Shown here: positions 1 through 64,000 of the stretch, piece by piece
How positions within the stretch are numbered: the stretch's first letter is position 1
Layout of the letters: every line of letters begins with the position of its first letter
Source of the DNA: Bdellovibrionales bacterium
GTDB taxonomy: Bacteria; Bdellovibrionota; Bdellovibrionia; Bdellovibrionales; UBA1609
Direction of reading: 5' to 3'
Length of the DNA: 64,000 bases
Assembly (NCBI GenBank): GCA_965205645.1
Contig: OZ242172.1
Coordinates: 704,122-768,121 of the forward strand
Position numbers and translations under genes: made by a program
Notes under the pieces: model-generated
What the model saw: only the letters and a program-made list of their open reading frames with translations
Told to the model about the DNA's origin: nothing
Database searches by the model: none

Positions 1-2
1 CG

Positions 3-1469
3 ATTCGTTTAGCTGAGCGGGGTTTTATTATTTCTGGGGATCATTATGATCGAACAAATAGTAGTAAGAACAAATTTAATAAAGCGGGTCGGAATGTTTT
101 TTTTCATAAGGGGAAATCTTATTTACCGGGTGAACGTTTAAGACAGCCTGGTTTAGCATTAGCATTAAGGCTTTTGAAAAAAGGGAAATCGGTATTTTAT
201 CGGGGTTTGATTGGAAGAGATATTGTTCGGGTTGTGCAAAAACATGGCGGGGTCATGCGCATGGAAGATTTGCACAAGTATCGGGTGCGTTGGCTTGATC
301 CGATCCGGTGGGATTTTGGTGGATATCAGTTTTACAGTATGCCTCTTCCGAGTTCTGGAGGAATTATTTTATTTAGGGCTACTCGTTTAATGGAACAGGT
401 GTTGGCACTTGGTAAACATAATTTGCAAAGTCGTGACATGGGAGCAGCGGAATCGCGGCGCCGCCGAGTCGGCGGGGACACTTTTGGTAAACATAATTTG
501 CAAAGTCGTGACATGCGTGCAAGGAATCGCGGCGCTGTAACCCCCCTTGGGGGGGTGGATGAGTGGCATTTATTAGCGGAGGTATTATCTGCTGCATTTC
601 GTCCGAGAGATCAGATGGGGGATTTGCCGGACGCAACTAAGTTATTAGAGCGTTGGTTATCGGTGAAGGATTTAGATCGTTTAGCTCGGAAAATTTCTTT
701 TCGGCGAATATTAAAATTACCTGCTTTGATCAGTAAACTTGATTTGCACAGTCGTGACATAGATGTACGGAATCGCGGCGCTGTAACCCTCCTTGGGGGG
801 GAGACGACACATTTTTCTATGATGGATGATAAGGGTCAGGTGGTATCTATGACGTTATCTTTGAACAGCAGTTATGGTTCTTATGTTGTGACGAATCGGT
901 ATGGCATTGTTTTGAACAATCAGATGGACGATTTTAATACGCATCCTGGTCGACCGAATCAATTTGGTTTGATTCAGGGTAAGAACAATTTAGTGCGTGC
1001 GCATCGTCGGCCTTTAAGTTCTATGAGTCCTACGATTGTGGAGAAGGATGGACGTGTGGTATTAGCGCTTGGTGCAGCAGGTGGTCCGATGATTATCAGT
1101 GCTGTATTTCAGGTATGTTATCGGTATTTGATTCAGGGTTTAGGTTTAGATCAGGCGGTACAGTTTCCTCGTGTACATCATCAATTTTTACCTCGTGTAT
1201 TGTATGTAGATAAGGATCGTTTTGCACCATTGGTATTAAAGCATTTAAAGAGGCGTGGGCACATTTTAGAGCAGAGGGATTTTATAGGGAGGGTGATGGC
1301 GGTTGGACGGCGGCGCCCTCCAAAAGGGAGTGATGGTGCCGCGATTGCGTCATCCTATGTTACTGTTTTGCAAGATAGTGACAATCGTGCAAGGAATCGC
1401 GTCGAAGTCACCCCCCTCTTGGAGGGGGCTTTTGATGCGCGTGGTGAAGGCGCAGTTGGTGGTTTCTGA
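3..1469 (+). CDS. ggt: gamma-glutamyltransferase, 5' end off-window, carrying three in-frame repeat insertion sites
   Basis: Frame 3 is open from base 3 (IRLAERGFIISGDHYD...) into the listed ORF 174..1469. GGT hallmarks are present: GGETTHFSMMD (nucleophile Thr), NNQMDDF, PLSSMSPT, GAAGGP. Confidence 0.9.
   Translation: MRLAERGFIISGDHYDRTNSSKNKFNKAGRNVFFHKGKSYLPGERLRQPGLALALRLLKKGKSVFYRGLIGRDIVRVVQKHGGVMRMEDLHKYRVRWLDPIRWDFGGYQFYSMPLPSSGGIILFRATRLMEQVLALGKHNLQSRDMGAAESRRRRVGGDTFGKHNLQSRDMRARNRGAVTPLGGVDEWHLLAEVLSAAFRPRDQMGDLPDATKLLERWLSVKDLDRLARKISFRRILKLPALISKLDLHSRDIDVRNRGAVTLLGGETTHFSMMDDKGQVVSMTLSLNSSYGSYVVTNRYGIVLNNQMDDFNTHPGRPNQFGLIQGKNNLVRAHRRPLSSMSPTIVEKDGRVVLALGAAGGPMIISAVFQVCYRYLIQGLGLDQAVQFPRVHHQFLPRVLYVDKDRFAPLVLKHLKRRGHILEQRDFIGRVMAVGRRRPPKGSDGAAIASSYVTVLQDSDNRARNRVEVTPLLEGAFDARGEGAVGGF
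411..557 (+). repeat. Two tandem units of the GC-rich modular hairpin repeat (head GGTAAACATAATTTGCAAAGTCGTGACATG at 411 and 486), inside ggt and in-frame
   Basis: The head is duplicated exactly. Unit 1 ends in the CCGCCG-AGT-CGGCGG hairpin and unit 2 in the CCCCCC-TT-GGGGGGG hairpin. Translated as GKHNLQSRDMGAAESRRRRVGGDTFGKHNLQSRDMRARNRGAVTPLGG. Confidence 0.9.
733..801 (+). repeat. Diverged single unit of the same repeat, in-frame in ggt, ending just before the catalytic Thr codons
   Basis: GTAAACTTGATTTGCACAGTCGTGACAT...GGAATCGCGGCGCTGTAACCCTCCTTGGGGGGG, translated as KLDLHSRDIDVRNRGAVTLLGG and followed by ETTH. Confidence 0.85.
1305..1428 (+). repeat. Composite repeat insertion near the ggt 3' end: an inverted partial unit plus a forward unit
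   Basis: Contains ...GCAAGATAGTGACAATCGTGCAAGGAATCGCGTCGAAGTCACCCCCCTCTTGGAGGGGG. It is preceded by a GC-rich segment with CCCTCCAAAAGGGAG. The insertion is absent from the ggt remnant at 6606..6713. Confidence 0.8.
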
Positions 1470-1471
1470 TT
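1428..1471 (+). repeat. Direct repeat A (att-like): the last 14 codons plus stop of ggt
   Basis: GCTTTTGATGCGCGTGGTGAAGGCGCAGTTGGTGGTTTCTGATT recurs at 5152..5195 and 6672..6715. Confidence 0.85.
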
Positions 1472-1648
1472 TTTTAATATTCTTTCAAAGAATCAGGTTA
1501 TTAATATTTCAGCGGATAAAATTTATTTTTCTTTATAAGTTTAGGTTCATGACACTTTAACAGGGTTGTTTTTAACTATTTTTGACAATAATCTATATAA
1601 GTCATCTTTTCTGTAATTGAACCTAAATTTAATAATATAACATCATAG

Positions 1649-2299
1649 TTAATCAGATAGTTCAAATAAAATAGCATTGAATGTTTGTGTAGTATTATTA
1701 TGCACAGGAATTGTTTTTACTTCTTCTAAGGAGATTATTTTATTTTCAATAGCTATTTTTAATTTTTGTTTTATCCATTCAGGAGGATAAGCACCACTTG
1801 AAATTAAGTTCTGAAAAGTTTTTCTAATATTAGTTATATATAATCCATTTTTCTCTAGTTTTTCTGAAGTATGTAAATTTTCGTAATGCAAAATTAATTG
1901 ATCGTTATTAGCAGTACGCCGGAAATTATCCGGAACAGTAATATGAAGTTTTACTGGACAATCCATTTTAAAATTCATCAAATAAAGTGCAGTTTCATAG
2001 GAAAACGTTCCTACTTGTTCACCGTTACGATTTCTAGCCCAAAGTTGAAAGAGAAAAAAATCTTTTTTTGAATCTGTTTGAATAAAATTAAGTTGATATA
2101 TTCCTCTTTTTACTCGTGACCAGTTTTCTCTTTTTAAATGATAAGAATGATTTCTAGAATCGATACCTGATTCTATTGCCTGTTGGCTAGTGAATAGACC
2201 TGATTGATTCTGAGCAATTTTTAATAAAGGATGATTAACTCTCAAAAATAGTTCCTTATTTGATATAATTATGTATTTTATGTTATATACTATCAACAA
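1649..2299 (-). CDS. AbiEi-like (type IV TA antitoxin-type) DNA-binding domain protein, no AbiEii partner nearby
   Basis: The N-terminal pattern GLFTSQQAIESGIDSRNHSYHLKRENWSRVKRGIYQL resembles the AbiEi_4-type wHTH. Judged by eye only. Confidence 0.45.
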   Translation of the reverse strand: MLIVYNIKYIIISNKELFLRVNHPLLKIAQNQSGLFTSQQAIESGIDSRNHSYHLKRENWSRVKRGIYQLNFIQTDSKKDFFLFQLWARNRNGEQVGTFSYETALYLMNFKMDCPVKLHITVPDNFRRTANNDQLILHYENLHTSEKLEKNGLYITNIRKTFQNLISSGAYPPEWIKQKLKIAIENKIISLEEVKTIPVHNNTTQTFNAILFELSD

Positions 2300-2399
2300 T
2301 AATTATAAAATAACATAATTTTTATGTATTTTATATATTTTTTTCTTGTTTTTTGCAATATATACTGGTAATTTCTATCGAAAAAGAGGGATGTCTATA

Positions 2400-3464
2400 A
2401 TGATAAAAAGCATAAAAATTCAAAATTATAAGCTTTTTAAGTCCTTTGACCTTCAGAATATTCCTCAAATTCTGTTAGTTGGTGGAAAAAATAATAGTGG
2501 AAAAACTAGCATTTTAGAAGCTGCATTTATGTCTTTGGATTGTGTGAATCCCAATATGTTTATCAGGCATCTTGGATGGAGAGGCTTGAATACTATTTCT
2601 AATGATGTAGAATCTTTATTTGGCCCTGTATATCATAATTTTGATTTAAACCAGCCTATAATTATTCAATATACTCTTAATTCAGCACAAAAAAAATTAA
2701 TATACAAGTTTCTGCCATTTGTTACACAACCTATTATCACTCGTAACGGAAGCAGTATTGAAATTAACGAGAAAGTTAGCAGATTTGGGGGGATAGAAAT
2801 TTCTTATTGGCTAGGAAGAGAACAATATCATAAGGCTTTGTTAAAACATGAAATAAAGGGACTTAATTTATCATCTGTGAATCAAGTGCTGAAATACAAT
2901 GAAGGTGTAAAAGCTGTGTTTCTTGCTTCAACTTTTTCAGATCATCAATCGGAAAATGCTCGTAGATATGGCGAGTTGGATAGAATAAATAATACAGCTA
3001 ATATTTTAACTGCATTAAAAATTTTAGAATCCAAACTTAATTCTTTGAGTGTGATACCAATGGGCAATAGATCAATGATATACGGAGATACGGGTCTCGG
3101 AAAAAAAATTCCCTTGGCACTGATGGGTCAAGGGATTAACAAACTTGTATCTATTCTTTTAGCAATTTCCAATGCTAATAATGGAGTTGTTTTTATAGAT
3201 GAGCTTGAAAATGGATTCCATCATTCTGTTCTATCCGATATATGGAAAGTTATTTCACACCATGCTATGTTTAATAATACACAAGTGATAGCTACTACAC
3301 ATAGTAGGGAGCTTATTCTAGGAGCAGTAGCAGGTATACCTGATAGGATTAGAGATAAATTTAAATATATGAGGATAGAAAGAAAAGGAAATGCATTTAA
3401 AACAAAACATTATGATTTTAATACTTTGAGTGCAGCTTTAGATTCTGAGTTAGAAATTCGGTAG
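2400..3464 (+). CDS. ABC/SMC-type AAA ATPase (AAA_15/AAA_21-like, OLD/AriA-like ATPase module)
   Basis: Walker A GGKNNSGKTS, signature-like MGQGINKL, Walker B VVFIDELENGFH, H-loop ATTHS. Start chosen at the ATG at 2400, 10 nt after GAGGG. The longest ORF starts at 2346. Confidence 0.75.
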   Translation: MIKSIKIQNYKLFKSFDLQNIPQILLVGGKNNSGKTSILEAAFMSLDCVNPNMFIRHLGWRGLNTISNDVESLFGPVYHNFDLNQPIIIQYTLNSAQKKLIYKFLPFVTQPIITRNGSSIEINEKVSRFGGIEISYWLGREQYHKALLKHEIKGLNLSSVNQVLKYNEGVKAVFLASTFSDHQSENARRYGELDRINNTANILTALKILESKLNSLSVIPMGNRSMIYGDTGLGKKIPLALMGQGINKLVSILLAISNANNGVVFIDELENGFHHSVLSDIWKVISHHAMFNNTQVIATTHSRELILGAVAGIPDRIRDKFKYMRIERKGNAFKTKHYDFNTLSAALDSELEIR

Positions 3465-3469
3465 ATTTA

Positions 3470-4123
3470 GTGAATCAGAAAAACAGATTTAGCATAAAAA
3501 TTACAGAAACAAAACTCCTTCTTGTAGAAGGAAAGGATGAAGAGTTTTTTTTTAAAACTTTCTTAAAAAAGAAAGAGATTTGTAATATTCAAATTATTTC
3601 TAGTGGTGGAAAAGATAAATTTAAGAACAAATTTCCAGCAATTAAAAACACTCCTGGCTTTGATGAAGTAACTTCATTGGCTGTCATCCATGATGCAGAT
3701 ACAAACGCTCAAGGGGCATTTCAAAGTATTTGTTCTGTATTAAAGAACAATAGCGTGGATTATCCTAAACAAATTTCATCATTTACTACTTCAAATTCCC
3801 TTAGAGTTGGGGTTTTTATTATTCCGGATGGAGGAAATCAAGGAAAGTTAGAATCTTTATGCTTATCTACAGTTGAGTCGGACAGTATTATAGAATGTAT
3901 TGATTCTTTTATGAGTTGTATAAAGCAGCAGTCACAGCTTGATATAAATAGATATAAAGAACCAAAAGATATTCATAAAGCTAGATGTAGGGCATTTCTC
4001 TCAGCTATGGAAGAGGATATTCCATCTTTGGGATTAGCTGCTGAAAAGGGTTATTGGAATTTAGATTCAGATAAATTGAATCCTATGTTGAATTTTTTAC
4101 AGGAATTAAATCGCAAAGAGTAA
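3470..4123 (+). CDS. Small Toprim-like partner protein (DUF4435/DUF3226-like)
   Basis: GTG start 6 nt after the ATPase stop. Contains LLLVEGKDEEFF (conserved Glu) and AVIHDADTN (DxD), the two Toprim acidic motifs, plus IIPDGGNQGKLESL. Confidence 0.55.
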   Translation: MNQKNRFSIKITETKLLLVEGKDEEFFFKTFLKKKEICNIQIISSGGKDKFKNKFPAIKNTPGFDEVTSLAVIHDADTNAQGAFQSICSVLKNNSVDYPKQISSFTTSNSLRVGVFIIPDGGNQGKLESLCLSTVESDSIIECIDSFMSCIKQQSQLDINRYKEPKDIHKARCRAFLSAMEEDIPSLGLAAEKGYWNLDSDKLNPMLNFLQELNRKE

Positions 4124-4148
4124 ATAATATATTAAAAAAAGCACTAAT

Positions 4149-5159
4149 ATGGAAATACCAAAGTTTTTATTATATGGTGAGACTGATCCAAAAACTCAAG
4201 AGAGAATACAGAAAACTCTTCCATGGAGAAGTTGGGATCAAGTCAGTGAAAAGGGAAAAGAAATTGCATTTCAGCAATTGATTAATGAAAATGTATTTCT
4301 ATACAAATCAGATCTTGTAGAAAATACGATAAAACGTTTGAATAATAAATTTTTAAGAAAACTATATGGAAAAAATTTACATTATTGTATGTCAGAATAT
4401 CTTGATGATTATCAAACAGCAGCAATGGGTGATTTTCGTGAAATTTTTACAACAGGAAAATCTGATGTGGTTTTTTATATGTTAAGTATATTTGCTGAAG
4501 GATTTATTAATCAGAATTATTTACGTCAAGCAAAAGAATCAAATAATAATGTAGATAGAAAAGAATATATAGAACAAGCTTTTATTCCATTTAATAAATT
4601 ACAGAACTGTTTGAATCATATTTTTGGACAATTTCATGTCAATCAACAGCTTACTTGGAGTGGTTTTATACCTCGTCAAGATGAAAGAATTTTAGATCAA
4701 ATCTATATTCCTACAATTAAATGTCTTTCCGATCCGAAATGGAGTTTAGTAAATAATGATTTAAGTAATATGTTTCAAGACTATAGAAATGGTAACTATC
4801 GGGACACTATTACTAAAGCTCATAATGTTTTACAAAGATTTCTTCAAATTTTTTTAAACAAGAGAAGTAAAAATGCTAAAGGAGAGTTAGGTAAGTTATT
4901 TTCGGAAGCTAAAAATAAAGGTGTTATATCAAATAATATTTTTATCATGAAAATCATTGAAGGTATTCAGAGCTTTGTATCTTCTGAAAGAGCAACTAAA
5001 AGCACAGCCAAACCTGCATTTAAAAATGTTACATCTGCAGATGCTTTGCTAGTAATGAATGCAGTTATGGTTTTTTTACAATACTGTTTAGAAGCAGATG
5101 CAACTGCATTGAAAGTATCTCCTGCGATTCATAAAGAGAGAGAACGGATGGCCTTTTGA
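4149..5159 (+). CDS. Hypothetical protein, third gene of the ATPase/Toprim cassette. Helical C-terminus with weak HEPN/Abi_C-like flavour.
   Basis: 336-aa ORF 25 nt downstream of the Toprim-like gene. YRDTITKAH fits Rx6H only loosely. Its stop codon (5157..5159) lies inside direct repeat B. Confidence 0.4.
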   Translation: MEIPKFLLYGETDPKTQERIQKTLPWRSWDQVSEKGKEIAFQQLINENVFLYKSDLVENTIKRLNNKFLRKLYGKNLHYCMSEYLDDYQTAAMGDFREIFTTGKSDVVFYMLSIFAEGFINQNYLRQAKESNNNVDRKEYIEQAFIPFNKLQNCLNHIFGQFHVNQQLTWSGFIPRQDERILDQIYIPTIKCLSDPKWSLVNNDLSNMFQDYRNGNYRDTITKAHNVLQRFLQIFLNKRSKNAKGELGKLFSEAKNKGVISNNIFIMKIIEGIQSFVSSERATKSTAKPAFKNVTSADALLVMNAVMVFLQYCLEADATALKVSPAIHKERERMAF

Positions 5160-5195
5160 TGCACGTGGTGAAGGCGCCGTTGGTGGTTTCTGATT
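5152..5195 (+). repeat. Direct repeat B (att-like copy of the ggt 3' end)
   Basis: CCTTTTGATGCACGTGGTGAAGGCGCCGTTGGTGGTTTCTGATT has 3 mismatches to copy A by hand alignment. Confidence 0.85.
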
Positions 5196-5264
5196 GTTTA
5201 TAGTTGTCTATTTAGTATTATTAAAAAATAGATTTGCGGTGGATGTATATTGTACAAACAGAAA

Positions 5265-6413
5265 TTACTTGATATTTTTCAGCCAGTCAGCAGCTGGCCA
5301 GATATGACATCCTGAGGTATGTAGCCTTTGTCGGCTACAAGATCTAACTAGCTGTATTTTTTTTACAGGATCAGGTATATCTTTAGTAAATAAATCAAAA
5401 TGAGATGTGAGTTTTTCATCTTTCCATTTAGTCTCTATCATTTGAAATGGCTTATTGTCTTTTGTGATTAAGAAATCTATTTCTTTTTTATCTTTATTTT
5501 TTAAGTAATAAAGTTGTCTTTTTTCTCCATAGCAGTCTTCTTTAAAGTGGTTATTTTTTAGTAAGGCGCAGGCAACAAGGTTTTCGAATCGCGCGCCTTT
5601 ATCTGAAACTTGAGCTATATCGTAAAAATAATACTTAGGCTGTTTGCGGATAGATTTTCTGATGTTTTTATAATAGGGTTGGATTTTAAAAATAAAATAA
5701 AATCCTTCTAATAGGTTCAGCATTTTTTTCACTGTTTTACCATCGCATTGTAGGATTTTTGATAAATTTTCGTATTGAATAGCGCTACCAACGGATGTTT
5801 TTAGTAACTCTAATAAGGTTTCTAATTGAGAAATTCTTTGGTATTTATCTAGCTCCAGCATATCTTCTTTTAGAATGGCTGAAGTGTGCGTGTTTGCCCA
5901 TCTTCTATAAAACTGCTTTGATCCTTTAAGATATGGTTCTGGAAATCCTCCAATTTCTAGCAGTCGGGTGAGTATTTGCTCTGGGTCTGCTTTTTTATGT
6001 ATTTGGCAAATTTCTTTTACGTCTAAAGGATGTAGGCGAAAAGGGAAAAAGCAGCCAGCTAAGGAATCTCCTGTTCTTTTATAGGCTTCAAGTCTGGCGC
6101 TACCTGTTACTATAATACCTTGTTTAAGTTCTGTTTTTTCATATAAAGCTTTTAGCCATTGTTTCCAGTTTTTTTTAATATGTAGTTCATCAAAAACTAG
6201 GTACTTGCAATAAGGATTCCATTCTTGTCGTTCTACCATTAGGCGGTCTTTGGCATCAAAGTAGTTAAAATAATCAAATTTTACTGAGGATGGGTGTAGG
6301 TGTTTTGAAAGCATTGTTTTTCCGGATTGTCGAGGACCGGTTATAATTAAAATCTTTTCTTTTAAATCTTTTTTTAAAAAGGGCTCTAGGTAGCGAGGTT
6401 TGTATTTGTTCAT
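5265..6413 (-). CDS. AAA ATPase of the AAA_14/DUF4143 type
   Basis: Walker A ITGPRQSGKTML and Walker B-like YLVFDELH. A C-terminal EIDFLI...IETKW module is typical of DUF4143 proteins. Paralog at 41867..43030. Confidence 0.75.
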   Translation of the reverse strand: MNKYKPRYLEPFLKKDLKEKILIITGPRQSGKTMLSKHLHPSSVKFDYFNYFDAKDRLMVERQEWNPYCKYLVFDELHIKKNWKQWLKALYEKTELKQGIIVTGSARLEAYKRTGDSLAGCFFPFRLHPLDVKEICQIHKKADPEQILTRLLEIGGFPEPYLKGSKQFYRRWANTHTSAILKEDMLELDKYQRISQLETLLELLKTSVGSAIQYENLSKILQCDGKTVKKMLNLLEGFYFIFKIQPYYKNIRKSIRKQPKYYFYDIAQVSDKGARFENLVACALLKNNHFKEDCYGEKRQLYYLKNKDKKEIDFLITKDNKPFQMIETKWKDEKLTSHFDLFTKDIPDPVKKIQLVRSCSRQRLHTSGCHIWPAADWLKNIK

Positions 6414-6449
6414 AGTATATAAGATATATTATCCGAGGGGGTATGTCTA

Positions 6450-6511
6450 GACTATTTCGGATATAACTACGAAAAAGTACGGACTATTTCGGAGATATCT
6501 CCGAAATAGTC
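6450..6511. promoter_or_regulatory. Putative operator: perfect 30-bp palindrome plus an extra half-site upstream of the DUF4143 ATPase gene
   Basis: GACTATTTCGGAGATATCTCCGAAATAGTC at 6482..6511 is its own reverse complement. A third half-site GACTATTTCGGATAT lies at 6450..6464. The site is 37-98 nt upstream of the ATG at 6413. Confidence 0.5.
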
Positions 6512-6605
6512 TTTCTCATTAGTGGGTATGGAAAGTGGAATATATTTGTTATTTTCATATATTGCTATTTAGATTCATGAGAGCAGGTGTGATGTGGTTA
6601 TATGC

Positions 6606-6713
6606 CAGAGCGGATTAGAGAATACTCTGGGAATAAGGTTTAGTTTGCATGTGGTGGCAATTTTAGAAGGGGCTTTTGATGCGCGTGGTGAGGGTGCAGT
6701 CAGTAGTTTATAA
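6606..6713 (+). pseudogene. ggt: Displaced, diverged 3' remnant of ggt without the repeat
   Basis: Reads ...LHVVAILEGAFDARGEGAVSSL* in frame. The live gene has ...GRVMAV[38-aa repeat insert]LEGAFDARGEGAVGGF*. There is no upstream ORF. Confidence 0.65.
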
Positions 6714-6715
6714 TT
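6672..6715 (+). repeat. Direct repeat C (att-like)
   Basis: The first 20 nt are identical to copy A. There are 7 mismatches in the remaining 24 by hand alignment. Confidence 0.8.
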
Positions 6716-6725
6716 GGATAAAGTG

Positions 6726-8003
6726 TTATCTATATATCACATGAGGATGAGATACTGTGCTAGGTGTACTTTTCTCCCAGTCATCTAAATCTACCGCATC
6801 GTCACATTCATGGAATACAAAAAATTGATCTTTATCAGACAATTCCCCCGTACTAGATATATGATCCGGTAATGAATAATATTCACAGTCAGTGCCTTCT
6901 TCTCCTCCGACATCTGGATCTCCGCGGCTGCCATTGGATTCCACAAATTTATTAAATTCTTCTTCTGTATTCCATTCTCTTACAACTAAATGGATACGAT
7001 GTATCACCTCATGCGCATTATCCAGGCATGACCAGGTAAAATACGGATATCCTTTAAATTGTGTGCCTGGGTGATTTGGCAATGGATCTGTTTCATATAG
7101 TTTAGGTAAGTTATCTAAATTAAAATCTTCTATATCTTCATAGTAATTAGCTACGACAAATGAAGGGCCACTGATTCTTAAACTGCCTCTTGTTGGATCT
7201 CCACCATCGTAAAAGCTTTCAATGCTTGGTATTTCATAAGTTTCAATGTGGCCATCTCTTTCCGTACTAGTGACTAGTGTTAGTGGAATTCCTAAATCAT
7301 TTCTAGCGTTCCAGTTAACGCGGCCTAGGCCTCCGAGGCATTGTTCCAGGCTTTCTCCCCAGGAACCATCTGATTGATCTTCTCCTGAAACTGCGTAATC
7401 ACCAATACAACAATTAGCTAAGTCATCATTTCTATCACTTAGATCGTATCCACATAAATTTTCTATTTCAGCAGAGCATGCTCCTCGTCCTGGTCCATCA
7501 GTGCAATATCTATCTTCTGTTTCTGCATTATCTCCAGTACCTATTGTGCGTTCATCTTTATGAATAATTCTCGGTCCATAACCAGCATTTTGATTAAAGT
7601 GCCAGGGTACTTGAAATCCCAGGTAGTCACACATACCAGGCGGCACATTATATTCAATAGGGGTTGGATGTCCCCATAGATCCCCTTCTATTTTTTCTAG
7701 TTGGCAAAATATATCTTCACTGGATTCTTGATCAATCGGGATTTTACAGTCTGTACCAGGCCCTGCATCTAGCTCATACAGTGCATGTTGTAAAAAGCTA
7801 TGTCCTGCATAGTTGTCTCTGGCTAAGCGAATATAAAAGAATCTATCGTTTGGAATAGATCCTTCATTCTCATCCCATGAAGGTAGTTGAGAAAATGAAG
7901 AGAAGTCACTTGATCCAAAAACATTGAGCTTGCTACAACCCATGAAGAAGGATAAAGCCAAGCCTGTTACGTATAATGAAATCAATAGAACTTTCAGACG
8001 CAT
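6726..8003 (-). CDS. Acidic Cys-rich putative lipoprotein, unknown function
   Basis: Signal peptide with lipobox (LSFFMGC). 425-aa intact ORF rich in D/E/C/G. Confidence 0.6.
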   Translation of the reverse strand: MRLKVLLISLYVTGLALSFFMGCSKLNVFGSSDFSSFSQLPSWDENEGSIPNDRFFYIRLARDNYAGHSFLQHALYELDAGPGTDCKIPIDQESSEDIFCQLEKIEGDLWGHPTPIEYNVPPGMCDYLGFQVPWHFNQNAGYGPRIIHKDERTIGTGDNAETEDRYCTDGPGRGACSAEIENLCGYDLSDRNDDLANCCIGDYAVSGEDQSDGSWGESLEQCLGGLGRVNWNARNDLGIPLTLVTSTERDGHIETYEIPSIESFYDGGDPTRGSLRISGPSFVVANYYEDIEDFNLDNLPKLYETDPLPNHPGTQFKGYPYFTWSCLDNAHEVIHRIHLVVREWNTEEEFNKFVESNGSRGDPDVGGEEGTDCEYYSLPDHISSTGELSDKDQFFVFHECDDAVDLDDWEKSTPSTVSHPHVIYR

Positions 8004-8139
8004 AATAAATATATTATCGGTGGATTAATGCAAAGTGTTTAAGAAAACAAGCTAGACTTTTAGATAGTTTTTAGTTGGATTCAGCGAGCAGATTTTTTTA
8101 ATTGCATTGAAACAAACTACTTTTTTATTCTTAAAGAAA

Positions 8140-8505
8140 TTAATGTTTTGTAGATGTTTTTGTTTCAATTGTTTTAAGGCGAGCGGCTCGTCCTTTTTGT
8201 TTTCTTAAGTAAAAAAGCCGTGCTCTGCGTATTTTTGCTTTAGATACTAGCACGACTTTCTCTAAAGCAGGGCTAGCCAGCGGAAATGTACGTTCCACGC
8301 CTACTCCACCAGATATTTTGCGCACTGTGATGGATCGCGAGGATTTTTTCCCTTGAATTTTTAATACAACACCGCTGAATACTTGCACGCGTTCCTTGCT
8401 GCCTTCCCGAAGACGTATGTGGGCATCCACTGTATCTCCAACTTGTGCTGAGTAATCTTGTTTTTTCTTAGATTGATCCAGCGTGAATTTTTCTACGATA
8501 TCCAT
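8140..8505 (-). CDS. rplS: 50S ribosomal protein L19
   Basis: VGDTVDAHIRLREGSKERVQVFSGVVLKIQGKKSSRSITVRKISGGVGVERTFPLASP is canonical L19. Confidence 0.95.
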   Translation of the reverse strand: MDIVEKFTLDQSKKKQDYSAQVGDTVDAHIRLREGSKERVQVFSGVVLKIQGKKSSRSITVRKISGGVGVERTFPLASPALEKVVLVSKAKIRRARLFYLRKQKGRAARLKTIETKTSTKH

Positions 8506-8550
8506 GGCACTTTCCTTATCTATAACTTGTGTACTTTCGTTTAGGTAATA

Positions 8551-8880
8551 TTATTTTAGATGTTGTTTATTTTTATGTATTTGATCTAAATGACGATCTA
8601 ATTGATTTATTTTGTGAATATTAGCATGGGAGGGGTAGGTATACGTTCTTTCTTGTAGTATCTTGTTTTCTATTGCTTCTTCGGTTGAAAAATTGTTGTT
8701 TAATTCTTTCATCCGCTGCGAGTGAATTGGATAATCGAGTGTGTTTTGTTTGTGTATAGCATTATGAACAGCTATTGGATTCAGGAAGGCCATTGAACAC
8801 TTTATATTTGTCAAAGAATTGCTGTAAGCGTAAGATGAAAATAATAATAATAATATATAAAATATCCAAATTTTTAACAT
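8551..8880 (-). CDS. Small secreted protein, family member 1 of 4 between rplS and trmD
   Basis: Signal peptide MLKIWIFYILLLLFSSYAYS. Shares YTYPSHANIHKINQLDRHLDQI with the other members. Confidence 0.6.
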   Translation of the reverse strand: MLKIWIFYILLLLFSSYAYSNSLTNIKCSMAFLNPIAVHNAIHKQNTLDYPIHSQRMKELNNNFSTEEAIENKILQERTYTYPSHANIHKINQLDRHLDQIHKNKQHLK

Positions 8881-9159
8881 AACAATTCCTTTTACTTCAG
8901 AACATTTTTCTTAATAATATCAGATGTTTAAATCCTTAAACCCAAGTAGGTATTAAGTTAAGTGAGGATATTTATCATACGAGTTGTCTTTATGCAACTT
9001 TAAAAAAGGGGTGGTGTAAATATTTACATTGCCAGTGTAAAAAAACAGCTATTTGCCTGGAAGCTCACGTTACTTAAGTACACATGATTGGCAAAATTAT
9101 GACATGGGAGTAGCAGATTCATAGCGCAGTTATTGATATCGTCTATCATTAGTTGTGTA

Positions 9160-9717
9160 TTATTTCATGTAATATTCTTTATATGAATTCATTTGTTGGT
9201 CTAAATGATCGATTTGTTTTTGCAATTTTTGAGATACAAAGAGTGCATGTTCATAGATTGTCTCTTCTAATTTCATTTTTAATTGTGCAATATGAATCAG
9301 CTGATTCAGCTTTGCATTGTATTTTGTGTGTGCAATAAATATTATCTTCGACGTTTCGTTTAATAGCTTCGGATTTTCTGCATGTTCTGTCACATTCTCT
9401 TCCAGCTGCTGGTCATGTTTCTGTTTATCTAGATAAGGCACAATGAGTTCTGTATGAAGAAGATCATTTACTTGATCTATTACATTGGAATATTGTTGAT
9501 TAGTTTCATCTACTTTTTTTGATAATTGTTTTAAGTCTATACCAGCTTCTTCTAGTGGTGTTCTATCTATGCCTTTAAAAGAAAATCGGCATTTTGTCCA
9601 AGAATTGCTATATGCATTCTGTGAAAGTAACAATGCACAAAATATTCCTATTATAGCTATGCTCAAACTCTCACAGCTATAATAGATAGAATGATAACAG
9701 TTTTTCCTACTCTGCAT
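9160..9717 (-). CDS. Secreted coiled-coil-like protein, family member 2
   Basis: Its N-terminus MQSRKNCYHSIYYS... is identical to the 9874 ORF, followed by a signal peptide. Confidence 0.6.
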   Translation of the reverse strand: MQSRKNCYHSIYYSCESLSIAIIGIFCALLLSQNAYSNSWTKCRFSFKGIDRTPLEEAGIDLKQLSKKVDETNQQYSNVIDQVNDLLHTELIVPYLDKQKHDQQLEENVTEHAENPKLLNETSKIIFIAHTKYNAKLNQLIHIAQLKMKLEETIYEHALFVSQKLQKQIDHLDQQMNSYKEYYMK

Positions 9718-9835
9718 GACATTCTCTTTAACAATTAGAGATTCTTTTCATTCATTCAAGCGATCGTACATCACTGAATGGGTACTCTCTTATCATAAGT
9801 GGCATAGTTGTGCAAATTTAAAGAGAGATTAATGT
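9655..9835 (-). repeat. Conserved leader plus 5' CDS segment of the paralog cassette (copy 1)
   Basis: About 180 bp are nearly identical to 10303..10488. The segment includes TTATCATAAGTGGCATAGTTGTGCAAATTTAAAGAGAGATT. Confidence 0.8.
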
Positions 9836-9873
9836 TTTGACTATAATGTTCTTATATTTTTTTTGAAGTTGTT

Positions 9874-10365
9874 TCATCTGTTAAATAGAATCCATAAGTT
9901 ATTTTGATGGATGTGGTTTAAGGTGTTAATTAGTTGTCTTGTTTGTTCGTTGTCTTTTCGATTTGATCTTTTCAGTTCCTGTAGTATGCTTCTTTTCATA
10001 GTTTCTCCTTCAGCTATTATTTGATCCAGTTTGTGATCCCATGGATTTATTTGTTCAGCGTTACTAGGGTATGTAGATTTTAATTTCTGTAGCAGATATG
10101 TTATTTTGTTTCTAAGGACGATAGATCTATCGTGAATGTGTTCTATATTTATTGGCTTTTGTGGTGTGTGAGATGGTTGGATTGCACTCTCTTTTGTTTC
10201 ATCGGTAGGCGCTGGATTGTCAAATGATTGTTGGCATTTATTTTCAGAAGTACCGTAAGTAGGGTGCGCAAATAACAATGCACAAAATATTCCTATTATA
10301 GTCGTTATGCTGAAAATCCTATAGCTATAATAGATAGAATGATAACAGTTTTTCCTACTCTGCAT
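9874..10365 (-). CDS. Secreted protein, family member 3
   Basis: STYPSNAEQINPWDHKLDQIIAEGETMKRSILQELKR...NNLWILFNR parallels the 10543 ORF. Confidence 0.6.
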   Translation of the reverse strand: MQSRKNCYHSIYYSYRIFSITTIIGIFCALLFAHPTYGTSENKCQQSFDNPAPTDETKESAIQPSHTPQKPINIEHIHDRSIVLRNKITYLLQKLKSTYPSNAEQINPWDHKLDQIIAEGETMKRSILQELKRSNRKDNEQTRQLINTLNHIHQNNLWILFNR

Positions 10366-10488
10366 GATGTTCTCTTTAACAATTAGAGATTCTTTTCACT
10401 CATTCATTCAAGCAATCGTGCATCGCTGAATGGGTACTCTCTTATCATAAGTAGCATAGTTGTGCAAATTTAAAGAGAGATTCATGTT
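10303..10488 (-). repeat. Conserved leader plus 5' CDS segment of the paralog cassette (copy 2)
   Basis: See 9655..9835. Degenerate versions of the TTATCATA..TGCAA core are also upstream of the 8551 and 10543 ORFs. Confidence 0.8.
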
Positions 10489-10542
10489 TTTTCTATGACT
10501 CTGAAGAATAAATCAATCTTCTGTTTTTCTTTTTTTGTATAG

Positions 10543-11055
10543 TTACTCAGATGGATTTTTCTTTGATAAGTTAATTTGTTGATCCTGGTATCCTTCCATG
10601 GATACTTTTAACCTGTTAGATAGAATCCATAAGTTATTTTGGTTGATATAATTAAAAATGTAATTTAATTTTACTGTTTGTTGGTTGTTATTTACATTTA
10701 TTCTTTTCAATTCTTGTATTATTGTGGTCATCTGTGTTTTTCCTTCAGCTATTATCTGATGAAGCTTATGATCTAATTGCTCTATTTTTTTAACGTCATT
10801 AGGATGTGTAGATTGTAATTTTTGTAGCAGATGTTCCGCTTCTTCCTTAAGAGCGGCAGATCGGATACTATATTGTTCTATGTTTATTGGCTGTTGCGCC
10901 GTGTGTTCAGTTTGGGCTGCACCTTTTTTTGTTTCATTACTGATAGGTGCTGAATTATTAAATGGTTGCTTGCATTTGTCTCCGGTAAAACCACCAGAAT
11001 CACCGTAAGCAGGATACGCAAATAGCAATACACAAAATATCCATATTATAGTCAT
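10543..11055 (-). CDS. Secreted protein, family member 4
   Basis: Signal peptide MTIIWIFCVLLFAYPAYG. Contains STHPNDVKKIEQLDHKLHQIIAEGKTQMTTIIQELKR...NNLWILSNR. Confidence 0.6.
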   Translation of the reverse strand: MTIIWIFCVLLFAYPAYGDSGGFTGDKCKQPFNNSAPISNETKKGAAQTEHTAQQPINIEQYSIRSAALKEEAEHLLQKLQSTHPNDVKKIEQLDHKLHQIIAEGKTQMTTIIQELKRINVNNNQQTVKLNYIFNYINQNNLWILSNRLKVSMEGYQDQQINLSKKNPSE

Positions 11056-11352
11056 TAGTATTTCCTTTTAAAGATAGTTTTTCTTCCACCGAGACGGTGG
11101 AGCTAGATTGCCATACGGTACTTATCATAAGCTATATAGCTATGCAACCCTGCAACCCTACAAAATAGTTTTTACATTTTATTTGACTGGCTATAAAGAG
11201 ATTAACATAAAAAGAAAATTTTCCTAATACAATGTTAATTTCATCAGTAAAGGCATTTAAATCATTGGTTTATTTGTGTTTGTTAGATTTAAAAAGATTT
11301 TTTAAATATTTTGTCTGAAATTGAGTCATTATCAAGCTGTTTAGCAACTGTC

Positions 11353-12183
11353 TCAATTCTTGGTTAATTTCTTGCCTTTGTCACTGGAAATCCGTTGCAA
11401 GTCAGCACGGCAAAGGCCACAGGCGATTAACTCTTCATCCAATAGCTTTTGCGCATAACTAAGCGCTGCCGGTACCTCTCGCTTAGCAGGACTAGCTACT
11501 AATAAATCTGGTCTTTTTAGTGCGGTTAATAAGACAGATATAAAGTAATGAAATTCTTTAATGTTTTGATGGTGACCGGAAAATAATATTTTTGGTATAC
11601 AATGTCCCTTAATTTCTCTGGGACGGGTCCACTGAGGACATTCTAATAAGCCATGATCTTCAAAGCTTTCATTAGTAGCGGAATATTCATTTCCTAAAGC
11701 TCCTTTAATGAACCGGCAAAGAGAATCTAATATCAATAAAGCAGCTGGTTCCCCTCCAGTGAGTACATAATCTCCCACAGAAATTTCTTCATCCACGAGT
11801 TCTTCAATCACTCGTTGATCGACTCCACCATAGCGTCCGCAAATGATAATACGTTCTTTTTGTTCCTGCTCCGCCCACTGTCTTGCCATTTCATAATTCC
11901 ATTGCTTCCCTTTTGGACTTAAATAATACACTGTTCTTTTTTTTGGTGCTGATTCAATTGCTTGTTTCAAAGGTTCATACTGAAGTACCATTCCATCTCC
12001 ACCACCAAAGGGACTATCATCCACACTCTGATGAATGTTTGTTGCAAAATTTCTAAGTGGAATTAAATTTACTTTTAATAAATTGCGCTGAATAGATCGG
12101 CCTAATATCCCAACATTCAAAGGAGAGTTAAAAAATTCTGGAAAAAGAGTAACGATATGAAATTTTAACATCACACAAACCAT
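11353..12183 (-). CDS. trmD: tRNA (guanine37-N1)-methyltransferase
   Basis: MLKFHIVTLFPEFF, GGGDGMVL, RYGGVDQRV, VLTGGEPAALLILDS. The true start may be the MLKF Met at 12171. Confidence 0.93.
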   Translation of the reverse strand: MVCVMLKFHIVTLFPEFFNSPLNVGILGRSIQRNLLKVNLIPLRNFATNIHQSVDDSPFGGGDGMVLQYEPLKQAIESAPKKRTVYYLSPKGKQWNYEMARQWAEQEQKERIIICGRYGGVDQRVIEELVDEEISVGDYVLTGGEPAALLILDSLCRFIKGALGNEYSATNESFEDHGLLECPQWTRPREIKGHCIPKILFSGHHQNIKEFHYFISVLLTALKRPDLLVASPAKREVPAALSYAQKLLDEELIACGLCRADLQRISSDKGKKLTKN

Positions 12184-12198
12184 ATTCCGTTAGTTGAT

Positions 12199-13647
12199 TT
12201 ATTTTTGCGGATTGGGTTTTTTTATTATCTGCTGGTATTGTTTCAGTGCTTTTTTTACTTTGCCGCTCAGAAATACTACACCAATTAAATTAGGGAAAGC
12301 CATGCTGAGAATCATTAAGTCACTAAACTCCATTGCATTTAAAGAGGTGGCAATAGATCCCAGAAAAACAACGATTAGTAATAGTATTTTGTAAATAACC
12401 GAGTACTTGTCACCAAAAATGAAAACAAAACATCGTTCTCCATAATAGGACCAGGAAATAATTGTAGAAAAAGCAAATAGGATGACTGCTACGCTTAATA
12501 AGTAGGGAGACCAACTCATTGTTTCCCCCATTGCTTTAAATGTTAGCGCTGCACCTTTTTGATGTTCCACTAAATCCATATAATTCGGGTTTTCATAGGC
12601 CCCTGTGATAACGATCACTAAAGCTGTCATCGTGCAAATACAAACCGTGTCAATAAAAGGTTCCAGTAGAGCGACGATTCCCTCTTCCACTGGATGGTTA
12701 ACTTTCGCTGCTGAGTGGGCAATCGCTGCAGAGCCCAAGCCCGCTTCATTAGAAAAAACCGCTCTTTGTATACCTACTATCATGACTCCCATGATTCCAC
12801 CAAGAGCGCTAGCCGGTTGAAAGGCTCCTTGTATAATGATCCAAAAAGCATGAGGAATATGATTCCAATGAACAACTAAAACAATCATCGCCATAGTGAT
12901 ATATAGAGTGCACATGAGTGGCACAATACGGCTGGCTACAAAAGCTACACTCTTTAAGCCTTTCAGAATAACAATGCCTACTAGTGCCGCCATGATCAAA
13001 CCATAGGCCCAGCCGTATGGGGAAAGCGCCGGCCATGTATCTGTAATAGCATGCATAGATTGATTGATCTGAAAGGCTGTGCCTCCACCAAAAGATCCAC
13101 CGATACATAGAAAGCAAAATATAATAGCAAGTGTTCGACCTAAACGTTGATGACCCATTTCTGCGAAACCCTTTTGTAGGTATTCCATTGGGCCACCCAT
13201 TAGTTGACCGTTAGGTCTTTTTTTACGGTACATCACGCCTAAAGTGCATTCAGTAAATTTAGTGCTCATTCCCAGTAGTCCCACGACGATCATCCAAAAA
13301 GTTGCCCCTGGGCCACCAACAGAAATTGCAATCGCTACACCTGCAATATTACCTAACCCTACTGTCGCAGATAGTGCTGTGGTTAGGGCTTTAAAATGAC
13401 TAATTTCTCCTGATTTTTTGTCTGCCTCGCCTGGCTTCATTGCTTGTACCACTAGACGAATAGCTTCTTTAAACATTCGCAAGTTTACAAAGCGCATTTT
13501 TAAAGTAAAAAATATGCCTGCACTGAATAAGATAAATATCACTAAAGGGAACTTAACTCCGTCTACAAAAAACAATAAATCCATGAAAAACAATTGGCTG
13601 ATCCAAGAATTGACTATCTTGAAAATAGAATTTATGAAATCAATCAT
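12199..13647 (-). CDS. Alanine/glycine:cation symporter (AGCS family)
   Basis: About 11 TM segments, GGPGATFWM and FSNEAGLGSA motifs. Confidence 0.88.
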   Translation of the reverse strand: MIDFINSIFKIVNSWISQLFFMDLLFFVDGVKFPLVIFILFSAGIFFTLKMRFVNLRMFKEAIRLVVQAMKPGEADKKSGEISHFKALTTALSATVGLGNIAGVAIAISVGGPGATFWMIVVGLLGMSTKFTECTLGVMYRKKRPNGQLMGGPMEYLQKGFAEMGHQRLGRTLAIIFCFLCIGGSFGGGTAFQINQSMHAITDTWPALSPYGWAYGLIMAALVGIVILKGLKSVAFVASRIVPLMCTLYITMAMIVLVVHWNHIPHAFWIIIQGAFQPASALGGIMGVMIVGIQRAVFSNEAGLGSAAIAHSAAKVNHPVEEGIVALLEPFIDTVCICTMTALVIVITGAYENPNYMDLVEHQKGAALTFKAMGETMSWSPYLLSVAVILFAFSTIISWSYYGERCFVFIFGDKYSVIYKILLLIVVFLGSIATSLNAMEFSDLMILSMAFPNLIGVVFLSGKVKKALKQYQQIIKKPNPQK

Positions 13648-13871
13648 TTAAAGATCACTCTTTCATTAAAATTGCTTTTATTATTACTTTATTTTGTAAT
13701 TTTGACTAGTCACCATTGTATTTTAATAAGACACATAGCATAAAGGTAATTCTCAACATATTGATTTTTTTAATAAAAAATTTCAGAACGATGTTAATAG
13801 GATTGGAGTCGTTCAATTATTTTTGGTTATTCTTCGTTCACTTGAGTTAGTCGTAATTGTTTCGATAAGAT

Positions 13872-14543
13872 TTAAGGGCAGGTTACTTGGTTTTGTTGAA
13901 GTAATTGATCCATTTTATTTTCTGCAGCATTGCGGGATTCCATAAAAGCTTTTAACAAGCCATGGGTTTCATTTGATTGTTTTTTTAAAGTCAAGGTGGG
14001 TCCCATCAAAAAATAATTCCAAAGTTTTTTAATATATCCAGTCTCCAGAAATTTGATTTGCAAAGGTGAGTTCGGGTAAAATTTTGCAAACGCATGCTCA
14101 TCATTCGGAGCTAAATTAATGTAAAACTCATTATGCATGTCAATAGTGCTAGATGGCGTTGTTTTTGATATAGAAACAGATCCTATTCCACCGATACCGG
14201 TCCAGATAGTATAGATTCCCACCGGACGCTGAGATGCAGGTAGTTTAGAAGCAGCGTTGGAATCACAAATAGCCTGGTAATAAGCATCTACATCTTTATA
14301 TTTGTTTAAAATATTTTCCGCTTCTGTTCGTTTGTTTCTGTTAAAAAATAATATGACAAATATTTGTTCCTGATTAGATTCATGCATTTTTTCTATCCAT
14401 ACAACAAAAGATGTATCATTATAAGACGTTGTATACTCTCCTTCTAATTGGGCAGCATCTGTTCCACCATTGAGCGCACTGTTTTCATTACAGGCAAGTA
14501 ATAAAAAAGTTGATAAAAATATAGTTTTCATTATTTGAGTCAT
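13872..14543 (-). CDS. Putative lipoprotein, unknown function
   Basis: Signal peptide with lipobox FLLLAC. Confidence 0.5.
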   Translation of the reverse strand: MTQIMKTIFLSTFLLLACNENSALNGGTDAAQLEGEYTTSYNDTSFVVWIEKMHESNQEQIFVILFFNRNKRTEAENILNKYKDVDAYYQAICDSNAASKLPASQRPVGIYTIWTGIGGIGSVSISKTTPSSTIDMHNEFYINLAPNDEHAFAKFYPNSPLQIKFLETGYIKKLWNYFLMGPTLTLKKQSNETHGLLKAFMESRNAAENKMDQLLQQNQVTCP

Positions 14544-14654
14544 CTTTACTTTATATTATTTATTGTTTATATTAATTAAGCAACACTATTTAAATAGTGT
14601 GTATATTTTTTGATAAAATTTCATTTTGCTGGTGTGTTTATTTAGGGTGTTAAA

Positions 14655-15593
14655 ATGAAGATAATATTAGCGGGTGGCACTGGTTATTTAGGTCGTATGT
14701 TACACCACTTTTTTTTGTCCCAAGGGCATGAAGTGTTGGTACTAAGCCGGCGACCAAGGGCTTGTTTAAAAAAAGGTTTTGTTAAATGGGACGCTCGTTC
14801 AATGGGGGAGTGGACAAAAGTATTAAATGGGTCTGATGCAATCATTAACTTAGCTGGTCAAAGTATTAAATGCCTTTTTACGAAAAAGAATATAGAAGTT
14901 CTGAAAAGCTCTCGTGTGGATGCTACTCGTGTCATTGGGCAAGCGATTCATCAGGCACATCATCCTCCAAAAGTGTGGATTCAAATGAGTTCTGTAACGA
15001 TTTATTCGCATCGTGTGGATGCTCCTAATGATGAATTAACTGGACGTATTGGTGAGCCAATAAATATACCTCTTGTGTGGCAAAAAATGGCAAGCTTAGT
15101 GCAAGAGTGGGAGCAGGCAATGTACGCCTTTCCAACAGAGAACACCCGAAAAACAATCGCTCGTATTTCTGTTGTAATGAGTCCAGGAGCTTATACAGCA
15201 TTTGATATATTTTTTAAACTTGCACGTTGGGGTTTAGGAGGAACAGTTGCAGGTGGCAAGGCTTATATTTCATGGATTCATGAGCAGGATTTTGTACAGG
15301 TAATTAATTTTTTATTGAAAAATGAAATAAAAGGACCTGTCAATGTCACAGCTCCATGTTCTTTGCCACAAAAAGAATTTATGGCTGTATTACGTAAAGT
15401 ACTTGGAGTGACAATAGGTCTCCCCGCAGCCAGGTGGATGATGTATCCTTTGTCCTGGCTCACAAGAGTAGATCCGGAATTGGTTTTAAAAAGTCGCTAT
15501 GTTCAGCCAAAAATTTTATTAGATCATAATTTTAAATTTCAATTTCCTGACTGGAAAACAGCAGCTAGAGAATTGATTCAGAGAAAAATGTGA
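14655..15593 (+). CDS. TIGR01777/YfcH-type epimerase family protein (SDR fold plus DUF1731)
   Basis: MKIILAGGTGYLG Rossmann motif. The C-terminal LKSRYVQPKILLDHNFKFQFPDW is typical of DUF1731. Confidence 0.8.
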   Translation: MKIILAGGTGYLGRMLHHFFLSQGHEVLVLSRRPRACLKKGFVKWDARSMGEWTKVLNGSDAIINLAGQSIKCLFTKKNIEVLKSSRVDATRVIGQAIHQAHHPPKVWIQMSSVTIYSHRVDAPNDELTGRIGEPINIPLVWQKMASLVQEWEQAMYAFPTENTRKTIARISVVMSPGAYTAFDIFFKLARWGLGGTVAGGKAYISWIHEQDFVQVINFLLKNEIKGPVNVTAPCSLPQKEFMAVLRKVLGVTIGLPAARWMMYPLSWLTRVDPELVLKSRYVQPKILLDHNFKFQFPDWKTAARELIQRKM

Positions 15594-15601
15594 GGCTTTC
15601 A

Positions 15602-15994
15602 TTATCGCACAATAAAGTGATAAATACGAGTCACTTGAATATCGTGCTTTAATGGTTTGAATTGTATTCTATTTAATACAGAGAGAATACATTTTAAAAT
15701 ATTTTTTTCTTTTAGATCTGTATGGACCACTCGCGATTTTGTTTTTCCTTGGCGAGACACACTTAGCTCAATCAGCATATCACCATTATCATTTGATTGG
15801 TTACTGTTCATACATTTGTTAATCAAGATCTTTTTTTTTCTGTGGATCACTTGATCCATATAAATTTGTTGCTGCCTAATTAGTGAATCATGAGATCTTA
15901 CGTTGGCACTGAATGAATATAATTGGCAAGGTAGTGATAAGAAAGATAATAATAAAATTTTTATTAGGAAATATTTTGAATAAAAAACAGTCAC
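15602..15994 (-). CDS. Small secreted protein with a TonB-C/AgmX-PglI-like C-terminal domain
   Basis: Signal peptide. GDMLIELSVSRQGKTKSRVVHTDLKEKNILKCILSVLNRIQF resembles that fold. By eye only. Confidence 0.35.
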   Translation of the reverse strand: MTVFYSKYFLIKILLLSFLSLPCQLYSFSANVRSHDSLIRQQQIYMDQVIHRKKKILINKCMNSNQSNDNGDMLIELSVSRQGKTKSRVVHTDLKEKNILKCILSVLNRIQFKPLKHDIQVTRIYHFIVR

Positions 15995-16449
15995 TGGTTA
16001 GTGCTATTCTCATTGGTATTTGGTACATTCGTTTTATTCATATTATCTGGAGCTGTGTTTTTTATTTTACTTGTTTCTACGTCTGGTGTGTTCTGGTTAG
16101 ATGGTTTTGTGTCTTCCGCTGTATTACTTTTTACTTTAGCATCAGCAGGAGCTGAATTTGAAGAGGTGCTGTCTGTCGTCTCAGGCGCATTAGTATATTG
16201 ATCTATCACACTGGTGTTTTTATCTGAACTTAAAGCAGCTAGATAAATGGAAGTAAAGGCAAATATAATAGCCGTCCATTTAGTCACACCGACTAAAAAT
16301 TGATTCGCGCCAGAACTGCCAAATAAACTCTTTGTTCCTCCACCTCCAATAATACCAAAAGCTCCGCCTCCTTTTGGATCTTGAAGTAAAATAAAAATTA
16401 TCATAATAAAAGAGACAATAATATGCACAATGGAAAGAAAGGTAAACAT
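15991..16449 (-). CDS. secG: Preprotein translocase subunit SecG with a low-complexity C-terminal tail
   Basis: ILLQDPKGGGAFGIIGGGGTKSLFGSSGANQFL is the SecG signature. Confidence 0.9.
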   Translation of the reverse strand: MFTFLSIVHIIVSFIMIIFILLQDPKGGGAFGIIGGGGTKSLFGSSGANQFLVGVTKWTAIIFAFTSIYLAALSSDKNTSVIDQYTNAPETTDSTSSNSAPADAKVKSNTAEDTKPSNQNTPDVETSKIKNTAPDNMNKTNVPNTNENSTNQ

Positions 16450-16483
16450 TATCCTTAGTTAAAGAAACTTTTACCCCAAAAGT

Positions 16484-16990
16484 CAACCCCCCCCTCAAAA
16501 GGGGTAACTTCGCCGCGATTCCTTGCACGCATGTCACAATTTTGCTTATAAAGTTCGTCAAGTAAGTAAGTGTCCGCCCCCCAAAGGGGGTAACTTCGCC
16601 GCGATTCCTTGCACGCATGTCACAATTTTGCTTATAAAGTTCGTCAAGTAAGTAAGTGTCCGCCCCCCAAAGGGGGTAACTTCGCCGCGATTCCTTGCAC
16701 GCATGTCACAATTTTGCTTATAAAGTTCGTCAAGTAAGTAAGTGTCCGCCCCCAAAGGGGGTAACTTCGCCGCGATTCCTTGCACGCATGTCACAATTTT
16801 TCACATAAAGTTTGCCAAGTAAGTAAGTGTCCGCCCCCCAAAGGGGGTAACTTCGCCGCGATTCCTTGCACGCATGTCACAATTTTTCACATAAAGTTTG
16901 CCAAGTAAGTAAGTGTCCGCCCCCCAAAGGGGGTAACTTCGCCGCGATTCTGCTGTACGCATGTCACTCCTTGTAAATCATGTTTATCAG
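16484..16990 (-). repeat. Tandem array of 6 units of the hairpin repeat, period 86 bp (one unit is 85 bp), co-oriented with secG
   Basis: The TGTCCGCC landmark falls at 16571, 16657, 16743, 16828 and 16914. Monomer: GTCCGCCCCCCAAAGGGGGTAACTTCGCCGCGATTCCTTGCACGCATGTCACAATTTTGCTTATAAAGTTCGTCAAGTAAGTAAGT. The last two units switch to a TTTTTCACATAAAGTTTGCCAAG linker. Confidence 0.92.
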
Positions 16991-17151
16991 TTGTCTGCGG
17001 CGACCTCGCCATGCTCTGCGGCAAAATGCATATCTGAGCTTTTGAGTGAATTTTTTAAATGGGAAAACAAATATTTACACTGTTGCAAATTATGCTTGTA
17101 AATATCCGATTGTATGTTGAGTTTTGGAATAGCTTATTATTAAATAAGGCA

Positions 17152-18150
17152 ATGCCTAAGACATCTGATTTAAATAAAGTAAAAAAATCTGCACTGCCTA
17201 AAATAGCCTTCAGTCGTCTGTCTGTTCAAGACGTAGCATCAGTATATCATATGCCAATGGTAACTTTAGTGAGTAAAGCACATGCGGTGCACTGTCGCTA
17301 CTTTGATCCACAACAAATACAAACTAGCCAACTGCTGTCCATTAAAACAGGAGGTTGTTCAGAAAATTGTGCCTACTGTCCTCAATCCGCTCATTATAAT
17401 ACAGGAGTTAATAAAGAAAAATTGATGGACTTATCTTCTGTACTGTCAGCTGCTCGCTCGGCTAAAAAACAAGGGGCGACTCGTTTTTGTATGGGAGCCG
17501 CCTGGAGAGAAGTGCGTGACGGACCTCTGTTTGATCGTGTGTTGGACATGGTGTCAGAAGTAAAAGATCTCGAATTGGAAGTGTGCTGCACCTTAGGTAT
17601 GTTATCAGAAGAACAAGCCGTGCGACTCAAAAAAGCTGGCTTGTACGCTTATAATCATAATATCGATACCTCAAAGAATTTTTATCCTAAAATTATTACA
17701 ACGCGTAAATATGAAGATCGCCTGCGAACCATTCAATCCGTTAGAAAAGCAGGAATAACAGTTTGTACAGGTGGTATTGTTGGTATGGGAGAAACAAAAC
17801 AGGATCGAATTGAATTTTTGCATCAGCTGGCCATTTTGCAGCCGTCACCGGAAAGCGTAACTATTAATAAACTTATTCCTATTCCAGGCACGCCTCTGGC
17901 ACGTCAAAAGCCACTTCCTCATTTAGAGATCATACGAGTGATTGCAACTGCCCGGATTCTCATGCCTCAATCTATGGTGCGTTTAAGTGCTGGCCGAACA
18001 GGTATGAGTGAATCCGATCAGTTTTTATGTTTTTTTGCCGGTGCTAATTCCATTTTTATTGGAGAAAAACTTTTAACCTCTGCTAACCCAGGTCTTTCTA
18101 AAGACACTGAAATGCTTCAGCGATTAGGGATGTCCGTGCGCACTTGTTAA
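17152..18150 (+). CDS. bioB: Biotin synthase
   Basis: Radical-SAM motif CSENCAYCPQS, plus MGAAWR and YNHNIDTS. The longest ORF starts at 17059, but the Met at 17152 gives a normal N-terminus. Confidence 0.92.
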   Translation: MPKTSDLNKVKKSALPKIAFSRLSVQDVASVYHMPMVTLVSKAHAVHCRYFDPQQIQTSQLLSIKTGGCSENCAYCPQSAHYNTGVNKEKLMDLSSVLSAARSAKKQGATRFCMGAAWREVRDGPLFDRVLDMVSEVKDLELEVCCTLGMLSEEQAVRLKKAGLYAYNHNIDTSKNFYPKIITTRKYEDRLRTIQSVRKAGITVCTGGIVGMGETKQDRIEFLHQLAILQPSPESVTINKLIPIPGTPLARQKPLPHLEIIRVIATARILMPQSMVRLSAGRTGMSESDQFLCFFAGANSIFIGEKLLTSANPGLSKDTEMLQRLGMSVRTC

Positions 18151-18297
18151 TCCATCTACATAAATAATAAAAAATAATGGAATAGTGACAATGATAAATA
18201 AACTAGTCATACTGAAAGCTATAGTCATAAAAGTAATTTTATAATAATTTTTCAAAGACTGTGTTCAAGGAAAGCTGCGAACTAGGGTGTATAGTGT

Positions 18298-19284
18298 ATG
18301 AAAGTGTTAGTAACAGGAGCAACCGGTTTCTTAGGTGGATGGCTGTGTAAAGCTTTGGTGAAAGAAGGGCACTCCGTGCACGCTTTAGTACGCCCTTCCA
18401 GTAATACTAGTGAATTGCAAAAACTGTCTGTTCATTTACATAAAGGGGATGTGACAGATCTTCATTCTTTCATGTCTGCCGCCAGTGGTGGGGTAGAAGT
18501 GTTATTTCATTTAGCAGGGTTGGTGGCTTATGCAGAAAGGCTGCGTTCAGCAATGCAGGCAGTAAATGTAGGAGGGACAGCTAATGCTATTGAAGTGTGT
18601 CGCCAACGAAATATTCGTTTAGTTTACATGAGTTCCGTTGCTGCTGTCGGAGCTAGTCTTACCTCGAAAGTGCTAAATGAAGAATCTCCTTATGAAATGG
18701 ACAAATTTCGTTTCGGGTATTTTGATACAAAAAGGAAAGCAGAAATATTAGTACGACAAGCTTGCCAAAAAGGTGATCTATTTGCAGTTATTTTAAATCC
18801 TTCTAATGTTTATGGTGCAGGGGATATGCGCAAAGCTAGTCGACGGACACATATCTGGGTCGCAACAGGTAGTCTTCCATTTTATACTTCCGGTGGACTC
18901 AGTGTGGTGAACGTGGAATCTGTTATTGAAACCACGATACAAGCTGTGCAAAAAGGCCGGTCTGGAGAAAGATATATTCTCAGTGGTGAAAATATTAGTA
19001 TTCAAAAATTGTTTCAATTGGTAGCGAAAGCTGCCGGTAGTCACCCTCCCTCTATTCGTATGAGTAATTTTGTTTTAGATTCACTCGTGCTGGTTGGCCA
19101 AGGATTAAAAGCGATGGGGTTCCGCTTTTTTTTAAATGATAAAGATATGCGATTAGGTCGATTTTATCACTGGTTTGATCATAGTAAAGCTAGTGCAGAA
19201 CTGGATTTTTCTCCGCAGCCAGCTGCTTACGCTATTTCTAATTCCATTGAGTGGTGGAAAAAACACTGCCAATCAAAAACATAA
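18298..19284 (+). CDS. NAD-dependent epimerase/dehydratase family (extended SDR)
   Basis: MKVLVTGATGFLGGWL and YFDTKRKAE (YxxxK). Confidence 0.8.
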   Translation: MKVLVTGATGFLGGWLCKALVKEGHSVHALVRPSSNTSELQKLSVHLHKGDVTDLHSFMSAASGGVEVLFHLAGLVAYAERLRSAMQAVNVGGTANAIEVCRQRNIRLVYMSSVAAVGASLTSKVLNEESPYEMDKFRFGYFDTKRKAEILVRQACQKGDLFAVILNPSNVYGAGDMRKASRRTHIWVATGSLPFYTSGGLSVVNVESVIETTIQAVQKGRSGERYILSGENISIQKLFQLVAKAAGSHPPSIRMSNFVLDSLVLVGQGLKAMGFRFFLNDKDMRLGRFYHWFDHSKASAELDFSPQPAAYAISNSIEWWKKHCQSKT

Positions 19285-19373
19285 AGTAGGAAGGTAGTAA
19301 CATGAGTGCAGGGACTCGCGGCGAAAGTAACCCCCTATGGGGGCGCGGCGCTGTATCCCCCCCGATTTGGGGG
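19285..19373 (+). repeat. Partial forward repeat unit spanning the argS start codon
   Basis: GTAACATGAGTGCAGGGACTCGCGGCGAAAGTAACCCCCTATGGGGGCGCGGCGCTGTATCCCCCCCGATTTGGGGG compares with the canonical GTGACATGGGAGCAGCGGACTCGCGGCGAAA... Confidence 0.8.
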
Positions 19374-21143
19374 TTGGATCAGTTTACCAGTATTGTATGT
19401 CGCGATTTATCTCGTACCATTCATAAATTATTTCAATTGGATCTGGCAGAAAATCAAATAGCTCAGTACTTTAGTGCTCCTCCACAGGAGGACTGGGGAC
19501 ATTGGGCTTTGCCTTGTTTCTTTCTTGCAAACAAACAAAAAAAAATAAACCCCGCTGCAGCTTCTGCACAAATTGCAAACGCTTATCAAGTTCCCTCTAC
19601 TATATTTGAGCGAGTTGTCGCAAAAGGTCCTTATGTAAATTTTTTTTTTCAACCAGCTTTTTTATGTCAAAAGCTACTGAATCCCATCCGTTCCGGAGAG
19701 TTATTTCAATTGCCACCTAAAAAAAATAATCCATGGTTGGTGGAATACTCACAACCTAATACACATAAGGAATTACATATCGGCCACTTAAGAAATTTAT
19801 GTTTCGGTTTAGCTTTAACCACTTTATTAAAAAAACGAGGCTTTTCAGTCATTAGCTGTACTTTTCCTGGGGATACGGGCACACATACTGCGAAATGCTT
19901 ATGGTATTTGAAATACCATAATAAAGAAAAACCTCCTGATGAAACACATCCTCCTTTTGTGCGCAAAGGGGCATGGTTAGGATATATTTATACAAAAGCT
20001 TGCTTAAAATTTGAGGAAGCTGTCAAAGAGGCGGACTCTGCTCCGATCGTTCAAAAACAAGTGACGGATATTTTGAAACAACTACAGTCCAAACAAGGTG
20101 ATATTTATGAGCTATGGAAAGAAACACGCGAATGGAGCTGTGATTTAATGAAACAAGTGTACGAGTGGGTAGGAGTGCAATTTGACAAATGGTATTGGGA
20201 ATCAGAAGTGGATGAACCTTCCGTTCAGTTGATTAAAGATCTTTATCAAAAAAAACAACTCACTAAATCTGAATCAGCTATTGGTAAAGACTTAGGTTCA
20301 AAATTGGGATTTTGTTTGCTATTAAAATCAGACGGTAATGGATTATACGCTACTAAAGATATTTATCTAGCTAAAAAAAAGATGGAAGATTATCACCCGG
20401 AAAAAAATATTTATATCGTGGACCAAAGACAAGAGCGACACTTCCAACAAGTGTTCGCTGTATTAGATCATATTGGTTGTTCAGAAATTGCCAGCCGATC
20501 TAAACATTTAAAATATAACTTTGTACAACTACCTTCTGGTCCTATGAGCTCTAGAGACGGAAATATCGTTCCTATTATGGACATAATCCAAAAAATGACA
20601 GCTTATGTGAAAAAACAGTTTTTACAAAAATATGAGAATAACTGGGATAAAGATCAACAAGAACAAGTAGCTCGTCAAGTTGCTGAAGGAGCTATTAAAT
20701 ATGGAATGAATGAGCAGGATTTAAACAAAAAAATTATTTTTAATATGCAGGAATGGCTCAATTGGGATGGTAAATCAGGGCCGTATATTCAGTATGCATA
20801 CGCCAGATCTTGCTCTCTTTTAAAGAAATTCAATGCGGATAATCAGACGATTCAATACAAAGAACCAACTGCGTTTTCACCGGAAGAACAGTCAATTATT
20901 GTGCACCTTTCTCGTTTCTCTCTCATAATGGAAAATAGCGCCTGGCAAATGAAAACCGCACCCGTTTGCCATTATTTATTCGATCTGGCTAAACAGTTTT
21001 CCCGCTTCTATCAAAATTGCCCCATCGGTAGTTTAAAAGATCAAGAGAAGAAAAATTTTCGCCTGTTTCTCGTGCAGGTCGTTCAATCAGCCCTGAAAGA
21101 AGGACTATCCTACCTGTCCATTCCCACCCCTGAAAAAATGTAA
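19302..21143 (+). CDS. argS: Arginine--tRNA ligase. The first ~24 codons are repeat-derived.
   Basis: HIGHLRN class-I motif, PMSSRDGNIV, and a DALR-like C-terminus. The ATG at 19302 is the ATG carried by the repeat. An alternative in-frame TTG lies at 19374. Confidence 0.9.
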   Translation: MSAGTRGESNPLWGRGAVSPPIWGLDQFTSIVCRDLSRTIHKLFQLDLAENQIAQYFSAPPQEDWGHWALPCFFLANKQKKINPAAASAQIANAYQVPSTIFERVVAKGPYVNFFFQPAFLCQKLLNPIRSGELFQLPPKKNNPWLVEYSQPNTHKELHIGHLRNLCFGLALTTLLKKRGFSVISCTFPGDTGTHTAKCLWYLKYHNKEKPPDETHPPFVRKGAWLGYIYTKACLKFEEAVKEADSAPIVQKQVTDILKQLQSKQGDIYELWKETREWSCDLMKQVYEWVGVQFDKWYWESEVDEPSVQLIKDLYQKKQLTKSESAIGKDLGSKLGFCLLLKSDGNGLYATKDIYLAKKKMEDYHPEKNIYIVDQRQERHFQQVFAVLDHIGCSEIASRSKHLKYNFVQLPSGPMSSRDGNIVPIMDIIQKMTAYVKKQFLQKYENNWDKDQQEQVARQVAEGAIKYGMNEQDLNKKIIFNMQEWLNWDGKSGPYIQYAYARSCSLLKKFNADNQTIQYKEPTAFSPEEQSIIVHLSRFSLIMENSAWQMKTAPVCHYLFDLAKQFSRFYQNCPIGSLKDQEKKNFRLFLVQVVQSALKEGLSYLSIPTPEKM

Positions 21144-21475
21144 CCCCCCTCAAAGGGGGAGTGATTTCGCCGCGATTCCTTGCATCCATGTCACTATTTT
21201 ATACATTATGTTCGCCAAATAACCCCCTCTGGGGGCGCCGCCCGCGAGTCGCGGGGGATACTTTCGCCGCGGCTGTATTTACGTTATTGTCACTATCTTG
21301 CACATTATGTTCGCCAAGTAAGTGTCCATGGCGACTCGTTTGAGCTTTTAAACAAGGTTTTTAAACTTAAGAGATTCACAAAATAAGCGCCAGAGCGAAC
21401 ATCTGCGGCGCAGTATTCATGGCGATCCGCCACTGGTAACCTGCTACTGCATTTACATTATTGTCACGATTTTAA
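21143..21475 (-). repeat. Cluster of about 3 inverted-orientation repeat units downstream of argS
   Basis: CCCCCCTCAAAGGGGGAGTGATTTCGCCGCGATTCCTTGCATCCATGTCACTATTTTATACATTATGTT..., then CCCCCTCTGGGGG and CCCGCGAGTCGCGGG hairpins, then a degenerate unit ending ATTATTGTCACGATTTT. Confidence 0.85.
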
Positions 21476-21531
21476 AAAAATTTATAACATTATTATTAAT
21501 TTTAGTCCCCAAATATCCGAAAGTTATATTT

Positions 21532-23445
21532 ATGTCTATAAGAATTTTAATCTTGGAAGATGATCAAAATTTAGGAAAAACTCTTAGTAATCTGTTTATG
21601 ACTCAGCATGAAGCAGTTGTACAAGTGACTCATACTGCTGAAGAAGCCGAACATCTCATGTCATTTGAAGCTTTCGATCTGCTTATCGTGGATCTCGTGC
21701 TGCCAAAAGTTAACGGTTTGGATTTTTTAAAAAATATTGTTCAAAAGAAATATTTACATTCTGAATGTGTCGTGTGGTGTATTTCTGCTATTGTAGAAAA
21801 AAATATTATACCTAGAGAAGTGATTAAATATGTGGATAGTTTTTTTAAAAAATCTACATTTAATATGGATCGGATTAATCAGGTTTTTCGTGATACTTTT
21901 TACTCAGCTAAATATAAGAAATATTTTAAATTTTTCTATATGGAATCAAAAAGCAATATATCCTATACCACATGGTTGGATCACTGTAGAATAATAGAAC
22001 CACATCATTTAATGTTTATTTATGTACATTTGTGTAATAACGGTTTTAGTGGAACATTGGAACTCAGTGGTTCAACTGATACTCCATCTAAAATCTTTTT
22101 CAAAGACGGTAAGATATTCCATTTAAAAATGAATCAAATACCATTAGGTCAATTATTAGAGGAACACAACCTTATTTCTTCTGAAGAAATTAAAACAGCA
22201 ATTGAACAAAAAGGAGATATGCCTTTAGGAAGATATCTAGTGAATCAATGTTTAATTTCTCCACATGCGATGCAAGAGATGCTTAAAAAACAATTATCTC
22301 TTGGTTTATCTAAAACTATGCAAAGTAATTCTGTCCATTTACGTTATTTTGATACGCAAATGAAAAAGACTCAGGAAGATAATGGGTATATTAATTTAGA
22401 TGATTTAATGCCATTATTAGATGAGTGGATATTTTCTAAAGTGGGTCTTACCTGGATAAAAGATTTCTTTAAAAAACATCAAGATAGAACATTAAACTAT
22501 TTGGGAAATGATGTCGGAGTTAAATATAATAAAGGAAAGTCTCGGTTATTTGAATCCGTGTTTATGAATCCTATTCAAAAAGAAATATCCATTCAAGAAT
22601 TAATGAATAGTGCTCCCTTTAAGACAGATAGTTATGTACGAGAGATATATTATCGGCTATTGATTAAAAATTGTTGTCTGTCTTTACCAAGTGAAACTGT
22701 CACACATATTAAAGCATCTCGTGATCAATCCATCCTTTATAAAAAATTAACGAATTTTATTAACAAAGCTCAATCTAAAAATTATTTTGAATTGTTTGGC
22801 TTGCCGAAAAATGTTAATCACTCTCAATTGAAAAATAAATATTTTCAATTGATTAAAGCCTGTCATCCAGATTACAGGCAAGGTAATTACCCAGATGATT
22901 TACAGAAATTATATAACGAAAGTTTAGTCATTATTAATCAAGCATATAAAACATTGATCGATCCGGAAAAGCGACAACTTTATATGGAGAAACTATCTTC
23001 TGCAGCACAAAGTGTTTTATTTTCAGTGACTAAAGAATATCGTCAAGCAAAGCGGGAATTAAAAAATGGTGCTTATGAGCAATCTTTTCAGAAATTTGAT
23101 AAGATTTTAAAATCCGATAAAGCTCCTAAAGATTCTATTTTATTTTGGATGTGGGCGGATCTAAAAAAGAATAAAGAGCAATTGAATAAACAAAAACAAA
23201 AAATATTTTCCGATCATTTTCAAAATATATCAATAGAATATCAACAAGAAAATTTCTTTTTTGTTAAGGGATTGTTTATGAAACAGTTAGGAAAGAATAA
23301 AGAAGCAACGGCTTGTTTTAATAAAGCACTGTTAATTGATCCAAGAATGATAGAGGCACGGCAAGAACGTTATTCTTTAAAATTAAATCAACAGACAAAA
23401 TCTAAACAACACAAAAAACGATGGTTCTTTAGAAGTTCTGCTTGA
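21532..23445 (+). CDS. Multidomain protein: response-regulator receiver, DUF4388-like domain, GspE-N/MshEN-like repeats, J-domain, TPR-like tail
   Basis: ILILEDD...LLIVDLVLP (REC). GTLELSGSTDTPSKIFFKDGKIFHL (DUF4388-like). LGQLLEEHNLISSEEI / LGRYLVNQCLISPHAM. YFELFGLP...ACHPDY (J-domain HPD). Confidence 0.7.
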   Translation: MSIRILILEDDQNLGKTLSNLFMTQHEAVVQVTHTAEEAEHLMSFEAFDLLIVDLVLPKVNGLDFLKNIVQKKYLHSECVVWCISAIVEKNIIPREVIKYVDSFFKKSTFNMDRINQVFRDTFYSAKYKKYFKFFYMESKSNISYTTWLDHCRIIEPHHLMFIYVHLCNNGFSGTLELSGSTDTPSKIFFKDGKIFHLKMNQIPLGQLLEEHNLISSEEIKTAIEQKGDMPLGRYLVNQCLISPHAMQEMLKKQLSLGLSKTMQSNSVHLRYFDTQMKKTQEDNGYINLDDLMPLLDEWIFSKVGLTWIKDFFKKHQDRTLNYLGNDVGVKYNKGKSRLFESVFMNPIQKEISIQELMNSAPFKTDSYVREIYYRLLIKNCCLSLPSETVTHIKASRDQSILYKKLTNFINKAQSKNYFELFGLPKNVNHSQLKNKYFQLIKACHPDYRQGNYPDDLQKLYNESLVIINQAYKTLIDPEKRQLYMEKLSSAAQSVLFSVTKEYRQAKRELKNGAYEQSFQKFDKILKSDKAPKDSILFWMWADLKKNKEQLNKQKQKIFSDHFQNISIEYQQENFFFVKGLFMKQLGKNKEATACFNKALLIDPRMIEARQERYSLKLNQQTKSKQHKKRWFFRSSA

Positions 23446-23486
23446 TTATTTGAGTCATTAGTCGTTTTTTAAAGATCATAATAATA

Positions 23487-24605
23487 TTAGAATAAATATC
23501 GTCGGTACGACACAGAGGAAATAATTCCCAGAGCTGTCATAGTGGTGATTAAACTAGATCCTCCGTAAGAGAATAAAGGCAAAGGAATGCCCACAACCGG
23601 TAAAAGTCCCATCGTCATTCCCATGTTGATAAATATATGCCAAAATAAGTAGAAAGACATGCCTACACAAAGGAATATGCCTTCTTTATCTCGCGATTGA
23701 AAAGCGGTATGAAATCCAATCAAAATCAATAATGTAAAGAGTAATAAAGTGATGACACTGCCAATAAATCCATGTTCTTCACTCAGCGCACTAAAAATAA
23801 AATCTGTGTGTCGCTCTGGTAAGAATTCCAGTTGGGATTGGGTTCCTTTTTGAAATCCTTTCCCGAAAAATTTACCACTGCCAATAGCAATTTTAGATTG
23901 AATAGTATTGTAACCAGTACCTCTCGGATCTCGTCCTGGAGAAATAAAAGTAAAAATACGATTTTTTTGATACTCTTTTAATCCAAAATGCCAGGTAATA
24001 GGAGTGACAAATATGATGAGTAATAGAGCAGACCATAGGGCATTTTTATGTACTTTAGCGAATATAATGATAGAGACAGTAATAATGAGTGTGATCATAG
24101 CTGTGCCTAAATCTGGTTGTCGTATAATAAAAGCGGTAGGAATTAAAATTAGAGCAGCTGGCTTAATCAATTCTTTAATGGTGCTGAATTGCCAGCTACG
24201 TTTAATAGATAAAATGCGTGCTAATACAATAATAAGTACTAGTTTAGCAGTTTCAGCTGGTTGATAAGAAAACCAACCGAAATCCAACCACCTTTGTGCC
24301 CCTCCAAATGAACGTCCTACTAATTCAACGGCAACTAGAGATAAGAGGTTAATGCCATAAATAATATAGGCCCATTTAATTAAATAGTGATAATGGATGA
24401 AAGACATACAGAAAAAAACTGTAAAACCAATAGCTATCCAAATAGTTTGATAATAAAATAAGTAAGTAGCATTTGCGCCAGGTCGGTGAGATACACTGTA
24501 TAGATTGATTAAGCCAATCATCACTAGCGTTAAAGTAGTGACGATCAAACTCCAATTAAGTTTTTTGATCCAGTTTTTTTCTTTATAGCGTGTTGTTTTA
24601 AACAT
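23487..24605 (-). CDS. rodA: SEDS peptidoglycan polymerase RodA
   Basis: FtsW/RodA topology, PERHTDFIFS motif, adjacent to mrdA. Confidence 0.9.
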   Translation of the reverse strand: MFKTTRYKEKNWIKKLNWSLIVTTLTLVMIGLINLYSVSHRPGANATYLFYYQTIWIAIGFTVFFCMSFIHYHYLIKWAYIIYGINLLSLVAVELVGRSFGGAQRWLDFGWFSYQPAETAKLVLIIVLARILSIKRSWQFSTIKELIKPAALILIPTAFIIRQPDLGTAMITLIITVSIIIFAKVHKNALWSALLLIIFVTPITWHFGLKEYQKNRIFTFISPGRDPRGTGYNTIQSKIAIGSGKFFGKGFQKGTQSQLEFLPERHTDFIFSALSEEHGFIGSVITLLLFTLLILIGFHTAFQSRDKEGIFLCVGMSFYLFWHIFINMGMTMGLLPVVGIPLPLFSYGGSSLITTMTALGIISSVSYRRYLF

Positions 24606-24616
24606 TATTTTTAAAA

Positions 24617-26563
24617 TTATAAGTTGTTGTATTTATTGGTTTTATAAAGATCACTTAATAGCTTATTTTTTTTCTTGTTAAAATAGAAATTAATAATATC
24701 GCGAGCGATAGGAGCGGATCCAGCGGATCCAGAGCAAGAATGTTCTGTTAAAACAGATACAACAATTTCTGGTTGTTCTGCTGGGGCAAAAGCGACGAAC
24801 CATCCATGGTGTCTGTGTTCGTAAGGGCGAGTTTTGCATTTTTTATAAATATTCTGTTTAGATAGAGAAATCACTTGTGCAGTACCGGTTTTACCGGCAA
24901 TAGATACGTTTTTCACTCGGTACCATTTAGCAGTACCATTTTCACCTTGTACTACACGTGTTAATGCTTTTTTTATTGTTTGGAAGTGAATTTTATCAAT
25001 AGAGGAATGCAGACTATGAATCATATGCGGTTGAAAAGTTTGTAATACTTGATTATTGGAATCAATAATTTGTTTAACAATAAAAGGCTGCATGATGTTA
25101 CCTTCTGTGGCAATTGCGTTGAAAGCAACTGCCATTTGTAAAGGAGTTGCAAGAATAAACCCTTGTCCAATTGCATGAGATAGATTTTCACCTGGTTGCC
25201 AGGATTCACCTAAGTTTTGTTTTTTCCATTTTCTATTGGGTATAAAACCGGGGGTTTCCCCTTCCAGTTGAATATTTGTCTTTTTTCCTAAATTAAGAAG
25301 ATGTGCATAATGTGCTATCGGATCAATACCTATTTGAATACCTAATTTATAAAAAAATACATTAGCCGATCGTTCAATTGCTGATAGGACGTTGATTGCT
25401 CCATGCCCTGTTTGCCGATAATCATGATATATACGTCCATTGAATACTAAGTGTGGTGGTGATTGAATAAGAGTATTCTTTGTGATGATACCTGTTTGTA
25501 AAGCAGCTAATGCGACGATAGGTTTAAATACAGAACCAGGTGCATAATGGTTTTGAATAGCTTTGTTTCTTAAAGGCTGCAAAGAATCACTGGCAAGTTT
25601 CATCCATTCTGTTTTAGAAAGTCCGATGGAAAAAGCATTTGGATCATAGGCCGGAGAAGAACATAAGGCTAAAATTTCTCCATTTGTTTTCATCACTATA
25701 ACAGCTCCTGTGCGAGGACCGATGGAATCTTTACGTAAAAAGCTATTATATGTTTTTTCCTGGAGTTCTTTATCAATAGTTAATACTAAATTATGACCAC
25801 GCACGGGTTGTTTTGGTTGAAAACTCCATAGTCTGGCAATGTTAGAACTGGATTTACGGTTATGGACATTAACTTCTACAAAAGAGAATCCATCCTCTCC
25901 TCGCAGTTCATGTTCCCATATGGATTCTAGCCCGCTTTTACCAACTAAATCGCCGGGTCGAAAATGAAAACGATGTTTATATTTTTTAAATTTGTTTATT
26001 TGTTTTTTAGATATTTCTCCCATATAACCAAATAAATGTGCTGCATTTTTTTTAAGAGGATAATGTCGGATAGCTGTTTGTTTTATATTCATGCCAGTGA
26101 AATTCAATTGTAAAGATTTTAGTTGTGTTATTTGGTGAATGTTCAGATGTTTTTTAATCACTGCTGGTCGAAAGGGACCATATTGTTTCTCACTTGTTTT
26201 CACTTTTTTTATAATATACTTAATAGGCTTATGGATAATAGGAGCAATGTGTTCTGCTATATTTGGTAGATCGTGAATGTATTGAGGCGTAAGTGTTAAT
26301 TTCAATCCTTGCTGATTATTTACTAAAGTATGGTGGTGACGATCTAAAATCCAACCTCTTTCTGCTAAGATGATACTTTCTTTTAAGCGATTTCTTTCTG
26401 AATATTGTCGGAGAGTTTCTCCATGTAGAATTTGCAAATACCATAATCGGCTAGTCAGTAGAAGAGCAGCACTAATTAACAACCAATAAATAAATTTCCA
26501 TCGGGGAATCATTTCCCTGAGTTCTTCTTCTATCCTCGGTAATTTTTCTCTAAATTGATTCAT
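24617..26563 (-). CDS. mrdA: Penicillin-binding protein 2 (elongasome transpeptidase)
   Basis: SxxK (GSVFKP) and KTG (GKTGTAQ) motifs. mreCD-mrdA-rodA context. Confidence 0.9.
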   Translation of the reverse strand: MNQFREKLPRIEEELREMIPRWKFIYWLLISAALLLTSRLWYLQILHGETLRQYSERNRLKESIILAERGWILDRHHHTLVNNQQGLKLTLTPQYIHDLPNIAEHIAPIIHKPIKYIIKKVKTSEKQYGPFRPAVIKKHLNIHQITQLKSLQLNFTGMNIKQTAIRHYPLKKNAAHLFGYMGEISKKQINKFKKYKHRFHFRPGDLVGKSGLESIWEHELRGEDGFSFVEVNVHNRKSSSNIARLWSFQPKQPVRGHNLVLTIDKELQEKTYNSFLRKDSIGPRTGAVIVMKTNGEILALCSSPAYDPNAFSIGLSKTEWMKLASDSLQPLRNKAIQNHYAPGSVFKPIVALAALQTGIITKNTLIQSPPHLVFNGRIYHDYRQTGHGAINVLSAIERSANVFFYKLGIQIGIDPIAHYAHLLNLGKKTNIQLEGETPGFIPNRKWKKQNLGESWQPGENLSHAIGQGFILATPLQMAVAFNAIATEGNIMQPFIVKQIIDSNNQVLQTFQPHMIHSLHSSIDKIHFQTIKKALTRVVQGENGTAKWYRVKNVSIAGKTGTAQVISLSKQNIYKKCKTRPYEHRHHGWFVAFAPAEQPEIVVSVLTEHSCSGSAGSAPIARDIINFYFNKKKNKLLSDLYKTNKYNNL

Positions 26564-26566
26564 TTG

Positions 26567-27091
26567 TTATATTATTTTTTTATGTGTTTTTTTGAGACAA
26601 AGTTGGTCAGTTTGTTGTAATAACAAAAATAAAGGGAAGCTTAATAGCCATGATATCATACCTCCTCCTATCCAATATAATACAGGAGGAAAATAAAAAT
26701 GATTTTCCAGCAAAATAGATGATATCCACAATAACGGAGGAAAAAACAGTAAACTGATCGCGCAAGCTGTGCTGAAAAAGGTCCAGCTAGTATAATATAC
26801 TCTTTTAAAAAAAAGTGTAATCAAAAATATTAACGAATGGATTAATAATAAATGGCTGATTAATACTGTGGAACTGGCAGCAACCAAAAAGGAGAGAAAG
26901 TAAATCATTAGAGTCGCTTTCCATGTTGTGCGATAAAGTAGCCAGTATATTAAGCAAGGTATCCATAGGTAAAGAGGAAGATGTTTTCCAAAGATTTCTG
27001 GCCAAAAAGAATTTTGAAAAATGATCACCAGTACCATTAAAAAAATCGTCAATGTGTCGCTTAATAAGTTGGTTTTATAAATCGTTGACAT
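26567..27091 (-). CDS. mreD: Rod shape-determining protein MreD
   Basis: 174-aa polytopic membrane protein between mreC and mrdA. Confidence 0.75.
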   Translation of the reverse strand: MSTIYKTNLLSDTLTIFLMVLVIIFQNSFWPEIFGKHLPLYLWIPCLIYWLLYRTTWKATLMIYFLSFLVAASSTVLISHLLLIHSLIFLITLFFKRVYYTSWTFFSTACAISLLFFPPLLWISSILLENHFYFPPVLYWIGGGMISWLLSFPLFLLLQQTDQLCLKKTHKKII

Positions 27092-27923
27092 GGGAAGGGT
27101 TCCTGTCCGGATTTTGGTGTGTAATAATAAGCACTTCTTCCAGTTCAGAGGGATTAATGAAAGGAGTGATGATCACTTCCTGGGTGAGGCCATAAGTTTC
27201 TTTAGTAATTTTACTCACTTTACCAATGGGAAAACCTCCAGCTAAGTTAGAATGAGTTTTTGCAGTCACAACAATATCTCCTTCTTTTACATCATCTCTT
27301 CTTTTTAGATATTTTAATTGGGCTTTATTACGGTTTATTCCTTCTACAATTCCCTGTATTCGTGAACGCTGAATAACAGCGAGAACAGCAGAATGAGGGT
27401 CTGTTAATAAAATGACCTGCGAAAATGTTGCTTGTGTGCGGAATACATAGCCAATAAATCCTTTTTCTGCAATGACTGGCATATTTTTTTCCACACCATG
27501 TTGCTTACCTCTGTTCAGCGTGATTAGTTGGTACTGTGATAAGGGATCGCGTCCGATCACTTGAGCAAATAAAGATTGCCAGTTGCCGGTTTGATTAAAT
27601 TGCATCAAATTTTTTAAACGGGTATTTTCCTGCTTTACCTCATCTAATAGAATTAATTTTGCTTTTAATTGCTTATTTTCCAATGTTAATTGTCTATTTT
27701 CTTTATTCGTATGAATTAAATATAAATACGTACTCACTGTGTTAAATATCGCAGAGGAAAAGGATTGGCTCCACATTTGTGTTTTTCCGGAGAGATATAA
27801 AAAAGATTGAAAGAATAGGTTTTTCTCCAGTTGCTGGCGATCCAAAGTGATTAAAAATAGAGGAACCAGCACTAAACAACATATCAAAAACGTCTTTTTT
27901 AAGTTGAAATTAAAAAAATACAA
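27075..27923 (-). CDS. mreC: Rod shape-determining protein MreC
   Basis: N-terminal TM, coiled coil (ENKQLKAKLILLDEVKQEN), and beta-domain GFIGYV...GIVEG. Confidence 0.85.
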   Translation of the reverse strand: MYFFNFNLKKTFLICCLVLVPLFLITLDRQQLEKNLFFQSFLYLSGKTQMWSQSFSSAIFNTVSTYLYLIHTNKENRQLTLENKQLKAKLILLDEVKQENTRLKNLMQFNQTGNWQSLFAQVIGRDPLSQYQLITLNRGKQHGVEKNMPVIAEKGFIGYVFRTQATFSQVILLTDPHSAVLAVIQRSRIQGIVEGINRNKAQLKYLKRRDDVKEGDIVVTAKTHSNLAGGFPIGKVSKITKETYGLTQEVIITPFINPSELEEVLIITHQNPDRNPSHVNDL

Positions 27924-27980
27924 TACCTTCTCCCTAATCAGACTTGATTATTACGTAGAAGATTATAAAACAAGAAGACT

Positions 27981-28994
27981 ATGTTTGAAAAAATAAGAAA
28001 ACCTTTTCGAGCTAAAACTATTATTTCTTATATTATATTTTCTGTCATTTGTCTGGTTTTTGTTTTTATTGGTGTGCCCTCTCAGCAGATGTCTTCTCTG
28101 GGTGGCGCTGCCTTAATTGTGAATAATCAAGTGATTTCTTGGTCAGAATATCAAGATTATTTGGAGCTATTGAGGAGCCAGTTAGCCGCAGATACTTCTA
28201 CTCAATTGGAAGCTAAGCGTCAAAAACAGTTACGTACGCAAGCAATTGATGCTTTGCTTAATACAGAGTTAATGGTGCAACAAGCAAGAGCTCGTGGTGT
28301 TGTGGTATCGGATCTTGCGGTACGAGATCGTATTGTTCGGTTATCTGTTTTTAAAGAAGACGGTCGTTTTTCACGTCAGAGGTATTATTCTTTTCTATCC
28401 GCTCGTCGCTGGTCTGCTACTCATTTTGAGAATAAAATTCAGCGGGAATTACAGGTCACTCGTTTGCAACAACTGTTTCATCAAGCAGTGTCTACGTCTC
28501 AAGTAGAAACCAATAAAAATCAGCGGCTGAGTGCATTTAGGACTCGCGTACATTATGTATCTTTTCCCTCTAATAGTATACGTGAACAGGAGAGGCAATT
28601 TTTAACAGAATGGATACAGCAGGGAAAAGAGGATTTACTGAATCAGATGGTAAAAGATAAAAATTGGGAATGGGAGCAAACAGAGGAGTTTGATCTTAGC
28701 CGAAGGTTTCTTCCAGGTTTACCGTCTTTTAGAAAGTTATTTGATGAGGTAGTGCGAAGCGCACCTCAAGGAGGACTAATTAGCAAGATTATTAAAATTA
28801 AAGATCAATCGTTTGTATTAAAAGTAGAGCCTTTCTATCAAAAAACATCAGATAGCAAAAATGTATCTGAACGATCTTCGGTTCCTTTTTTTACAGATAG
28901 AATAATGGGGCGGATGTTTTTTTTATCATGGATGGAATCTGTACGCGCGCGTGCAAAATTAAAATGGAATCCTCGCTTACAGAATACTCTTTAG
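27981..28994 (+). CDS. PpiD/SurA-N-like membrane-anchored periplasmic chaperone, no obvious rotamase domain
   Basis: N-terminal anchor, and ALIVNNQVISWSEYQDYL...ALLNTELMVQQARARGVVVSD typical of SurA_N. Confidence 0.6.
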   Translation: MFEKIRKPFRAKTIISYIIFSVICLVFVFIGVPSQQMSSLGGAALIVNNQVISWSEYQDYLELLRSQLAADTSTQLEAKRQKQLRTQAIDALLNTELMVQQARARGVVVSDLAVRDRIVRLSVFKEDGRFSRQRYYSFLSARRWSATHFENKIQRELQVTRLQQLFHQAVSTSQVETNKNQRLSAFRTRVHYVSFPSNSIREQERQFLTEWIQQGKEDLLNQMVKDKNWEWEQTEEFDLSRRFLPGLPSFRKLFDEVVRSAPQGGLISKIIKIKDQSFVLKVEPFYQKTSDSKNVSERSSVPFFTDRIMGRMFFLSWMESVRARAKLKWNPRLQNTL

Positions 28995-29207
28995 ATTCCT
29001 GTTGTTGGAATTTAGTTCTTTCGGTTAACTTTAGTCTTAAAACTTGAGTCTTAATATTAGGTAGATCGTCTTGTCTTTACTAGCTGTCCGGCTTAAATTC
29101 TGAGTCTGTGTTTTAAAAATCAAATATTTAAAATATTTTTTATTCAAAGTTTAACGACAGTCGCACGATATATATCAATGGATAAAACATAATCGCGGAG
29201 GTTTGAA

Positions 29208-30482
29208 ATGAAAAAGGCTATAAGGTTACTATTGTTGTCAGTTGTTATTTTATTAACTGGTTGTAATTCTAATGTTAGTTTTTTATCAGAGGAAGATGAA
29301 GGATCACCTTGGTATAGAGATTTAACCTCTCGCGTGGAAACTACCGATAAAGGGAAAATTCATATCAAGGGTAAAAAGTTTAAAAAAACTAAAAAACGGA
29401 TAAAAGGTGTTGAGAAAGATTTGGTTGAATCTAAGGTGGATAGAAAGCCGGTCTGGGTGGAAAAATTAGATAGAAAAACAACAAAGGTGCATATAAGAGG
29501 AAAAGCAAAAGTGCGTCCTCAGCAAAAAACAGTGAGTGATATTGTGACTCCTACTAAAGAGCCAAGAGCTCCTTGGGTGAAGAAGTTAAAGCGAGAAGTT
29601 ACTCAGTCATTATTAAAAAGCAAATCAAAATCTCCTCGTGCAGAAGTAAATGTTCAAACAGATATGGTTGGAGCACGCAACTTATCGCGTGGAAAGAAAG
29701 TAGATATTATTTTTAGTGTAGATACGTCGGATTCTATGTATGAATTTCTGAGTCAGGCAGAGTTTACTTTTGAGGGATTTACTCAGGAGTTAGCCCCTTT
29801 AGATTGGAGAATTTTATTTGTAAATGCAGATAATGGTCAAAATGGAGATCATTTATTTGCTTTTAATTCTCCTTATGGCCAGGGTAAGCTGCTACCACTA
29901 GAAGATGAAGATGATGGAGAATTTTTGAGTCAACATAAGTATTTATCAAAAGAAGTGAAAAACTATGAATCTATCTTTATAAATACAATTAGCCATCATG
30001 CTTTTGATAAATATTCTGATTACGGTGAAAATTATGTTACTGAATGCGAGGTTTCTCCTGGCTGTGGTGGATGGAATGAACAGCCTCTAAGTAATTTGAA
30101 AGCGGCTTTAATAAAGAATAAGAAGCTATTTCGTCCAGACGCGCATAAAGTTGTGATCGTTATTTCAGATAATGATGAAGGAGAAAATCAGACAAGCAAT
30201 GTTGGGCAAAAAGTGACTCCAGAAAATATTGTGAATGTGTTTAAAAAATTATATAAGAACAACCGGTGGGTTACTTATGGAGTGTTAATGCCTCCAGGTG
30301 ATCGAGAATGCCAACAACAAGTATATTCTGGTTGGTGGAGTACTGTCGTGGATGGGGATCAATACGGCGTTAATCATACAAGCTTGGCAAAGCTGACTAA
30401 ACTCACTGGCGGCGTGAATTTTAGCCTTTGTGAGAAAAGCTATCGGCCTTTAGCAGGTAAAATTGTTGCAGATTTTAAATAA
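29208..30482 (+). CDS. Lipoprotein with a vWA-like domain
   Basis: Lipobox LLTGC. MIDAS-like VDIIFSVDTSDSM. Lys-rich N-terminal region with the repeated motif PVWVEKL/PWVKKL. Confidence 0.6.
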   Translation: MKKAIRLLLLSVVILLTGCNSNVSFLSEEDEGSPWYRDLTSRVETTDKGKIHIKGKKFKKTKKRIKGVEKDLVESKVDRKPVWVEKLDRKTTKVHIRGKAKVRPQQKTVSDIVTPTKEPRAPWVKKLKREVTQSLLKSKSKSPRAEVNVQTDMVGARNLSRGKKVDIIFSVDTSDSMYEFLSQAEFTFEGFTQELAPLDWRILFVNADNGQNGDHLFAFNSPYGQGKLLPLEDEDDGEFLSQHKYLSKEVKNYESIFINTISHHAFDKYSDYGENYVTECEVSPGCGGWNEQPLSNLKAALIKNKKLFRPDAHKVVIVISDNDEGENQTSNVGQKVTPENIVNVFKKLYKNNRWVTYGVLMPPGDRECQQQVYSGWWSTVVDGDQYGVNHTSLAKLTKLTGGVNFSLCEKSYRPLAGKIVADFK

Positions 30483-30500
30483 ATAATTTATGACTGCTAT

Positions 30501-31475
30501 ATGAAGCATTATTTTTTGTGTTTTTTCTGCTGTATTGTATTGCTGATATTAGCTGGTGGATGTGGTTTAGTGGGGCATACAGAAAATTCCGCTTTAACAG
30601 AAGCGGCGGATGTGTCTTTGTCTCCCAAGCCACCGAAAGTTTCTGGACCAGCCGTTAAAAAGAAAATAGATATTTTATTTGTAGTAGATTCTAATCCAGC
30701 TTTAATGGATACTTATCTTAAAAACGTTAAAAACAGCTTTAAGGATTTTATTAGTATATTATCTGCCGCTGTGGAATGGAAAATTGCCTTTACCAGTGCA
30801 GATTATGATCCAGACAGTATGGATCATTATCATCACAATTTGTTTGCCGGTAATTTTATGCCTTTGGAATTAAATGGTGAAGTGACATTGGATCATGTTT
30901 TGTATTCTCATGCAAAAAATAGAGATCATATTTTTTTAAATACTTTAAAAAGATATGAGCTAGGCGATGTAAAAGGAAAGAATGTGGATCCTTGTCAATT
31001 GCCACCTTATTGCCAAAGTTATATTCGCAATCCTGTTCAATCTTTATTGCAAGCCATCACTTTCAACCCTGGCTTTTTTAGATATGATGCGCAGGCCGTT
31101 GCCGTTATTTTTACTAATGGGGATGAAATGTCTGCTGTAGCGGAGAAAAAAGACGACACTGAAAATGTAGAAGTGGTTAATGAGCAAATGATGGAAGAAA
31201 AAAATACAGAAAGTATACAAGACAGTTTAGCGGTCAAATTACAAAATGTATTTCAGAAGCATTACGGAAGTTATCGGTCCATACGAGTGTTTAGTATTTC
31301 TGTTATTCCGGATGATGAAGATTGTTTAAACCAAGTGGCGACTGAACGGAATGTACCAGGTGTTGCCTATAGCACATATATTTATGAAGTGGTAAAACAC
31401 ACTGGCGGTCGTATGGTTAGTATCTGCTTGCCACATTATTCTGCGTTGGCTTCTGCTATCGTTCACACGGAATAA
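30501..31475 (+). CDS. Paralogous lipoprotein with a degenerate vWA-like domain
   Basis: Lipobox AGGC. IDILFVVDSNPALM aligns to the MIDAS strand but lacks DxSxS. The C-terminal TGG(R/V)..S(I/L)C is shared with the upstream gene. Confidence 0.5.
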   Translation: MKHYFLCFFCCIVLLILAGGCGLVGHTENSALTEAADVSLSPKPPKVSGPAVKKKIDILFVVDSNPALMDTYLKNVKNSFKDFISILSAAVEWKIAFTSADYDPDSMDHYHHNLFAGNFMPLELNGEVTLDHVLYSHAKNRDHIFLNTLKRYELGDVKGKNVDPCQLPPYCQSYIRNPVQSLLQAITFNPGFFRYDAQAVAVIFTNGDEMSAVAEKKDDTENVEVVNEQMMEEKNTESIQDSLAVKLQNVFQKHYGSYRSIRVFSISVIPDDEDCLNQVATERNVPGVAYSTYIYEVVKHTGGRMVSICLPHYSALASAIVHTE

Positions 31476-31523
31476 GGTTTTTTATAAATATTGTAGGTCT
31501 TAAAAATAATAGTTGTTATTGTT

Positions 31524-31796
31524 ATGATACGTACGTTGTTTGTTTCCGCTCCATTAGAGCATATTAAAAGGGAGCGAGTGAAATCCAGTCGCTTAAAAAA
31601 AACTCGTTGGTGGCGAGAAAAAATCAATCAAGGCCAGTGTTATCATTGTGAAAAAAAATTTAATAAGAAAGAACTCAGCATGGATCACTTAATTCCTTTG
31701 GCGCGTGGCGGACACAGTCTTAAAAATAATGTTGTGGTATCCTGTCTAAAATGCAATGCCAAAAAGAAATATAATATTTTATTGAAATCTCATTGA
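31524..31796 (+). CDS. Stand-alone HNH endonuclease
   Basis: CYHC...MDHLIPLARGGHSLKNNVVVSCLKCNAKK gives CxxC/CxxC zinc ligands plus the H-N-N/H core. Confidence 0.8.
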   Translation: MIRTLFVSAPLEHIKRERVKSSRLKKTRWWREKINQGQCYHCEKKFNKKELSMDHLIPLARGGHSLKNNVVVSCLKCNAKKKYNILLKSH

Positions 31797-31820
31797 GTTA
31801 TATATGTAGATTTGTATTTC

Positions 31821-33656
31821 TTAAAAAGATATGTTGGTGTTTGGTAATACTGCTTGTGCTTGTTCATGTAGTGTAGGTTTTAATCCTTTAGGAAAAGGGT
31901 TGTGATCTAGTCTTAGCCATTTTAAGGAAGGCATCTTTGTGAAAAAAACCCAATGTGGAATCCATTGAAATTGATTATTATATAAGTACAACTCTGCCAG
32001 TTGAGGAAGATCGGCTGCTTTTGTTGGCAACCAACTGATGGGGTTATTTTGTAATTCTAATTTTTGTAACTTATATAAACCGTTAAAAGCTGCAGCAGAT
32101 ATTTGAGATATAGTCGTATTGTTTAGTGTGAGCCATTCTAGGTTTTGGAGATAGACAAAGCCGTTTTGTGGTAGCCATGGTATTGGGTTGTTATGCAGTT
32201 TCAATATTGTTACAGAATCTAATCTAGCAAACATGTTTTTATGTAGCATTTCTATCAGGTTATTATTTAAGTAAAGCATAAGTAGTAAACGCATATTCTG
32301 GAAACTATGTTGTGGAATTCGTTGGATATAATTATGAGATAGATTCAGAGTTTTTATGGAAGAAATTCCATTGATGCTCCATACCACTGGAATGTGTTTG
32401 ATGTGGTTGTGGTCCAGCTCTATTTTTTGTATAATAGTTAGTCCTTTAAAAGCGTTGTGCACTATTCGTTTGATGAAATTGTGACTCAGTTTTAGCCATT
32501 CTAATGCATTCAAAGAGTTGAATATATTTTTTGGTAGTTTTTCTATTTTATTATTATTTAGCTTAAGTGTTCTTAATTGAGATAAACCATTAAAGCTATT
32601 TGTCAGTAGCGTTTTTATTTTATTGTTGCTTAAATCCAGTATTTTTAAATTTTTTTGATTATAAAAAAGATATTCTGGAATGGATTCAGTTTTATTATTG
32701 CTGGCATCTAACCATTGAAGTTGAGCTAAGGTTGTAAAGATTTGCGTTGGCCATTTTGGTATTTTATTGTCGTTTATATATAACCACTTTAAAGAAGTTA
32801 GAGCTGCGAAAATATTTTCAGCCAGCTTTTCTATTTTGTTATTATACAGATACAGGTCCTGCAGTTTAGTCAGGGATGCAAAGACATTTTTTGGTAAATC
32901 TCTTATTTGATTATTATGTAAATACAGGGTTTGCAATTTGTGTAGTTGATTGAATGCATATTGTGCAATGTGGTTTATTAAATTGTTATGTAAATACAGG
33001 TTATGTAGCTGAACTTGGGGAGAAAAAAGCCCTTGTTGCAGATCTGTTATTTGATTGTGGTTCAAGTAGAGATCCTCTAACAATGAAAGTTTGTTAAAAA
33101 CACCATCTGGCAGATTTGTTTGTATTTGATTATGGTTTAGAGTTAACCATTTTAATTGAATTAAATGATCAAAAATCTTTTCCGGTAAGATTTTTATTTT
33201 ATTGTGATCTAATAACAGGTATTTTAGAGAAAACAGAAAATGAAAATCATCCGATTTTAGTGTTTCAATGTCTTTGTTAGAAAGATCTAATTTAGCTATT
33301 TTTTTTAGTTCAGTTGATGTGACATGTATGCAATTTTTTTTGAGGATTTTTCTCAAAATAGCTTGTCTGACTTGCGGTGTGCGATTGCAGATATTATGAA
33401 ACGTAGGTTTTGCCGCTGGCTCATTATTTAATTGATTGAAGCGATTGAAATGCCGGTCTATTAGACGATCAAATTGGTCATCCGAATCCGAATCCGAATC
33501 CTTATTTTGGCTGAATGTATTTGTTGTCTGATTTGTGTCCGTAGAGAACATGTTCATAGTGGCCCAGCTACTATAAGTATAAAATGCGATAGCACAGGAT
33601 AATATTTTATGAATGGTTTTTATAGTTTGATTTTTTTTAACTGTTTGTGCATTCAT
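31821..33656 (-). CDS. Secreted leucine-rich-repeat protein, about 19 x 24-aa 'typical' LRRs
   Basis: Repeating LxxLxLxxNxIxxLPxxxFxxL units (e.g. LQTLYLHNNQIRDLPKNVFASLTK). N-terminal signal-like region and a DSDSDSDD linker. Confidence 0.85.
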   Translation of the reverse strand: MNAQTVKKNQTIKTIHKILSCAIAFYTYSSWATMNMFSTDTNQTTNTFSQNKDSDSDSDDQFDRLIDRHFNRFNQLNNEPAAKPTFHNICNRTPQVRQAILRKILKKNCIHVTSTELKKIAKLDLSNKDIETLKSDDFHFLFSLKYLLLDHNKIKILPEKIFDHLIQLKWLTLNHNQIQTNLPDGVFNKLSLLEDLYLNHNQITDLQQGLFSPQVQLHNLYLHNNLINHIAQYAFNQLHKLQTLYLHNNQIRDLPKNVFASLTKLQDLYLYNNKIEKLAENIFAALTSLKWLYINDNKIPKWPTQIFTTLAQLQWLDASNNKTESIPEYLFYNQKNLKILDLSNNKIKTLLTNSFNGLSQLRTLKLNNNKIEKLPKNIFNSLNALEWLKLSHNFIKRIVHNAFKGLTIIQKIELDHNHIKHIPVVWSINGISSIKTLNLSHNYIQRIPQHSFQNMRLLLMLYLNNNLIEMLHKNMFARLDSVTILKLHNNPIPWLPQNGFVYLQNLEWLTLNNTTISQISAAAFNGLYKLQKLELQNNPISWLPTKAADLPQLAELYLYNNQFQWIPHWVFFTKMPSLKWLRLDHNPFPKGLKPTLHEQAQAVLPNTNISF

Positions 33657-34040
33657 GATTTCAGCTCGTCATTATGTTTAAGTGATAGTATTTACTGATA
33701 TACATTCACTTTGTAAAGGTAGTTATTTCAGTATTAACGAAAATAAGCTATTACTCTTGATCGTATCTTTTATTGTTGAGGTATTTTACTGTCAATATAT
33801 ATTAAATATTTTCTAAAAATAGCTATGTAATTTTTACAATATAGATCCTAACTGCGGGAACAGCTGTCATTATTACGATAGGTGTTGGATCCTCAGGGGA
33901 TGTAAAGCCAAAAATCTTAATGGAATACAAGATCTTGATATGGAGTGCACAGTCGAAAGTCTTACTTGTTGTGATAATACTCTAATTTTTATTTATCTTT
34001 TATTTTTTTTGGTATGTAATAAATTAAGACAATAAAAGCA

Positions 34041-34340
34041 ATGCGGAGAAAATATAAAATGCAATATATAAAAAAAATCATTATCTGTTGTTGTGTATTG
34101 CTTCTATCACCTCTGGCTTTCGGTGTTATTTCAGATGTACATATTACGGGCTTTATTGTGAAATATAACAAGGACACAGTTCAGTTGCAGCAAAGAGGCA
34201 ATCGCACAATCACTGTACCAAGAAGTGCTATTCCCAAGGATTTTCCATTAAAGACAGGAAGAGAGGTAACAGTTGTTATCAGTGGCAAAGAATTTATGAA
34301 AAGAATAAATCAAAAACAAGTAGCAGCAAAAAAAGAAACA
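34041..34340 (+). repeat. 300-bp near-identical duplicate (2 mismatches) of 35579..35878
   Basis: Hand alignment at an offset of 1538 bp. The differences are at 34045 (G/A) and about 34168 (A/G, giving Asn/Asp). Confidence 0.9.
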
Positions 34341-34388
34341 AAACAGATCCATAAGCATAAAAAGAGCAAATCAGACACCAGCAAATAA
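34041..34388 (+). CDS. Small secreted protein with a Lys-rich tail (family A, copy 1)
   Basis: Signal peptide IICCCVLLLSPLAFG. Near-identical to the 35579 ORF over the first 100 codons. Confidence 0.65.
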   Translation: MRRKYKMQYIKKIIICCCVLLLSPLAFGVISDVHITGFIVKYNKDTVQLQQRGNRTITVPRSAIPKDFPLKTGREVTVVISGKEFMKRINQKQVAAKKETKQIHKHKKSKSDTSK

Positions 34389-34525
34389 TTTCTGATAAGA
34401 AATATATGATGTACATCATAGTTATGAATCTGATGTTTGGAATTTAAAAATATTAATGGTAGCAGCTAGATTAAAAAACTGAGGATATAGAGTAAGAAAA
34501 GGCAAAGAAGCGAAAAGGAAATATT

Positions 34526-35443
34526 ATGAAAACTAAGATAATTAAACTCAGTATAGTAATGGGATTTTTATTTTTTTCAGCAAGCAGTTTTGGTGTGTTT
34601 GATATTGGTGCTGAGTATGTAGCAGATTGTTATGCAGAAGATAGTGCTATTCATGCTTTATATAGAGGTGCTGCTAAATTGGCTAATACTTTGTCTATTA
34701 ACTGTGGTTCTCCTAAAAATAGTTATATACCCAGAGATACAAAGTTGCAGGCGTTGAGTGTGGCTGTGGTTAGAAAAGATGAAGATGGTTATAATGTAAT
34801 TGAGCATAATAATATTACGCTTAATAAACCTCCTGGTGGCATTGTGGATTATTTACCGGGGAATATCAATAATAACCAATGGTTAAGAAAACAGCTGGGT
34901 CGTTTTCAATTAAAAGATCGGGATGAAATAAGGCTTTTATCTCATTATATAGATCCTGACTTAGTAGATTCTTTTTCTCAAGAGCGTTTGAAGAAGAACG
35001 TGCATTCTGTTGGGTTTCGGCCTATTCAGCGTCCTAAATATTCTAAACCTGTTCGCGATTATTTTCATTGCCATTATATAAACTCATCACCACATAAAAC
35101 CTTACCACCAATAATAATATATAGAAACATGAATAAAATGTGCGAACAGCCGAATAAAAATAGATATCATCTATGCTCCTCTCCTATATCTTGTATAGAG
35201 AATGGCACCAAAGTGGACTCACATACTGTTTGTTTACTAAATAAGGATGGTTCATGTCCTTCAGCTACTGAGTGTGCTCTATCGGGATCAAGCCCTAAGA
35301 GAGAGAAGAATAGCGCGATTTTAGCACATTCTACTAGGTATAATTCAGAAACAAACAGATTTGAGGAGTGGTATGCTAATGATTTATCTGCGTACGATGA
35401 GCAAGATACAGACACTAATAGCATACAAAATGCAGTACAGTGA
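34526..35443 (+). CDS. Secreted Cys-containing protein (family B, copy 1), unknown function
   Basis: Signal peptide KLSIVMGFLFFSASSFG. Paralog of the 36077 ORF (shared DCYAED, YLPGNINNN, VHS(V/I)G(F/Y)RPIQRPK, GSCPSAT). Confidence 0.6.
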   Translation: MKTKIIKLSIVMGFLFFSASSFGVFDIGAEYVADCYAEDSAIHALYRGAAKLANTLSINCGSPKNSYIPRDTKLQALSVAVVRKDEDGYNVIEHNNITLNKPPGGIVDYLPGNINNNQWLRKQLGRFQLKDRDEIRLLSHYIDPDLVDSFSQERLKKNVHSVGFRPIQRPKYSKPVRDYFHCHYINSSPHKTLPPIIIYRNMNKMCEQPNKNRYHLCSSPISCIENGTKVDSHTVCLLNKDGSCPSATECALSGSSPKREKNSAILAHSTRYNSETNRFEEWYANDLSAYDEQDTDTNSIQNAVQ

Positions 35444-35578
35444 TTGTAGTAATAAGTGCAAGACTATTAGTCGGTATATACAGATAAAAGTTTTGTTTGC
35501 TATTGGTAATTTTCTTATTTTTATTTATTTTTTATCATTTTTGATAGGTAATAAAATAAGATAAAAATCTGAGGAACA

Positions 35579-35878
35579 ATGCAGAGAAAATATAAAATGC
35601 AATATATAAAAAAAATCATTATCTGTTGTTGTGTATTGCTTCTATCACCTCTGGCTTTCGGTGTTATTTCAGATGTACATATTACGGGCTTTATTGTGAA
35701 ATATGACAAGGACACAGTTCAGTTGCAGCAAAGAGGCAATCGCACAATCACTGTACCAAGAAGTGCTATTCCCAAGGATTTTCCATTAAAGACAGGAAGA
35801 GAGGTAACAGTTGTTATCAGTGGCAAAGAATTTATGAAAAGAATAAATCAAAAACAAGTAGCAGCAAAAAAAGAAACA
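35579..35878 (+). repeat. Second copy of the 300-bp near-identical duplicate
   Basis: See 34041..34340. Confidence 0.9.
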
Positions 35879-35929
35879 CAGAAAATCAGTTTAAAACCAC
35901 AAAAGAAAAAAACAGATGTTAAAAAATAA
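35579..35929 (+). CDS. Small secreted protein with a Lys-rich tail (family A, copy 2)
   Basis: See 34041..34388. Confidence 0.65.
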   Translation: MQRKYKMQYIKKIIICCCVLLLSPLAFGVISDVHITGFIVKYDKDTVQLQQRGNRTITVPRSAIPKDFPLKTGREVTVVISGKEFMKRINQKQVAAKKETQKISLKPQKKKTDVKK

Positions 35930-36076
35930 TTTCTGATGTGCAGATGCATGAATACTAAAAGTGGATAGCAAGGTTTATGTTTGTACTTTAAGGGTGTTTT
36001 AATGACGGTAATTTAGGGGTTTCATAGTAACAGGGATATATAAAACAAGACAGGTTAAGAAAAGATATAGGGGGTA

Positions 36077-36982
36077 ATGATGACTCAAAAGATGATAAGA
36101 CTTAGTTTGGTTATGGGGTTTTTATTTTTTTCAGCAAGCAGTTTTGGTGTTGATATTGATGTTCATACTAATCTAGTGAAAGATTGTTATGCAGATGATA
36201 ATGCCAGTCATGCTCTATATCAAGGCGCTGCGATGCTTAATGATACTTTGCCGATTAATTGTGATGGTGATAAAGAGCGTTCCATATCTAGAGATACAAA
36301 ATTGCTAGCTCTTCGCGTAGCTGTCGTTGGAAAAGACAAAGACGGCTACAATATTATTAAACATAACGATATTGTGGTAAATAAACCGGCTGGTAGCATT
36401 AAGGATTATTTGCCGGGGAATATCAACAATAATACAGGATTGAGAAAAAAACTTGGATATCTTAAGGTAACAGATGGGGATGAAATAAGAGTTTTATCTC
36501 ATTACGTAGATCATTTTGTTCAGGAGCAACCAAAGAAAAATGTGCATTCCATTGGGTATCGGCCTATTCAGCGTCCTAAAGATTCTAAGTCTTCTAGTTC
36601 TTTGATCTGTCAGTATAGAAATGGACCACCAATGCTAATATATAGAAAAAATCTATGTAAACAATCGAATAAGGAAGTAAATTATGTGTGCTCTTCTCCT
36701 GTAGTGTGTATAGAGCAGATAATGGGTAAAATCAAAGTGGAGACCCATGCTATTTGTTTAGCGAATAAAAATGGTTCATGTCCTTCAGCGACTAAATGTG
36801 CTGCTGTTGAGGATGGTAAAGAGCATGAGTTATATACAGTTAATGCATTTCCTACTTATTATAATAAGACAAGTAAAACATTTAGGAATGACTTGGTTAG
36901 TAGAAATTTAGATGGAGGAAAGTTTGGTGGTCATACGCTAACTAAGGATATGAATAATGGATCCGTAGATGGAGTACAATAA
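36077..36982 (+). CDS. Secreted Cys-containing protein (family B, copy 2)
   Basis: See 34526..35443. The mature regions are only roughly half identical by eye. Confidence 0.6.
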   Translation: MMTQKMIRLSLVMGFLFFSASSFGVDIDVHTNLVKDCYADDNASHALYQGAAMLNDTLPINCDGDKERSISRDTKLLALRVAVVGKDKDGYNIIKHNDIVVNKPAGSIKDYLPGNINNNTGLRKKLGYLKVTDGDEIRVLSHYVDHFVQEQPKKNVHSIGYRPIQRPKDSKSSSSLICQYRNGPPMLIYRKNLCKQSNKEVNYVCSSPVVCIEQIMGKIKVETHAICLANKNGSCPSATKCAAVEDGKEHELYTVNAFPTYYNKTSKTFRNDLVSRNLDGGKFGGHTLTKDMNNGSVDGVQ

Positions 36983-37143
36983 TATACTGTTACATTCTTC
37001 TATAGTTTCTAATCTGTGTCTCAAAAAATACTAATTGTATTTTTTACACTCTTGTTTTGATACTCTTAGTGTATTATTTTGCTTTTATGAAAAAGATATA
37101 TTATGTTTCTTGAAAAATAGCACTTTAAAACAGAAGGTGGGTT

Positions 37144-37470
37144 ATGAAATATTTTTTTGTTTTTGGTTTGTTATTATCTGGTTCAGCTTATGCTGTAGAT
37201 GTTGATTGTGAAAAATTAATTGAGAATTATATAAAAAGTGCTAAAGCTTATAGTATGGGTGGAGATCTCACTATACGGGACAGAAGAGCGCTTTCACCGG
37301 AAGATAGAGAATCAGAGTTTAATGAATCTCTGGCCAGTTATGACATAGCTATATTAAACCTCATAACCAGTGATATTCAATTGAAACAATGTCAATTAAG
37401 TGAATCTGACACGGCTAGAATAGATAAGGTAGTATCTCGTCTTATAAACCGTCCTCTAACATTTAAATAA
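37144..37470 (+). CDS. Small secreted protein (108 aa)
   Basis: Signal peptide MKYFFVFGLLLSGSAYAVD is shared with the next ORF. Confidence 0.5.
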   Translation: MKYFFVFGLLLSGSAYAVDVDCEKLIENYIKSAKAYSMGGDLTIRDRRALSPEDRESEFNESLASYDIAILNLITSDIQLKQCQLSESDTARIDKVVSRLINRPLTFK

Positions 37471-37517
37471 TTGATAGAAATTGTTATTTACAGTAACTTA
37501 AACAAAAGGGAAAAATT

Positions 37518-37844
37518 ATGAAATATTTTATTATCTTTGGCTTGTTATTATCTGGTTCAGCTTATGCTGTAGACTGCCAAGAGGAGTTAGATAACTATTC
37601 AGCAAAGAATGCAGGTTTTAAAACAGTTTATAACACTGCAGTAGATAAAATAGCGTTTTCAGATGGGGATAGCGTATCGGCAATAATGCAGAAGGTTAAG
37701 AATGCTCATATGGATCGCTGGTATAGTCTTTATGAATTAAATGTGTGCTACTATGAAACAAAGCAATGGCGTATAGAGGGTAAATGGCCGGATCAAGAAA
37801 TAATAGAAAAAGTTATTAATGAAGCAGACAGAACTCCTTGGTGA
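37518..37844 (+). CDS. Small secreted protein (108 aa)
   Basis: Signal peptide MKYFIIFGLLLSGSAYAVD. The mature part is unrelated to the previous ORF by eye. Confidence 0.5.
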   Translation: MKYFIIFGLLLSGSAYAVDCQEELDNYSAKNAGFKTVYNTAVDKIAFSDGDSVSAIMQKVKNAHMDRWYSLYELNVCYYETKQWRIEGKWPDQEIIEKVINEADRTPW

Positions 37845-38100
37845 AGCAAGAAGCTTTGCCAGCTGAGTAAAAATTTAATTTTTTTTTAACTTGCTTTCCT
37901 AAAACTCCTTCAATAAGATTGGCTTCCCTTAAATCTATAGGTTTAAGTGGAAGCTCTTTGACAATTGAATACTAACGTAAAGAGCATTTGTGTTTCCTAT
38001 TTCTTTAGTGGGCTAAATAGTAGGAGCGTCTTCGTGTCAAATAGCCATGCTGGTAAAACAACTTGGCTAATACACAAAGGACAAGCACAAGTGTATAAAG

Positions 38101-38152
38101 TGACTCATATTTTTCATAAAAAGAGAGAATCCGACTGAAATCATTCTTAGCA
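38101..38152 (+). other. 5' half of the 23S rRNA processing stem
   Basis: CATTCTTAGC (38143..38152) pairs perfectly with GCTAAGAATG (41201..41210). GTGACTCATA (38101..) pairs 9/10 with TATGAGTTAC (41238..41247). AATCCGACTGAAA pairs imperfectly with TTTTGAGTACGGAT. Confidence 0.6.
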
Positions 38153-38174
38153 ATGTTCAGTCAAAAATTTAGAA

Positions 38175-41176
<3,002 letters not shown>

Positions 41177-41200
41177 ACTAAATCTATTGATTGTTATAAA

Positions 41201-41247
41201 GCTAAGAATGTTTTGAGTACGGATAATTTTTTTTAAGTATGAGTTAC
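41201..41247 (+). other. 3' half of the 23S rRNA processing stem
   Basis: See 38101..38152. Confidence 0.6.
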
Positions 41248-41276
41248 TTTATTTTTGTTAGTATTTAATTTTGATT

Positions 41277-41393
41277 TGCTGGTGTCTCTAGCGGCGGGGC
41301 CACACCTGTTCCCATCCCGAACACAGAAGTTAAGCCTGCCAGCGGCGATGGTACTATGGGGCTGACCCCATGGGAGAGTAGCACGATGCCAGC
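41277..41393 (+). rRNA. rrf: 5S ribosomal RNA
   Basis: CCACACCTGTTCCCATCCCGAACACAGAAGTTAAGC...CCCATGGGAGAGTAGCACGATGCCAGC, followed by a T-run. Confidence 0.95.
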
Positions 41394-41866
41394 TTTTTTT
41401 TATTTATTGAACAGTATAAGTACTTATCCCATTACCTTATATACGTATTTGTTTCGTATCCCAGATAAAATAAATTGTAATGTTTTAACCATGTCGTTTT
41501 GCCTGTTTCTCGGGACAAGGAGAAAAAACGAGCGGTGAGAAAGACGAAATAAACGCGTAAACATAGACGTCAATTTGACTGGCTTATTGACATTATGTCG
41601 AACAATATTCCTGATCATAGGTCACAGCAATCATCATGCAGCAGCTTTTTGCCTGTAAAATTTTCCTTGTATACCTGGTTACAATTTTTATCTTATGTTT
41701 AAGTTATTTTTCACAAAAGGTACATATGGATTAAATAAGTTTGGTGAAGATCCTTTAAAGTGTTACATTGTCCAGTAAAATAAATATTTGGAAGTATTAA
41801 AAATAAAATTAATTTTTTTAATTGTTTCTTCATTTACCTTCTCAGCATTCTTTTTAGCATGTTCTG

Positions 41867-43030
41867 TTAATTTTTTAGTTTAAAAATTTCTCTTAACCCT
41901 TCTTTCCATTCCATACAAATAGTGTTTTGAATTTTCTTTTTTTGCGGGTCTCTTGAAAAACAATATAATTTGGAGTTAGGAATATCTTTTCCAATACGGT
42001 TTAAATTCTGCACATCATATTTTGTGATAACAGATGATGATTTAATTTCTATACATATTGTTTTTTGCGAAGGACGATCAATAATTAAGTCTATTTCCGC
42101 TCCATCTTTGGTTAATAGGTAAGAAAACTTCCAATTTTTTCTATAATATTCTGTTAGTTTTATGCATTCTAAAATTATAAAATGTTCAAAAGTGTCTCCA
42201 AATTCATAAGTTTGAGGTAATAAAGGAACATCAATCGTTCTTTTCAACGTTCGGCAAACACCCATGTCAAATAAATAAAATTTTGGCGAGAGTCTTTGGC
42301 TTTTGCGAATAGAAGTATGGTAGGAAGGAAGATAAAATCCCACTAAAGTATCTTCAAGAATGTTATAGTAATTTTGCACGGTCGTTGTATCTACTCCAAT
42401 ATCATAAGCTATTTTAGAATAATTCAAGACTTTCCCGTTCATTTGCGCCGCTACTTCTAAGAATGTTCTAAAGGGATCTAACTTTCTGATAATTTGTTCC
42501 ATTTGGATTTCTTCCTTTAAATAAGTGAGAGTATATGATTTTAAATACTCTTTTTTATCTTGAGAAGTTTTTAACTCAAATAGCTTTGGTAAAGTTCCCC
42601 ATTGTAAAAAATGTTTTAATGGTTTGTTTAATTCAAAAGCAGTGAATGGATAGAGATGAAAAATAAACGCTCTGCCGGCTAGCATATTAGCTCCACCTCT
42701 TTTTAACTTGCGAGCAGATGATCCACTTAAAATAAATTTAATTTTTGTGCTTTCAATGAGTTGATGAACGATGTTTAAAAGTTTTGGAAGTTTTTGAATC
42801 TCGTCAATGATAACCCATTTTATAGTTGGATTGGCAGCAATTTGCTCTTTTAATGTGTGAGGATGGATTCTGTATTGATCCTCAATATTCGGATCTAAAA
42901 GATCTATATATAGATTGTTTTTATTGAAATATCTTTGTTTAATTAAAGTGGATTTACCAGATCCTCTTGGACCTAAGAGAAAAAAGCTATTTGATTTTGT
43001 TAGCTTAGCTAATCGGTTGACCATATCCAA
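41867..43030 (-). CDS. AAA ATPase of the AAA_14/DUF4143 type (second copy)
   Basis: LLGPRGSGKSTL, VIIDEIQK, C-terminal EIDLIIDR...IEIKSS module. Confidence 0.75.
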   Translation of the reverse strand: MDMVNRLAKLTKSNSFFLLGPRGSGKSTLIKQRYFNKNNLYIDLLDPNIEDQYRIHPHTLKEQIAANPTIKWVIIDEIQKLPKLLNIVHQLIESTKIKFILSGSSARKLKRGGANMLAGRAFIFHLYPFTAFELNKPLKHFLQWGTLPKLFELKTSQDKKEYLKSYTLTYLKEEIQMEQIIRKLDPFRTFLEVAAQMNGKVLNYSKIAYDIGVDTTTVQNYYNILEDTLVGFYLPSYHTSIRKSQRLSPKFYLFDMGVCRTLKRTIDVPLLPQTYEFGDTFEHFIILECIKLTEYYRKNWKFSYLLTKDGAEIDLIIDRPSQKTICIEIKSSSVITKYDVQNLNRIGKDIPNSKLYCFSRDPQKKKIQNTICMEWKEGLREIFKLKN

Positions 43031-43258
43031 TAATTATACGAAATATATTGGGTATAGTCAATAAAGTATTCATTGTGATGTCGTTTATAACAGTCATCAG
43101 AATCCTCTCCATAAAATGGGTATTTTGTGTTTCAAACATAATGCCTGAATGCGCTTTTTTTATTTTTTGCGTATTAAACTTCTTCCGTATTCGTCATAAA
43201 ACTGGATTGGCTCTCATTTTTAGTTACCTTAGTAACAGGCAGAGTGAAAGAAAAAAAA

Positions 43259-43666
43259 TTAATCACTTGTTTCTTCTTCTTTAAGTTGCTCTGCCTGACA
43301 AGCTGTACTAGGAGATGCATGTTTTACCTCTGCTGCTGTATAATAACCTAAGTCTGAACTCCATTTATATGAATCCAGGCCAAGATGTAAAATATAAGGT
43401 TTTTCATCTTTGTCACTTATTTCATTACATGAAGTTTCCATTTCTCTATAGGCTTTAACTCTGGTTTTTCCTTCACCATAAACAGTATGTTTCCCGTAAT
43501 ATATAACAGTGCTATACGCGTAAGTATTTTGTACAAGATTACCATAAGTTTTGTACTTAGTTGGCCCCCTTTCTAATCCGCCACAATACGCTTCACAATA
43601 ATAAATATCTGTAGCATTGGCAAAAGCTGCACTTAATAAAGCAAATATCAAAATAAGTGTTTTCAT
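43259..43666 (-). CDS. Small secreted Cys-containing protein
   Basis: Signal peptide MKTLILIFALLSAAFANA. Contains 5 Cys. Confidence 0.45.
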   Translation of the reverse strand: MKTLILIFALLSAAFANATDIYYCEAYCGGLERGPTKYKTYGNLVQNTYAYSTVIYYGKHTVYGEGKTRVKAYREMETSCNEISDKDEKPYILHLGLDSYKWSSDLGYYTAAEVKHASPSTACQAEQLKEEETSD

Positions 43667-44112
43667 TAGAATCTCCTTGTTTTTAGATTTATTACTTTTT
43701 ATAAAATCAAAATATAAAAATCAATAAAAAAATATTTTTTGTAAATAATACATACTATATGAAACTGTCCGATTGAAGTTTTCTCTCTTTGAAAAAACCC
43801 TAGATTTAGATTGGAAAAGCAATATAGTATTTTTCAAAGCAAAAACAACAAATAAAATCTTTAAATTTTATTCTCATCTACAGAAAAGATGAAAATTTTA
43901 CACTTTGTAAAAAATGGATAGAATATAATTTTAATAAATGGAGAGTTGTAATTGTATATTATTCATGGCTCATGAAATAGATTATTGAAACTTGGAGAAT
44001 AAGAGGAGGCGTGCTATTAAAACACAATAGCAATGTATATTGCTTAGGACTCAATTATTTGTTATGCAGATTGCGTATATAAATATTTGAATTATAAAAA
44101 TAAGAGAATAAC

Positions 44113-44736
44113 ATGAATATAACAAAATCTAATAATAAAAATATCCTATCAATCTACTGCAAGTATAAACAGTGTCGTATCGTTTGCATATTTAACTATC
44201 TAATAATAGGTAGTGTGTTTCTGTTTTTTTCTTGTTTTTCTTTTGCGATTGGTCACGAACTCTCCTTAGGTGGAGGAATGGGACACTTTCAGGAAACTGA
44301 TGATATACAAATAATGTGTCATTTGGAACGAATCATAGATGGAGTAAAGGAAAAATCCAGGTGGCCGCTTATAATATCTAATGTAAAAACAGTTCCTGAG
44401 ATGAGAGGACCTATTCCCGCAAGGCTAAATAAAATTAAAGAAGATAATAATGTCTATTGGATTTTGTCTGGTTATGGAGTGGGTGTCGGGAATGATGATT
44501 CTGTATATGAAGAACTGAATAGAAAAAAATACCCAGTTCTTTTGATATATGATGCCAATAAGGAAATATTAACCCAACATAGAATTTATCGTTATGATGA
44601 AAATTCAACTATCGCTGCAGAAGATAAATATACGATGGACGGTATATCTGGAAAATCTTTTTATGGTATCCCATGGACAAACAATTGCAAGGTAATACCA
44701 GAAATAGAACTTTTACTATATCGAGGAGCTCCTTAG
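44113..44736 (+). CDS. Hypothetical membrane-anchored or secreted protein
   Basis: Hydrophobic segment IFNYLIIGSVFLFFSCFSFAIG. No recognisable motif. Confidence 0.4.
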   Translation: MNITKSNNKNILSIYCKYKQCRIVCIFNYLIIGSVFLFFSCFSFAIGHELSLGGGMGHFQETDDIQIMCHLERIIDGVKEKSRWPLIISNVKTVPEMRGPIPARLNKIKEDNNVYWILSGYGVGVGNDDSVYEELNRKKYPVLLIYDANKEILTQHRIYRYDENSTIAAEDKYTMDGISGKSFYGIPWTNNCKVIPEIELLLYRGAP

Positions 44737-44761
44737 AATTATCAGCAAATAATTTAAACGC

Positions 44762-45865
44762 TTAAGACATAATGATAGGTATTTTGTGTTTCAAACATAA
44801 CTCTTGAATGCGCTTTTTATGTTTTTTGTTTTTCATAAATACAATTGCAGCTCCTCCTCCACCCGCACCACATAATTTAACAGATGCTTTCTCTTCCATT
44901 AATAAATTACATAGAGTAGCTACTTTTGGATTTAGCCATCCCGTAAATAAAGTTTTTCGTAAATAATATTCTTTTTTTAAAATTGAACCCCATGCGCTCC
45001 AATCTTCCCCTTCACATACACGAACTGTGCGTAAAGCATTATTTCTTAATTGATGTAGTCCTCGTAGTAATGCTTTATCGCCATCTAATACTTGCTTATA
45101 TACCTTCCAATTACTCTGACCAGAGTGGTGAGGAACTTTTGTATCTATCAATAAAATATGATCGTTAAAAAATAGTTTAGGTATTTTTTTTCTCTTCCAT
45201 TGAATACTTCCCGCTTTAGCATAAGAAATAATGTATAAAAAACCAGCCTCAGGATATAAAGCAGGAATGTAATCTTGAGTGCCAGCAGGAGTTTTTAATA
45301 CAGACGTCTCTATATCTCGGCATAACAATAATTGATCTAATTTACTTATTGGCTGTTTTGTCAGATGAGAAAACATTTTTAATAAACAAATACATAAACT
45401 GGAACTTGCACCTAAGCCAGCTCCCACTGGAGACTCCGATTGCAAATGAATGGACACATATTTATTAACTAAATCACTTAAAGAATGTTCTTTAGCCCAA
45501 TGTTGCCAGTGCGCTTTTAATAAAGATAAATGCTGATTCCGAGTCGTTAATATACCTTTTGTATCTTTAAAATAATGTGACCGAGATATTCCAGGTGATT
45601 GAATGTGAATATGGATTTTTTTTGTAGAATCAATCGATCTAATGCGTTTTGTAGTTATTTTATTTTTAGCAAAACTGGAATTAACATTCCATTGAACAGA
45701 AGTCCATATAGGAATAGAACAATTAATAACGAAACAATCGGATATTAAGGCCGGCATTGGCCAGATATCTAAAAATCCACCGGCAATATCCACCCTGGTA
45801 GGGCTTTGGATCGTGTGATATTTAACGGCTGTTTTCCTGGTTTTTTTGTTTTTCATCCTCCTCAC
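44762..45865 (-). CDS. GHMP-family sugar kinase (HddA/fucokinase-like)
   Basis: SPTRVDIAGGFLDIWP N-terminal motif, the GHMP motif SPVGAGLGASSSL, and GAGGGG near the C-terminus. Confidence 0.7.
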   Translation of the reverse strand: MRRMKNKKTRKTAVKYHTIQSPTRVDIAGGFLDIWPMPALISDCFVINCSIPIWTSVQWNVNSSFAKNKITTKRIRSIDSTKKIHIHIQSPGISRSHYFKDTKGILTTRNQHLSLLKAHWQHWAKEHSLSDLVNKYVSIHLQSESPVGAGLGASSSLCICLLKMFSHLTKQPISKLDQLLLCRDIETSVLKTPAGTQDYIPALYPEAGFLYIISYAKAGSIQWKRKKIPKLFFNDHILLIDTKVPHHSGQSNWKVYKQVLDGDKALLRGLHQLRNNALRTVRVCEGEDWSAWGSILKKEYYLRKTLFTGWLNPKVATLCNLLMEEKASVKLCGAGGGGAAIVFMKNKKHKKRIQELCLKHKIPIIMS

Positions 45866-47267
45866 TATCCAATTTGGGTGAAAAGATACCTTTAAAATCT
45901 TTTGCTGAAATAGTCATCATGTCTTTCCCAGCACTACTAAGCATATAGACTTGCTCAAAATTATCTTTTTTAAAAACGTTGCTAAATTGTAACTTCAGTA
46001 GCTGATTTTTTTCTTTATCTCTTAAAACTAAAAAATGGGTGGGAGTAAAATTTTTGATATGGCCAACATACTCATTGACAGATAAATCTGAAATACGATT
46101 CAATAGATACATTGCTGGTTCTTTGGATAAAGCTTTTAGTATTGTTTTTTCTTTGTCATCTTTTACACGGTTTTTTTCTTTATTGCTTTGTAGGGTTGTG
46201 AATAAAACCCATTGATCTTTATCTTTTTTAAATTGCAGATCCAGATTATTACCTTTCAGCTCTATCAGTTGCACTTGATTGGGGTTAAACTCAAGAGGCT
46301 TTTGATGATTTCTAACTCTCATTTCAGTGAGCAAAATTTGTTCTACTTGATTCGGTTTTAAGGTAAAAATATAATTTCTGTTGGAGAGGGAGACATAAAA
46401 CAAATTATTTTTTTTAGAAAACTTAGCCGTCCATTCTTCTATTGGTGGTGCAAACTGTAAACTCAGTTGAATAGAGGGAGTCAGTAATCTATACTTTTTT
46501 TGATTCACTTTGGTTTTAGGATAAATATTTGTTTTTTGAAATTCTATTTTAGATAGAACTGTCCAATAAGATTCTAATTCCGATTGAGAAAGAGCAAATT
46601 GTTTTTCAACTGGTGTTGCTTGTGGCCATTGCCAACTATGTTTTTTCCAATTTACGTGCAAGCGAAACTTTTTAGATTGATATTTTAAAGATAAAGGACG
46701 CTGCGAAATATTAAATAGCTGGTAGCTACGAAGTAAATTGGTTGATTGTTCCGATAACCTGGCCCAAGCGGTGCTGCCCAATAATAACTGTTTATTTTTT
46801 CTTAGAAAAAAACTTCCATCAAAAGCGCTGTAATGGCTAATCAATAGCTGTATTTTTTTGGATTCTGATTTTAGTGTAATGGTTCGTACATTATCCGTTA
46901 ATCCATACTCCGACCAGTTTATTGTATTTTCTGTTGCTGCATTTTTTTCTAATTCATTTGGTTTTAATAGTGTTCCTTTTTCAGATAGCACGTTTTCTAC
47001 CCAGTTTAATACAGCAGACGTACTGGCTATATCTTTTAATGGAGTTTGCAAATGCCATAGTGAATCTGCTGTGCGAATCAAATGGATTTTTTTTTCTGCC
47101 TGGCTAGATTGAATTTGTATTTCTTGTACATCTTGAATTTTCCAATCAGGGAAAATAAGATCTTCTTTTTCTTTTGCTTGCTTTTGTTGTCCTGCTTGTT
47201 GGTATTGATACCCAGCAAAAAAAGCCGTACTCATGACTAAGATAAAAAAGAAAAACCGGCGGCTCAT
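45822..47267 (-). CDS. DUF4340-like protein of the Gld-like ABC operon
   Basis: N-terminal anchor MSRRFFFFILVMSTAFFAGY, in the position after the GldG-like gene. The longest ORF (to 47333) would overlap the upstream gene by 55 nt. Confidence 0.55.
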   Translation of the reverse strand: MSRRFFFFILVMSTAFFAGYQYQQAGQQKQAKEKEDLIFPDWKIQDVQEIQIQSSQAEKKIHLIRTADSLWHLQTPLKDIASTSAVLNWVENVLSEKGTLLKPNELEKNAATENTINWSEYGLTDNVRTITLKSESKKIQLLISHYSAFDGSFFLRKNKQLLLGSTAWARLSEQSTNLLRSYQLFNISQRPLSLKYQSKKFRLHVNWKKHSWQWPQATPVEKQFALSQSELESYWTVLSKIEFQKTNIYPKTKVNQKKYRLLTPSIQLSLQFAPPIEEWTAKFSKKNNLFYVSLSNRNYIFTLKPNQVEQILLTEMRVRNHQKPLEFNPNQVQLIELKGNNLDLQFKKDKDQWVLFTTLQSNKEKNRVKDDKEKTILKALSKEPAMYLLNRISDLSVNEYVGHIKNFTPTHFLVLRDKEKNQLLKLQFSNVFKKDNFEQVYMLSSAGKDMMTISAKDFKGIFSPKLDSEEDEKQKNQENSR

Positions 47268-47278
47268 TAGGTAGCTTC

Positions 47279-48919
47279 TTATGCTCCTCTTCTGCGAAAC
47301 CAAAGCACGCCTCCTATAATAAATAAAATACAAGGCAAAATAATGGAAAATAATACCATACCCATTTTATCTGATTGTTTTAAGATTAATTGAGTGGCCT
47401 TCAATTTTTTAGGGCGAATGCTGATCAGATCCGATTCATCCACTAACCAGGATACAGTGTTCATAATTAAATCTTTGTTCCATCCGGCAGAAGCATGAAA
47501 GAAAGGGTTAGTCATAAAATCACTATCTCCAAATACGGCAAGTAATGTGTCCTTCTTTTCTTGATCTTTAGGGGTGTTTTTATTTTTTTTCTCTATATCT
47601 TTATTATTTGCTGTTTTTTCTGTATCTGTGTTTGGACGTTTTACTAATAAACCGACAATATGAGATGTTCTTTCACCCTTTAGCTGCTTGTTTTGTAAAC
47701 TGGGTGTAGATACAATGTTGACATTGGTTTTGACTAATTCTGTAATCGTTGCCGCTTTGTCTGAATTTTCTATTTTTAATCCACTCGCAACATTGAAAAT
47801 AACAAAAGATCCTTTTTCAAAAGAGTGTGTAATAGGGCTCTGCCGATCAAAATGTAGCCCTAAGATAGCAAGTGGACCTAAACCCATAATAGCTGGTCTT
47901 TGGCTAACTAAGTAATGCCCTGTATAGTTGACTCCAAAATCAGATAGCAATTCACTAAAACTATGTCCATGTACCTGTTTTGGCTGAGTGGTAGTGACTG
48001 AGCTAATGTGACCGCCTTTGTCGGGGTCTAAAGCAAGTAGCATTCGTCCACCGTTTTGTAAAAATTGTTTTAATGTACTTACCTCTTGAGATAACAACAG
48101 ACGATTAGGTCCCACAATCAATAAGGCAGCTGCATCAGAAGGTACAACAAAACCGTCTTTGATAAAATTTAACATTTTTACCTGAAAAGAGGATTGTGTC
48201 AGAGTCTCTCGCAAACTACTTAGCGCTCCAAAAGGATCTCGCTCTTCATGGCCAGATAGAAAATACACAGATCTTTCGCCTCTGCGAGTGGCTTGAATAA
48301 TCGCTGATGTTATTTTTTCTTCATTAAATGGCTTTAGTGCTTGCACTTTACGATCTTTATATTCAATAAAGACAAAAATATTATTTTTATCTTTATTGGA
48401 TAAATCATTTAAATATTTTTGAGCCAAAATGTTTTCTAAATGTGCGTTGTAATAACGATCTTTAACTTTAGAGCTGGTTTGTTTAAATAAGAAAAGATTT
48501 CGTTTAATGTTTTCTTTACTCTCCATTCCTTGTCGGCCTTTATAAAAAACCTTTACATATAGATCATCTTCTAATTTATCTAGTAGTTGAATTGTTTGCG
48601 GAGCCAGAGAGTTTATTTTTTCTTCTGTGATATCAAAAGATGTCTCAAACTGTGTGCTCAGATAGGCCAAAGAAACACAAAACACAATCGTGAGTAAAAT
48701 GGATAGCCCCATGGATATACCATTTTTAGCTGTCTTCATCAGCAGGAAGCTCAGATACAAGCGGTAGTCTATGACAATCGCTAGCAATAACCCTAGAAAA
48801 AACAAGCCTAGGAAGATGTATAGAAAGGGCATCCACCCACCTAGAATCCAAGTGGTGACTACCATGATAATTAAGCTGAATCCACTAAATGCTAAACATA
48901 ACTTACCGGATAAACTCAT
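47279..48919 (-). CDS. GldG-like auxiliary component of an ABC-2 transporter
   Basis: N- and C-terminal TM anchors around a large periplasmic domain. It follows the ABC-2 permease with a 1-nt overlap. Confidence 0.65.
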   Translation of the reverse strand: MSLSGKLCLAFSGFSLIIMVVTTWILGGWMPFLYIFLGLFFLGLLLAIVIDYRLYLSFLLMKTAKNGISMGLSILLTIVFCVSLAYLSTQFETSFDITEEKINSLAPQTIQLLDKLEDDLYVKVFYKGRQGMESKENIKRNLFLFKQTSSKVKDRYYNAHLENILAQKYLNDLSNKDKNNIFVFIEYKDRKVQALKPFNEEKITSAIIQATRRGERSVYFLSGHEERDPFGALSSLRETLTQSSFQVKMLNFIKDGFVVPSDAAALLIVGPNRLLLSQEVSTLKQFLQNGGRMLLALDPDKGGHISSVTTTQPKQVHGHSFSELLSDFGVNYTGHYLVSQRPAIMGLGPLAILGLHFDRQSPITHSFEKGSFVIFNVASGLKIENSDKAATITELVKTNVNIVSTPSLQNKQLKGERTSHIVGLLVKRPNTDTEKTANNKDIEKKNKNTPKDQEKKDTLLAVFGDSDFMTNPFFHASAGWNKDLIMNTVSWLVDESDLISIRPKKLKATQLILKQSDKMGMVLFSIILPCILFIIGGVLWFRRRGA

Positions 48920-49698
48920 TACGGCCTCCAGCGAGTAGATTCAATCACTCTTTGAGTGAGAAATAGGAAAAGCCCAATCGCTAAGATAAAAAAGACCATA
49001 CTACTGGTGATAATATTTCCACGGAAAAAACCTTCCAGATGGCTAGAAACAGATACATATTGGATCATCGCTGCATAAATCGTGTTATCAGAAAATTGAG
49101 CGCTCATACTAATAAAGTGTAAAGAAACATTAAAGGCAATTCCCATAAAGACACTTAACATAACTGATTCGGTTAAAGAGGAACTGAATAAGCCGATTGC
49201 TGTGTATATTCCCACTAGTAAAACGATAGAAGTATAAGAACTAATCAACAAATTAAGATTAAAATCCGCAAACCAACCAGTTAAAAGAGGAAATGAAAAA
49301 GATGCCAATATCAACAGTATGACTGCACTGTAGCTAGCGAAAAATTTTCCTAATACAATTTTGGTAGAAGTAATTGGAGATGTCATCAATAGATCAAAAG
49401 TACGTAGTTTTTTTTCTTCGGCGATAAGCCGCATAGTAAGTATCGGCACAATGAATATAAGAAGTAAGTGGGTTAAAGATAGATGGTTAATGAAGACAGT
49501 TTCATAAATATTGTATCCACCGCCTCCCATTCCCCCTTGGGCTAAGGGGCTGACACCGGCTACTAAAGCAAACTCAAACAGTCGTCTTGGAAAGACAAAT
49601 CCTAGTATCGCACAATATAATCCAGCTAATATAAAAAATACTGGAGTATAAACGGTTTGCCGAAAATCTTTTAGCCACTGATTTAAAAACTGTCTCAT
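48919..49698 (-). CDS. ABC-2 type permease (GldF-like)
   Basis: 6-TM, 259 aa, 4-nt overlap with the ATPase gene. Confidence 0.7.
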   Translation of the reverse strand: MRQFLNQWLKDFRQTVYTPVFFILAGLYCAILGFVFPRRLFEFALVAGVSPLAQGGMGGGGYNIYETVFINHLSLTHLLLIFIVPILTMRLIAEEKKLRTFDLLMTSPITSTKIVLGKFFASYSAVILLILASFSFPLLTGWFADFNLNLLISSYTSIVLLVGIYTAIGLFSSSLTESVMLSVFMGIAFNVSLHFISMSAQFSDNTIYAAMIQYVSVSSHLEGFFRGNIITSSMVFFILAIGLFLFLTQRVIESTRWRP

Positions 49699-50648
49699 GA
49701 CTTATTTTTCCTGGTGAGTTGCAGGAACACATCCTCTAAACTAAACGATTCACTTAATTCTACTAAACCCGCTCCGCTGTCTATGACTTTTTTGGCAATT
49801 TGTTCATTAATGGGAGCGCCAGTATGTGTGTCAACGGATAAACGTAGAATATCTTCGGCAGCAGTCGTTTGTGCGTCCATTACACCTTCCACTTCTTTTA
49901 ATAATTGAGGAAGATTTTTAACAACATGTCGCACTCGTACAGTAATCGTACGGTGGCCTTGATATTGTTTTTCTTTTAAGGAAGATAGTGATTCCTGTGC
50001 CGCCATTTGTCCTTCTTTGATAATTAAAATACGATCACAGCTAGCTTGTACTTCCGGTAAAATGTGAGTGGATAAGATAATTGTGTGCTTACCTTTTAAT
50101 TGATTAATTAAATGCCTGATTTCAATTACCTGATTAGGGTCTAAGCCAATAGTGGGTTCATCTAAAATCAGTATTTCCGGATCGGAAACTAAAGCTTGGG
50201 CAAGCCCCACTCTTTGTTTAAATCCTTTGGATAAGTTTTGAATCAGTCGCTGTCGTACTTGAGACAAACCTGTTTTTTCCATTGCAGAACCGACTAAAGC
50301 TGTCACTTGCTGTTTAGGGCAATTTTTTAAAACTGCTGTATAACGAAGATAGTCTTCTACACGCATATCACCATAGATAGGAGGAGTTTCCGGTAAATAT
50401 CCTATTTTTTTCTTTGCAGAAATAGGATGTTCAAAGATATCTTCTCCATCAATATAGACATCTCCAGAACTAGGAGCCATGCAGCCGGTTAAGATTTTCA
50501 TAGTAGTGGTTTTACCCGCTCCGTTTGGGCCTAGAAAACCCACTACCTCTCCTTTTTTGATGGTAAAATTTAAATCTGTAATTGCAGGGCGCAAACCATA
50601 TTGTTTGCTAATATGACGTACTTCAATCATTGCAGGTAAAGCTCCCAC
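49695..50648 (-). CDS. ABC transporter ATP-binding protein (GldA-like)
   Basis: GPNGAGKTTT, LSKGFKQRVGLAQAL, ILILDEPT. Confidence 0.9.
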   Translation of the reverse strand: MGALPAMIEVRHISKQYGLRPAITDLNFTIKKGEVVGFLGPNGAGKTTTMKILTGCMAPSSGDVYIDGEDIFEHPISAKKKIGYLPETPPIYGDMRVEDYLRYTAVLKNCPKQQVTALVGSAMEKTGLSQVRQRLIQNLSKGFKQRVGLAQALVSDPEILILDEPTIGLDPNQVIEIRHLINQLKGKHTIILSTHILPEVQASCDRILIIKEGQMAAQESLSSLKEKQYQGHRTITVRVRHVVKNLPQLLKEVEGVMDAQTTAAEDILRLSVDTHTGAPINEQIAKKVIDSGAGLVELSESFSLEDVFLQLTRKNKS

Positions 50649-50656
50649 TACTGTTG

Positions 50657-52135
50657 TTACTTAGGAATGATGATTTGTCTACCTACTTGGATCACTGATT
50701 TAAAGTTTAAAGTATTGAGTCGCATTAAATCCGGTAATGACACATTATACGCTTTAGCAATTCCAATTATGGTGTCTCCTCTTGCTACTGTATGTGTCTG
50801 ATGAGATGACTTTGTCCGTGTTCCTTTAGCCCCACGATGTGAAGCGTGTTTAGATGTAGGGCTGATAAGTCTTAACACTTGACCGGGGTGAATAACGGTA
50901 CCGCGGAGATGATTTAATTTTTTTAAACGAGAGGTTTTGACATTATATTTATTAGCAATGCGATATAAAGATTCTCCTCGTTTAACTACGTGTTTTTTTG
51001 CAAGACGTGGTTTACGTTGAGAATTATAATAAGGTATTTTGATTTTTTTTCCAGCGTATAACGTACTTGATTTAGACATTTTGTTGAGTCGTTGGATAGC
51101 AGATATACTGGTACGGTGTCGATGGGCTAAGCTAGATAAGTTATCTCCTTTCCGTACACGAAGCCAGAAATAATCAGAAGAATATGTTGGCTTCTTCATT
51201 TTAGATTGAGCAATGATTGCAGTCGCTTGTTCTTTCATACCAACAGGAACCCGAAGAGTAGTACCTTCTGAGGAGTCTAGTGGTATATATTCTCCTCGGT
51301 AACGAGGGTTCAGGTGCTGTAGTTGTTTATAATCTATATTAATATTAGCCGCTAATTTTTTTAAACTAATCGGATGGGATATTTGAACTGTGTCATATTC
51401 CATTGGTGCTTGATAAATAATATCTGTAAATCCATATTTTTCTGGATCTTTTGCAATCCGGATGACTGCAATAAGTTTTGGTATATAGTTAGATGTTTCC
51501 TTTGGAAAAGCAGATTGAGTCGCAAGATACCAAAAGTTTCGCGAGGAATGAGCTAAAATAAGACGTCCAATACGGTATTCACCTGCATTATAAGAAGCGA
51601 GTGCTAAATGCCAAGATTCAAAAGTATTGTAAAGATTTTTAAGGTATGCAGCAGCTGAACGAGTAGATAGTACAGGGTCTCGTCTTTCGTCCACATAACT
51701 GCTTATTTTTAAACCATATCGTCGTCCAGTGCCTTCAATAAATTGCCAGTAGCCAACCGCACTGGCAGTGCTATGCGCACGTGAACTAAAACCAGATTCA
51801 ATCATGGCTACATACACTAAATCCTCTGGTAATTCATATTCCCTCAAGACTTGTTTCATCATAGGGATATAGCGAGTGGATCGACTGAGATATTTTTCTA
51901 TATGTTCCCGTCCCTTGTTTTGAAAATAATTAATCCATTTATATACATTTGGATGATCCTCTGTTGGAACTTCTCCGTAAGAACTAACATAGGGTTGCTC
52001 TAGTTGTCGTCGTACTTGGTTAGAAGGTGATTCATGCTTAGAAATGTTGGCAGAAGAACGAGGGGGTACTACATTATACTGTAATCCTTGGCAAGAAATT
52101 AAAAAAATGGATAAACATAAAATGATATATTTCAT
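50657..52135 (-). CDS. mltD: Lytic murein transglycosylase with three LysM domains (MltD-like)
   Basis: SLT motif ESGFSSRAHSTASAVGYWQF...YNAG. Three LysM-like repeats (e.g. HVVKRGESLYRIANKYNV). Confidence 0.85.
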   Translation of the reverse strand: MKYIILCLSIFLISCQGLQYNVVPPRSSANISKHESPSNQVRRQLEQPYVSSYGEVPTEDHPNVYKWINYFQNKGREHIEKYLSRSTRYIPMMKQVLREYELPEDLVYVAMIESGFSSRAHSTASAVGYWQFIEGTGRRYGLKISSYVDERRDPVLSTRSAAAYLKNLYNTFESWHLALASYNAGEYRIGRLILAHSSRNFWYLATQSAFPKETSNYIPKLIAVIRIAKDPEKYGFTDIIYQAPMEYDTVQISHPISLKKLAANINIDYKQLQHLNPRYRGEYIPLDSSEGTTLRVPVGMKEQATAIIAQSKMKKPTYSSDYFWLRVRKGDNLSSLAHRHRTSISAIQRLNKMSKSSTLYAGKKIKIPYYNSQRKPRLAKKHVVKRGESLYRIANKYNVKTSRLKKLNHLRGTVIHPGQVLRLISPTSKHASHRGAKGTRTKSSHQTHTVARGDTIIGIAKAYNVSLPDLMRLNTLNFKSVIQVGRQIIIPK

Positions 52136-52599
52136 TCATTTGCTCCTAAAGCTTCTAAGATAGAAAATAAAGGCGTGATTATTTAACTATTTCTATTAAA
52201 ACTTTTTGTGTAAAAAAAGTATACAAAAACGAAGAAATAATCAAGTTTTATAACTTAGCTGTATTTATTTTTACACTATAGACAAGTCAAGCTTTGTTAC
52301 TTTTATTAATATAGTAAGACTTTTGCCTAGTTGCAATAATCTTGATTTTTTATTTAGTTACATTTTTTTCGTAAAATTATTGAGTATATATTGTCTTTTA
52401 TTATCTTATTTGATGCTACATCTTAAAAAAGCATTAAATATTTAATTTTATTAGATATTTATCTATATGAAGATTATATATTGCAGCTTGTTAATCTGTA
52501 TATTTTGTCATTTTAGTGAGATATCCAGTCAGGGTAAATATTTTACTTATTGAGGATCAACTTGGTATAGCAGAGTGTTTTTTAAGGAATCATAGAGTT

Positions 52600-53763
52600 T
52601 TATTTATTTTTTGCTGCTTGTTGTAATTTTTTCAAAGCATGTTTTATTTGTTGATTTGTCCATAAATTTTTGTCAGTGGATTTTAAGCTAAATACCAGGG
52701 CTGTTAGGCCTTTTATTAAGTGGGAGAGGGATTCGTTTCCTAAGTGTCCAATACGTAGTACACGTCCTTTCAGGATTCCCTGGCCGCCGGCAAAAGTAAC
52801 TGCATATTTTGTTTCTATATATTTTTTTAATTTCATGCCATCAATGTGAGGCGGTAAAGTGATACTTGTCATAGAAGGGGAAGGTACTTTGGCAAAAGTC
52901 TTTAGTCCAAGATTTTTACAAAACTTTGATGTCAGTTGAGACATTTTACGGCTGTGTTGGATACGGGTACTTAAATGACCTGCGCCAGATAAGAAAAATT
53001 GATAAAGGGCTTTTATATAAGACACATTAGAGCTAAATGCAGTTTGTCCTTTTTTTTGAGCGGCTTTTTCTTTTTTTAAATCTAAGTAATAAACTGGTAG
53101 GTGAGCGGTTTTATTAAACTGCCATGCTTTTTTAGAAAGGCAAATAAAAGACATTCCAGTTGGTAGGGAGAAGGATTTTTGTGATCCGCCGATGAGGACA
53201 TCAATGCCCCATTGATCCATAGGAATATTAACAGCACCGAGAGCGGAGATGGCATCCACTATTAATAACACTTTTGGATTGGTGTGTGTTAGTTGAGCTA
53301 GTTTTTGTATAGGGTGCAGCGCGCCGGTACTGGTTTCACAAGCTTGGGTTAGAACAGCTTTAATTTGAGGATCTTTTTTTAAAATAGTTTTTACTTGTTG
53401 TGCTTTCACGGATTCTCCCCACGGTATGTTTAATTTTTGTACCTGGAGTTGATAAGCAGAGGCCATGTCCGCCCATCTTTGTCCAAAGCGTCCGGCACAA
53501 ATGGCTAATACTTTATCTTTTGGGGATAAAGTGTTTAATAAGGCAGCGGACATCGCACCGGTTCCTGATGCATTTAGCATTAACACTGGTTGTTTTGTTT
53601 GAAAAATTTTTTTTAAGTGAGCACTGACTTGTAAAAACAATTTGGAAAATTCGGTGCTTCGGTGATGAATGGTTTGTTCGGACAGTGCGGATAAGACAGG
53701 TGGTATTAGCATCACAGGGCCGGGCGTCAGTAGAATAGGAGAAGAATTTAGTTTTTTGTTCAT
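52600..53763 (-). CDS. Class V aminotransferase (serine-pyruvate / alanine-glyoxylate type)
   Basis: LLTPGPV start, DAISALG, and the PLP-Lys motif GGSQKSF. Confidence 0.8.
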   Translation of the reverse strand: MNKKLNSSPILLTPGPVMLIPPVLSALSEQTIHHRSTEFSKLFLQVSAHLKKIFQTKQPVLMLNASGTGAMSAALLNTLSPKDKVLAICAGRFGQRWADMASAYQLQVQKLNIPWGESVKAQQVKTILKKDPQIKAVLTQACETSTGALHPIQKLAQLTHTNPKVLLIVDAISALGAVNIPMDQWGIDVLIGGSQKSFSLPTGMSFICLSKKAWQFNKTAHLPVYYLDLKKEKAAQKKGQTAFSSNVSYIKALYQFFLSGAGHLSTRIQHSRKMSQLTSKFCKNLGLKTFAKVPSPSMTSITLPPHIDGMKLKKYIETKYAVTFAGGQGILKGRVLRIGHLGNESLSHLIKGLTALVFSLKSTDKNLWTNQQIKHALKKLQQAAKNK

Positions 53764-53919
53764 TAGGTTTATTAAAAAAAATCACTGGTTAAAATGCAAT
53801 GGCTTTTTTCTATATTGTTCTGTAAAGTAATTATTGCAGGAATGATAAGAGTCAAAATATCTATTTGAAATAGGTTTTGGAAGCGATAAATTCACAAGCT
53901 TGTTATTAAAAGGTGTTTA

Positions 53920-54915
53920 TTGATGTTGCTCACTTTAAAAAAGTTAGATCAGCAATTAGAGAAAGGTCAAGTATCTCCTTTATATTTCATTATGGGGCCA
54001 GAGATTTTTCTTGTTCAGGAAAGTCTACGGATGATTCAGTCTCATGTATTATCTCCTGAAGCTTTAGATTTTAATTACGAGGTGTTTTATGTCAGTCGTG
54101 CATCAGTGGAGGCGATGCGTTCAGCGGTAGAAACTTTACCTGTATTTTCTAAAAAACGGGTAGTGGTATGTGAGGAGGCGCAAAATTTGAAGGAATCGGA
54201 TTGGAAGTTAATTGAGCCTATTGTAATGAATCCAGTTTCTACTTGTGTTTTAATTTTTATTTCGCGGGAATTGGATAAGCGGCGAAAGATCACTAAGCAG
54301 TTGATGTCCTGTTGTACTATGGTATCTGCTCAAACGCCTAAGGAGAGTGAATGGCCAGTATGGATTAAGTGGATGGGGCAAAAGAAGGGATTAACTTTCT
54401 CTGCTACTGCTTTGGAATTATTAAAAAATCAGGCAGGTTATCACTTAATAGTTATAAAAAATGAAATAGAGAAATTAGCGCAATTTTTAGGTGATAAAAA
54501 GCAAGTATCTATTGAAGATGTGTTAAAGGTGGTGCCACGTACACGTCCAGAAAATATCTTCGCCTTGTCTCGTGCGATTGGGCAAAGGAAATTATCTGCT
54601 GCTTTGCTGTGTTGGACACGGCTTTTAGAGGATAATCAAAGTATTCTGAGTGCATTAGCTTTAATTACTCGGCATATTCGTATTTTAGCCAGGATAAAAG
54701 AAGGGGTTAAGAAGGGGCATACGCATAAGGTGTTATGTCAGAAAGCGGGTGTACCTTTTTTTGTTATCCATGATTATATTCAGGAAGCAAGTTTATGGAC
54801 AGAGCATAAAATTATGTCTGTGATGGAAATACTATTAGAGGCGGATCGAACGATTAAATCTTCTGGTGCAACATCTGTTTGGATGGAGAATTGTATTATT
54901 AAAGCTTGTTTATAG
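53920..54915 (+). CDS. holA: DNA polymerase III delta subunit
   Basis: Size, the N-terminal PLYFIMGPEIFL pattern, and a helical C-terminus. Confidence 0.7.
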   Translation: MMLLTLKKLDQQLEKGQVSPLYFIMGPEIFLVQESLRMIQSHVLSPEALDFNYEVFYVSRASVEAMRSAVETLPVFSKKRVVVCEEAQNLKESDWKLIEPIVMNPVSTCVLIFISRELDKRRKITKQLMSCCTMVSAQTPKESEWPVWIKWMGQKKGLTFSATALELLKNQAGYHLIVIKNEIEKLAQFLGDKKQVSIEDVLKVVPRTRPENIFALSRAIGQRKLSAALLCWTRLLEDNQSILSALALITRHIRILARIKEGVKKGHTHKVLCQKAGVPFFVIHDYIQEASLWTEHKIMSVMEILLEADRTIKSSGATSVWMENCIIKACL

Positions 54916-55170
54916 CTGGTTGGTAAGGGAAGCCAAGCGGGATTTTTTTCTATCCGCTTTTCGGCGATGAGTTAATCCTTTACGGACGGATTTATCTATA
55001 GTGATACTGAACTGTTTCAGTTGTTCTGTTGCTTTAGGTTTATCTTTTTGTTGGACGGAGCCTCGTAAGTTTTTTTCTAAGGTATTGATTCGACTTTGTA
55101 TATTTTTATTAATTTTGGTGCGACGAATGGTTTTCCGAATACTTTTTTTTGTAGATGAATGATTGGCCAT
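54910..55170 (-). CDS. rpsT: 30S ribosomal protein S20
   Basis: MANHSSTKKSIRKTIRRTKINK..., basic, 86 aa. Confidence 0.9.
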   Translation of the reverse strand: MANHSSTKKSIRKTIRRTKINKNIQSRINTLEKNLRGSVQQKDKPKATEQLKQFSITIDKSVRKGLTHRRKADRKKSRLASLTNQL

Positions 55171-55289
55171 AGAGGCTAACTCCTGTTATAGGGTGTTTAT
55201 TAGCAAGTGTTATCATGGTTTTTTTTATTTTGCAAGGTAGATGAAATTCAGAGTGTATAGGGTTTTTTAATAGGGAATGGGGGACGTTT

Positions 55290-55626
55290 GATAAACATAA
55301 TTTACAAAGTCGTGACAATAGCGCAAATGGAACCGCGGCGAAAGTAACCCCCTATGGGGGCGGCGAGTCGGCGGGGACGTTTAATAAACATAATTTGCAA
55401 AGTCGTGACAATAGCGCAAATGGAGCCGCGGCGAAAGTAACCACCTATGGGGGCGGCGACTTGCCGCCGCGGCGAAGTATCCACCTCCGATTCGGGGGTG
55501 CGGTTGTATAGGTACTTAATGAGCATGATATGCACAGTAGTGACATGAAAGCAGCGGAATCACGGCGCAATGTCAGCGGCGACTTGCCGCCGCGGCGTAA
55601 TCACTCCTCCATTGGGGGGGTGCGGT
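55290..55626 (+). repeat. Three forward repeat units in the rpsT-murJ divergent spacer, running into the murJ ORF
   Basis: GATAAACATAATTTACAAAGTCGTGACAATAGCGCAAATGGAACCGCGGCGAAAGTAACCCCCTATGGGGG..., a second unit at 55383, and a third diverged unit (GAGCATGATATGCACAGTAGTGACATGAAAGCAGCGGAATCACGGCG...) at 55520. Confidence 0.9.
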
Positions 55627-57197
55627 TAGCTGTATTGATGGCCTGTGGCACTTTTATTTCACGTGTTTTGGGGTTAGTGCGTGACATGGTCATTGGTGCA
55701 TTTTTTTCCAGAACGCACACGGACGCTTTTTTTGTAGCTTTTCGTGCACCTAATTTTTTTCGTCGGTTTTTAGGAGAGGGTGCTCTTTCTATTAGTTTTA
55801 TTCCTGTTTTTATTCAATGTTTGTCTGAATCATCGGAGGGTAAGGAAGGGTCGGCGGTACGTGCCAGGAATTTTGTCAACAGTGTGTATACAATTATGTT
55901 GATTATGGTTGGTGTGTTGACTGTAGTGGGCATTATTTTCATGGATCCATTATTACGAGCTTTATTTGCTAATACGGCTTTTGCGGATATAGAGGGAAAA
56001 GTGAGAATGGTGACTGTGTTAGCCAGGTGGCTATTTGTCTATTTATTTTTAGTTACTTTATATGCTTATTTTATGGGGATTGCTAATGCTTTGGGTTCAT
56101 TTTTCATTCCGGCGGTAGCTCCGGCTTTATTAAATGTGTGTATTATTATTTTTTCATTGGTTCCTCATTCTATTGTCTCTCTTCCTCCTTTGTTGTTGTG
56201 TTGGGGGGTATTGCTTGGGGGGGTATTACAGGTATTATTAACAGCGGTTGTGCTTTACCGTTTAGGTTTTTTACCTAGGTTGACCTGGCAATTTTCTCGA
56301 TCTGATTTGAAAGTAATGGGCGTTCGATTTTTGCCAGGATTATTAGGAGTGGGTGGTTTTTCCGTCATTAGTTTATTAAATTTATATTTTGCGGCGTGGT
56401 TAGAGGAAGGTGCGCATACGTTTATTTATTATGGGGATCGTTTGTTGGAACTACCTCGTTCTTTAATTGCGATTAGTTTAGGTGCTGCTTTGTTACCGAA
56501 TCTTTCTTATTTTATGGTTGCTGGTAAAAGGGATGAGTTATCGGATTCAGCCGCTTGGCAAAGGGATATTTTATTATTTTTGATTGTGCCTTGTGCTTTG
56601 GCTTTTTGGTATTTAGGGCTTCCGATTGTGGATGTATTATTTCGGAGGGGTTTATTTGATGAGGATACCACTCGCAAGACAGCTCTCGTGTTACAAATTT
56701 ATTCTGTACTATTAATTACGTCTTCTTTAAGTCGGATATTAGCTACTTGTTTTTATGCGGTAAGAAATGTTTGGTATCCGGCTTTGGCTTGTTTTTTGTA
56801 TATTGTTTTTCATTGGTGTTTTACTCCGTTTATGATTGATTGGTTTGGTTTAGAAGGATTGGTGTGGGCAACGGTGGTTTCTAATGCATTTTTTATGAGT
56901 CTGCTTTTATTTGCTTATCCGTTTTATGTAGGGTGTTTACATGTTTGGAGAACTATTCGGCGGTGGTTATGGTCTGCGCCGGCGTTAGTTTTATTATATT
57001 TATACTTACATTTTTCTATTTATTTTTTTCCATCCTTATGGTTAGTGAGAGAAGATCGGGTGTCTACTAGTGCTTTAGTTTTTGTTATTTTATCGTCCAT
57101 TGTTTTATACATTGGGGTAGGGTGGTTGCTACGTGTACCTCAGGCATTAGAGTGTATACGATTAGCTAGTAAAAAGGCAAAATCGGTTAAAACTTAA
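55530..57197 (+). CDS. murJ: Lipid II flippase MurJ. The first ~30 codons of the longest ORF are repeat sequence.
   Basis: SRVLGLVRDMVIGAFF...AFFVAFRAPNFFRRFLGEGALSISFIPVF. A GTG at 55620 (VRLAVLMACGTF...) would give a conventional N-terminus. Confidence 0.9.
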   Translation: MHSSDMKAAESRRNVSGDLPPRRNHSSIGGVRLAVLMACGTFISRVLGLVRDMVIGAFFSRTHTDAFFVAFRAPNFFRRFLGEGALSISFIPVFIQCLSESSEGKEGSAVRARNFVNSVYTIMLIMVGVLTVVGIIFMDPLLRALFANTAFADIEGKVRMVTVLARWLFVYLFLVTLYAYFMGIANALGSFFIPAVAPALLNVCIIIFSLVPHSIVSLPPLLLCWGVLLGGVLQVLLTAVVLYRLGFLPRLTWQFSRSDLKVMGVRFLPGLLGVGGFSVISLLNLYFAAWLEEGAHTFIYYGDRLLELPRSLIAISLGAALLPNLSYFMVAGKRDELSDSAAWQRDILLFLIVPCALAFWYLGLPIVDVLFRRGLFDEDTTRKTALVLQIYSVLLITSSLSRILATCFYAVRNVWYPALACFLYIVFHWCFTPFMIDWFGLEGLVWATVVSNAFFMSLLLFAYPFYVGCLHVWRTIRRWLWSAPALVLLYLYLHFSIYFFPSLWLVREDRVSTSALVFVILSSIVLYIGVGWLLRVPQALECIRLASKKAKSVKT

Positions 57198-57204
57198 GTA
57201 ATAC

Positions 57205-57437
57205 TGGCAGGTTGCCGGTGACATTTATTTGTAAACATGATTTGCAAAGTTGTAACATGGGAGCAGCGGACTCGCGGCGAAACCACTCTCCCTTTGAGGG
57301 AGCGGCGCCGCCGAGTCGGCGGAGACACTTTTGGTAAACATAATTTGCAAAGCAGTGACATGGGAGCAGCGGACTCGCGGCGAAACCACTCTCCCTTTGA
57401 GGGAGGGGCGAAATCACTCTCCCTTTGAGGGAGGAGG
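57205..57437 (+). repeat. Two forward repeat units filling the murJ-ybeY spacer
   Basis: GTAAACATGATTTGCAAAGTTGTAACATGGGAGCAGCGGACTCGCGGCGAAACCACTCTCCCTTTGAGGGAG..., repeated from 57326. CTCCC-TTTGA-GGGAG hairpins occur 3 times. The last G-arm abuts GGAGG, 7 nt before the ybeY ATG. Confidence 0.9.
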
Positions 57438-57444
57438 TTAGGAA

Positions 57445-64000: not shown

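Follow-up and report, generated by a model that had tools for sequence, protein, structure and literature searches.

Why are the divergent genes secG and bioB of this Bdellovibrionales bacterium held apart by a tandem array of hairpin-bearing repeats, and does the array serve in the control of either gene? In the 64-kb window (the whole stretch of DNA analyzed here), secG lies on the minus strand at 15991 to 16449 (152 aa; PF03840 in the orthologue of a second strain, strain 2) and bioB on the plus strand at 17152 to 18150 (332 aa from the ATG at 17152, with the ORF open from 17059). The spacer between them measures 702 nt, versus about 132 to 142 nt in two element-free relatives (L124 and L132) that keep the same divergent pair, confirming that the array separates the two genes. 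A first-pass annotation, made from the sequence alone, had described six units here, regarded them as part of the secG 5' UTR or directly in front of it, and seen in them a dispersed element growing into an array at the control region of an essential gene. Much of that description holds, and our interpretation differs: we consider it likely that a modular, non-autonomous repeat confined to this lineage has expanded in tandem at this site to give the array. On the best reading, the element behaves as selfish or near-neutral DNA and resembles Rickettsia palindromic elements (RPE) and BOX elements in its behavior.

TRF reported a single array at this locus (16491 to 16967; period 86, 5.5 copies, 96% matches, score 833), and six consecutive minus-strand nhmmer matches span 16472 to 17009. 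The whole array, with five near-identical units and one divergent unit, occupies 16487 to 17009 on the minus strand. The landmark TGTCCGCC was found where first reported, at 16571, 16657, 16743, 16828, and 16914, giving a period of 86 nt with one 85-nt unit (unit 4), with which TRF agrees. The phase first proposed puts unit 1 at 16484 to 16570, but its initial 3 nt are part of the flanking TTGACT, a conserved -35-like motif at 16481 to 16486 outside the element, whose own sequence begins at 16487. All six units are on the minus strand. Units 2 (16571 to 16656, hairpin at 16577 to 16590) and 3 (16657 to 16742, hairpin at 16663 to 16676) are both 86 nt long and 100% identical, and unit 4 (16743 to 16827; 85 nt; hairpin at 16749 to 16761, minus one C) is 99% identical to unit 5 (16828 to 16913; 86 nt; hairpin at 16834 to 16847). 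Unit 6 (16914 to 16993, hairpin at 16920 to 16933) represents a separate subtype, with variable segment CTGCTGTACGCATG, arm TCCTTGTAAATCATGTTTATCAG, and 65 to 77% identity to the others. The C6-AAA-G5 hairpin and common core ascribed to every unit need some amendment: unit 1 carries a variant hairpin, C8-TC-A4-G4 (16487 to 16504), and the core CGCCGCGATTCCTTGCACGCATGTCAC is exact in units 1 to 5 and replaced by a variant in unit 6. This core has eight matches in the window at up to 3 mismatches, versus 0.00 expected by chance. The AT-rich stretch from GTCAC to TGTCC, previously taken for a 24-nt linker, is 33 nt long; its homology to the arm conserved among the dispersed copies makes it an integral segment of the element, not a spacer. 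By arm type, the units group not as 1 to 4 and 5 to 6 but as units 1 to 3 (type A), units 4 and 5 (type B), and unit 6. Unit junctions read CTTAC-TTAC-TTG. Element-like sequence extends beyond unit 6 up to about 17009 to 17030, where the stretch at 16994 to 17030 (GTCTGCGGCGACCTCGCC...) is probably the degenerate tail of a further copy, the nhmmer envelope reaching 17009 and the rest being assigned by eye; strain 2 keeps this stretch as the right-hand flank of its array.

The element itself is a small, modular dispersed repeat of about 85 to 105 nt (units of 75 to 105 nt). We call "p" the orientation in which copies located within genes are read as sense. In this orientation, the order is an AT-rich arm (TTGGTAAACATAATTTGCAAAGTC), GTGACA, a variable segment of 8 to 12 nt, GGAATCGCGGCG, the hairpin modules, and a GGACAC tail. 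Each element carries one to three hairpin modules, each composed of a short linker (..T-N-A-C) and a GC stem of 5 to 8 bp with a triloop, and the modules repeat with sub-periods of 21 to 28 nt, an architecture that is BOX-like only by resemblance. One frame in p orientation is free of stops and encodes a hydrophilic, Gly/Pro-rich peptide (GKHNLQSRDM.A.NRGAVTPLGG), and a search with the peptide profile among 5.8 billion proteins yielded only two matches, both from this lineage. At secG-bioB, the p (sense-compatible) strand is the minus strand, the same direction as secG, and the first hairpin lies 38 nt from the secG ATG, in keeping with the earlier statement that the array sits close upstream of secG and is co-oriented with it.

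The hairpin is maintained, but its sequence is not. Stems of at least 5 bp were present in 25 of 27 distinct tails and comprised 19 different stem sequences; 92.7% of cells were paired, and both-side changes were found in six of six pairs. The covariation score was 0.58, versus 0.21 in shuffles (0/500), as obtained on loop-centered segments flanked by artificial anchors, linker lengths putting the hairpins out of register in the MAFFT/RNAalifold alignment. Such upkeep by compensatory change implies some selection on structure, which may benefit propagation or a host function. Whole units folded no better than their shuffled counterparts (z = -0.7 to -1.0). Single copies showed neither inverted repeats of 8 nt or longer nor terminal inverted repeats, and the units had no Rfam match, even at E ≤ 1. 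A candidate second stem enclosing the variable segment was rejected, as it is not conserved between subtypes. Nor does an excess of G.T pairs on one strand prove that the element acts as RNA, given that the bias (13 versus 5) is not significant; several of these stems also have an alternative, fully paired register.

The array at secG-bioB is one cluster among many. The window holds 21 nhmmer matches to the element, both intergenic and in frame inside real genes encoding gamma-glutamyltranspeptidase (GGT) and YbeY, and further tandems, one of period 93 at 55.3 kb and one of period 103 at 57.2 kb, bear out the view of the first-pass annotation that a dispersed element has grown into an array. 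In the GGT ORF, two head-to-tail copies with a 75-nt spacing (390 to 573, plus strand) and another copy (705 to 821, plus strand), which ends at the catalytic/autoprocessing Thr (TTHFS), lie in frame, and two overlapping copies, one per strand (1298 to 1445), form the C-terminal tail. A degenerate copy with arm and core and no hairpin (9057 to 9134, plus strand) is located between rplS and a small ORF. Between an epimerase gene and argS, a copy (19248 to 19385, plus strand) supplies the element-internal ATG at which the argS ORF begins (GTAACATG). Two head-to-tail copies downstream of argS (21127 to 21340, minus strand) are antisense to the flanking genes, and a relative from a sponge metagenome has at least four at this site. 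Three copies, two of them forming the 93-bp tandem, lie between rpsT and murJ (55270 to 55625, plus strand); the second array, of period 103, lies between murJ and ybeY (57206 to 57440, plus strand); and an element-derived, in-frame insertion of about 41 aa in ybeY (57691 to 57813, plus strand) comprises the arm, the core, and three hairpin modules. Except for the overlapping opposite-strand pair at 1298 to 1445, all clusters are head-to-tail direct repeats. We also observed that the family misleads gene callers, with ORFs starting inside elements and small spurious ORFs over arrays. The window also includes a 23S rRNA gene (38174 to 41177).

Across relatives, element density was 3 to 6 per 10 kb in the four element-bearing genomes sampled and 0 in two others (21 kb each). 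A contig scan with the pattern TGACAN{8,12}GGANYCGCGGCG, which is too degenerate, returned more than 120 single chance matches in unrelated high-GC genomes, none of which fits the family profile. A scan of metagenome contigs with the arm pattern returned four matches, all of them chance matches in unrelated conserved coding sequence without hairpins.

The genes that carry in-frame copies are intact. The GGT ORF matches Pfam with E = 3e-79, and YbeY with its insert retains an intact catalytic H-x3-H-x5-H motif, the blocks that flank the insert being contiguous in solved YbeY structures. In an AlphaFold2 model of YbeY, pLDDT is predicted at >90 in most 10-residue blocks of the core and at <50 at residues 82 to 128, which correspond to the insert. 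Among relatives, the same YbeY loop contains 0, about 18, 41, 47, or about 150 element-derived residues; YbeY forms of 198 aa and, in L131, of 288 aa were seen. Periods in arrays within ORFs (21, 24, 69, and 102 nt, together with the 75-nt spacing) are multiples of 3 in five of five cases, compared with one of nine intergenic ones (Fisher p about 0.003), a sign of selection on the reading frame. As their p frame is stop-free and their peptide hydrophilic, copies also persist in frame in the loops and termini of real proteins.

At secG, a -35-like TTGACT (16481 to 16486, minus strand) abuts the array, and a -10-like TTTAAC (16458 to 16463, minus strand) follows TTGACT after 17 nt and precedes the ATG by 8 nt; together they form a putative promoter. 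TTGACT is conserved in strain 2, L124, and L132, and TTTAAC, although below the threshold of the consensus promoter scan, keeps the same geometry in L121 of strain 2, L124, and L132. The window, strain 2, and the two element-free relatives all preserve the block TTGACT-N17-TTTAAC/G-N6-8-ATG, and homology to these relatives runs from the secG ATG through GTTGACT and ends exactly at the array start. Because the block is conserved up to the array edge, also in element-free relatives, the secG promoter likely lies between the array and secG, and the array is probably upstream of that promoter rather than in the secG 5' UTR, a placement that now seems unlikely. The first-pass annotation had remarked that a silent array with transcription starting between it and the genes would be a neutral expansion; for secG, conservation suggests that a promoter is likely present in that very position. 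Within the array, the consensus scan found no promoter-like site, and a terminator-like site was found only at unit 1.

Comparison with strain 2 (loci L121 and L129) revealed rapid turnover. Although its flanks are 93 to 98% identical to those in the window, strain 2 differs at all five shared element sites. Between secG and bioB, it has five units of 88 bp with another hairpin variant, versus six of 86 bp in the window; upstream of argS, it has two copies versus one; between rpsT and murJ, one versus three; and between murJ and ybeY, four units versus two, although individual copy numbers could carry assembly error, as the strain 2 contigs are low-coverage long-read assemblies (2x and 3x in their names), and the same caution applies to L131, in which many genes are fragmented. 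The ybeY insert is 47 aa long in strain 2 and 41 aa long in the window, and the subtype of the variable segment differs. Adjacent units are 99 to 100% identical within a strain and 82 to 92% identical between strains, lower than the flanks, which, as judged from these alignments, is concerted evolution of the array units. The stepwise growth proposed earlier is borne out by blocks of 99 to 100% identical units beside older ones and by copy number and unit type that vary by strain, and it appears to be recent.

We propose that the history of this site began with the arrival of a founder copy immediately upstream of the secG -35 box. Comparison with strain 2 shows that units were later both gained and lost. 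Units may turn over by replication slippage or by unequal homologous recombination between adjacent units, with a possible contribution of gene conversion from other copies, and the hairpins may promote slippage or recombination. The array periods seen were 69, 75, 86, 88, 93, 102, and 103 nt, the 69-nt unit being without an arm, and the differing unit boundaries between arrays argue for recombination or slippage over excision at fixed ends. No clear target-site duplication was found at the occupied/empty or polymorphic sites of argS, secG, and rpsT-murJ, where 5' boundaries are ambiguous. No transposase or RAYT gene was found in the window, as assessed by a Pfam scan of 30 of its 52 ORFs of at least 110 aa, the rest being named from orthologue calls or unscanned. 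Dispersal could be purely recombinational.

The array is thus one of many fast-changing clusters of a repeat scattered over the genome, which makes it improbable that it serves as a dedicated control element for secG. The tie to the control region of an essential gene, which the first-pass annotation had emphasized, looks incidental, given that variable arrays of the same family also occur between rpsT and murJ, between murJ and ybeY, in front of argS, and within ybeY. The array may push the two divergent promoters about 0.5 kb apart, and a GC hairpin would replace native AT-rich DNA upstream of the secG -35 box; any such effect on secG and bioB is probably incidental. In both strains an array has been retained in this very position, directly against the secG -35 box and in secG orientation, and because of this shared placement a regulatory effect is still conceivable.

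Could the array nevertheless be a functional cis-regulatory module for secG, bioB, or both, acting as a tunable spacer or insulator, as a set of protein-binding sites, or as a multi-hairpin leader in the manner of a contingency locus? Its retention in both strains, its exact position against the -35-like box in secG orientation, the compensatory upkeep of its hairpins, and the difference in copy number between strains all agree with that possibility, as does a weak TTGCAC-N18-TATAAA motif facing bioB in units 1 to 3. Yet equally variable arrays of the same family occur at unrelated loci and inside ORFs, the two relatives run the same gene pair with a 132- to 142-nt, element-free spacer, unit sequence diverges between strains more than the flanks do, the consensus scan found no promoter in the array, and most family members lack the bioB-facing motif, which falls within the variable segment; we regard a regulatory module as decidedly unlikely. 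A sigma-70 promoter in each unit was rejected, as just 8 of the 12 positions in TTGCAC-N18-TATAAA match and the motif belongs to the variable segment. The spacing in the arm, inspected by eye, is unfit for a sigma-54 or ECF promoter. A broader proposal, to which we give similarly little credence, is that the family is an active, self-propagating "expandable module" in which a selected stop-free frame and Gly/Pro-rich peptide lengthen the loops of essential proteins and promoter-proximal arrays act as copy-number-tunable regulators; if true, it would constitute a bacterial system for rapid variation of protein loops and expression in a small-genome, maybe host-associated organism. Tandem clusters of small-RNA genes occur in other bacteria, and a stable GC hairpin is present in each unit, so that each unit might be an sRNA gene. 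This is very improbable, as the units are only 86 nt long with no promoter-like site per unit and no T-run following the hairpins other than a chance one at unit 1, have no Rfam similarity and no more whole-unit structure than shuffles, and share their sequence with translated parts of GGT and YbeY. Tandem repeats can also mis-assemble, and the strain 2 contigs have 2 to 3x coverage according to their names, but a collapsed or expanded assembly artefact is scarcely credible: two assemblies that are independent of each other both put an array here, with units that are internally consistent but different, the array is only about 0.5 kb long with an ordered A-A-A-B-B-other series of variants unlike a collapse product, and four other loci and two further genomes show the same behavior. 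A CRISPR array was dismissed, as whole 86-nt units repeat, including the former "linker," with units 2 and 3 being 100% identical, and so was a replication origin with iterons, as GC skew is positive across the whole window and only two relaxed DnaA-box matches (units 4 and 5) were found.

A further alternative concerns only the mode of spread: the elements might be REP/REPIN-type or IS200/IS605-derived sequences mobilized as single-stranded DNA by a RAYT/Y1 (HUH) transposase encoded elsewhere in the 1.56-Mb genome, with head-to-tail arrays arising from repeated insertion beside a resident copy. In line with such insertion, a semi-conserved tag of the form ..T-N-A-C (GTAAC, GTTAC, ATCAC, or GTGAC) stands in front of the small GC hairpins, unit junctions read as given above, and neighboring copies that differ in subtype, as at 403/478 in the window and at 12152/12245 in L121, fit insertion beside a resident better than duplication. 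Stems with a G.T pair exceed those with an A.C pair on the p strand by 13 to 5, a weak strand bias that is, as noted above, not significant and is clouded by alternative pairing registers. However, the stems of 5 to 8 bp bear no GTAG or CGTC tag and are much shorter than the 20- to 40-bp palindromes of REPs (PMC3733652), the arrays are direct and not the inverted doublets typical of BIMEs and REPINs, the boundaries and lengths of array units differ, and no Y1 transposase was found in the 30 of 52 window ORFs (at least 110 aa) scanned against Pfam. We therefore consider this mode of spread unlikely.

Under the preferred interpretation, local expansion of a near-neutral repeat, the array at secG-bioB is a local symptom of a genome-wide repeat and not a special control device of secG or bioB. 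The broader interest lies in the nested reiteration of module, element, and array and in the restriction of in-frame array periods to multiples of 3. The family thereby offers a natural setting in which to study the spread and expansion of such repeats and the tolerance of proteins for them.

Several known repeat systems share some of these traits. MITEs, such as Coxiella QMITE1/2, Correia, and ERIC, are small non-coding dispersed elements that sometimes form in-frame fusions or have promoter or sRNA activity (PMC10969869). MITEs have terminal inverted repeats, target-site duplications, and an IS parent, whereas here we found neither terminal inverted repeats nor an IS parent, and no clear target-site duplication. 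REPs are imperfect palindromes of 20 to 40 bp with a GTAG or CGTC tag, typically arranged as inverted doublets and linked to RAYT, and REP, BIME, and REPIN sequences resemble the present family in being short, GC-rich stem-loops in many copies that are sometimes clustered, occasionally intragenic, and strain variable (PMC3733652). In contrast, the 5- to 8-bp stems here are embedded in a roughly 90-nt element whose long arm is non-palindromic, the copies are arranged directly, and the ORFs scanned in the window included no RAYT. BOX elements of Streptococcus pneumoniae have the structure boxA-boxB(n)-boxC, in which the internal module occurs in variable tandem number. The present element, likened to BOX by architecture only, is likewise modular and non-autonomous with a variable number of tandem internal modules, but it belongs to another host lineage, whole elements also reiterate, in-frame residence in housekeeping genes is prominent, and no relatedness in sequence would be expected. 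BOX elements also cluster with other repeats near regulatory regions (PMC10969869). Another parallel, organellar and different in sequence, has scattered GC-rich hairpin modules, polymorphism between strains, and in-frame insertions in common with our family. It is found in the mobile GC clusters and double-hairpin elements of fungal mitochondria, which are GC hairpins in AT-rich genomes that are strain polymorphic and occasionally in frame, as in yeast var1.

RPE-like selfish DNA in protein-coding genes has been described mainly in Rickettsia, and to our knowledge the spread of such elements is still unexplained; population long reads could address how repeats spread in the present case, because the events appear to be recent. 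RPEs are small dispersed palindromic repeats that are found both between genes and in frame in ORFs, with no known transposase (PMC10969869, PMC3733652). Both families consist of small dispersed repeats (about 100 to 150 bp in RPE and 75 to 105 nt here) in a low-GC genome, lie between genes and in frame in unrelated housekeeping ORFs, contribute a recurring peptide while leaving the host protein intact, and have no known transposase. Unlike RPE, the element described here is not palindromic overall, with structure only in GC triloop stems of 5 to 8 bp that have no CGTC tag beside them, and it is modular, with reiterated hairpin modules and routine head-to-tail arrays, including in-frame arrays within an ORF. 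Nearby LRR and ankyrin-repeat genes give a hint of host association, as in Rickettsia. Set apart from RPE by description rather than by comparison with RPE sequences, the repeat family is apparently undescribed and independent of RPE, and it adds to the Rickettsia case an independent one in which strains with about 97% identity show very high turnover.

No other tandem repeat in the window comes close in strength to the six-unit array in the divergent spacer between secG (15991-16449, minus strand) and bioB (start at 17152, plus strand) (16491-16967, period 86, 5.5 copies, 96% matches, score 833; Tandem Repeats Finder). The array described in the first-pass annotation is real; it consists of six head-to-tail units within 16484-16999, starting at 16484, 16571, 16657, 16743, 16828, and 16914. 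The view that a dispersed element had expanded stepwise into an array was likewise borne out by family copies elsewhere, strain polymorphism, and homogenization within the array. Some details changed: the first three bases assigned to unit 1 are part of a conserved hexamer that flanks the element, the AT-rich stretch measures 33 nt rather than 24 nt, and its types group as units 1 to 3, units 4 and 5, and unit 6 instead of units 1 to 4 and units 5 and 6. Unit 6 is a different subtype with 65 to 77% identity to the remaining units, and unit 1 carries a variant form of the hairpin. Units 1 to 5 carry exact copies of the 27-nt core, which, with up to three mismatches allowed, has eight matches in the window versus 0.00 expected by chance.

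Repeat finding and an nhmmer profile placed these units in a family with 21 copies on both strands of the 64-kb window, and alignment showed that the supposed linker is homologous to the conserved AT-rich arm of solitary copies. Read on the strand that is sense where the element sits inside genes (p orientation; the minus strand for the array, hence the same direction as secG), the element consists of the arm TTGGTAAACATAATTTGCAAAGTC; GTGACA, a variable segment of 8 to 12 nt, and GGAATCGCGGCG; between one and three modules, in each of which a short linker (among them AAAGTAAC, CTGTAAC, and AAACCACT) precedes a GC stem of 5 to 8 bp with a 3-nt loop; and a GGACAC tail. Smaller tandems of the family occur at 403-560 (75-nt spacing), 55280-55465 (period 93), and 57206-57440 (period 103).

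The structured portion of the element is confined to the small hairpins. On neither strand did whole array units fold better than their dinucleotide shuffles (z = -0.7 to -1.0), and inverted repeats of 8 nt or longer were absent from single family copies. Of the 27 distinct tails following the core, 25 had a stem of 5 bp or more, in 19 different sequences (e.g., CCCCC/GGGGG, CTCCC/GGGAG, CCCTC/GAGGG, CCGCCG/CGGCGG, and CCCGCG/CGCGGG). When the hairpins were aligned on their loops, 92.7% of cells paired and all six pairs had changed on both sides; the covariation score was 0.58 versus 0.21 in shuffles (0/500), and all slid registers scored worse, with the test register itself picked by centering on the best stem. 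On the p strand, 13 stems had a G.T pair versus 5 with an A.C pair, an excess that leans toward a strand-specific role but is not significant. Rfam yielded no match at gathering thresholds and, for the array, none at E ≤ 1. Consensus scans found no promoter-like sites within the array, and its sole terminator-like site is in unit 1, where the hairpin by chance precedes TTGACTTTT.

Several copies reside inside genes. The open reading frame (ORF) running from the left edge of the window (3-1469, plus strand) encodes a gamma-glutamyltranspeptidase (Pfam E = 3e-79) with family copies at 390-573, at 705-821, and in the C-terminal tail, all open in frame; the second ends directly at the catalytic/autoprocessing Thr. 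In YbeY (57445-58041, plus strand), an element-derived segment of 41 residues lies between blocks that adjoin each other in solved YbeY structures, and the H-x3-H-x5-H motif is intact. In the AlphaFold2 model, most 10-residue core blocks had pLDDT values above 90 and residues 82-128 had values below 50, so the insert, as modeled, fits a floppy surface loop. The copies in both genes are in p orientation and in an identical frame, encoding the peptide GKHNLQSRDM.A.NRGAVTPLGG; this frame is stop free in most family copies, among them intergenic ones and units 1 to 5 of the array. Further, the argS (19302) and murJ (55530) ORFs have their start ATG inside element copies (GTGACATG and GTAACATG, respectively), and an AGGAAGG Shine-Dalgarno-like motif in the arm lies 7 nt 5' of the argS start, suggesting that the element provides the argS start codon and a new N terminus of ~24 residues.

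Among relatives, the YbeY loop holds 0, about 18, 41, 47, or about 150 element-derived residues: none in distant homologs, about 18 in one relative (P0125), 41 in the window, 47 in a second strain (L129, 10363-10977), and about 150 in a more distant relative (L131, 10001-10867; DNA identity of 80 to 86%). The last of these inserts is made up of two arrays, both in frame, whose periods are 102 and 69 nt and whose unit boundaries differ; the 69-nt unit lacks the arm. Such differences argue that expansion is a generic slippage or recombination process rather than excision at fixed ends. Within ORFs, array periods (21, 24, 69, and 102 nt, plus the 75-nt spacing) are all multiples of 3, whereas only one of nine intergenic periods is (86, 88, 93, 103, 28, 26, 28, 26, and 28 nt; Fisher P of about 0.003, by our own arithmetic), which shows that selection holds the host genes in frame.

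Turnover between strains is rapid enough that every element site shared by the window and strain 2 differs. The two strain 2 loci, from the same sample, were found by a BioB search (L121) and a peptide-profile search (L129); they come from low-coverage assemblies, and their flanks are 93 to 98% identical to the window. Strain 2 has five units of 88 bp at secG-bioB (six of 86 bp in the window), four of them with a CCCTC/GAGGG hairpin and another linker, as well as two copies rather than one 5' of argS, one rather than three between rpsT and murJ, and four units rather than two between murJ and ybeY; its YbeY insert belongs to another variable-segment subtype, and both inserts are in frame. Adjacent units of the secG-bioB array are 99 to 100% identical within a strain and 82 to 92% identical between strains, lower than the flanks, the hallmark of recent re-amplification, gene conversion, or both.

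Element density is 3 to 6 per 10 kb in the four element-bearing genomes sampled, namely, the window, strain 2, a sponge-metagenome relative (L122 and L130; BioB 89% identical), and L131, whose genes are often fragmented. At the L131 locus, holA, an ABC ATPase, murJ, and an amidohydrolase are each split into two calls, and a 1-nt homopolymer difference lies close to the ybeY start, reflecting either a frameshift-prone assembly or a decaying genome. Two further relatives (L124 and L132; BioB 75 to 78% identical) have no family elements at these loci; in both, secG and bioB are still divergent neighbors, separated by a spacer of just ~132 to 142 nt. The peptide profile matched only two of 5.8 billion proteins, both small ORFs over family copies in the same lineage, and a scan of metagenome contigs with the arm pattern gave chance matches only. 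The family therefore looks narrowly lineage specific.

Homology among the window, strain 2, and L124 extends from the secG ATG to GTTGACT and stops exactly at the array start, and the window, L121, L124, and L132 have in common TTGACT, a spacer of 17 to 18 nt, TTTAAC or TTTAAG, and 6 to 8 nt before the ATG (window 16450-16486, minus strand; L124 9859-9897; L132 ~9869-9907). This block scores below the consensus scan threshold; based on its conservation, we infer that it is a putative secG promoter, which would place the array 5' of the -35 box and outside the 5' untranslated region. No Shine-Dalgarno-like sequence occurs in the short pre-ATG gap of L132 secG, and secG mRNA is possibly leaderless or near leaderless in this lineage. 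Neither membership of the array in the secG 5' untranslated region nor a specific tie between the array and this control region is supported.

On the other side, a gap of about 160 nt, conserved in strain 2, separates the array from bioB and probably contains the predicted bioB promoter or operator. A perfect 9-bp inverted repeat about 50 nt 5' of bioB (17071-17079/17097-17105; ATATTTACA-N17-TGTAAATAT) is a candidate operator, possibly of the BirA type, although its half-site layout differs from that of the E. coli bioO operator. The spacer between its arms resembles the element arm (TTGCAAATTATG). In the sponge relative, secG is not adjacent to bioB, and a different sequence of ~70 nt (..AAAACGCATGTTTGAACTTTTGAGTAAAGTTTTCAAACATAGAGACCAAG..), partly common with window 17020-17060, occurs twice 5' of bioB (L122, 1130-1330).

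Other features of the window include a second repeat family of 51 nt (GGGCTTTTGATGCGCGTGGTGAAGGCGCAGTTGGTGGTTTCTGATT...) with three gene-end copies, 80 to 92% identical (1426-1476, 5150-5200, and 6670-6720), that gives the last codons (..FDARGEGAVGGF*) of two plus-strand ORFs. Tandemly duplicated gene blocks without Pfam matches lie at 33972-36982, with two ~1.5-kb blocks 72 to 99% identical (34039-35443 and 35577-36982), and at 9160-11055, with three small paralogous ORFs. A defense-like cluster (1649-4123) encodes an AbiEi-type regulator (1649-2299, minus strand), an AAA_15/AAA_21 ATPase (2346-3464), and a DUF3226/OLD-like TOPRIM protein (3470-4123); two AAA_14/DUF4143 ATPases are encoded at 5265-6413 and 41867-43030. 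No 16S gene precedes the 23S and 5S rRNA genes (38174-41394) within 1.2 kb, and Rfam detected none elsewhere in the window; 16S and 23S thus seem to be unlinked, a state common to many reduced genomes. A large leucine-rich-repeat protein (31821-33656, minus strand; LRR_8 E = 1.6e-85) and an ankyrin-repeat protein of the sponge relative (L130, 12977-13570) are eukaryote-like repeat proteins that hint at a host-associated lifestyle.

In the best-supported explanation, a lineage-specific, nonautonomous, modular hairpin repeat expanded locally in tandem to form the array. Expansion would have occurred through slippage or unequal recombination, with ectopic conversion, and any effect on secG and bioB would be mostly incidental. 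We found no terminal inverted repeats of the element and no clear target site duplication, and a Pfam scan of 30 window ORFs turned up neither a transposase nor a RAYT gene. Copies of unlike subtype do lie next to each other (403 and 478 in the window; 12152-12358 in L121), a hint of possible preferential insertion next to existing copies, and spread by hairpin-directed single-strand transposition therefore stays alive as a minority view. The array itself is an ordinary consequence of this family, which is unusual and seemingly undescribed.

The family does not belong to several known repeat classes. It is not a REP element, as it lacks the GTAG- or CGTC-tagged 20- to 40-bp palindrome, its clusters are direct rather than inverted, and no RAYT gene accompanies it among the scanned ORFs; without terminal inverted repeats, it is not a classical MITE. 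Because whole units repeat, a CRISPR is excluded; so is a replication origin or iteron cluster, since GC skew is positive throughout and DnaA boxes do not cluster. The lack of promoter-like sites and Rfam matches likewise excludes a set of sRNA genes. Rickettsia palindromic elements are small scattered repeats that encode a conserved peptide and frequently lie in frame within housekeeping ORFs (PMC10969869, PMC3733652). The family shares their small size, dispersal, in-frame ORF residence, and conserved peptide, although it is not palindromic as a whole. In behavior, they are its closest counterpart; with its nested reiteration and in-frame arrays, the family acts much like these elements and like BOX elements, with which it has a modular architecture in common.

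What the first reader, a model, noticed from the sequence alone, without database searches (positions are those of the whole stretch)
19285..19376. The repeat carries its own ATG and supplies the apparent start codons and N-termini of argS and murJ
The canonical head ends ...GTGACATGGGAGCAGCGG.
- At argS, the only ATG upstream of the conserved ArgS N-terminus (19302) is this element ATG (GTAACATGAGTGCAGGGACTCGCGGCG). It is preceded by GGAAGG 7 nt upstream. This gives a 24-residue repeat-encoded leader (MSAGTRGESNPLWGRGAVSPPIWG) unless the TTG at 19374 is used.
- At murJ, the ORF from 55530 contains the same element ATG (55545), and 30 repeat-encoded residues precede a GTG at 55620.

Either the element donates translation starts and N-terminal extensions, or gene callers will systematically over-extend these genes.
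Basis: partly seen in the sequence, partly recalled or inferred. Interest (0 to 1): 0.6.

Follow-up and report, generated by a model that had tools for sequence, protein, structure and literature searches.

The report
Selfish repeat supplies gene start codons
In a small-genome relative of Bdellovibrio, a lineage-specific selfish DNA repeat has overwritten the original beginnings of argS, murJ and at least four other housekeeping genes, and its own ATG most likely now starts their translation, adding a floppy extra tail; this is a new example of a known but rarely documented way in which repeats remodel genes.

Summary
In this genome those native start codons and N-terminal tails are gone, replaced by the repeat. 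TTG 19374 and GTG 55620 are conserved internal Leu and Val codons where native sequence resumes.

RuvB, PurD, RpiB and TrhO show the same replacement.

Evidence that the repeat-head ATGs are the working starts:
- They lie in ordinary initiation contexts (opening energy 4.8-10.9 kcal/mol; real starts have a median of 7.7).
- The junction codons sit against GC hairpins at 15.9-21.7, at or beyond the 99th percentile.
- Gene-leading heads carry unusual SD-like changes (GGAAGG at argS).
- All 11 arrays that abut an ORF are open in the gene's frame for at least 27 codons (null 32%).
- Relatives keep the frame despite different leaders.

ATG 19302 is therefore the probable argS start. murJ is less certain.

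Small repeats that give genes a ribosome site and ATG are already known (Neisseria REP2; BOX and BRE 5' extensions). I rate this a new variant of a known kind, of moderate interest.

The parts
18298..19284 (+). NAD-dependent epimerase/dehydratase gene upstream of argS. Its stop codon TAA lies at 19282-19284, 17 nt before ATG 19302.
   Evidence: ORF and Pfam PF01370. The same neighbour precedes argS in relatives.
19289..19294 (+). Shine-Dalgarno-like GGAAGG, 7 nt before the repeat-head ATG.
   Evidence: Duplex with the 16S 3' end (…CACCUCCUUUCU) is -7.8 kcal/mol. That ranks 4th strongest of 144 heads. Alignment with the sister strain shows it sits at the joint of a 95-nt unit indel.
19291..19323 (+). 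Repeat head copy (…AAGGTAGTAACATGAGTGCAGGGACTCGCGGCG), with ATG at 19302-19304.
   Evidence: nhmmer hit at genome 723412-723444.
19302..19373 (+). 24-codon repeat-encoded leader of argS. It contains two GC hairpins: CCCCC-TAT-GGGGG at 19331-19343 and CCCCCCC-GATTT-GGGGG at 19357-19373.
   Evidence: Sequence. It replaces the native M-x(6-17)-FF tail seen in 13 genus orthologues and in the 85%-identical sponge-metagenome relative. AlphaFold2 gives pLDDT below 50 for residues 1-20, and the first helix starts at residue 27.
19374..19376 (+). TTG, the conserved Leu codon of the ArgS 'LD-x-FT' motif, where native sequence resumes. It is the rival start codon.
   Evidence: Relatives read TTA, CTG, CTA or TTG here. 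SD duplex is -0.9 kcal/mol. Opening energy is 15.9 kcal/mol, the 99th percentile of real starts.
19302..21143 (+). argS ORF as publicly called (613 aa).
   Evidence: Pfam Arg_tRNA_synt_N, tRNA-synt_1d and DALR_1. An exact 613-aa entry is in the protein collection; the 589-aa form is absent.
54910..55170 (-). rpsT, divergent neighbour of murJ.
   Evidence: ORF. Pfam Ribosomal_S20p on the sister locus.
55228..55249 (+). Relic head (TTTTGCAAGGTAGATGAAATTC), shared with the sister strain. In the sponge relative this position holds an intact head with ATG.
55260..55525 (+). Strain-variable block of repeat units (266 nt) lying directly upstream of ATG 55530. It is absent from the sister strain.
   Evidence: BLAST and sequence comparison of the window with L084.
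55519..55567 (+). Repeat head at murJ. It carries ATG 55530 (at the head's usual 'TTGCAA' position) and the canonical head ATG 55545.
   Evidence: SD duplex is -3.8 and 0.0 kcal/mol; opening energy is 8.5 and 10.7 kcal/mol.
55530..55619 (+). 30-codon repeat-encoded leader of murJ, with two GC hairpins.
   Evidence: It replaces the native M-x(9-16)-KVV tail of 14 genus orthologues. The sister strain has the same length, with 6/90 nt differences (3 synonymous, 3 non-synonymous).
55620..55640 (+). Resumption of native MurJ sequence, V-R-L-A-V-L-M. It holds the rival starts GTG 55620, TTG 55635 and ATG 55638.
   Evidence: It aligns to 'V-R-S-A-L-L-M' of relatives. V31 corresponds to E. coli MurJ residue 4 and M37 to residue 10. 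Opening energies are 19.7, 18.8 and 14.8 kcal/mol.
55530..57197 (+). murJ ORF as publicly called (555 aa).
   Evidence: Pfam MurJ. An exact 555-aa entry is present; the shorter forms are absent.

Best explanation
**What the element is.** A lineage-specific mosaic repeat consists of a 48-nt head followed by GC-rich hairpin modules. Earlier work in this scan showed that it sits in frame inside many genes.

**What it did here.** The repeat also landed on the extreme 5' ends of argS and murJ, and of ruvB, purD, rpiB and trhO elsewhere in the genome. There it replaced the native start codon and the poorly conserved N-terminal tail, up to the first conserved residue.

**How the genes are now expressed.**
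- The head has a stop-free frame (K-H-N-L-Q-S-R-D-M-G-A-A-E-S-R-R).
- That frame contains an ATG in 43% of copies, with a purine-rich AAGG-type stretch about 8 nt upstream.
- In copies that survived on a gene's 5' end, this ATG is in frame with the gene and most likely serves as the start codon.
- For argS this means ATG 19302, with GGAAGG 7 nt upstream and 17 nt after the stop of the preceding gene. The product carries a disordered 24-residue N-terminal tail.
- For murJ it means ATG 55530 or 55545, adding a 25-30-residue cytoplasmic tail.
- Ribosomes then read through the hairpins, as they must in the internal in-frame copies.

**Shown:**
- Replacement of the native starts.
- Openness and frame of the leaders.
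- The sequence context of each candidate start.
- Frame retention in relatives.

**Inferred:**
- Which codon the ribosome actually uses.
- That selection sharpened the SD-like sites.
For: 1. **Native starts are gone.**
- ArgS orthologues start M-x(6-17)-FF-LD (13 genomes; 85%-identical relative).
- MurJ orthologues start M-x(9-16)-KVV-RSALLM (14 genomes).
- RpiB and PurD show the same loss, as do RuvB and TrhO.
- The RuvB junction falls at position 1 of Pfam RuvB_N.

2. **Initiation context**. For 200 clear starts, opening energy of -18..+12 has median 7.7, 95th percentile 13.4 and 99th percentile 15.8 kcal/mol.

| Candidate start | Opening energy (kcal/mol) |
|---|---|
| Head ATG, argS | 10.8 |
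| Head ATGs, murJ | 8.5 and 10.7 |
| Head ATG, purD | 4.8 |
| Head ATG, rpiB | 5.6 |
| Head ATG, ruvB | 10.9 |
| Head ATG, trhO | 8.7 |
| Junction codon, argS | 15.9 |
| Junction codon, murJ | 19.7 |
| Junction codon, purD | 21.7 |
| Junction codon, ruvB | 20.5 |
| Junction codon, trhO | 17.0 |

3. **SD-like sites.** The argS ATG scores -7.8 kcal/mol against -0.9 for the TTG. Three of 5 gene-leading head ATGs score -7 or lower, against 1 of 57 other ATG heads (Fisher p=0.001; ranks).

4. **Open frames.** All 11 arrays that abut an ORF are open for at least 27 codons in the ORF's frame. The null rate is 0.32, giving p about 4e-6.

5. **Relatives keep the frame.**
- The murJ frame is the longest open frame in the sister, sponge and L088 lineages, with leaders of different length and content.
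- The purD leader differs between strains by indels of 1 nt and 22 nt, net 21 nt. The certainly coding ybeY insert shows the same pattern (-2 and +20).
- The sponge PurD keeps an open, AT-rich 21-codon leader from an upstream ATG.
- Large strain indels (95, 266 and about 200 nt) lie just upstream of the putative ATGs of argS, murJ and rpiB. None lies within those three leaders.

6. **rpiB has no canonical junction start.** Without the head ATG, the next in-frame start would delete the KIFIANDHAG strand.

7. **The leader is structurally harmless.** It is predicted disordered, and the ArgS fold starts at residue 27.
Against: - No direct evidence exists.
- The murJ head ATGs have weak or no SD: -3.8 and 0.0 kcal/mol.
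- In the sponge and L088 relatives a strong GGGAGG or AGGTGGG lies 8 nt before the internal ATG ('MASGTF'). There the start may have moved downstream, and the leader may be dispensable.
- The murJ leader differs from the sister strain about 4 times more often than the gene body. Its pN/pS of 0.29 rests on only 3+3 changes.
- The first head of the intergenic secG array has an equally strong AAGGAG+ATG but opens only a 53-codon ORF. A strong SD on a leading head is therefore not proof of gene fusion.
- The SD test and part of the census were defined after looking at the data.
- The sister assembly has 2-4x coverage, so its single-base indels are unreliable.
- SD use in this genome is only moderate: 37% of starts are at -5 kcal/mol or lower.
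Confidence: 0.65

Rival explanations
1. The repeats are purely 5' untranslated leader. Translation starts at the junction codons (TTG 19374 for argS, GTG 55620 for murJ), and gene callers over-extend these genes because the GC-rich repeat happens to be stop-free.
For: - Both junction codons are start-capable and sit exactly where native sequence resumes.
- A protein starting there keeps every conserved domain. The ArgS fold starts at residue 27, and MurJ V31 corresponds to E. coli residue 4.
- GC-rich repeat frames are often open by chance: 32% are open for at least 27 codons.
- The leader diverges fast between strains.
Against: - The junction codons abut hairpins. Their opening energy is at or above the 99th percentile of real starts, and their SD is negligible or mis-spaced.
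- They are conserved internal Leu and Val codons. The repeat's 3' end often reads GGGGG-TTG or GGGGG-GTG even inside genes such as ggt, so their presence needs no selection for a start.
- rpiB has no canonical start codon at its junction. At purD the only nearby one, GTG two codons into the conserved strand, has an opening energy of 21.7 kcal/mol.
- All 11 abutting arrays are open in frame.
- Frame-preserving compound indels occur in the purD leader.
- The conserved FF before LD in ArgS would be lost with nothing in its place.
Confidence: 0.2
2. Mixed or dual initiation. Long (head ATG) and short isoforms are both made. Alternatively, argS uses the head ATG while murJ starts downstream, at GTG 55620 or at the internal ATG 55638, as seems likely in the sponge and L088 relatives.
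For: - The sponge and L088 relatives have GGGAGG or AGGTGGG 8 nt before the ATG homologous to 55638, and the sponge gene was called from that ATG.
- The murJ head ATGs lack a good SD.
- ATG 55638 has a lower opening energy (14.8 kcal/mol) than GTG 55620.
Against: - In the window the G-run lies 17 nt from ATG 55638, too far for a normal SD.
- A start at 55638 would remove the first 9 residues of TM1 relative to E. coli MurJ.
- The window keeps V-R-L-A-V-L, resembling the native V-R-S-A-L-L upstream of that Met. This suggests those codons are still translated.
Confidence: 0.12
3. The affected genes are inactivated relics whose 5' ends were destroyed by the repeat.
For: The native starts are missing. 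The genome is reduced (1.56 Mb, 92% complete).
Against: - The ORFs are full length with intact domains.
- The murJ body has pN/pS of 0.26 against the sister strain.
- argS and murJ each occur as a single copy in this genome, and their functions are essential in well-studied bacteria.
- The ArgS model has mean pLDDT 91.
Confidence: 0.03

Closest known systems
Neisseria REP2 repeats (Parkhill 2000; Morelle 2003; reviewed by Delihas 2011, PMC3184786)
   Same: A dispersed small repeat with internal stem-loops sits immediately upstream of ORFs. [quoted passage not shown]
   Different: - REP2 is said to carry a promoter. No sigma-70-like site was found in the argS or murJ copies.
- In the review read, REP2 is described only upstream of genes, not inside them.
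- Here the same element is mostly found in frame inside genes. It has replaced native start codons of core housekeeping genes, and only 43% of heads carry the ATG.
- Sequence relationship was not tested.
Rickettsia palindromic elements (RPE; Ogata 2000; PMC1779305)
   Same: Selfish, hairpin-forming repeats proliferating in a small AT-rich genome. They are tolerated in frame in housekeeping genes as extra, probably floppy peptide.
   Different: - RPEs are described as internal inserts. In the papers I searched I found no report of them replacing a start codon; one search gave no relevant passage.
- This element is modular (head plus variable hairpins), forms tandem arrays and is strongly co-oriented with genes.
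BOX/RUP/SPRITE of Streptococcus pneumoniae and BRE of Bordetella (Croucher 2011; Hot 2011, as summarised in PMC3184786)
   Same: Repeats whose open frames are fused to chromosomal ORFs, including extensions of gene 5' ends.
   Different: As summarised in the review read, those cases are ORF fusions in the annotation; the review mentions no orthologue evidence that the native start was lost. Here that loss is shown for six genes.
MIRUs of Mycobacterium (Supply 1997, in PMC3184786)
   Same: Small intergenic repeats carrying short ORFs that overlap neighbouring genes, which suggests translational relay. The sister strain's argS has a 32-codon repeat ORF whose TGA overlaps the in-frame head ATG as ATGA.
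   Different: In the window the repeat frame is fused to the gene rather than coupled to it. The sister assembly has only 2x coverage.

Membership tests
REP2-type 'portable translation start' repeats | Multi-copy repeat lying directly upstream of ORFs and fused to them. | tested here: met
   144 heads in 80 arrays. Eleven arrays abut ORFs in frame, and six of those genes have lost their native start.
REP2-type 'portable translation start' repeats | The element carries its own ATG initiation codon. | tested here: met
   ATG is present at the canonical head position in 62/144 copies. It is present in the gene-leading heads of argS, murJ, purD, ruvB and trhO.
REP2-type 'portable translation start' repeats | The element carries a ribosome-binding site. 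| tested here: inconclusive
   The consensus has only AAAG or AAGG 8 nt upstream of the ATG, and the median duplex is -0.9 to -1.4 kcal/mol. Strong sites (GGAAGG, GAAAGG, TGAGG) occur mainly in gene-leading copies.
REP2-type 'portable translation start' repeats | The element carries a promoter. | tested here: not met
   The consensus sigma-70 scan finds no + strand site in the argS or murJ copies. This is a crude test only.
REP2-type 'portable translation start' repeats | Sequence similarity to Neisseria REP2. | not tested
   No REP2 sequence was available in the tools. The head is absent even from 14 congeneric genomes, so homology is unlikely.
RPE-like in-frame selfish repeats | Dispersed hairpin-forming repeat in a reduced, AT-rich genome. 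| tested here: met
   The genome is 35.7% GC and 1.556 Mb. The modules are GC hairpins.
RPE-like in-frame selfish repeats | Inserted in frame in intact protein genes. | tested here: met
   ybeY has its Pfam domain intact around the insert. 28 arrays lie internal to long ORFs, nearly all co-oriented with the gene.
RPE-like in-frame selfish repeats | Sequence membership in RPE-1 to RPE-10. | not tested
   No RPE models were at hand. Rfam gives no hit on either leader.
Cis-regulatory leader RNA (riboswitch, T-box, attenuator) | Match to a curated RNA family, or a terminator/antiterminator design. | tested here: not met
   No Rfam hit at E<=1. No terminator-like hairpin with a T-run. The same sequence is a genome-wide repeat.

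The most novel reading that the evidence does not exclude
The head may not be a passive passenger. It could be a selected, portable translation-initiation cassette: a purine-rich pre-SD, TTG and ATG five codons apart, and a stop-free frame.

Such a cassette would let the element colonise and overwrite the start regions of essential genes without killing the host. Start-codon replacement would then be part of how the element spreads and persists.

Possible supporting signs:
- Apparent microhomology-guided junctions: the same hairpin module followed by TTG sits at the conserved Leu of both ArgS and RuvB.
- Rapid strain-to-strain unit turnover, which could act as a tuning knob for expression of the captured genes.
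Probability: 0.15. Interest if true: 0.7.

Novelty: new variant of a known kind. Interest (0 to 1): 0.45.

Why it matters
- **Breadth of the effect.** A selfish repeat can take over the translation start of core, single-copy housekeeping genes: a tRNA synthetase, the lipid II flippase, RuvB, PurD, RpiB and TrhO. This goes beyond adding internal loops.
- **Evolutionary route.** It gives a natural series of before and after states: a native start in an 85%-identical relative, fresh repeat leaders in two strains, and decayed AT-rich leaders in a third lineage. Together these show how a new N-terminus and start codon can be born and then fixed.
- **Practical consequence.** Annotation of these MAGs cannot be corrected by the usual rule of trimming to the orthologue start. 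The orthologous start no longer exists.
- **Testability.** The leaders give ready-made peptides for checking the claim in metaproteomes.

Tried and rejected
- **Strain variants in JGI metagenomes.** An exact 35-nt scan of metagenome contigs for the argS junction flank found nothing.
- **The element's tail carrying its own SD-like G-run plus an NTG start ('GGGGG-NTG-GAT').** Only a subset of array ends read this way, and the same ending occurs inside ggt. It is a feature of the repeat's 3' end, not a selected start.
- **The array 5' variant AACGAGGAGA as a dedicated start module.** Seen in a handful of copies and not followed up.
- **dN/dS of the murJ leader between strains.** pN/pS is 0.29, but from only six changes. 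The leader also mutates faster than synonymous sites of the gene body, so the result is inconclusive.
- **The rpiB leader.** It is nearly identical between strains while the gene body is about 10% diverged. This probably reflects a recombination tract and says nothing about selection.
- **Known RNA family, promoter or terminator in the leaders.** None found.
- **Literature search for RPEs replacing start codons.** No such report appeared in the library searched.
Full report
**1.

At argS the sequence reads TAA (epimerase stop, 19282-19284), TAG (19287-19289), GGAAGG (19289-19294), TAGTAAC, then ATG 19302.
- Seventy-two stop-free bases follow, made of repeat head and two GC hairpins.
- TTG 19374 comes next.

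At murJ the ORF opens at ATG 55530.
- It passes the canonical head ATG at 55545.
- It reaches GTG 55620 after 30 codons.

Pfam confirms both genes: ArgS (N, catalytic and DALR domains) and MurJ.

The repeat is real and abundant.
- Iterated nhmmer finds 144 head copies (83 on the + strand, 61 on the - strand) in 80 arrays in the 1.556-Mb, 35.7% GC genome.
- 62 heads carry ATG at the 'GTGAC-ATG' position. The rest read AAT, AAG or ATA.
- The head is absent from the 14 other species genomes of the genus.

Earlier agents of this scan had already described the family as an RPE-like repeat sitting in frame inside ggt, ybeY, exoIII, ampD, sufD and nadE. I took that as a lead and re-saw it in my own census.

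**2.

The relatives are uncultured 'Bdellovibrionales' MAGs of 1.3-2.3 Mb.

*ArgS.*
- In 13 same-genus genomes ArgS begins M-x(6-17)-FF-L-D-x-F-T. The start is ATG in 12 and GTG in one.
- In the window the FF and the start are missing. The repeat runs right up to the L-D.
- TTG 19374 is therefore the conserved Leu codon (TTA, CTG, CTA or TTG in relatives).
- The closest relative found is a sponge-metagenome contig with 85% ArgS identity and the same bioB-epimerase-argS synteny. It has the native start MDTKDSQKTTTSKALFF-LD, a 48-nt spacer and no repeat.
- The insertion is therefore recent. It replaced about 80 nt of spacer plus tail.

*MurJ.*
- Fourteen genus orthologues begin M-x(9-16)-(Q)KVV-(R/K)SALLMSxGTF.
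- In the window, native sequence resumes at V-R-L-A-V-L-M. GTG 55620 is the conserved Val.

**3. The same has happened to other genes**

A census of arrays against long open frames, with orthologue checks, gave four more cases.

| Gene | Native beginning in relatives | State in this genome |
|---|---|---|
| ruvB | M-x(11-33)-L-RP… | The junction is at position 1 of Pfam RuvB_N |
| purD | MN-VLVLG… | GGG-CGA-GTA; there is no start codon at the junction itself |
| rpiB | M-x(2-12)-KIFIANDHAG | No canonical start between the head ATG and a TTG that would delete the first strand |
| trhO | M-x(3-22)-(FE)-IVSFY | Native start lost; the array abuts FE-VVSFY |

In all six genes the frame is open through the array to a head ATG. 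Public annotation uses those long forms: 613, 555, 407, 468, 163 and 402 aa.

Other arrays show different arrangements:
- Some sit after a retained native start, for example in pilin leader peptides between MKxKK and G|FxLxE.
- Others sit in a 5' UTR before an intact native start (secG, a phosphomannomutase gene, an EF-G paralogue, ybeY).

**4. Which codon starts translation? Indirect tests**

*(a) Initiation context.*
- The 16S 3' end is canonical.
- SD use is moderate: 37% of 676 clear starts have a duplex of -5 kcal/mol or lower, against 13% of background.
- ATG 19302 scores -7.8 kcal/mol with G's at -13 to -8, where real starts are G-enriched. TTG 19374 scores -0.9.

*(b) mRNA structure*.
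- For 200 clear starts, the ensemble energy to open -18..+12 has median 7.7, 95th percentile 13.4 and 99th percentile 15.8 kcal/mol.
- Head ATGs fall in the normal range: argS 10.8, murJ 8.5 and 10.7, purD 4.8, rpiB 5.6, ruvB 10.9, trhO 8.7.
- Junction codons are extreme: argS TTG 15.9, murJ GTG 19.7, purD GTG 21.7, ruvB TTG 20.5, trhO GTG 17.0.

*(c) SD-like changes in gene-leading heads.*
- Among all 144 heads, ranks 2, 4 and 5 for SD complementarity are the leading heads of purD (GAAAGG), argS (GGAAGG) and ruvB (TGAGG).
- Three of 5 gene-leading ATG heads score -7 kcal/mol or lower, against 1 of 57 others (Fisher p=0.001).
- The one exception is the first head of the secG array. It has AAGGAG plus ATG but opens only a 53-codon ORF. 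The signal is therefore suggestive, not proof.

*(d) Frame openness.*
- I selected arrays only by having at least 100 open codons directly downstream and not being internal to a gene. This gives 11 arrays.
- All 11 are open for at least 27 codons upstream in the gene's frame.
- Only 32% of 201 control frames at array ends are.

**5. Closer relatives as natural experiments**

The sister lineage (ENA ERZ25067264) has 97% MurJ identity.

*murJ.*
- The sister has the same 30-codon leader. It differs at 6/90 bases (3 synonymous, 3 non-synonymous) with no indel.
- A 266-nt block of repeat units lies immediately upstream of ATG 55530 in the window only.

*argS.*
- The sister has two units. The 72-nt leader from the in-frame head ATG is the same length, with one base difference.
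- The extra 95 nt lie upstream of that ATG.
- The extra unit's own GGAAGG-ATG opens a 32-codon ORF whose TGA overlaps the in-frame ATG as ATGA.
- This contig has 2x coverage, so caution is needed.
- The window's GGAAGG sits exactly at the joint of that 95-nt difference.

*purD.* The two strains carry different head subtypes and hairpin sets. They differ by 1-nt and 22-nt indels that net 21 nt. The undoubtedly coding ybeY insert varies the same way, by -2 and +20.

*trhO.* The strains differ by one 78-nt unit.

*More distant relatives.*
- The sponge lineage has a decayed murJ head whose ATG is still in frame (27 codons).
- It also has an AT-rich, decayed but still open 21-codon purD leader from an upstream ATG.
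- In a fourth lineage (L088) the murJ frame is again the longest open frame, at 58 codons, although the head is read in another frame.

*Against a universal rule.* The sponge and L088 relatives have GGGAGG or AGGTGGG 8 nt before the internal ATG ('MASGTF'). In those lineages MurJ may now start downstream.

**6. Protein plausibility**

- AlphaFold2 on ArgS with 40 homologues gives mean pLDDT 91. Residues 1-20 fall below 50, and the first helix starts at residue 27. The leader is a floppy tail comparable in length to native tails (7-17 residues).
- Alignment to solved MurJ structures puts V31 at E. coli residue 4 and M37 at residue 10.
  - GTG 55620 would give a viable protein.
  - ATG 55638 would shorten TM1.
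  - A long form adds a net-positive cytoplasmic tail.

**7. What it is not**

- Neither leader matches any Rfam family.
- Neither leader contains a sigma-70-like promoter or an intrinsic-terminator-like site.

**8. Comparison with known systems**

The Delihas review (PMC3184786) records two precedents:
- BOX and BRE elements extend gene 5' ends.

RPEs are the classic in-frame inserts (PMC1779305). The present element combines both behaviours.

What I did not find reported for those families is orthologue-backed evidence that native start codons of core housekeeping genes were replaced. I therefore file this as a new variant of a known kind.

**9. Verdict**

- The 'donated start' reading is probable for argS (about 0.7).
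- It is plausible for murJ (about 0.55).
- Overall confidence is 0.65.
- No mapped translation start exists. The peptides and mutants listed under next steps would settle the matter.

Noticed in passing
window 57407-57447: The last hairpin of the array between murJ and ybeY ends GAGGGAGGAGG, 7 nt before the native ybeY ATG (57445). Here the repeat may supply a Shine-Dalgarno site rather than a start codon. This intergenic array is 173 nt longer in the sister strain.
   Followed up: partly
window 16801-16962 (- strand): The first head of the six-unit secG-bioB array has AAGGAG 6 nt before its ATG and opens a 53-codon repeat-only ORF. secG keeps its own start at 16449. The unit period is 86 nt, which is not a multiple of 3, unlike arrays inside genes.
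   Followed up: partly
G000:C1:687331-687504, 690236-690314 and 982644-982925 (outside the window): Repeat arrays sit in frame inside type IV pilin-like leader peptides, between the MKxKK start and the G|F-x-L-x-E prepilin cleavage motif. The extra residues would presumably be removed with the leader.
   Followed up: no
window 19352-19376 and G000:C1:77540-77570: The same hairpin module (TATCCCCCCCGATTYGGGGG) followed by TTG forms the junction at both argS (…SPPIWG|LD) and ruvB (…SPPIRG|LRP). In both cases it lands on a conserved native Leu. This hints at microhomology-guided joining or a preferred terminal module.
   Followed up: partly
L062 (G006:C1:859439-862855): In one congener, rpiB has no ATG, GTG or TTG between the upstream stop and KIFIANDHAG. 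AAAGGAG lies 5 nt before an in-frame CTG, which suggests a non-canonical CTG start.
   Followed up: no
L088 1697-4146: In the ERZ25070786 relative, holA is split into two ORFs and murJ is called at only 381 aa with a divergent C-terminus. These are either real frameshifts or long-read assembly errors.
   Followed up: no
window 55495-55515 versus 55612-55637: The strain-variable upstream block ends GGGGGTGCGGTTGTAT. This is a partial copy of the murJ junction GGGGGGTGCGGTTAGCTGTAT. It looks as if a unit was duplicated together with a piece of the gene's 5' end.
   Followed up: partly
G000:C1:1364930, 989069, 982769, 700106, 547160: Several arrays begin with AACGAGGAGA directly before the head. 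This places GAGGAG 6 nt before the ATG of the 'CATGAT' head variant, in a different frame from the usual one.
   Followed up: no

Follow-up and report, generated by a model that had tools for sequence, protein, structure and literature searches.

Gene conversion is known to drive the concerted evolution of paralogues in bacteria, as in the tufA/tufB genes, the rRNA operons and the opa and pil families of Neisseria, and a different kind of cassette is represented by the polymorphic toxin-immunity systems (Rhs, CDI), in which a conserved N-terminal delivery region carries a C-terminal tip that varies together with its immunity gene. The locus described here lies in a 64,000-nt stretch of a Bdellovibrionales genome (the window) and consists of two tandem cassettes, A and B, each with one small and one large gene for predicted secreted proteins. 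A 302-nt block of the small genes is nearly identical in the two cassettes, and we consider it very likely to be a recent gene-conversion tract between them. The genes and the tract copies are as follows.

34041–34388, plus strand: small gene A, 115 aa from the first ATG, 109 aa from the probable start at 34059
34526–35443, plus strand: large gene A, 305 aa, with signal peptide, N-domain, Cys-rich C-terminal module and disordered tail
35579–35929, plus strand: small gene B, 116 aa, probable start at 35597
36077–36982, plus strand: large gene B, 301 aa, a paralogue of large gene A
63783–64000, minus strand: 3′ part of small-family gene X, 100 aa, which adjoins bamA and continues past the window end
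34039–34340, plus strand: copy A of the proposed conversion tract, which in small gene A takes in 20 nt of leader, where the Shine-Dalgarno sequence lies, along with signal peptide and beta-barrel core
35577–35878, plus strand: copy B of the proposed tract, sharing 300 of 302 nt with copy A and differing at 28 sites from the orthologue in the close relative L029

Extent and borders of the near-identical tract

A repeat search of the window returned a direct repeat at 34039–34338 and 35577–35876 with 99% identity and a spacing of 1538, and base-by-base comparison at that offset found 300 of 302 nt to be the same between 34039–34340 and 35577–35878. A previous reading of the sequence alone had noticed such a block at an offset of 1538 bp with two differences, one of them replacing Asn by Asp, and this description holds for the 302-nt tract. 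The mismatches are located at 34045 (G in copy A, A at 35583 in copy B) and at 34167 (A in copy A, G at 35705 in copy B), the latter being the Asn/Asp exchange. Judging from the sequence, the second ATG of the small genes (34059 in A, 35597 in B), with GGAG 10 nt upstream, is likely their start codon; translation from this position would place the first difference within the Shine-Dalgarno sequence, which reads GGAG in A and AGAG in B, and no codon would be affected.

The borders of the tract are sharp, as had been supposed, and uniform divergence across the cassettes was not seen. Mismatches are dense on either side, beginning at 34038 on the 5′ side and at 34341 on the 3′ side; sliding identity is 0.98–1.00 inside the tract, 0.44–0.58 in the 3′ tails of the small genes and the spacer, and 0.24–0.86 between the large genes, and both cassettes are about 25–85% identical outside the tract. 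The strong divergence of tails, spacers and large paralogues claimed earlier is thus borne out, the large proteins being 54–57% identical with a dS of 0.72 and a dN of 0.33. In a permutation test in which the 405 differences were shuffled, the longest identical run reached at most 47 columns, compared with the 173 columns observed, and none of 5000 permutations attained the observed length. A promoter and terminator scan of 33600–38200 gave fewer matches than shuffled sequences and no terminators, and is uninformative on operon structure.

Relatives of the locus and origin of the tract

The close relative L029, in which five flanking genes differ from ours by a dS of 0.046–0.079, is collinear with the locus at 94.9% and carries cassette B alone. 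Large gene A is missing there save for a relic of its 3′ end, indicating that cassette A was deleted in L029 and not gained here. Cassette B matches L029 at 95–100% everywhere but in the tract; the 3′ tail of small gene B and its flanks are orthologous at about 95%, and the large B region shows 92–100% nt identity to the orthologous region. Within the tract codons, small gene B and its L029 orthologue are separated by a dS of 0.40 (19.5 synonymous differences), compared with a dS of 0 in the tail of the same gene. The two small genes A and B, conversely, show a dS of 0 over 63.8 synonymous sites of the tract, as against 0.72 for the large genes and saturation in the small-gene tails. Site patterns tell the same story: inside the tract 28 sites are shared by A and B and unlike L029, with a single site at which B agrees with L029, and downstream of it the corresponding counts are 26 and 356. 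Paralogues therefore cluster inside the tract and orthologues in its flanks, a phylogenetic discordance that is directly observed.

We propose that non-reciprocal homologous recombination overwrote one small gene with the sequence of the other, from the leader through signal peptide and beta-barrel core. The tandem duplication itself would be old, since the large genes, at a dS of about 0.7, are roughly as far apart as this genome is from L030, a more distant relative, and the conversion would postdate the split from L029 (flanking dS about 0.05–0.08), two substitutions having accumulated since. Copy A is probably the donor and copy B the recipient, because B is the copy that departs from its orthologue, though a mosaic history leaves the direction uncertain. 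At the sites where A and B agree and differ from L029, the outgroup L030 sides with L029 over the 5′ half and with A and B over the 3′ half, which implies at least one further event in a relative. With both copies, an orthologue outside the event and an outgroup in hand, this is a well-dated case of textbook quality; the mechanism is ordinary and entails no new principle, and it is the gene family that is new.

By sequence comparison, the signature of conversion is recurrent: this genome shows it at two further loci, and it is also seen in a different species of the genus. The third family member that had been noted on the minus strand at the right edge of the window, next to bamA, is real and cut by the window end. 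This gene, X, is the first gene of locus 2, where the tandem small genes X and Y are 96.3% identical at the nucleotide level, compared with 86.7% between X and its positional orthologue; a fourth family copy lies just past the window end. The locus 2 tract also extends over the final 11 codons of the partner gene upstream, and genes have been both gained and lost at this locus between close relatives. P0007 was considered as the locus 2 orthologue and rejected as a member of another subfamily. At locus 3, elsewhere in the genome, a tract of about 230 nt is 95% identical within genes that are otherwise 50–60% identical. The complete chromosome of another species of the genus carries dispersed paralogues in which the small genes are about 97% identical and the N-domain of the large genes 62–87%.

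Three other origins of the tract were weighed. Recent partial duplication, or allelic import from another strain, without intragenomic conversion would suit a locus that is dynamic between close relatives (the deletion of cassette A in L029, the gain and loss at locus 2) and the mosaic agreement of the outgroup inside the tract. It could not, however, alone render two resident paralogues identical over exactly the same 302 nt; moreover, the surroundings of both copies are collinear with those of relatives, and the tract sequence is present in two copies only, with no third, in the whole 1.56 Mb genome, and we regard this origin as very unlikely. The genome is a metagenome-assembled single contig, and an assembly or polishing artefact could in principle have homogenised the copies in the consensus or created a spurious duplication. 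The latter is excluded by the strong difference between the copy flanks (40–80% identical), two differences persist inside the tract, the cassette B organisation is seen in relatives that were assembled independently, and like tracts occur at the two other loci and on the complete chromosome mentioned above; an artefact is accordingly an extremely improbable source. Purifying selection alone, without recombination, whether it targets the protein or an RNA or DNA signal embedded there, has next to no chance of accounting for the tract, since the codons with no synonymous difference between A and B hold 19.5 between B and its L029 orthologue, so that the tract sequence is free to vary, and an Rfam search of the tract gave no match.

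The sequence-only reading had left the choice between conversion and strong constraint open. Protein-level constraint on the small-gene core is also present, as estimated from an omega of about 0.1 between B and its L029 orthologue (0.3–1.0 for the large-gene domains) and in keeping with a family core that is conserved throughout the phylum; it cannot explain the absence of synonymous change, and conversion is thus favoured over constraint.

A gene pair of the Bdellovibrionota and its possible function

The analysis revealed an unannotated gene pair conserved across the Bdellovibrionota, which we consider of more worth than the conversion itself. A search of the literature found no description of the pair. 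The small-then-large cassette seen in the earlier reading applies to this locus and its orthologues only; across the phylum the order is reversed at nearly all other loci, with the gene for the Cys-rich module followed directly by the small gene. The two genes are spaced by −56 to +198 nt, in most cases by no more than 25 nt, and often overlap. The small genes of the present locus are separated by spacers of 135–147 nt from both neighbouring large genes (135 nt between large gene A and small gene B), which, unlike the arrangement elsewhere, speaks against tight coupling here.

Among the genomes of the genus, eight contain both genes, six neither, one the module only and none the small gene only. 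The present genome has 12 matches to the Cys-rich module and 4 small genes, so many module proteins are without an adjacent partner. The small family comprises 276 representatives at 50% identity, none of them named, and its core is kept phylum-wide. Cultivable Bdellovibrio appears to have one or two copies of the pair, and the Bdellovibrio-like genome L045 has it in short, stand-alone form. Within the genus the pair has multiplied, and in some copies the module has been joined to ankyrin or pentapeptide repeats; secreted proteins of the genus bear repeats of the ankyrin, LRR or pentapeptide type. Its members are host-associated, with reduced genomes of 1.3–2.3 Mb at about 91% CheckM completeness. 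One related contig originates from a sponge metagenome, and a reduced Bdellovibrionales MAG is known from Lamellodysidea sponges (PMC7313196).

In the small protein a signal peptide is predicted to precede an OB/S1-like barrel of five strands, which is followed by a basic, Lys-rich C-terminal helix. The structure prediction suggested by the earlier reading succeeded for one member of the pair: the AlphaFold2 core of the small protein is confident (pLDDT 88–93), whereas the model of the large protein is poor (54.7), which renders a fold search with it meaningless. For the small protein nothing rose above threshold in Pfam, NCBIfam or PDB profiles, the Pfam scores staying below the gathering threshold and the PDB profile E-values being at least 0.08; the weak matches below threshold were to RNase P p29, Hfq-related and KOWx profiles. 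Foldseek searches of PDB and viral libraries were likewise sub-significant (best E 0.011, TM about 0.4), the best matches being the NusA S1 domain and eIF5A. The large proteins carry a predicted signal peptide, a variable N-domain and a conserved C-terminal module of six to seven cysteines, which begins at C182 in large protein A, and a tail with the terminal motif G-[SA]-[VT]-[QKR]; the tail of large protein A terminates in NAVQ. The large proteins and their module have no match in Pfam, NCBIfam, PADLOC, PHROGs or PDB. The small proteins usually have a basic tail (+5 to +13 for the majority of copies in the genus); a pairing of this tail with an acidic tail of the partner was considered and dropped, as the partner tails vary between −6 and +6.

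We tentatively propose that the two proteins form a secreted complex in which the small one is a dedicated partner, a chaperone or an adaptor, of the Cys-rich module with its varied N-termini, a role that is possible without being the expected one. The proposal derives from the position of the small gene directly 3′ of the module gene, the co-occurrence of the two in the genus and the signal peptides predicted on both proteins, as well as from the 11 partner codons included in the locus 2 tract. One uniform small partner could serve diverging cargo proteins, and homogenised small genes would then be tolerated or even favoured.

A broader version of this idea, which we put forward as speculative and rather doubtful, is that the Cys-rich module and the small OB-like protein form an undescribed two-component export or targeting device found throughout the Bdellovibrionota. 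Typical relatives would possess it as a short stand-alone pair. In the host-associated genus with its reduced genomes it would have turned into a platform, with ankyrin repeats, pentapeptide repeats or a novel N-domain fused ahead of the module and with a pair that has multiplied. Uniformity of the partner and of the extreme C-terminal tail would be maintained by conversion, giving one recognition system for many diverging cargoes. If the pair were such an export or targeting module, it would offer a handle on how uncultured relatives of predators deal with eukaryotic hosts.

The pair might instead be a toxin-immunity-like module, in which the Cys-rich protein is a secreted toxin active in a compartment of the envelope, the small protein an exported immunity protein, and the homogenised small genes reflect a shared immunity specificity. 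A large secreted gene with a small gene immediately 3′ of it and often overlapping, signal peptides on both products, tandem arrays with fast-evolving large genes (omega 0.3–1.0) and the place of the lineage in a predatory phylum would all be consistent with such a module. We nevertheless judge it unlikely: Pfam, NCBIfam, PADLOC, PHROG and PDB searches returned no toxin, immunity, defence or phage family, and the architecture is the reverse of that of polymorphic toxins, the C-terminal module being conserved and the N-terminus variable (ankyrin, pentapeptide or a novel beta-domain). The ankyrin and pentapeptide N-termini resemble domains of host interaction and not of delivery, and the small genes stay near-identical next to diverged partners instead of varying with them.

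Comparison with known systems

As a case of concerted evolution, the locus shares with tufA/tufB, the rRNA operons and the opa and pil families a sharp-bordered, near-identical tract inside diverged paralogues, homogenised synonymous sites that bring paralogues closer together than orthologues, and recurring events in a tandem multigene family of exported proteins. It differs from them in that the tract is confined to the small partner gene and the large neighbours diverge, and in that at other loci of the family the tract covers no more than a sub-domain. Programmed variation with silent donor cassettes has left no sign here, and the organism, a member of the Bdellovibrionales known as a MAG, is uncultured and has a reduced genome.

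With the Rhs and CDI cassettes the present genes have in common their tandem arrays, a small and tightly linked downstream gene, fast-evolving large genes and a shaping of the cassettes by recombination. The small protein of the Bdellovibrionota is conserved phylum-wide and not hypervariable, however, and its partner joins a conserved C-terminal module to a variable N-terminus, with no detectable toxin or immunity domain. The five-strand barrel core predicted for the small protein recalls, by matches below significance, the OB, S1 and KOW-like small beta-barrels; it differs from these in being exported, according to its signal peptide, which makes a nucleic-acid-binding role like that of those families unlikely. 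The ankyrin and LRR proteins described from sponge and protist symbionts, including the Lamellodysidea MAG (PMC7313196), offer a parallel in host association, a reduced genome and repeat-bearing secreted proteins, and what distinguishes the present family from that literature is a shared Cys-rich C-terminal module together with a small OB-like partner.

A near-identical tract in two tandem cassettes

The two cassettes are made up of four genes:
34041-34388, plus strand, ORF of small A (115 aa)
34526-35443, plus strand, ORF of large A (305 aa)
35579-35929, plus strand, ORF of small B (116 aa)
36077-36982, plus strand, ORF of large B (301 aa)

A repeat search returned a direct repeat (34039-34338 and 35577-35876) with 99% identity and a spacing of 1538 nt. 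Base-by-base comparison agreed with the sequence-only reading that the repeated core of the small gene carries two differences, one of them Asn/Asp: within 34039-34340 the only mismatches at this offset are 34045 (G/A) and 34167 (A/G, Asn/Asp), and mismatches become dense upstream from 34038 and downstream from 34341. The sharp boundary described in that reading, with diverged tails, spacers and large paralogues beyond it, was recovered in a sliding-window comparison of A with B, in which identity is 0.98-1.00 inside the tract, drops to 0.44-0.58 across the tails and spacer, and varies between 0.24 and 0.86 along the large genes; the large paralogues, judged by eye to share about half of their residues, align at 54-57% protein identity. 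The longest identical run between A and B spans 173 columns (maximum 47 among 5000 permutations), and only two copies of the tract exist in the whole 1.56 Mb genome. The second ATG of the small genes (34059/35597) sits 10 nt after a GGAG, and on L030, a syntenic contig from a relative, the orthologue begins near the same point; this ATG is therefore the likely start codon, in which case the first difference would alter the Shine-Dalgarno sequence, which reads GGAG in A and AGAG in B, and no codon.

Conversion, constraint and direction

By Nei-Gojobori counts, codons 1-100 of small A and small B give a dS of 0 (0/63.8 synonymous sites) and a dN of 0.009, their tails a saturated dS and a dN of 0.48, and large A and large B a dS of 0.72 and a dN of 0.33. 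When small B is compared with the small gene of L029, the syntenic contig of a closer relative, dS is 0.40 for the core but 0 for the tail. Purifying selection on the small core is strong (omega about 0.1); evolution of the large genes is fast, omega being 0.32 for the N-domain, 0.62 for the Cys-rich module and 1.0 for the tail. Constraint at the nucleotide or protein level cannot account for the identity of A and B, because the same codons are free to vary between orthologues. Gene conversion, which the first reading had offered, is supported by the absence of synonymous change in the tract, set against the synonymous divergence of the large genes and of the orthologous cores.

Syntenic contigs were recovered from two relatives: L029 (ENA ERZ25067264), with a dS of 0.046-0.079 in five flanking genes, and L030, from a sponge metagenome, which is 76-83% identical. 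L029 carries one cassette, being collinear with window positions 31500-33848 and 35406-38200 at 94.8-94.9% and lacking 33849-35405. It retains a relic of the large A 3' end immediately upstream of its small gene, indicating that cassette A was deleted there and that the duplication is older than the split. A four-way alignment puts the identity of B to L029 at 95-100% in the flanks and large gene and at only 78-95% inside the tract. Informative sites in the tract comprise 28 at which A and B agree and differ from L029, one at which B matches L029 and one at which A does; the corresponding counts downstream are 26, 356 and 12. A non-reciprocal exchange between small A and small B after the split from L029 can account for the identity. 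Copy A is the likelier donor, since it is in B that a departure from the orthologue is seen. This direction is tentative: at the sites shared by A and B, L030 agrees with L029 over 34079-34133, the 5' half of the tract, but with A and B over 34175-34329, the 3' half, and the family history is a mosaic.

Recurrence at other loci

Conversion between tandem paralogues recurs in the family. The diverged member noticed earlier at the right window edge near bamA is small X of locus 2, an array just beyond that edge that adjoins bamA on the minus strand and is ordered Cys-rich (185 aa), small Y (98 aa), Cys-rich (219 aa), Cys-rich (175 aa) and small X (100 aa). X and Y share 96.3% nucleotide identity, and the identical block continues through an 18-nt spacer into the final 11 codons (EEPEDAGSTQ) of the genes upstream, which are otherwise very diverged (dS 0.7-1.4, dN 0.5-0.65). 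At L052, the orthologous locus in the MAG of L029, gene content differs from that of this genome; Y matches its orthologue at 95.6%, X its positional orthologue at only 86.7%. X is a chimera, Y-type in its 5' two-thirds and retaining its own 3' tail.

At locus 3, outside the window, tandem paralogues of 364 and 368 aa (genome 1546620-1547714 and 1547745-1548851, minus strand), each with an N-domain, two Cys-rich modules and a C-terminal D[SG]DATQ, share a block of ~230 nt at 95%, the rest of both genes being 50-60% identical. In another species of the genus, copies separated by 1 Mb carry small genes that are ~97% identical and upstream large-gene N-domains that are 62-87% identical.

The L052 array has one extra small gene and one extra Cys-rich gene, and at its positions 7637-8198 an insertion of two small ORFs (98 and 74 aa), which by eye resemble a toxin-antitoxin pair, separates a small gene from the Cys-rich gene that follows. 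Two loci about 29 kb apart in another species (L033 and L034, OZ241921.1) carry identical Cys-rich and small gene pairs with a transposase-like ORF nearby, which looks like a recent segmental duplication.

The gene pair and its setting

The small protein consists of a signal peptide, a five-strand barrel modelled with confidence (pLDDT 88-93) and a long Lys-rich helix; none of its matches in fold or profile searches (NusA S1, eIF5A, RNase P p29, Hfq-like, KOWx) reaches significance. A profile search of 1.84 billion proteins yielded 276 representatives (E <= 0.001); ten of these were looked up, and all ten are unnamed. Of the 301 Bdellovibrionota genomes sampled, 48 encode the family, mostly once or twice; in this genus it is present in 8 of 15 genomes and reaches 9 copies. 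Common to the large proteins is a C-terminal module that opens with C-x-Y, contains six to seven invariant cysteines and closes with CP[ST]A..C, followed by a low-complexity, disordered tail. In the genus this tail ends in G-[SA]-[VT]-[QKR] (GSTQ, GSVQ, GAVQ, GSVK, GVR, NAVQ and GVQ are seen), a shared motif that may be a sorting or recognition signal. It is exemplified here at the C-termini of the Cys-rich proteins:
35432-35443, C-terminal motif
36971-36982, C-terminal motif
The module is preceded by a shared novel beta-rich N-domain (as in large A and B), ankyrin repeats or pentapeptide repeats, and stands with no domain in front in larger, Bdellovibrio-like genomes. The large proteins, whose structure model is poor, have no family match in Pfam, NCBIfam, PDB, PADLOC or PHROG, and their sole source annotation is "hypothetical protein".

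At nearly every other locus a module gene is followed directly, on the same strand, by the small gene, with a gap of -56 to +198 nt, mostly 25 nt or less; by eye, the distant loci L043, L045 and L046 have the same order. Among the genus genomes, 8 have both genes, 6 neither, 1 the module only and none the small gene only (raw counts, irrespective of kinship). The conserved unit is therefore large then small. The cassette of the sequence-only reading, small then large, is indeed present twice here, but this order is peculiar to the present locus and to the orthologous ones, L029 and L030, and spacers of 135-147 nt flank each small gene of A and B on both sides. The small protein has not changed in step with its diverged neighbours, at locus 2 the conversion of its gene also took in the partner's tail, and elsewhere it is translationally coupled to the partner; on these grounds we tentatively suggest that the two exported proteins might act together, with the small barrel serving as a chaperone or adaptor by binding some invariant part of the module or its tail. 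That the large and small proteins are instead a toxin and its immunity protein seems improbable.

A 611-aa secreted protein composed almost entirely of leucine-rich repeats (31821-33656, minus strand; LRR_8, E = 1.6e-85) is encoded divergently from small A and kept at about 95% in L029. Directly downstream of the cassettes is a 23S and 5S rRNA unit (38174-41394), with no 16S upstream of it within the window. Two adjacent genes for 108-aa secreted proteins (37144-37470 and 37518-37844) share 58 nt of signal-peptide DNA at 93%, but their mature parts are unrelated; in the first gene this segment is a 98% match to the L029 orthologue of the second, which looks like another short exchange between neighbours. 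Just past locus 2 (genome 770709-772999, plus strand) lies a further duplicated two-gene cassette (220 and 159 aa, 215 and 143 aa), and a relative's orthologues of its large proteins match Pfam DUF6973.

The genome is a single contig of about 35% GC; genomes of the genus, about 90-95% complete, measure 1.3-2.3 Mb. A similarly reduced Bdellovibrionales MAG found in sponges was described as probably non-predatory (PMC7313196). What makes the locus interesting is an undescribed gene pair that has expanded in a host-associated lineage, the conversion itself being a mechanism of an ordinary, already-known kind.

Follow-up and report, generated by a model that had tools for sequence, protein, structure and literature searches.

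A short mosaic repeat with variable GC hairpin modules in a Bdellovibrio-related genome, with copies residing in frame within genes

Short GC-rich hairpins recur throughout the 64,000-nt stretch of bacterial DNA analyzed here (the window), and on balance we read them as variable modules in the tail of a short mosaic repeat that is lineage-specific and non-autonomous, changes at the DNA level, and resembles Rickettsia palindromic elements (RPEs), BIMEs, and REPs. The family is previously undescribed and adds a new case to a known kind of selfish DNA. Its most striking property is in-frame residence within genes, and for its propagation the shape of the hairpins, not their sequence, appears to matter. 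To our knowledge, short hairpin repeats (REP, BIME, BOX, and RPE) are widespread and the spread of most of them is not understood, and we know of in-frame entry into many genes only from Rickettsia and relatives until now. The mosaic repeat is a second, unrelated case, in another phylum.

Results

Organization of the repeat unit

Each unit has two parts, a head of ~50 nt that is conserved in sequence and unstructured, followed by one to four hairpin modules. The head is laid out as TAAACATAATTTGCAAAG-NN-GTGACA-linker-GGAATCGCGGCG. In a full unit, the 5' part consists of a CG hairpin, GACAC-TTTTGG-TAAACATAATTTGCAAAG-NN-GTGACA, a linker of 15 or 17 nt, and GCGGCG, while the 3' part holds zero to four copies of a 6–8 nt tag (e.g., (A)AGTNA or AAxCACT) joined to a poly-C/poly-G hairpin and optionally ends with CGGCG and a CG hairpin. 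Searches with nhmmer (E < 1e-3) recovered 21 units in the window and 59 across seven related loci. A first-pass annotation of this DNA had taken the hairpins for modules of a single repeat, and this view is supported. When up to three mismatches were allowed, the head motif matched eight times in the window and not once in 100 shuffles. A conserved head fold was rejected, as RNAalifold analysis of 37 heads returned −0.14 kcal/mol and two pairs.

Poly-C stems carry an unpaired tag on their 5' side (GTAA, GTGA, GTTA, GTCA, or CACT), and CG hairpins are followed by (G/A)GACAC. All 23 anchor sequences that lie within repeats are followed by a hairpin, versus none of nine outside; the anchor had been tightened after a looser tag expression matched unrelated genome sites, and those sites served as the negative control. 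Successive hairpin modules are mostly direct tandems, with a few inverted relative to the head and no regular doublets, and tandem arrays have periods of 86, 93, and 103 bp. Tag-plus-hairpin modules are found in either orientation relative to the head, and a given stem can enclose either of two complementary loops (TTT/AAA, TCT/AGA, and AGT/ACT), which together point to inversion of DNA modules. Terminal inverted repeats are absent, the two unit ends (GACAC-TTTTGG… and …hairpin) not being inverted copies of each other; at some array junctions, hairpin modules loosely resemble inverted ends, no more. A second palindromic repeat family is present in the relatives and absent from the window.

Hairpin forms and covariation

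All five hairpin forms that the first-pass annotation had listed are present in the sequence, its coordinates being off by 1–9 nt. CCCCC-YWW-GGGGG is found at 55348–55360, 57746–57758, 57791–57803, and 19331–19343, with six further copies in 16491–16933, CCGCCG-AGT-CGGCGG at 461–475 and 57308–57322, and CCCGCGA-G-TCGCGGG at 21241–21255. GCGGCG-ACTTGC-CGCCGC (55453–55470 and 55576–55593) has an alternative reading, GCGGCG-ACT-TGCCGC, in which the closing pair is G.T, and CTCCC-TTTGA-GGGAG (57288–57302, 57391–57405, and 57419–57433) is better described by the 6-bp stem CTCCCT-TTG-AGGGAG. Hairpins are 13–21 nt long, with a GC-rich stem of 5–9 bp and a loop of 2–6 nt, and they do occur in runs of two to three as had been claimed (e.g., 57746/57767/57791 and 55453/55482). 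A whole-window scan for perfect GC-rich stems (5 bp or longer) found 32 matches in the repeat clusters (2,199 bp) versus 21 in the other 61.8 kb, six of the latter in rRNA; simulated first-order Markov windows held 3–15 in total.

The view that different sequences keep the same geometry stood for one hairpin type and failed to reach significance for the other. In a small sample of junction hairpins of the CG type, chosen by unit position and not by pairing and made up of copies related by descent, 85.6% of cells were paired versus 69.7% after shuffling (none of 500 shuffles as high). Both sides had changed in five of six pairs, and pairing dropped to 24–60% when the partner was slid by 1–3 columns. 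For the poly-C/poly-G hairpin, covariation in a similarly small and related set was not significant (90.4% versus 89.2% shuffled; 83/500 shuffles as high), and here most variation is T.G wobble, while two variants, CCCTC/GAGGG and CTCCCT/AGGGAG, are compensated. A hairpin set chosen by complementarity was left out of the statistics because its use is circular. At least eight different stems occupy one position within ~170 kb.

Non-Watson-Crick cells of the folded modules were strand-asymmetric (14 T.G versus two C.A). This excess could stem from strand-biased C-to-T mutation and need not mean folding of one strand, because the window shows pronounced positive GC skew and an excess of T over A on the + strand. 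Compared with shuffled sequence, the repeat regions fold better (z-scores of −4.4 and −3.2); predicted long-range folds spanning entire clusters were left unused because minimum-free-energy and centroid structures disagree.

Units in the window

The ggt gene carries four sites. On the + strand, a unit with a head and the CG hairpin CCGCCG-AGT-CGGCGG (409–483; hairpin at 461–475; in-frame reading GKHNLQSRDMGAAESRRRRVGGDTF) is followed in tandem by a second unit with a head and a poly-C hairpin (484–568; hairpin at 540–556). A solitary + strand unit at 730–810 with hairpin CCCTCC-TT-GGGGGG (one T.G) encodes a peptide that ends directly before the catalytic Thr, the first residue of the small subunit. 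At the 3' end, a composite at 1303–1436, in which a reverse partial unit (~1306–1380) abuts a forward unit (1362–1436), forms the C-terminal tail of the ggt open reading frame. Further along, a degenerate + strand head with no intact hairpin lies between two minus-strand genes (9075–9140). Upstream of secG, six minus-strand units (16480–17015), five of them in an 86-bp tandem array, each contain CCCCC-TTT-GGGGG(G), and the array is preceded by hairpin GGCGA-GG-TCGCC and GCAGACAAC. At the argS 5' end, a + strand unit with two poly-C hairpins (19273–19380) fills a site that is empty in sister species L084. Downstream of argS, two minus-strand units and a degenerate third (21137–21472), antisense to both neighbors, carry hairpins CCCGCG-ACT-CGCGGG, CCCCC-AGA-GGGGG, and CCCCCT-TTG-AGGGGG, and the last unit is orthologous to a unit of L084.

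Around murJ and ybeY, all units lie on the + strand. The first (55280–55372) combines a long-linker head with CCCCC-TAT-GGGGG and a junction hairpin lacking its 5' arm (CGGCG-AGT-CGGCGG). It is followed by a three-hairpin unit (55373–55510) comprising CCACC-TAT-GGGGG (A.G mismatch), GCGGCG-ACTTGC-CGCCGC, and CACCTCCG-ATT-CGGGGGTG (one T.G). A third unit (55516–55625), with GCGGCG-ACTTGC-CGCCGC and CACTCCTCC-ATT-GGGGGGGTG (two T.G), lies directly upstream of or overlaps the murJ 5' end, and corresponds to the sole unit at this site in strain L081. Seven nucleotides after the murJ stop, a left-terminal junction hairpin, CTGGCA-GGT-TGCCGG (57204–57218; one T.G), precedes TGACATTTATTTG. The spacer then holds a unit with a head, CTCCCT-TTG-AGGGAG (57288–57302), and CCGCCG-AGT-CGGCGG (57228–57330), and a unit with a head and two CTCCCT-TTG-AGGGAG hairpins at a 28-nt period (57331–57437; hairpins at 57391–57405 and 57419–57433). 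The Shine-Dalgarno sequence of ybeY (ATG at 57445), GGGAGGAGG, is the 3' arm of the hairpin at 57419–57433. Within ybeY itself, a unit with a head and three poly-C hairpin modules is read in frame as IDKHNLQSRDNNANGAAAKVTPFGGAVTPLGGGAVTPSGG (57686–57810).

Distribution and search for a mobilizing enzyme

The family is confined to a single lineage, where it is present in four related taxa, including one recovered from a sponge metagenome. The nearest relatives in RF2 and ArgS searches were Bdellovibrionales MAGs. The host genome itself is small (1.56 Mb), AT-rich, and Bdellovibrio-related, and the repeat litters it. The family is rare: no units were found at 80 RF2 loci, the exact head pattern had no match in 185,579 species genomes (one per GTDB species), and exact-pattern scans of JGI metagenomes with two different head patterns gave no match. 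Rfam 15 returned no match at E ≤ 1 in 55200–57900 and only rRNA at gathering score across the window. Several familiar categories were considered and dropped, namely CRISPR (the arrays have no unique spacers), integron attC, retron, tRNA/tmRNA (none found), promoter (no sigma-70-like site in the repeats, and sigma-54 spacing judged by eye does not fit), and terminator (one hairpin qualifies among family hairpins in 55000–58000).

In agreement with the first-pass annotation, the 30 window open reading frames scanned include no RAYT, Y1/HUH, DDE, or other transposase; in 64 kb, ~4% of the 1.56-Mb genome, this absence says little. The Pfam tables of related loci (~130 kb) also contain no transposase. 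These searches bear on an alternative that we consider unlikely: a true REP/REPIN system, or an IS200/IS605 palindrome-associated derivative, served by a single-copy Y1 (HUH) transposase (RAYT or TnpA) elsewhere in the chromosome. Such an enzyme would bind to hairpins of the lagging-strand template, cleave at the short tag next to the stem, and move or copy units without target duplication. High-copy short GC palindromes with a conserved unpaired GTNA tag 5' of poly-C stems and the strict coupling of anchor and hairpin inside repeats are consistent with this, as are the strand-asymmetric T.G excess, the position of 7/10 window clusters on the G-rich strand, and the lack of target duplication at the murJ-ybeY empty site (L087 versus the window), which is the sole empty-versus-filled comparison as other sites are too diverged. 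Intragenic REPs are also on record (PMC3733652). However, the tag is GTNA or CACT and not the superfamily-defining GTAG or CGTC (PMC3733652), the modules are mostly direct tandems instead of inverted doublets, and at least eight stems at one position fit poorly to one sequence-specific RAYT. Moreover, REPs lack any counterpart to the non-palindromic head, which at 50 nt is the largest conserved part here. The REP/RAYT role suggested in the first-pass annotation is weakened, because two features that define such systems, a GTAG or CGTC tag and confinement to extragenic DNA, are lacking.

Turnover between strains and species

Strain L081 and the window, with ~98% gene identity (97.5–98.8%) and 87–96% identity in aligned repeat DNA, have three sites in common, and at each of them the numbers of units and modules and the linker subtype differ. 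The murJ-ybeY spacer holds two units in the window, four in L081, one in L088, and none in L087, and the breakpoints between the window and L081 fall in hairpin modules. Upstream of murJ, the window has three units and L081 one. The ybeY insert occupies an identical site in both strains, but between identical flanks its linker has changed subtype at ~11 of 20 positions, a pattern resembling gene conversion; there is also one extra module, and with a net length change of 18 nt the frame is kept. Gain at new sites is indicated at the argS 5' end, where the window has a unit and L084 none, and in the murJ-ybeY spacer, empty in L087. No insertion event with clean boundaries was caught in the compared strains and species, where all polymorphisms are explicable by recombination among pre-existing copies.

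Single hairpins decay over the same distances, as seen for GCGGCG-ACT-TGCCGC in the window versus GCAGCG-ACT-GGCCGC in L081, and for CCCCC-AAA-GGGGG in L082 versus the 3' arms GGGAG and GGGGA in L083. Such disrupting changes in several hairpins between ~98%-identical strains argue against a host function for each copy. Conversely, the orthologous unit at the argS stop forms a perfect hairpin in two species from different sequences (CCCCCT-TTG-AGGGGG versus CCCTC-TAT-GAGGG in L084), a case in which shape was kept as the first-pass annotation would have it. Some copies may have been co-opted by the host, such as this retained hairpin and the one supplying the ybeY Shine-Dalgarno sequence.

Could the repeat then be a portable regulatory cassette, its hairpins serving the host as RNA elements, either 3' stabilizers and terminators or 5' stem-loops that sequester ribosome-binding sites? 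We find this doubtful. Wobble-compatible T.G outnumbers C.A in sense orientation and the stems include a C-G to U.G to U-A series (CCCCC/GGGGG, CCCTC/GGGGG, and CCCTC/GAGGG), both as expected of RNA, and the better-than-shuffled folding of repeat regions agrees. Individual placements are also suggestive: in two species a hairpin begins directly at the stop codon of argS, a terminator-like hairpin follows the murJ stop by 7 nt, and the 5' arm opposite the ybeY Shine-Dalgarno sequence, CTCCCT, resembles an anti-Shine-Dalgarno. Yet intergenic clusters between co-directional genes are two sense and two antisense, which lends no support to an RNA-level role, and clusters also occupy divergent promoter regions (rpsT/murJ and secG/bioB) and coding sequence. 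In the scan of 55000–58000, the murJ-stop hairpin (57202–57220) was the only family hairpin with a U-rich tail and a terminator-like score. Zero to four copies at one site among close relatives, hairpin decay, complementary loop pairs that RNA selection is not expected to produce, and the lack of an Rfam match speak further against it. Decay of single hairpins also argues against the first-pass suggestion of an RNA stability element, at least at every site.

Recombination alone would offer a simpler account with neither mobilization nor selection on structure, in which minisatellite-like DNA spreads by slippage, unequal crossing-over, and ectopic gene conversion and perfect stems are a by-product of template-switch correction of quasi-palindromes. 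The tandem arrays with their 86-, 93-, and 103-bp periods, the ybeY linker switch, the complementary loop pairs, the missing transposase, and the strain differences, all explicable by exchange among existing modules, agree with it. Slippage, however, cannot explain how units reached over 10 unlinked sites in 64 kb or at least 10 different genes, and the gains at argS and in the murJ-ybeY spacer indicate new sites, so some means of seeding them is needed; we regard this account as improbable.

Copies inside genes

In-frame copies in the window lie in ggt (four sites) and ybeY, and at all four independent coding sites the unit is in sense orientation and uses the same frame. Copies are carried by at least eight further protein families. 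A profile built from the repeat peptide matched 32 proteins among 1.84 billion representatives, including TIM, an Exo III-like nuclease (Xth), a SufBD protein (SufD), a PGM/PMM-family mutase (GlmM), Amidase_2 (AmpD), YjeF, and a Mur ligase; a PilM-like match was weak and sub-threshold. The conserved peptide, KHNLQSRD...VTPxGG, is hydrophilic and Gly/Pro/Arg-rich, and inserts in host proteins range from tens to more than 100 residues. The YbeY insert is common to the four taxa, in which the protein spans 180 to 288 aa, and it lies where solved YbeY structures have 0–5 residues. It is a disordered loop in the predicted structure (pLDDT < 50, versus > 88 for the core).

A selected peptide motif or domain, with the DNA hairpins incidental, could account for one frame in all coding copies and the recurrence of KHNLQSRD...VTPxGG in many proteins, but it is hardly credible given that most copies are intergenic and some antisense, some periods (86, 28, and 103 nt) are not multiples of three, disorder is predicted for the YbeY insert, and no Pfam family was found for the peptide. 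In addition, compensating stem changes within coding sequence alter the peptide (VTPFGG to VTLFEGG, i.e., P to L with G to E), so the constraint lies on nucleic acid and not on protein.

Discussion

Proposed mode of spread

The hairpins thus proved to be as the first-pass annotation had observed them, and its interpretation is partly supported. For the mosaic repeat as a DNA-level element, we infer the mode of spread, the folding strand, and the cause of stem pairing from the patterns above. An activity supplied in trans would seed new sites, recognizing the unstructured head by its sequence but the GC hairpins by shape only, probably on single-stranded DNA of the element's sense strand. Resident copies would then gain and lose tandem units by slippage or unequal recombination between hairpin modules and be overwritten from other copies by gene conversion. 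Stem complementarity might persist as only foldable copies propagate, or as short palindromes self-correct by intrastrand template switching, or through both. Individual resident copies would be unprotected and decay. Within genes, purifying selection on the host protein would act as a filter, leaving only sense copies in the one frame that encodes the KHNLQSRD...VTPxGG peptide, with frame-keeping lengths and in surface loops or termini.

A bolder reading, which we regard as speculative and rather unlikely, is that a reduced, probably sponge-associated lineage of Bdellovibrionota independently invented 'protein-coding palindromic repeats' a second time, outside Rickettsiales, mobilized by neither RAYT nor a classical transposase and acting as a major source of new loops and tails in essential enzymes. 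If so, hairpin-primed or template-switching copying would be one candidate process, recognizing a sequence-specific head and structure-only hairpins on one DNA strand.

With the head read by sequence and the hairpins by shape, the two parts would be cleanly separable. Several co-varying stems at one defined position, and close relatives that differ at the same sites (zero to four units in one spacer; YbeY of 180 versus 288 aa), make this a useful system in which the need for hairpin shape, the folding strand, and the tolerance or use of inserts by essential enzymes (e.g., TIM, YbeY, and GGT) become testable. For annotation in this lineage, the repeats give rise to spurious small open reading frames and inflated gene models.

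Comparison with known systems

RPEs are palindromic over their whole length, whereas the mosaic repeat is not palindromic throughout and combines an unstructured head with a variable number of small hairpins. RPEs occur both between genes and in frame within housekeeping genes, where they encode a hydrophilic peptide that the fold tolerates (PMC10969869, PMC1779305). The mosaic repeat is similar in its unusually frequent in-frame insertion into unrelated housekeeping genes and its conserved, fold-compatible hydrophilic peptide. Like RPEs and similar Wolbachia elements, it is short (~100–150 bp), non-autonomous, and carried by a bacterium that is probably host-associated and has a small, AT-rich genome. 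It differs in phylum, with Bdellovibrionales MAGs as nearest relatives, and in the prominence of tandem arrays and rapid copy-number change. Its sequence is unrelated, judging from the absence of head matches in the 185,579 species genomes and of Rfam matches.

REP sequences form two superfamilies defined by a GTAG or CGTC tag (PMC3733652), tags that are absent here. REP/REPIN-RAYT systems, whose units are short imperfect palindromes of 20–40 bp, share with the mosaic repeat high-copy GC-rich hairpins of 13–21 nt with a short unpaired tag beside the stem, stems that vary between families while the shape is kept, and a frequent position near gene ends. In contrast, the mosaic repeat is arranged in direct tandem, has a large conserved non-palindromic head in each unit, and is not restricted to extragenic DNA, many copies being intragenic and in frame; a RAYT gene, which in such systems usually has repeats on its flanks, was not seen in the ~4% of the genome covered.

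In other mosaic repeats, such as BIMEs of enterobacteria, BOX of pneumococci (boxA-boxB(n)-boxC), and neisserial intergenic mosaic elements, modules are likewise combined in variable number and order, and both this modular grammar and the variation of internal-module copy number between strains recur here. The sequences are unrelated, the variable module here is a minimal GC hairpin with co-varying stems, and in-frame residence in genes, common here, is atypical of BIMEs or BOX. Clustering of BOX elements (PMC10969869) and mosaics in Neisseria (PMC3733652) have been described. MITEs differ in having terminal inverted repeats, which the mosaic repeat lacks, and intrinsic terminators in joining a GC stem-loop to a U-run, which among family hairpins in 55000–58000 only 57202–57220 does.

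The GC clusters of yeast mitochondria, one of which lies in frame in the var1 protein gene, offer an analogy only, as they belong to an organelle genome and have no conserved AT-rich head. They are nevertheless alike in being short GC-rich palindromic modules in an AT-rich genome that vary between strains, as population data document (PMC4464245), and are associated with recombination.

Distribution and anatomy of the repeat

Copies of a single repeat, found again elsewhere in the window, lie at 55280-57437 and around it. An nhmmer profile trained on seven copies detected 21 units at E < 1e-3, arranged in ten clusters, where a unit is a sequence-conserved head with zero to four hairpin modules. 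Clusters lie inside the gamma-glutamyltransferase gene ggt (409-568, 730-810 and, inside or at the end of the gene, 1303-1436) and inside ybeY (57686-57810); the others are found at 9075-9140 (a degenerate copy), 16480-17015 (minus strand; of its six units, five are arrayed in tandem with an 86-bp period), 19273-19380, 21137-21472 (minus strand), 55280-55625 and 57204-57437. The clusters total 2.2 kb (3.4% of the window), and the head motif matched eight times at ≤3 mismatches, compared to zero matches in 100 shuffles. A scan for perfect GC-rich stems (≥5 bp, loops of 1-7 nt) identified 32 inside the clusters and 21 in the other 61.8 kb (six of the latter in 23S rRNA), while simulated windows produced 3-15 in total. 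The hairpins described in the first-pass annotation are real and far above chance, with all five forms present within a few bases of where they had been placed.

The grammar of the unit was parsed from ~50 units of the window and related loci, which are copies related by descent and whose counts do not equal independent events. The head (~50 nt) reads TAAACATAATTTGCAAAG-NN-GTGACA, followed by a linker of the short (TGNGTGCAAGGAATC) or long (ATAACGCAAATGGAGCC) subtype and GCGGCG; full units carry GACAC-TTTTGG 5' of the head. Downstream of the head stand 0-4 modules, each composed of a 6-8 nt tag (AAAGTAA, CAGTGA, AAGTTA, CTGTAA or AAACCACT) and a poly-C/poly-G hairpin. A CG-type junction hairpin (prototype CCGCCG-AGT-CGGCGG) often comes next and adjoins the GACAC of the following unit; it also precedes the first head in some arrays (57204-57218, 17010 and position 455 of related locus L083). 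No conserved secondary structure was predicted for the head itself (RNAalifold on 37 heads, -0.14 kcal/mol, two pairs), and the repeat had no match in Rfam.

No sigma-70-like promoter was identified inside the repeats, and the only terminator-like hairpin of the family in the scanned stretch 55000-58000 was the one just 3' of the murJ stop. At 57419-57447, the last repeat hairpin provides, as its 3' arm, the ybeY Shine-Dalgarno sequence (GGAGG, 7 nt 5' of the ATG), an arrangement also present in L081, a locus from another strain. Its 5' arm (CTCCCT) is similar to an anti-Shine-Dalgarno sequence, so this hairpin could mask the ribosome-binding site.

Host lineage and related loci

The organism has ~35% G+C and a contig of 1,555,701 bp. 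Among named relatives, small-genome Bdellovibrionales MAGs are the closest (66% RF2 identity), and many ArgS matches at ~60-64% identity came from genomes of 1.3-2 Mb. A 23S-5S rRNA operon (38174-41394) lacks an adjacent upstream 16S gene, with two small paralogous ORFs in its place and a 23S that exceeds the Rfam model by ~80 nt. Reduced genomes of host-associated bacteria typically have their rRNA genes unlinked.

Neither 185,579 species genomes nor JGI metagenomes contained an exact head pattern. ENA contigs from this lineage were reached using a profile of the repeat-encoded peptide, and more were added via ArgS and YbeY orthologues. In all, 64 kb of this genome and ~130 kb from relatives were examined; the related assemblies are ERZ25067264, ERZ25068966, ERZ25070786 and ERZ922809. 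L081 shares 97.5-98.8% identity with the window in four genes, L084 and L088 represent a sister species from a sponge metagenome (ArgS 87% identical), and L087 is a third species. No units were detected in the 21.8 kb of the relative L086 (69% ArgS identity). Many syntenic-block genes at 1-9400 of L087 are split or truncated (holA as two ORFs, murJ of 381 aa, fragmented ABC transporter genes), reflecting either frameshift errors of long-read assembly or real pseudogenes.

Other repeats were also noted. A different 51-nt repeat (GGGCTTTTGATGCGCGTGGTGAAGGCGCAGTTGGTGGTTTCTGATTTTTTA; 1426-1476, 5150-5200 and 6670-6720; 80-92% identical) contains a small hairpin with a T-rich tail after it and sits at or near gene ends, its first copy directly after the cluster at the 3' end of ggt. 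A second, longer palindromic family (core GCATGTTTGAGCTTTTGAAC, arms of ~40 nt) lies beside or inside clusters in related taxa (L082, 3074-3093; L084, 1043-1400 and 5560-5760; L087, 10230-10330, in frame within ybeY) and was not found in the window at ≤3 mismatches. A small defence-like island (1649-5159) adjoins ggt and encodes an AbiEi-type antitoxin regulator (1649-2299, minus strand) and a DUF3226/OLD-like TOPRIM protein (3470-4123). Tandem paralogous gene sets without a Pfam match occupy 34039-37000, 9570-10830 and 37142-37844; two ~1.5 kb cassettes are 99% identical over their first 300 nt and 72-87% over the remainder, three paralogues lie at 9.2-11.1 kb, and two 108-aa ORFs have near-identical hydrophobic N-termini that are possibly signal-peptide-like.

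Stem pairing in the hairpin modules

To avoid circularity, junction hairpins were picked by position alone (15 nt ending one base before the GACAY of the head), and the 15 distinct sequences were assessed against a fixed 6-3-6 structure. Paired cells amounted to 85.6% compared to 69.7% after shuffling, a level reached by none of 500 shuffles, with changes on both sides in five of the six pairs; sliding the partner by 1-3 columns reduced pairing to 24-60%. The stems included CCGCCG/CGGCGG, CTGCCG/CGGCGG, CCGGCG/CGCCGG, CCCGCG/CGCGGG, GCGGCA/TGCCGC, GCGGCG/CGCCGC and CTGGCA/TGCCGG, and the canonical stem was lost in four copies. Poly-C hairpins were anchored on GGCG-N(2-3)-GTNA, which was followed by a hairpin at 23 of 23 sites inside repeats and at none of nine elsewhere in ~190 kb. 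The earlier proposal that sequence varies while geometry is kept held for the junction hairpin, whereas covariation of the poly-C hairpin was not significant (90.4% paired versus 89.2% shuffled, 83 of 500 shuffles as high). Its arms are near-homopolymeric, and T.G wobble makes up most of their variation. Compensated variants do occur, namely CCCTC/GAGGG in L087 and adjoining argS in L084, with CCCTC/GGGGG intermediates in the window and L084, and CTCCCT/AGGGAG versus CCCCCT/AGGGGG.

Non-Watson-Crick cells in folded modules were 14 T.G and 2 C.A, an excess expected if the sense strand of the element folds, as RNA or single-stranded DNA. Strand-biased C-to-T mutation could mimic this asymmetry, as the window's plus strand is strongly enriched in G and T. 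The same stems appear with complementary loops (TTT/AAA, TCT/AGA, AGT/ACT), and modules of tag plus hairpin are found facing either way with respect to the head, which together suggest inversion of DNA modules. Template switching allows short palindromes to self-correct; such correction could keep stems perfect without selection, the alternative being selection during propagation.

Turnover between strains and species

The spacer between murJ and ybeY contains no unit in L087, one in L088, two in the window and four in L081, with breakpoints falling in hairpin modules. No target duplication was observed at the empty L087 site in this single empty-versus-filled comparison. Upstream of murJ, three units in the window correspond to one in L081, and the unit at the argS 5' end is missing from L084. 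The empty sites at the argS 5' end (L084) and in the murJ-ybeY spacer (L087) indicate new occupancy, and no insertion with clean ends was caught in the window or related loci.

The ybeY insert occupies an identical position in the window and L081. Its linker has switched subtype: ~11 of 20 positions differ although the flanks are identical, a pattern resembling gene conversion. One extra module is present, and the net difference of 18 nt preserves the frame. Between strains, aligned repeat DNA is 87-96% identical compared to ~98% for genes, and single hairpins are not protected: GCGGCG-ACT-TGCCGC of the window reads GCAGCG-ACT-GGCCGC in L081, leaving four of six pairs, and two CCCCC-AAA-GGGGG hairpins of L082 carry G-to-A disruptions in L083. 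Next to the argS stop, however, the orthologous units of the window and of the sister species (L084) each carry a perfect hairpin, and the two differ in sequence (CCCCCT-TTG-AGGGGG versus CCCTC-TAT-GAGGG).

Repeat copies inside genes

In-frame units occur at four sites in ggt and in ybeY, and all coding copies of the window are sense and read ...KHNLQSRD...VTPxGG. A hand-built consensus unit, in which the head is joined to a single poly-C hairpin module and a single CG hairpin, is open in three of six frames. The frame used in genes is the hydrophilic one; it is open through the head and stops in the consensus tail (AAAGTAA tag), and coding copies keep it open via their own linker and tag lengths. 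In ggt, the third insert (730-810) ends exactly before the catalytic Thr that starts the small subunit at the autoprocessing site (residue 268, Thr of TTHFS, aligned with residue 1 of solved small subunits), so that, as judged from this alignment, it would form the C-terminal tail of the large subunit after cleavage. The full-length protein contains six repeat-peptide stretches. The YbeY insert spans 40 residues where solved structures have 0-5, and is predicted as a loop (pLDDT <50) on a core of 88-96; it is common to four taxa, always in frame, in proteins of 180 to 288 aa. Compensating stem changes in ybeY alter the peptide (VTPFGG to VTLFEGG), which places the pairing constraint on nucleic acid rather than protein.

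A repeat-peptide profile retrieved 32 proteins among 1.84 billion representative proteins. Pfam assigned a triosephosphate isomerase (split by the insert), an Exo III-like nuclease, a SufBD protein, a phosphogluco/phosphomannomutase-family enzyme, an Amidase_2 enzyme, a YjeF/NAD(P)HX dehydratase and a Mur ligase, with a weak PilM-like match below cut-off (25.7 versus 27 bits, E 6.8e-06); the remainder are short ORFs called within intergenic repeats. The longest murJ and argS ORFs begin inside repeat units (55530-55640 and 19302-19380) at the ATG of GTGACATG. Gene callers thus add repeat-encoded N-termini to both genes and call ORFs of 60-75 aa (P0001-P0004) in intergenic arrays, all of which are likely annotation artefacts.

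Proposed mode of propagation

The data fit a lineage-specific, non-autonomous mosaic repeat behaving as selfish or neutral DNA. Its head is conserved by sequence and its hairpins by shape, tandem amplification, loss and gene conversion are rapid, and resident copies decay. Inside genes, a strong filter would leave only frame-preserving, hydrophilic and loop-compatible copies. To reach many unlinked sites and many genes, the repeat also needs some means of seeding, which slippage cannot supply. The mobilising activity, the strand that folds and whether RNA or DNA is involved are inferences.

The obvious candidate for seeding is a single-strand transposase of the RAYT or IS200 type, which would fit both the lack of target duplication and the strand-asymmetric wobble, but the repeat lacks the GTAG/CGTC tag by which REP superfamilies are defined (PMC3733652), the modules are not inverted doublets, and stems at one position are highly diverse. 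Moreover, no such gene was present among the 30 window ORFs scanned, in agreement with the first-pass annotation, or in the Pfam tables of ~130 kb of related loci. A general RNA-level function of the hairpins is unlikely given their unbiased orientation between co-directional genes, the clusters in divergent promoter regions, the variation from 0 to 4 copies among close relatives and the complementary pairs of loops. Single copies may still have been co-opted by the host; candidates are the hairpin arm that serves as the ybeY Shine-Dalgarno sequence and the hairpins found where argS and murJ stop.

Comparison with known repeat systems

Literature searches returned no description of this repeat. 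In behaviour, it is closest to the Rickettsia palindromic elements (RPEs), known for in-frame insertion into many housekeeping genes (PMC10969869, PMC1779305). In architecture, BIMEs, BOX elements and neisserial mosaics are closest as mosaic repeats; the hairpin modules resemble REPs, and yeast mitochondrial GC clusters offer an analogy. Judged by sequence, the repeat belongs to none of these families, and it lacks testable features by which REP, RPE and MITE are defined. Each single property has a precedent. What is new, in a phylum without an earlier description of it, is the combination: the head is not palindromic, the hairpins are kept as structure only and vary in number, and in-frame copies are widespread in genes.
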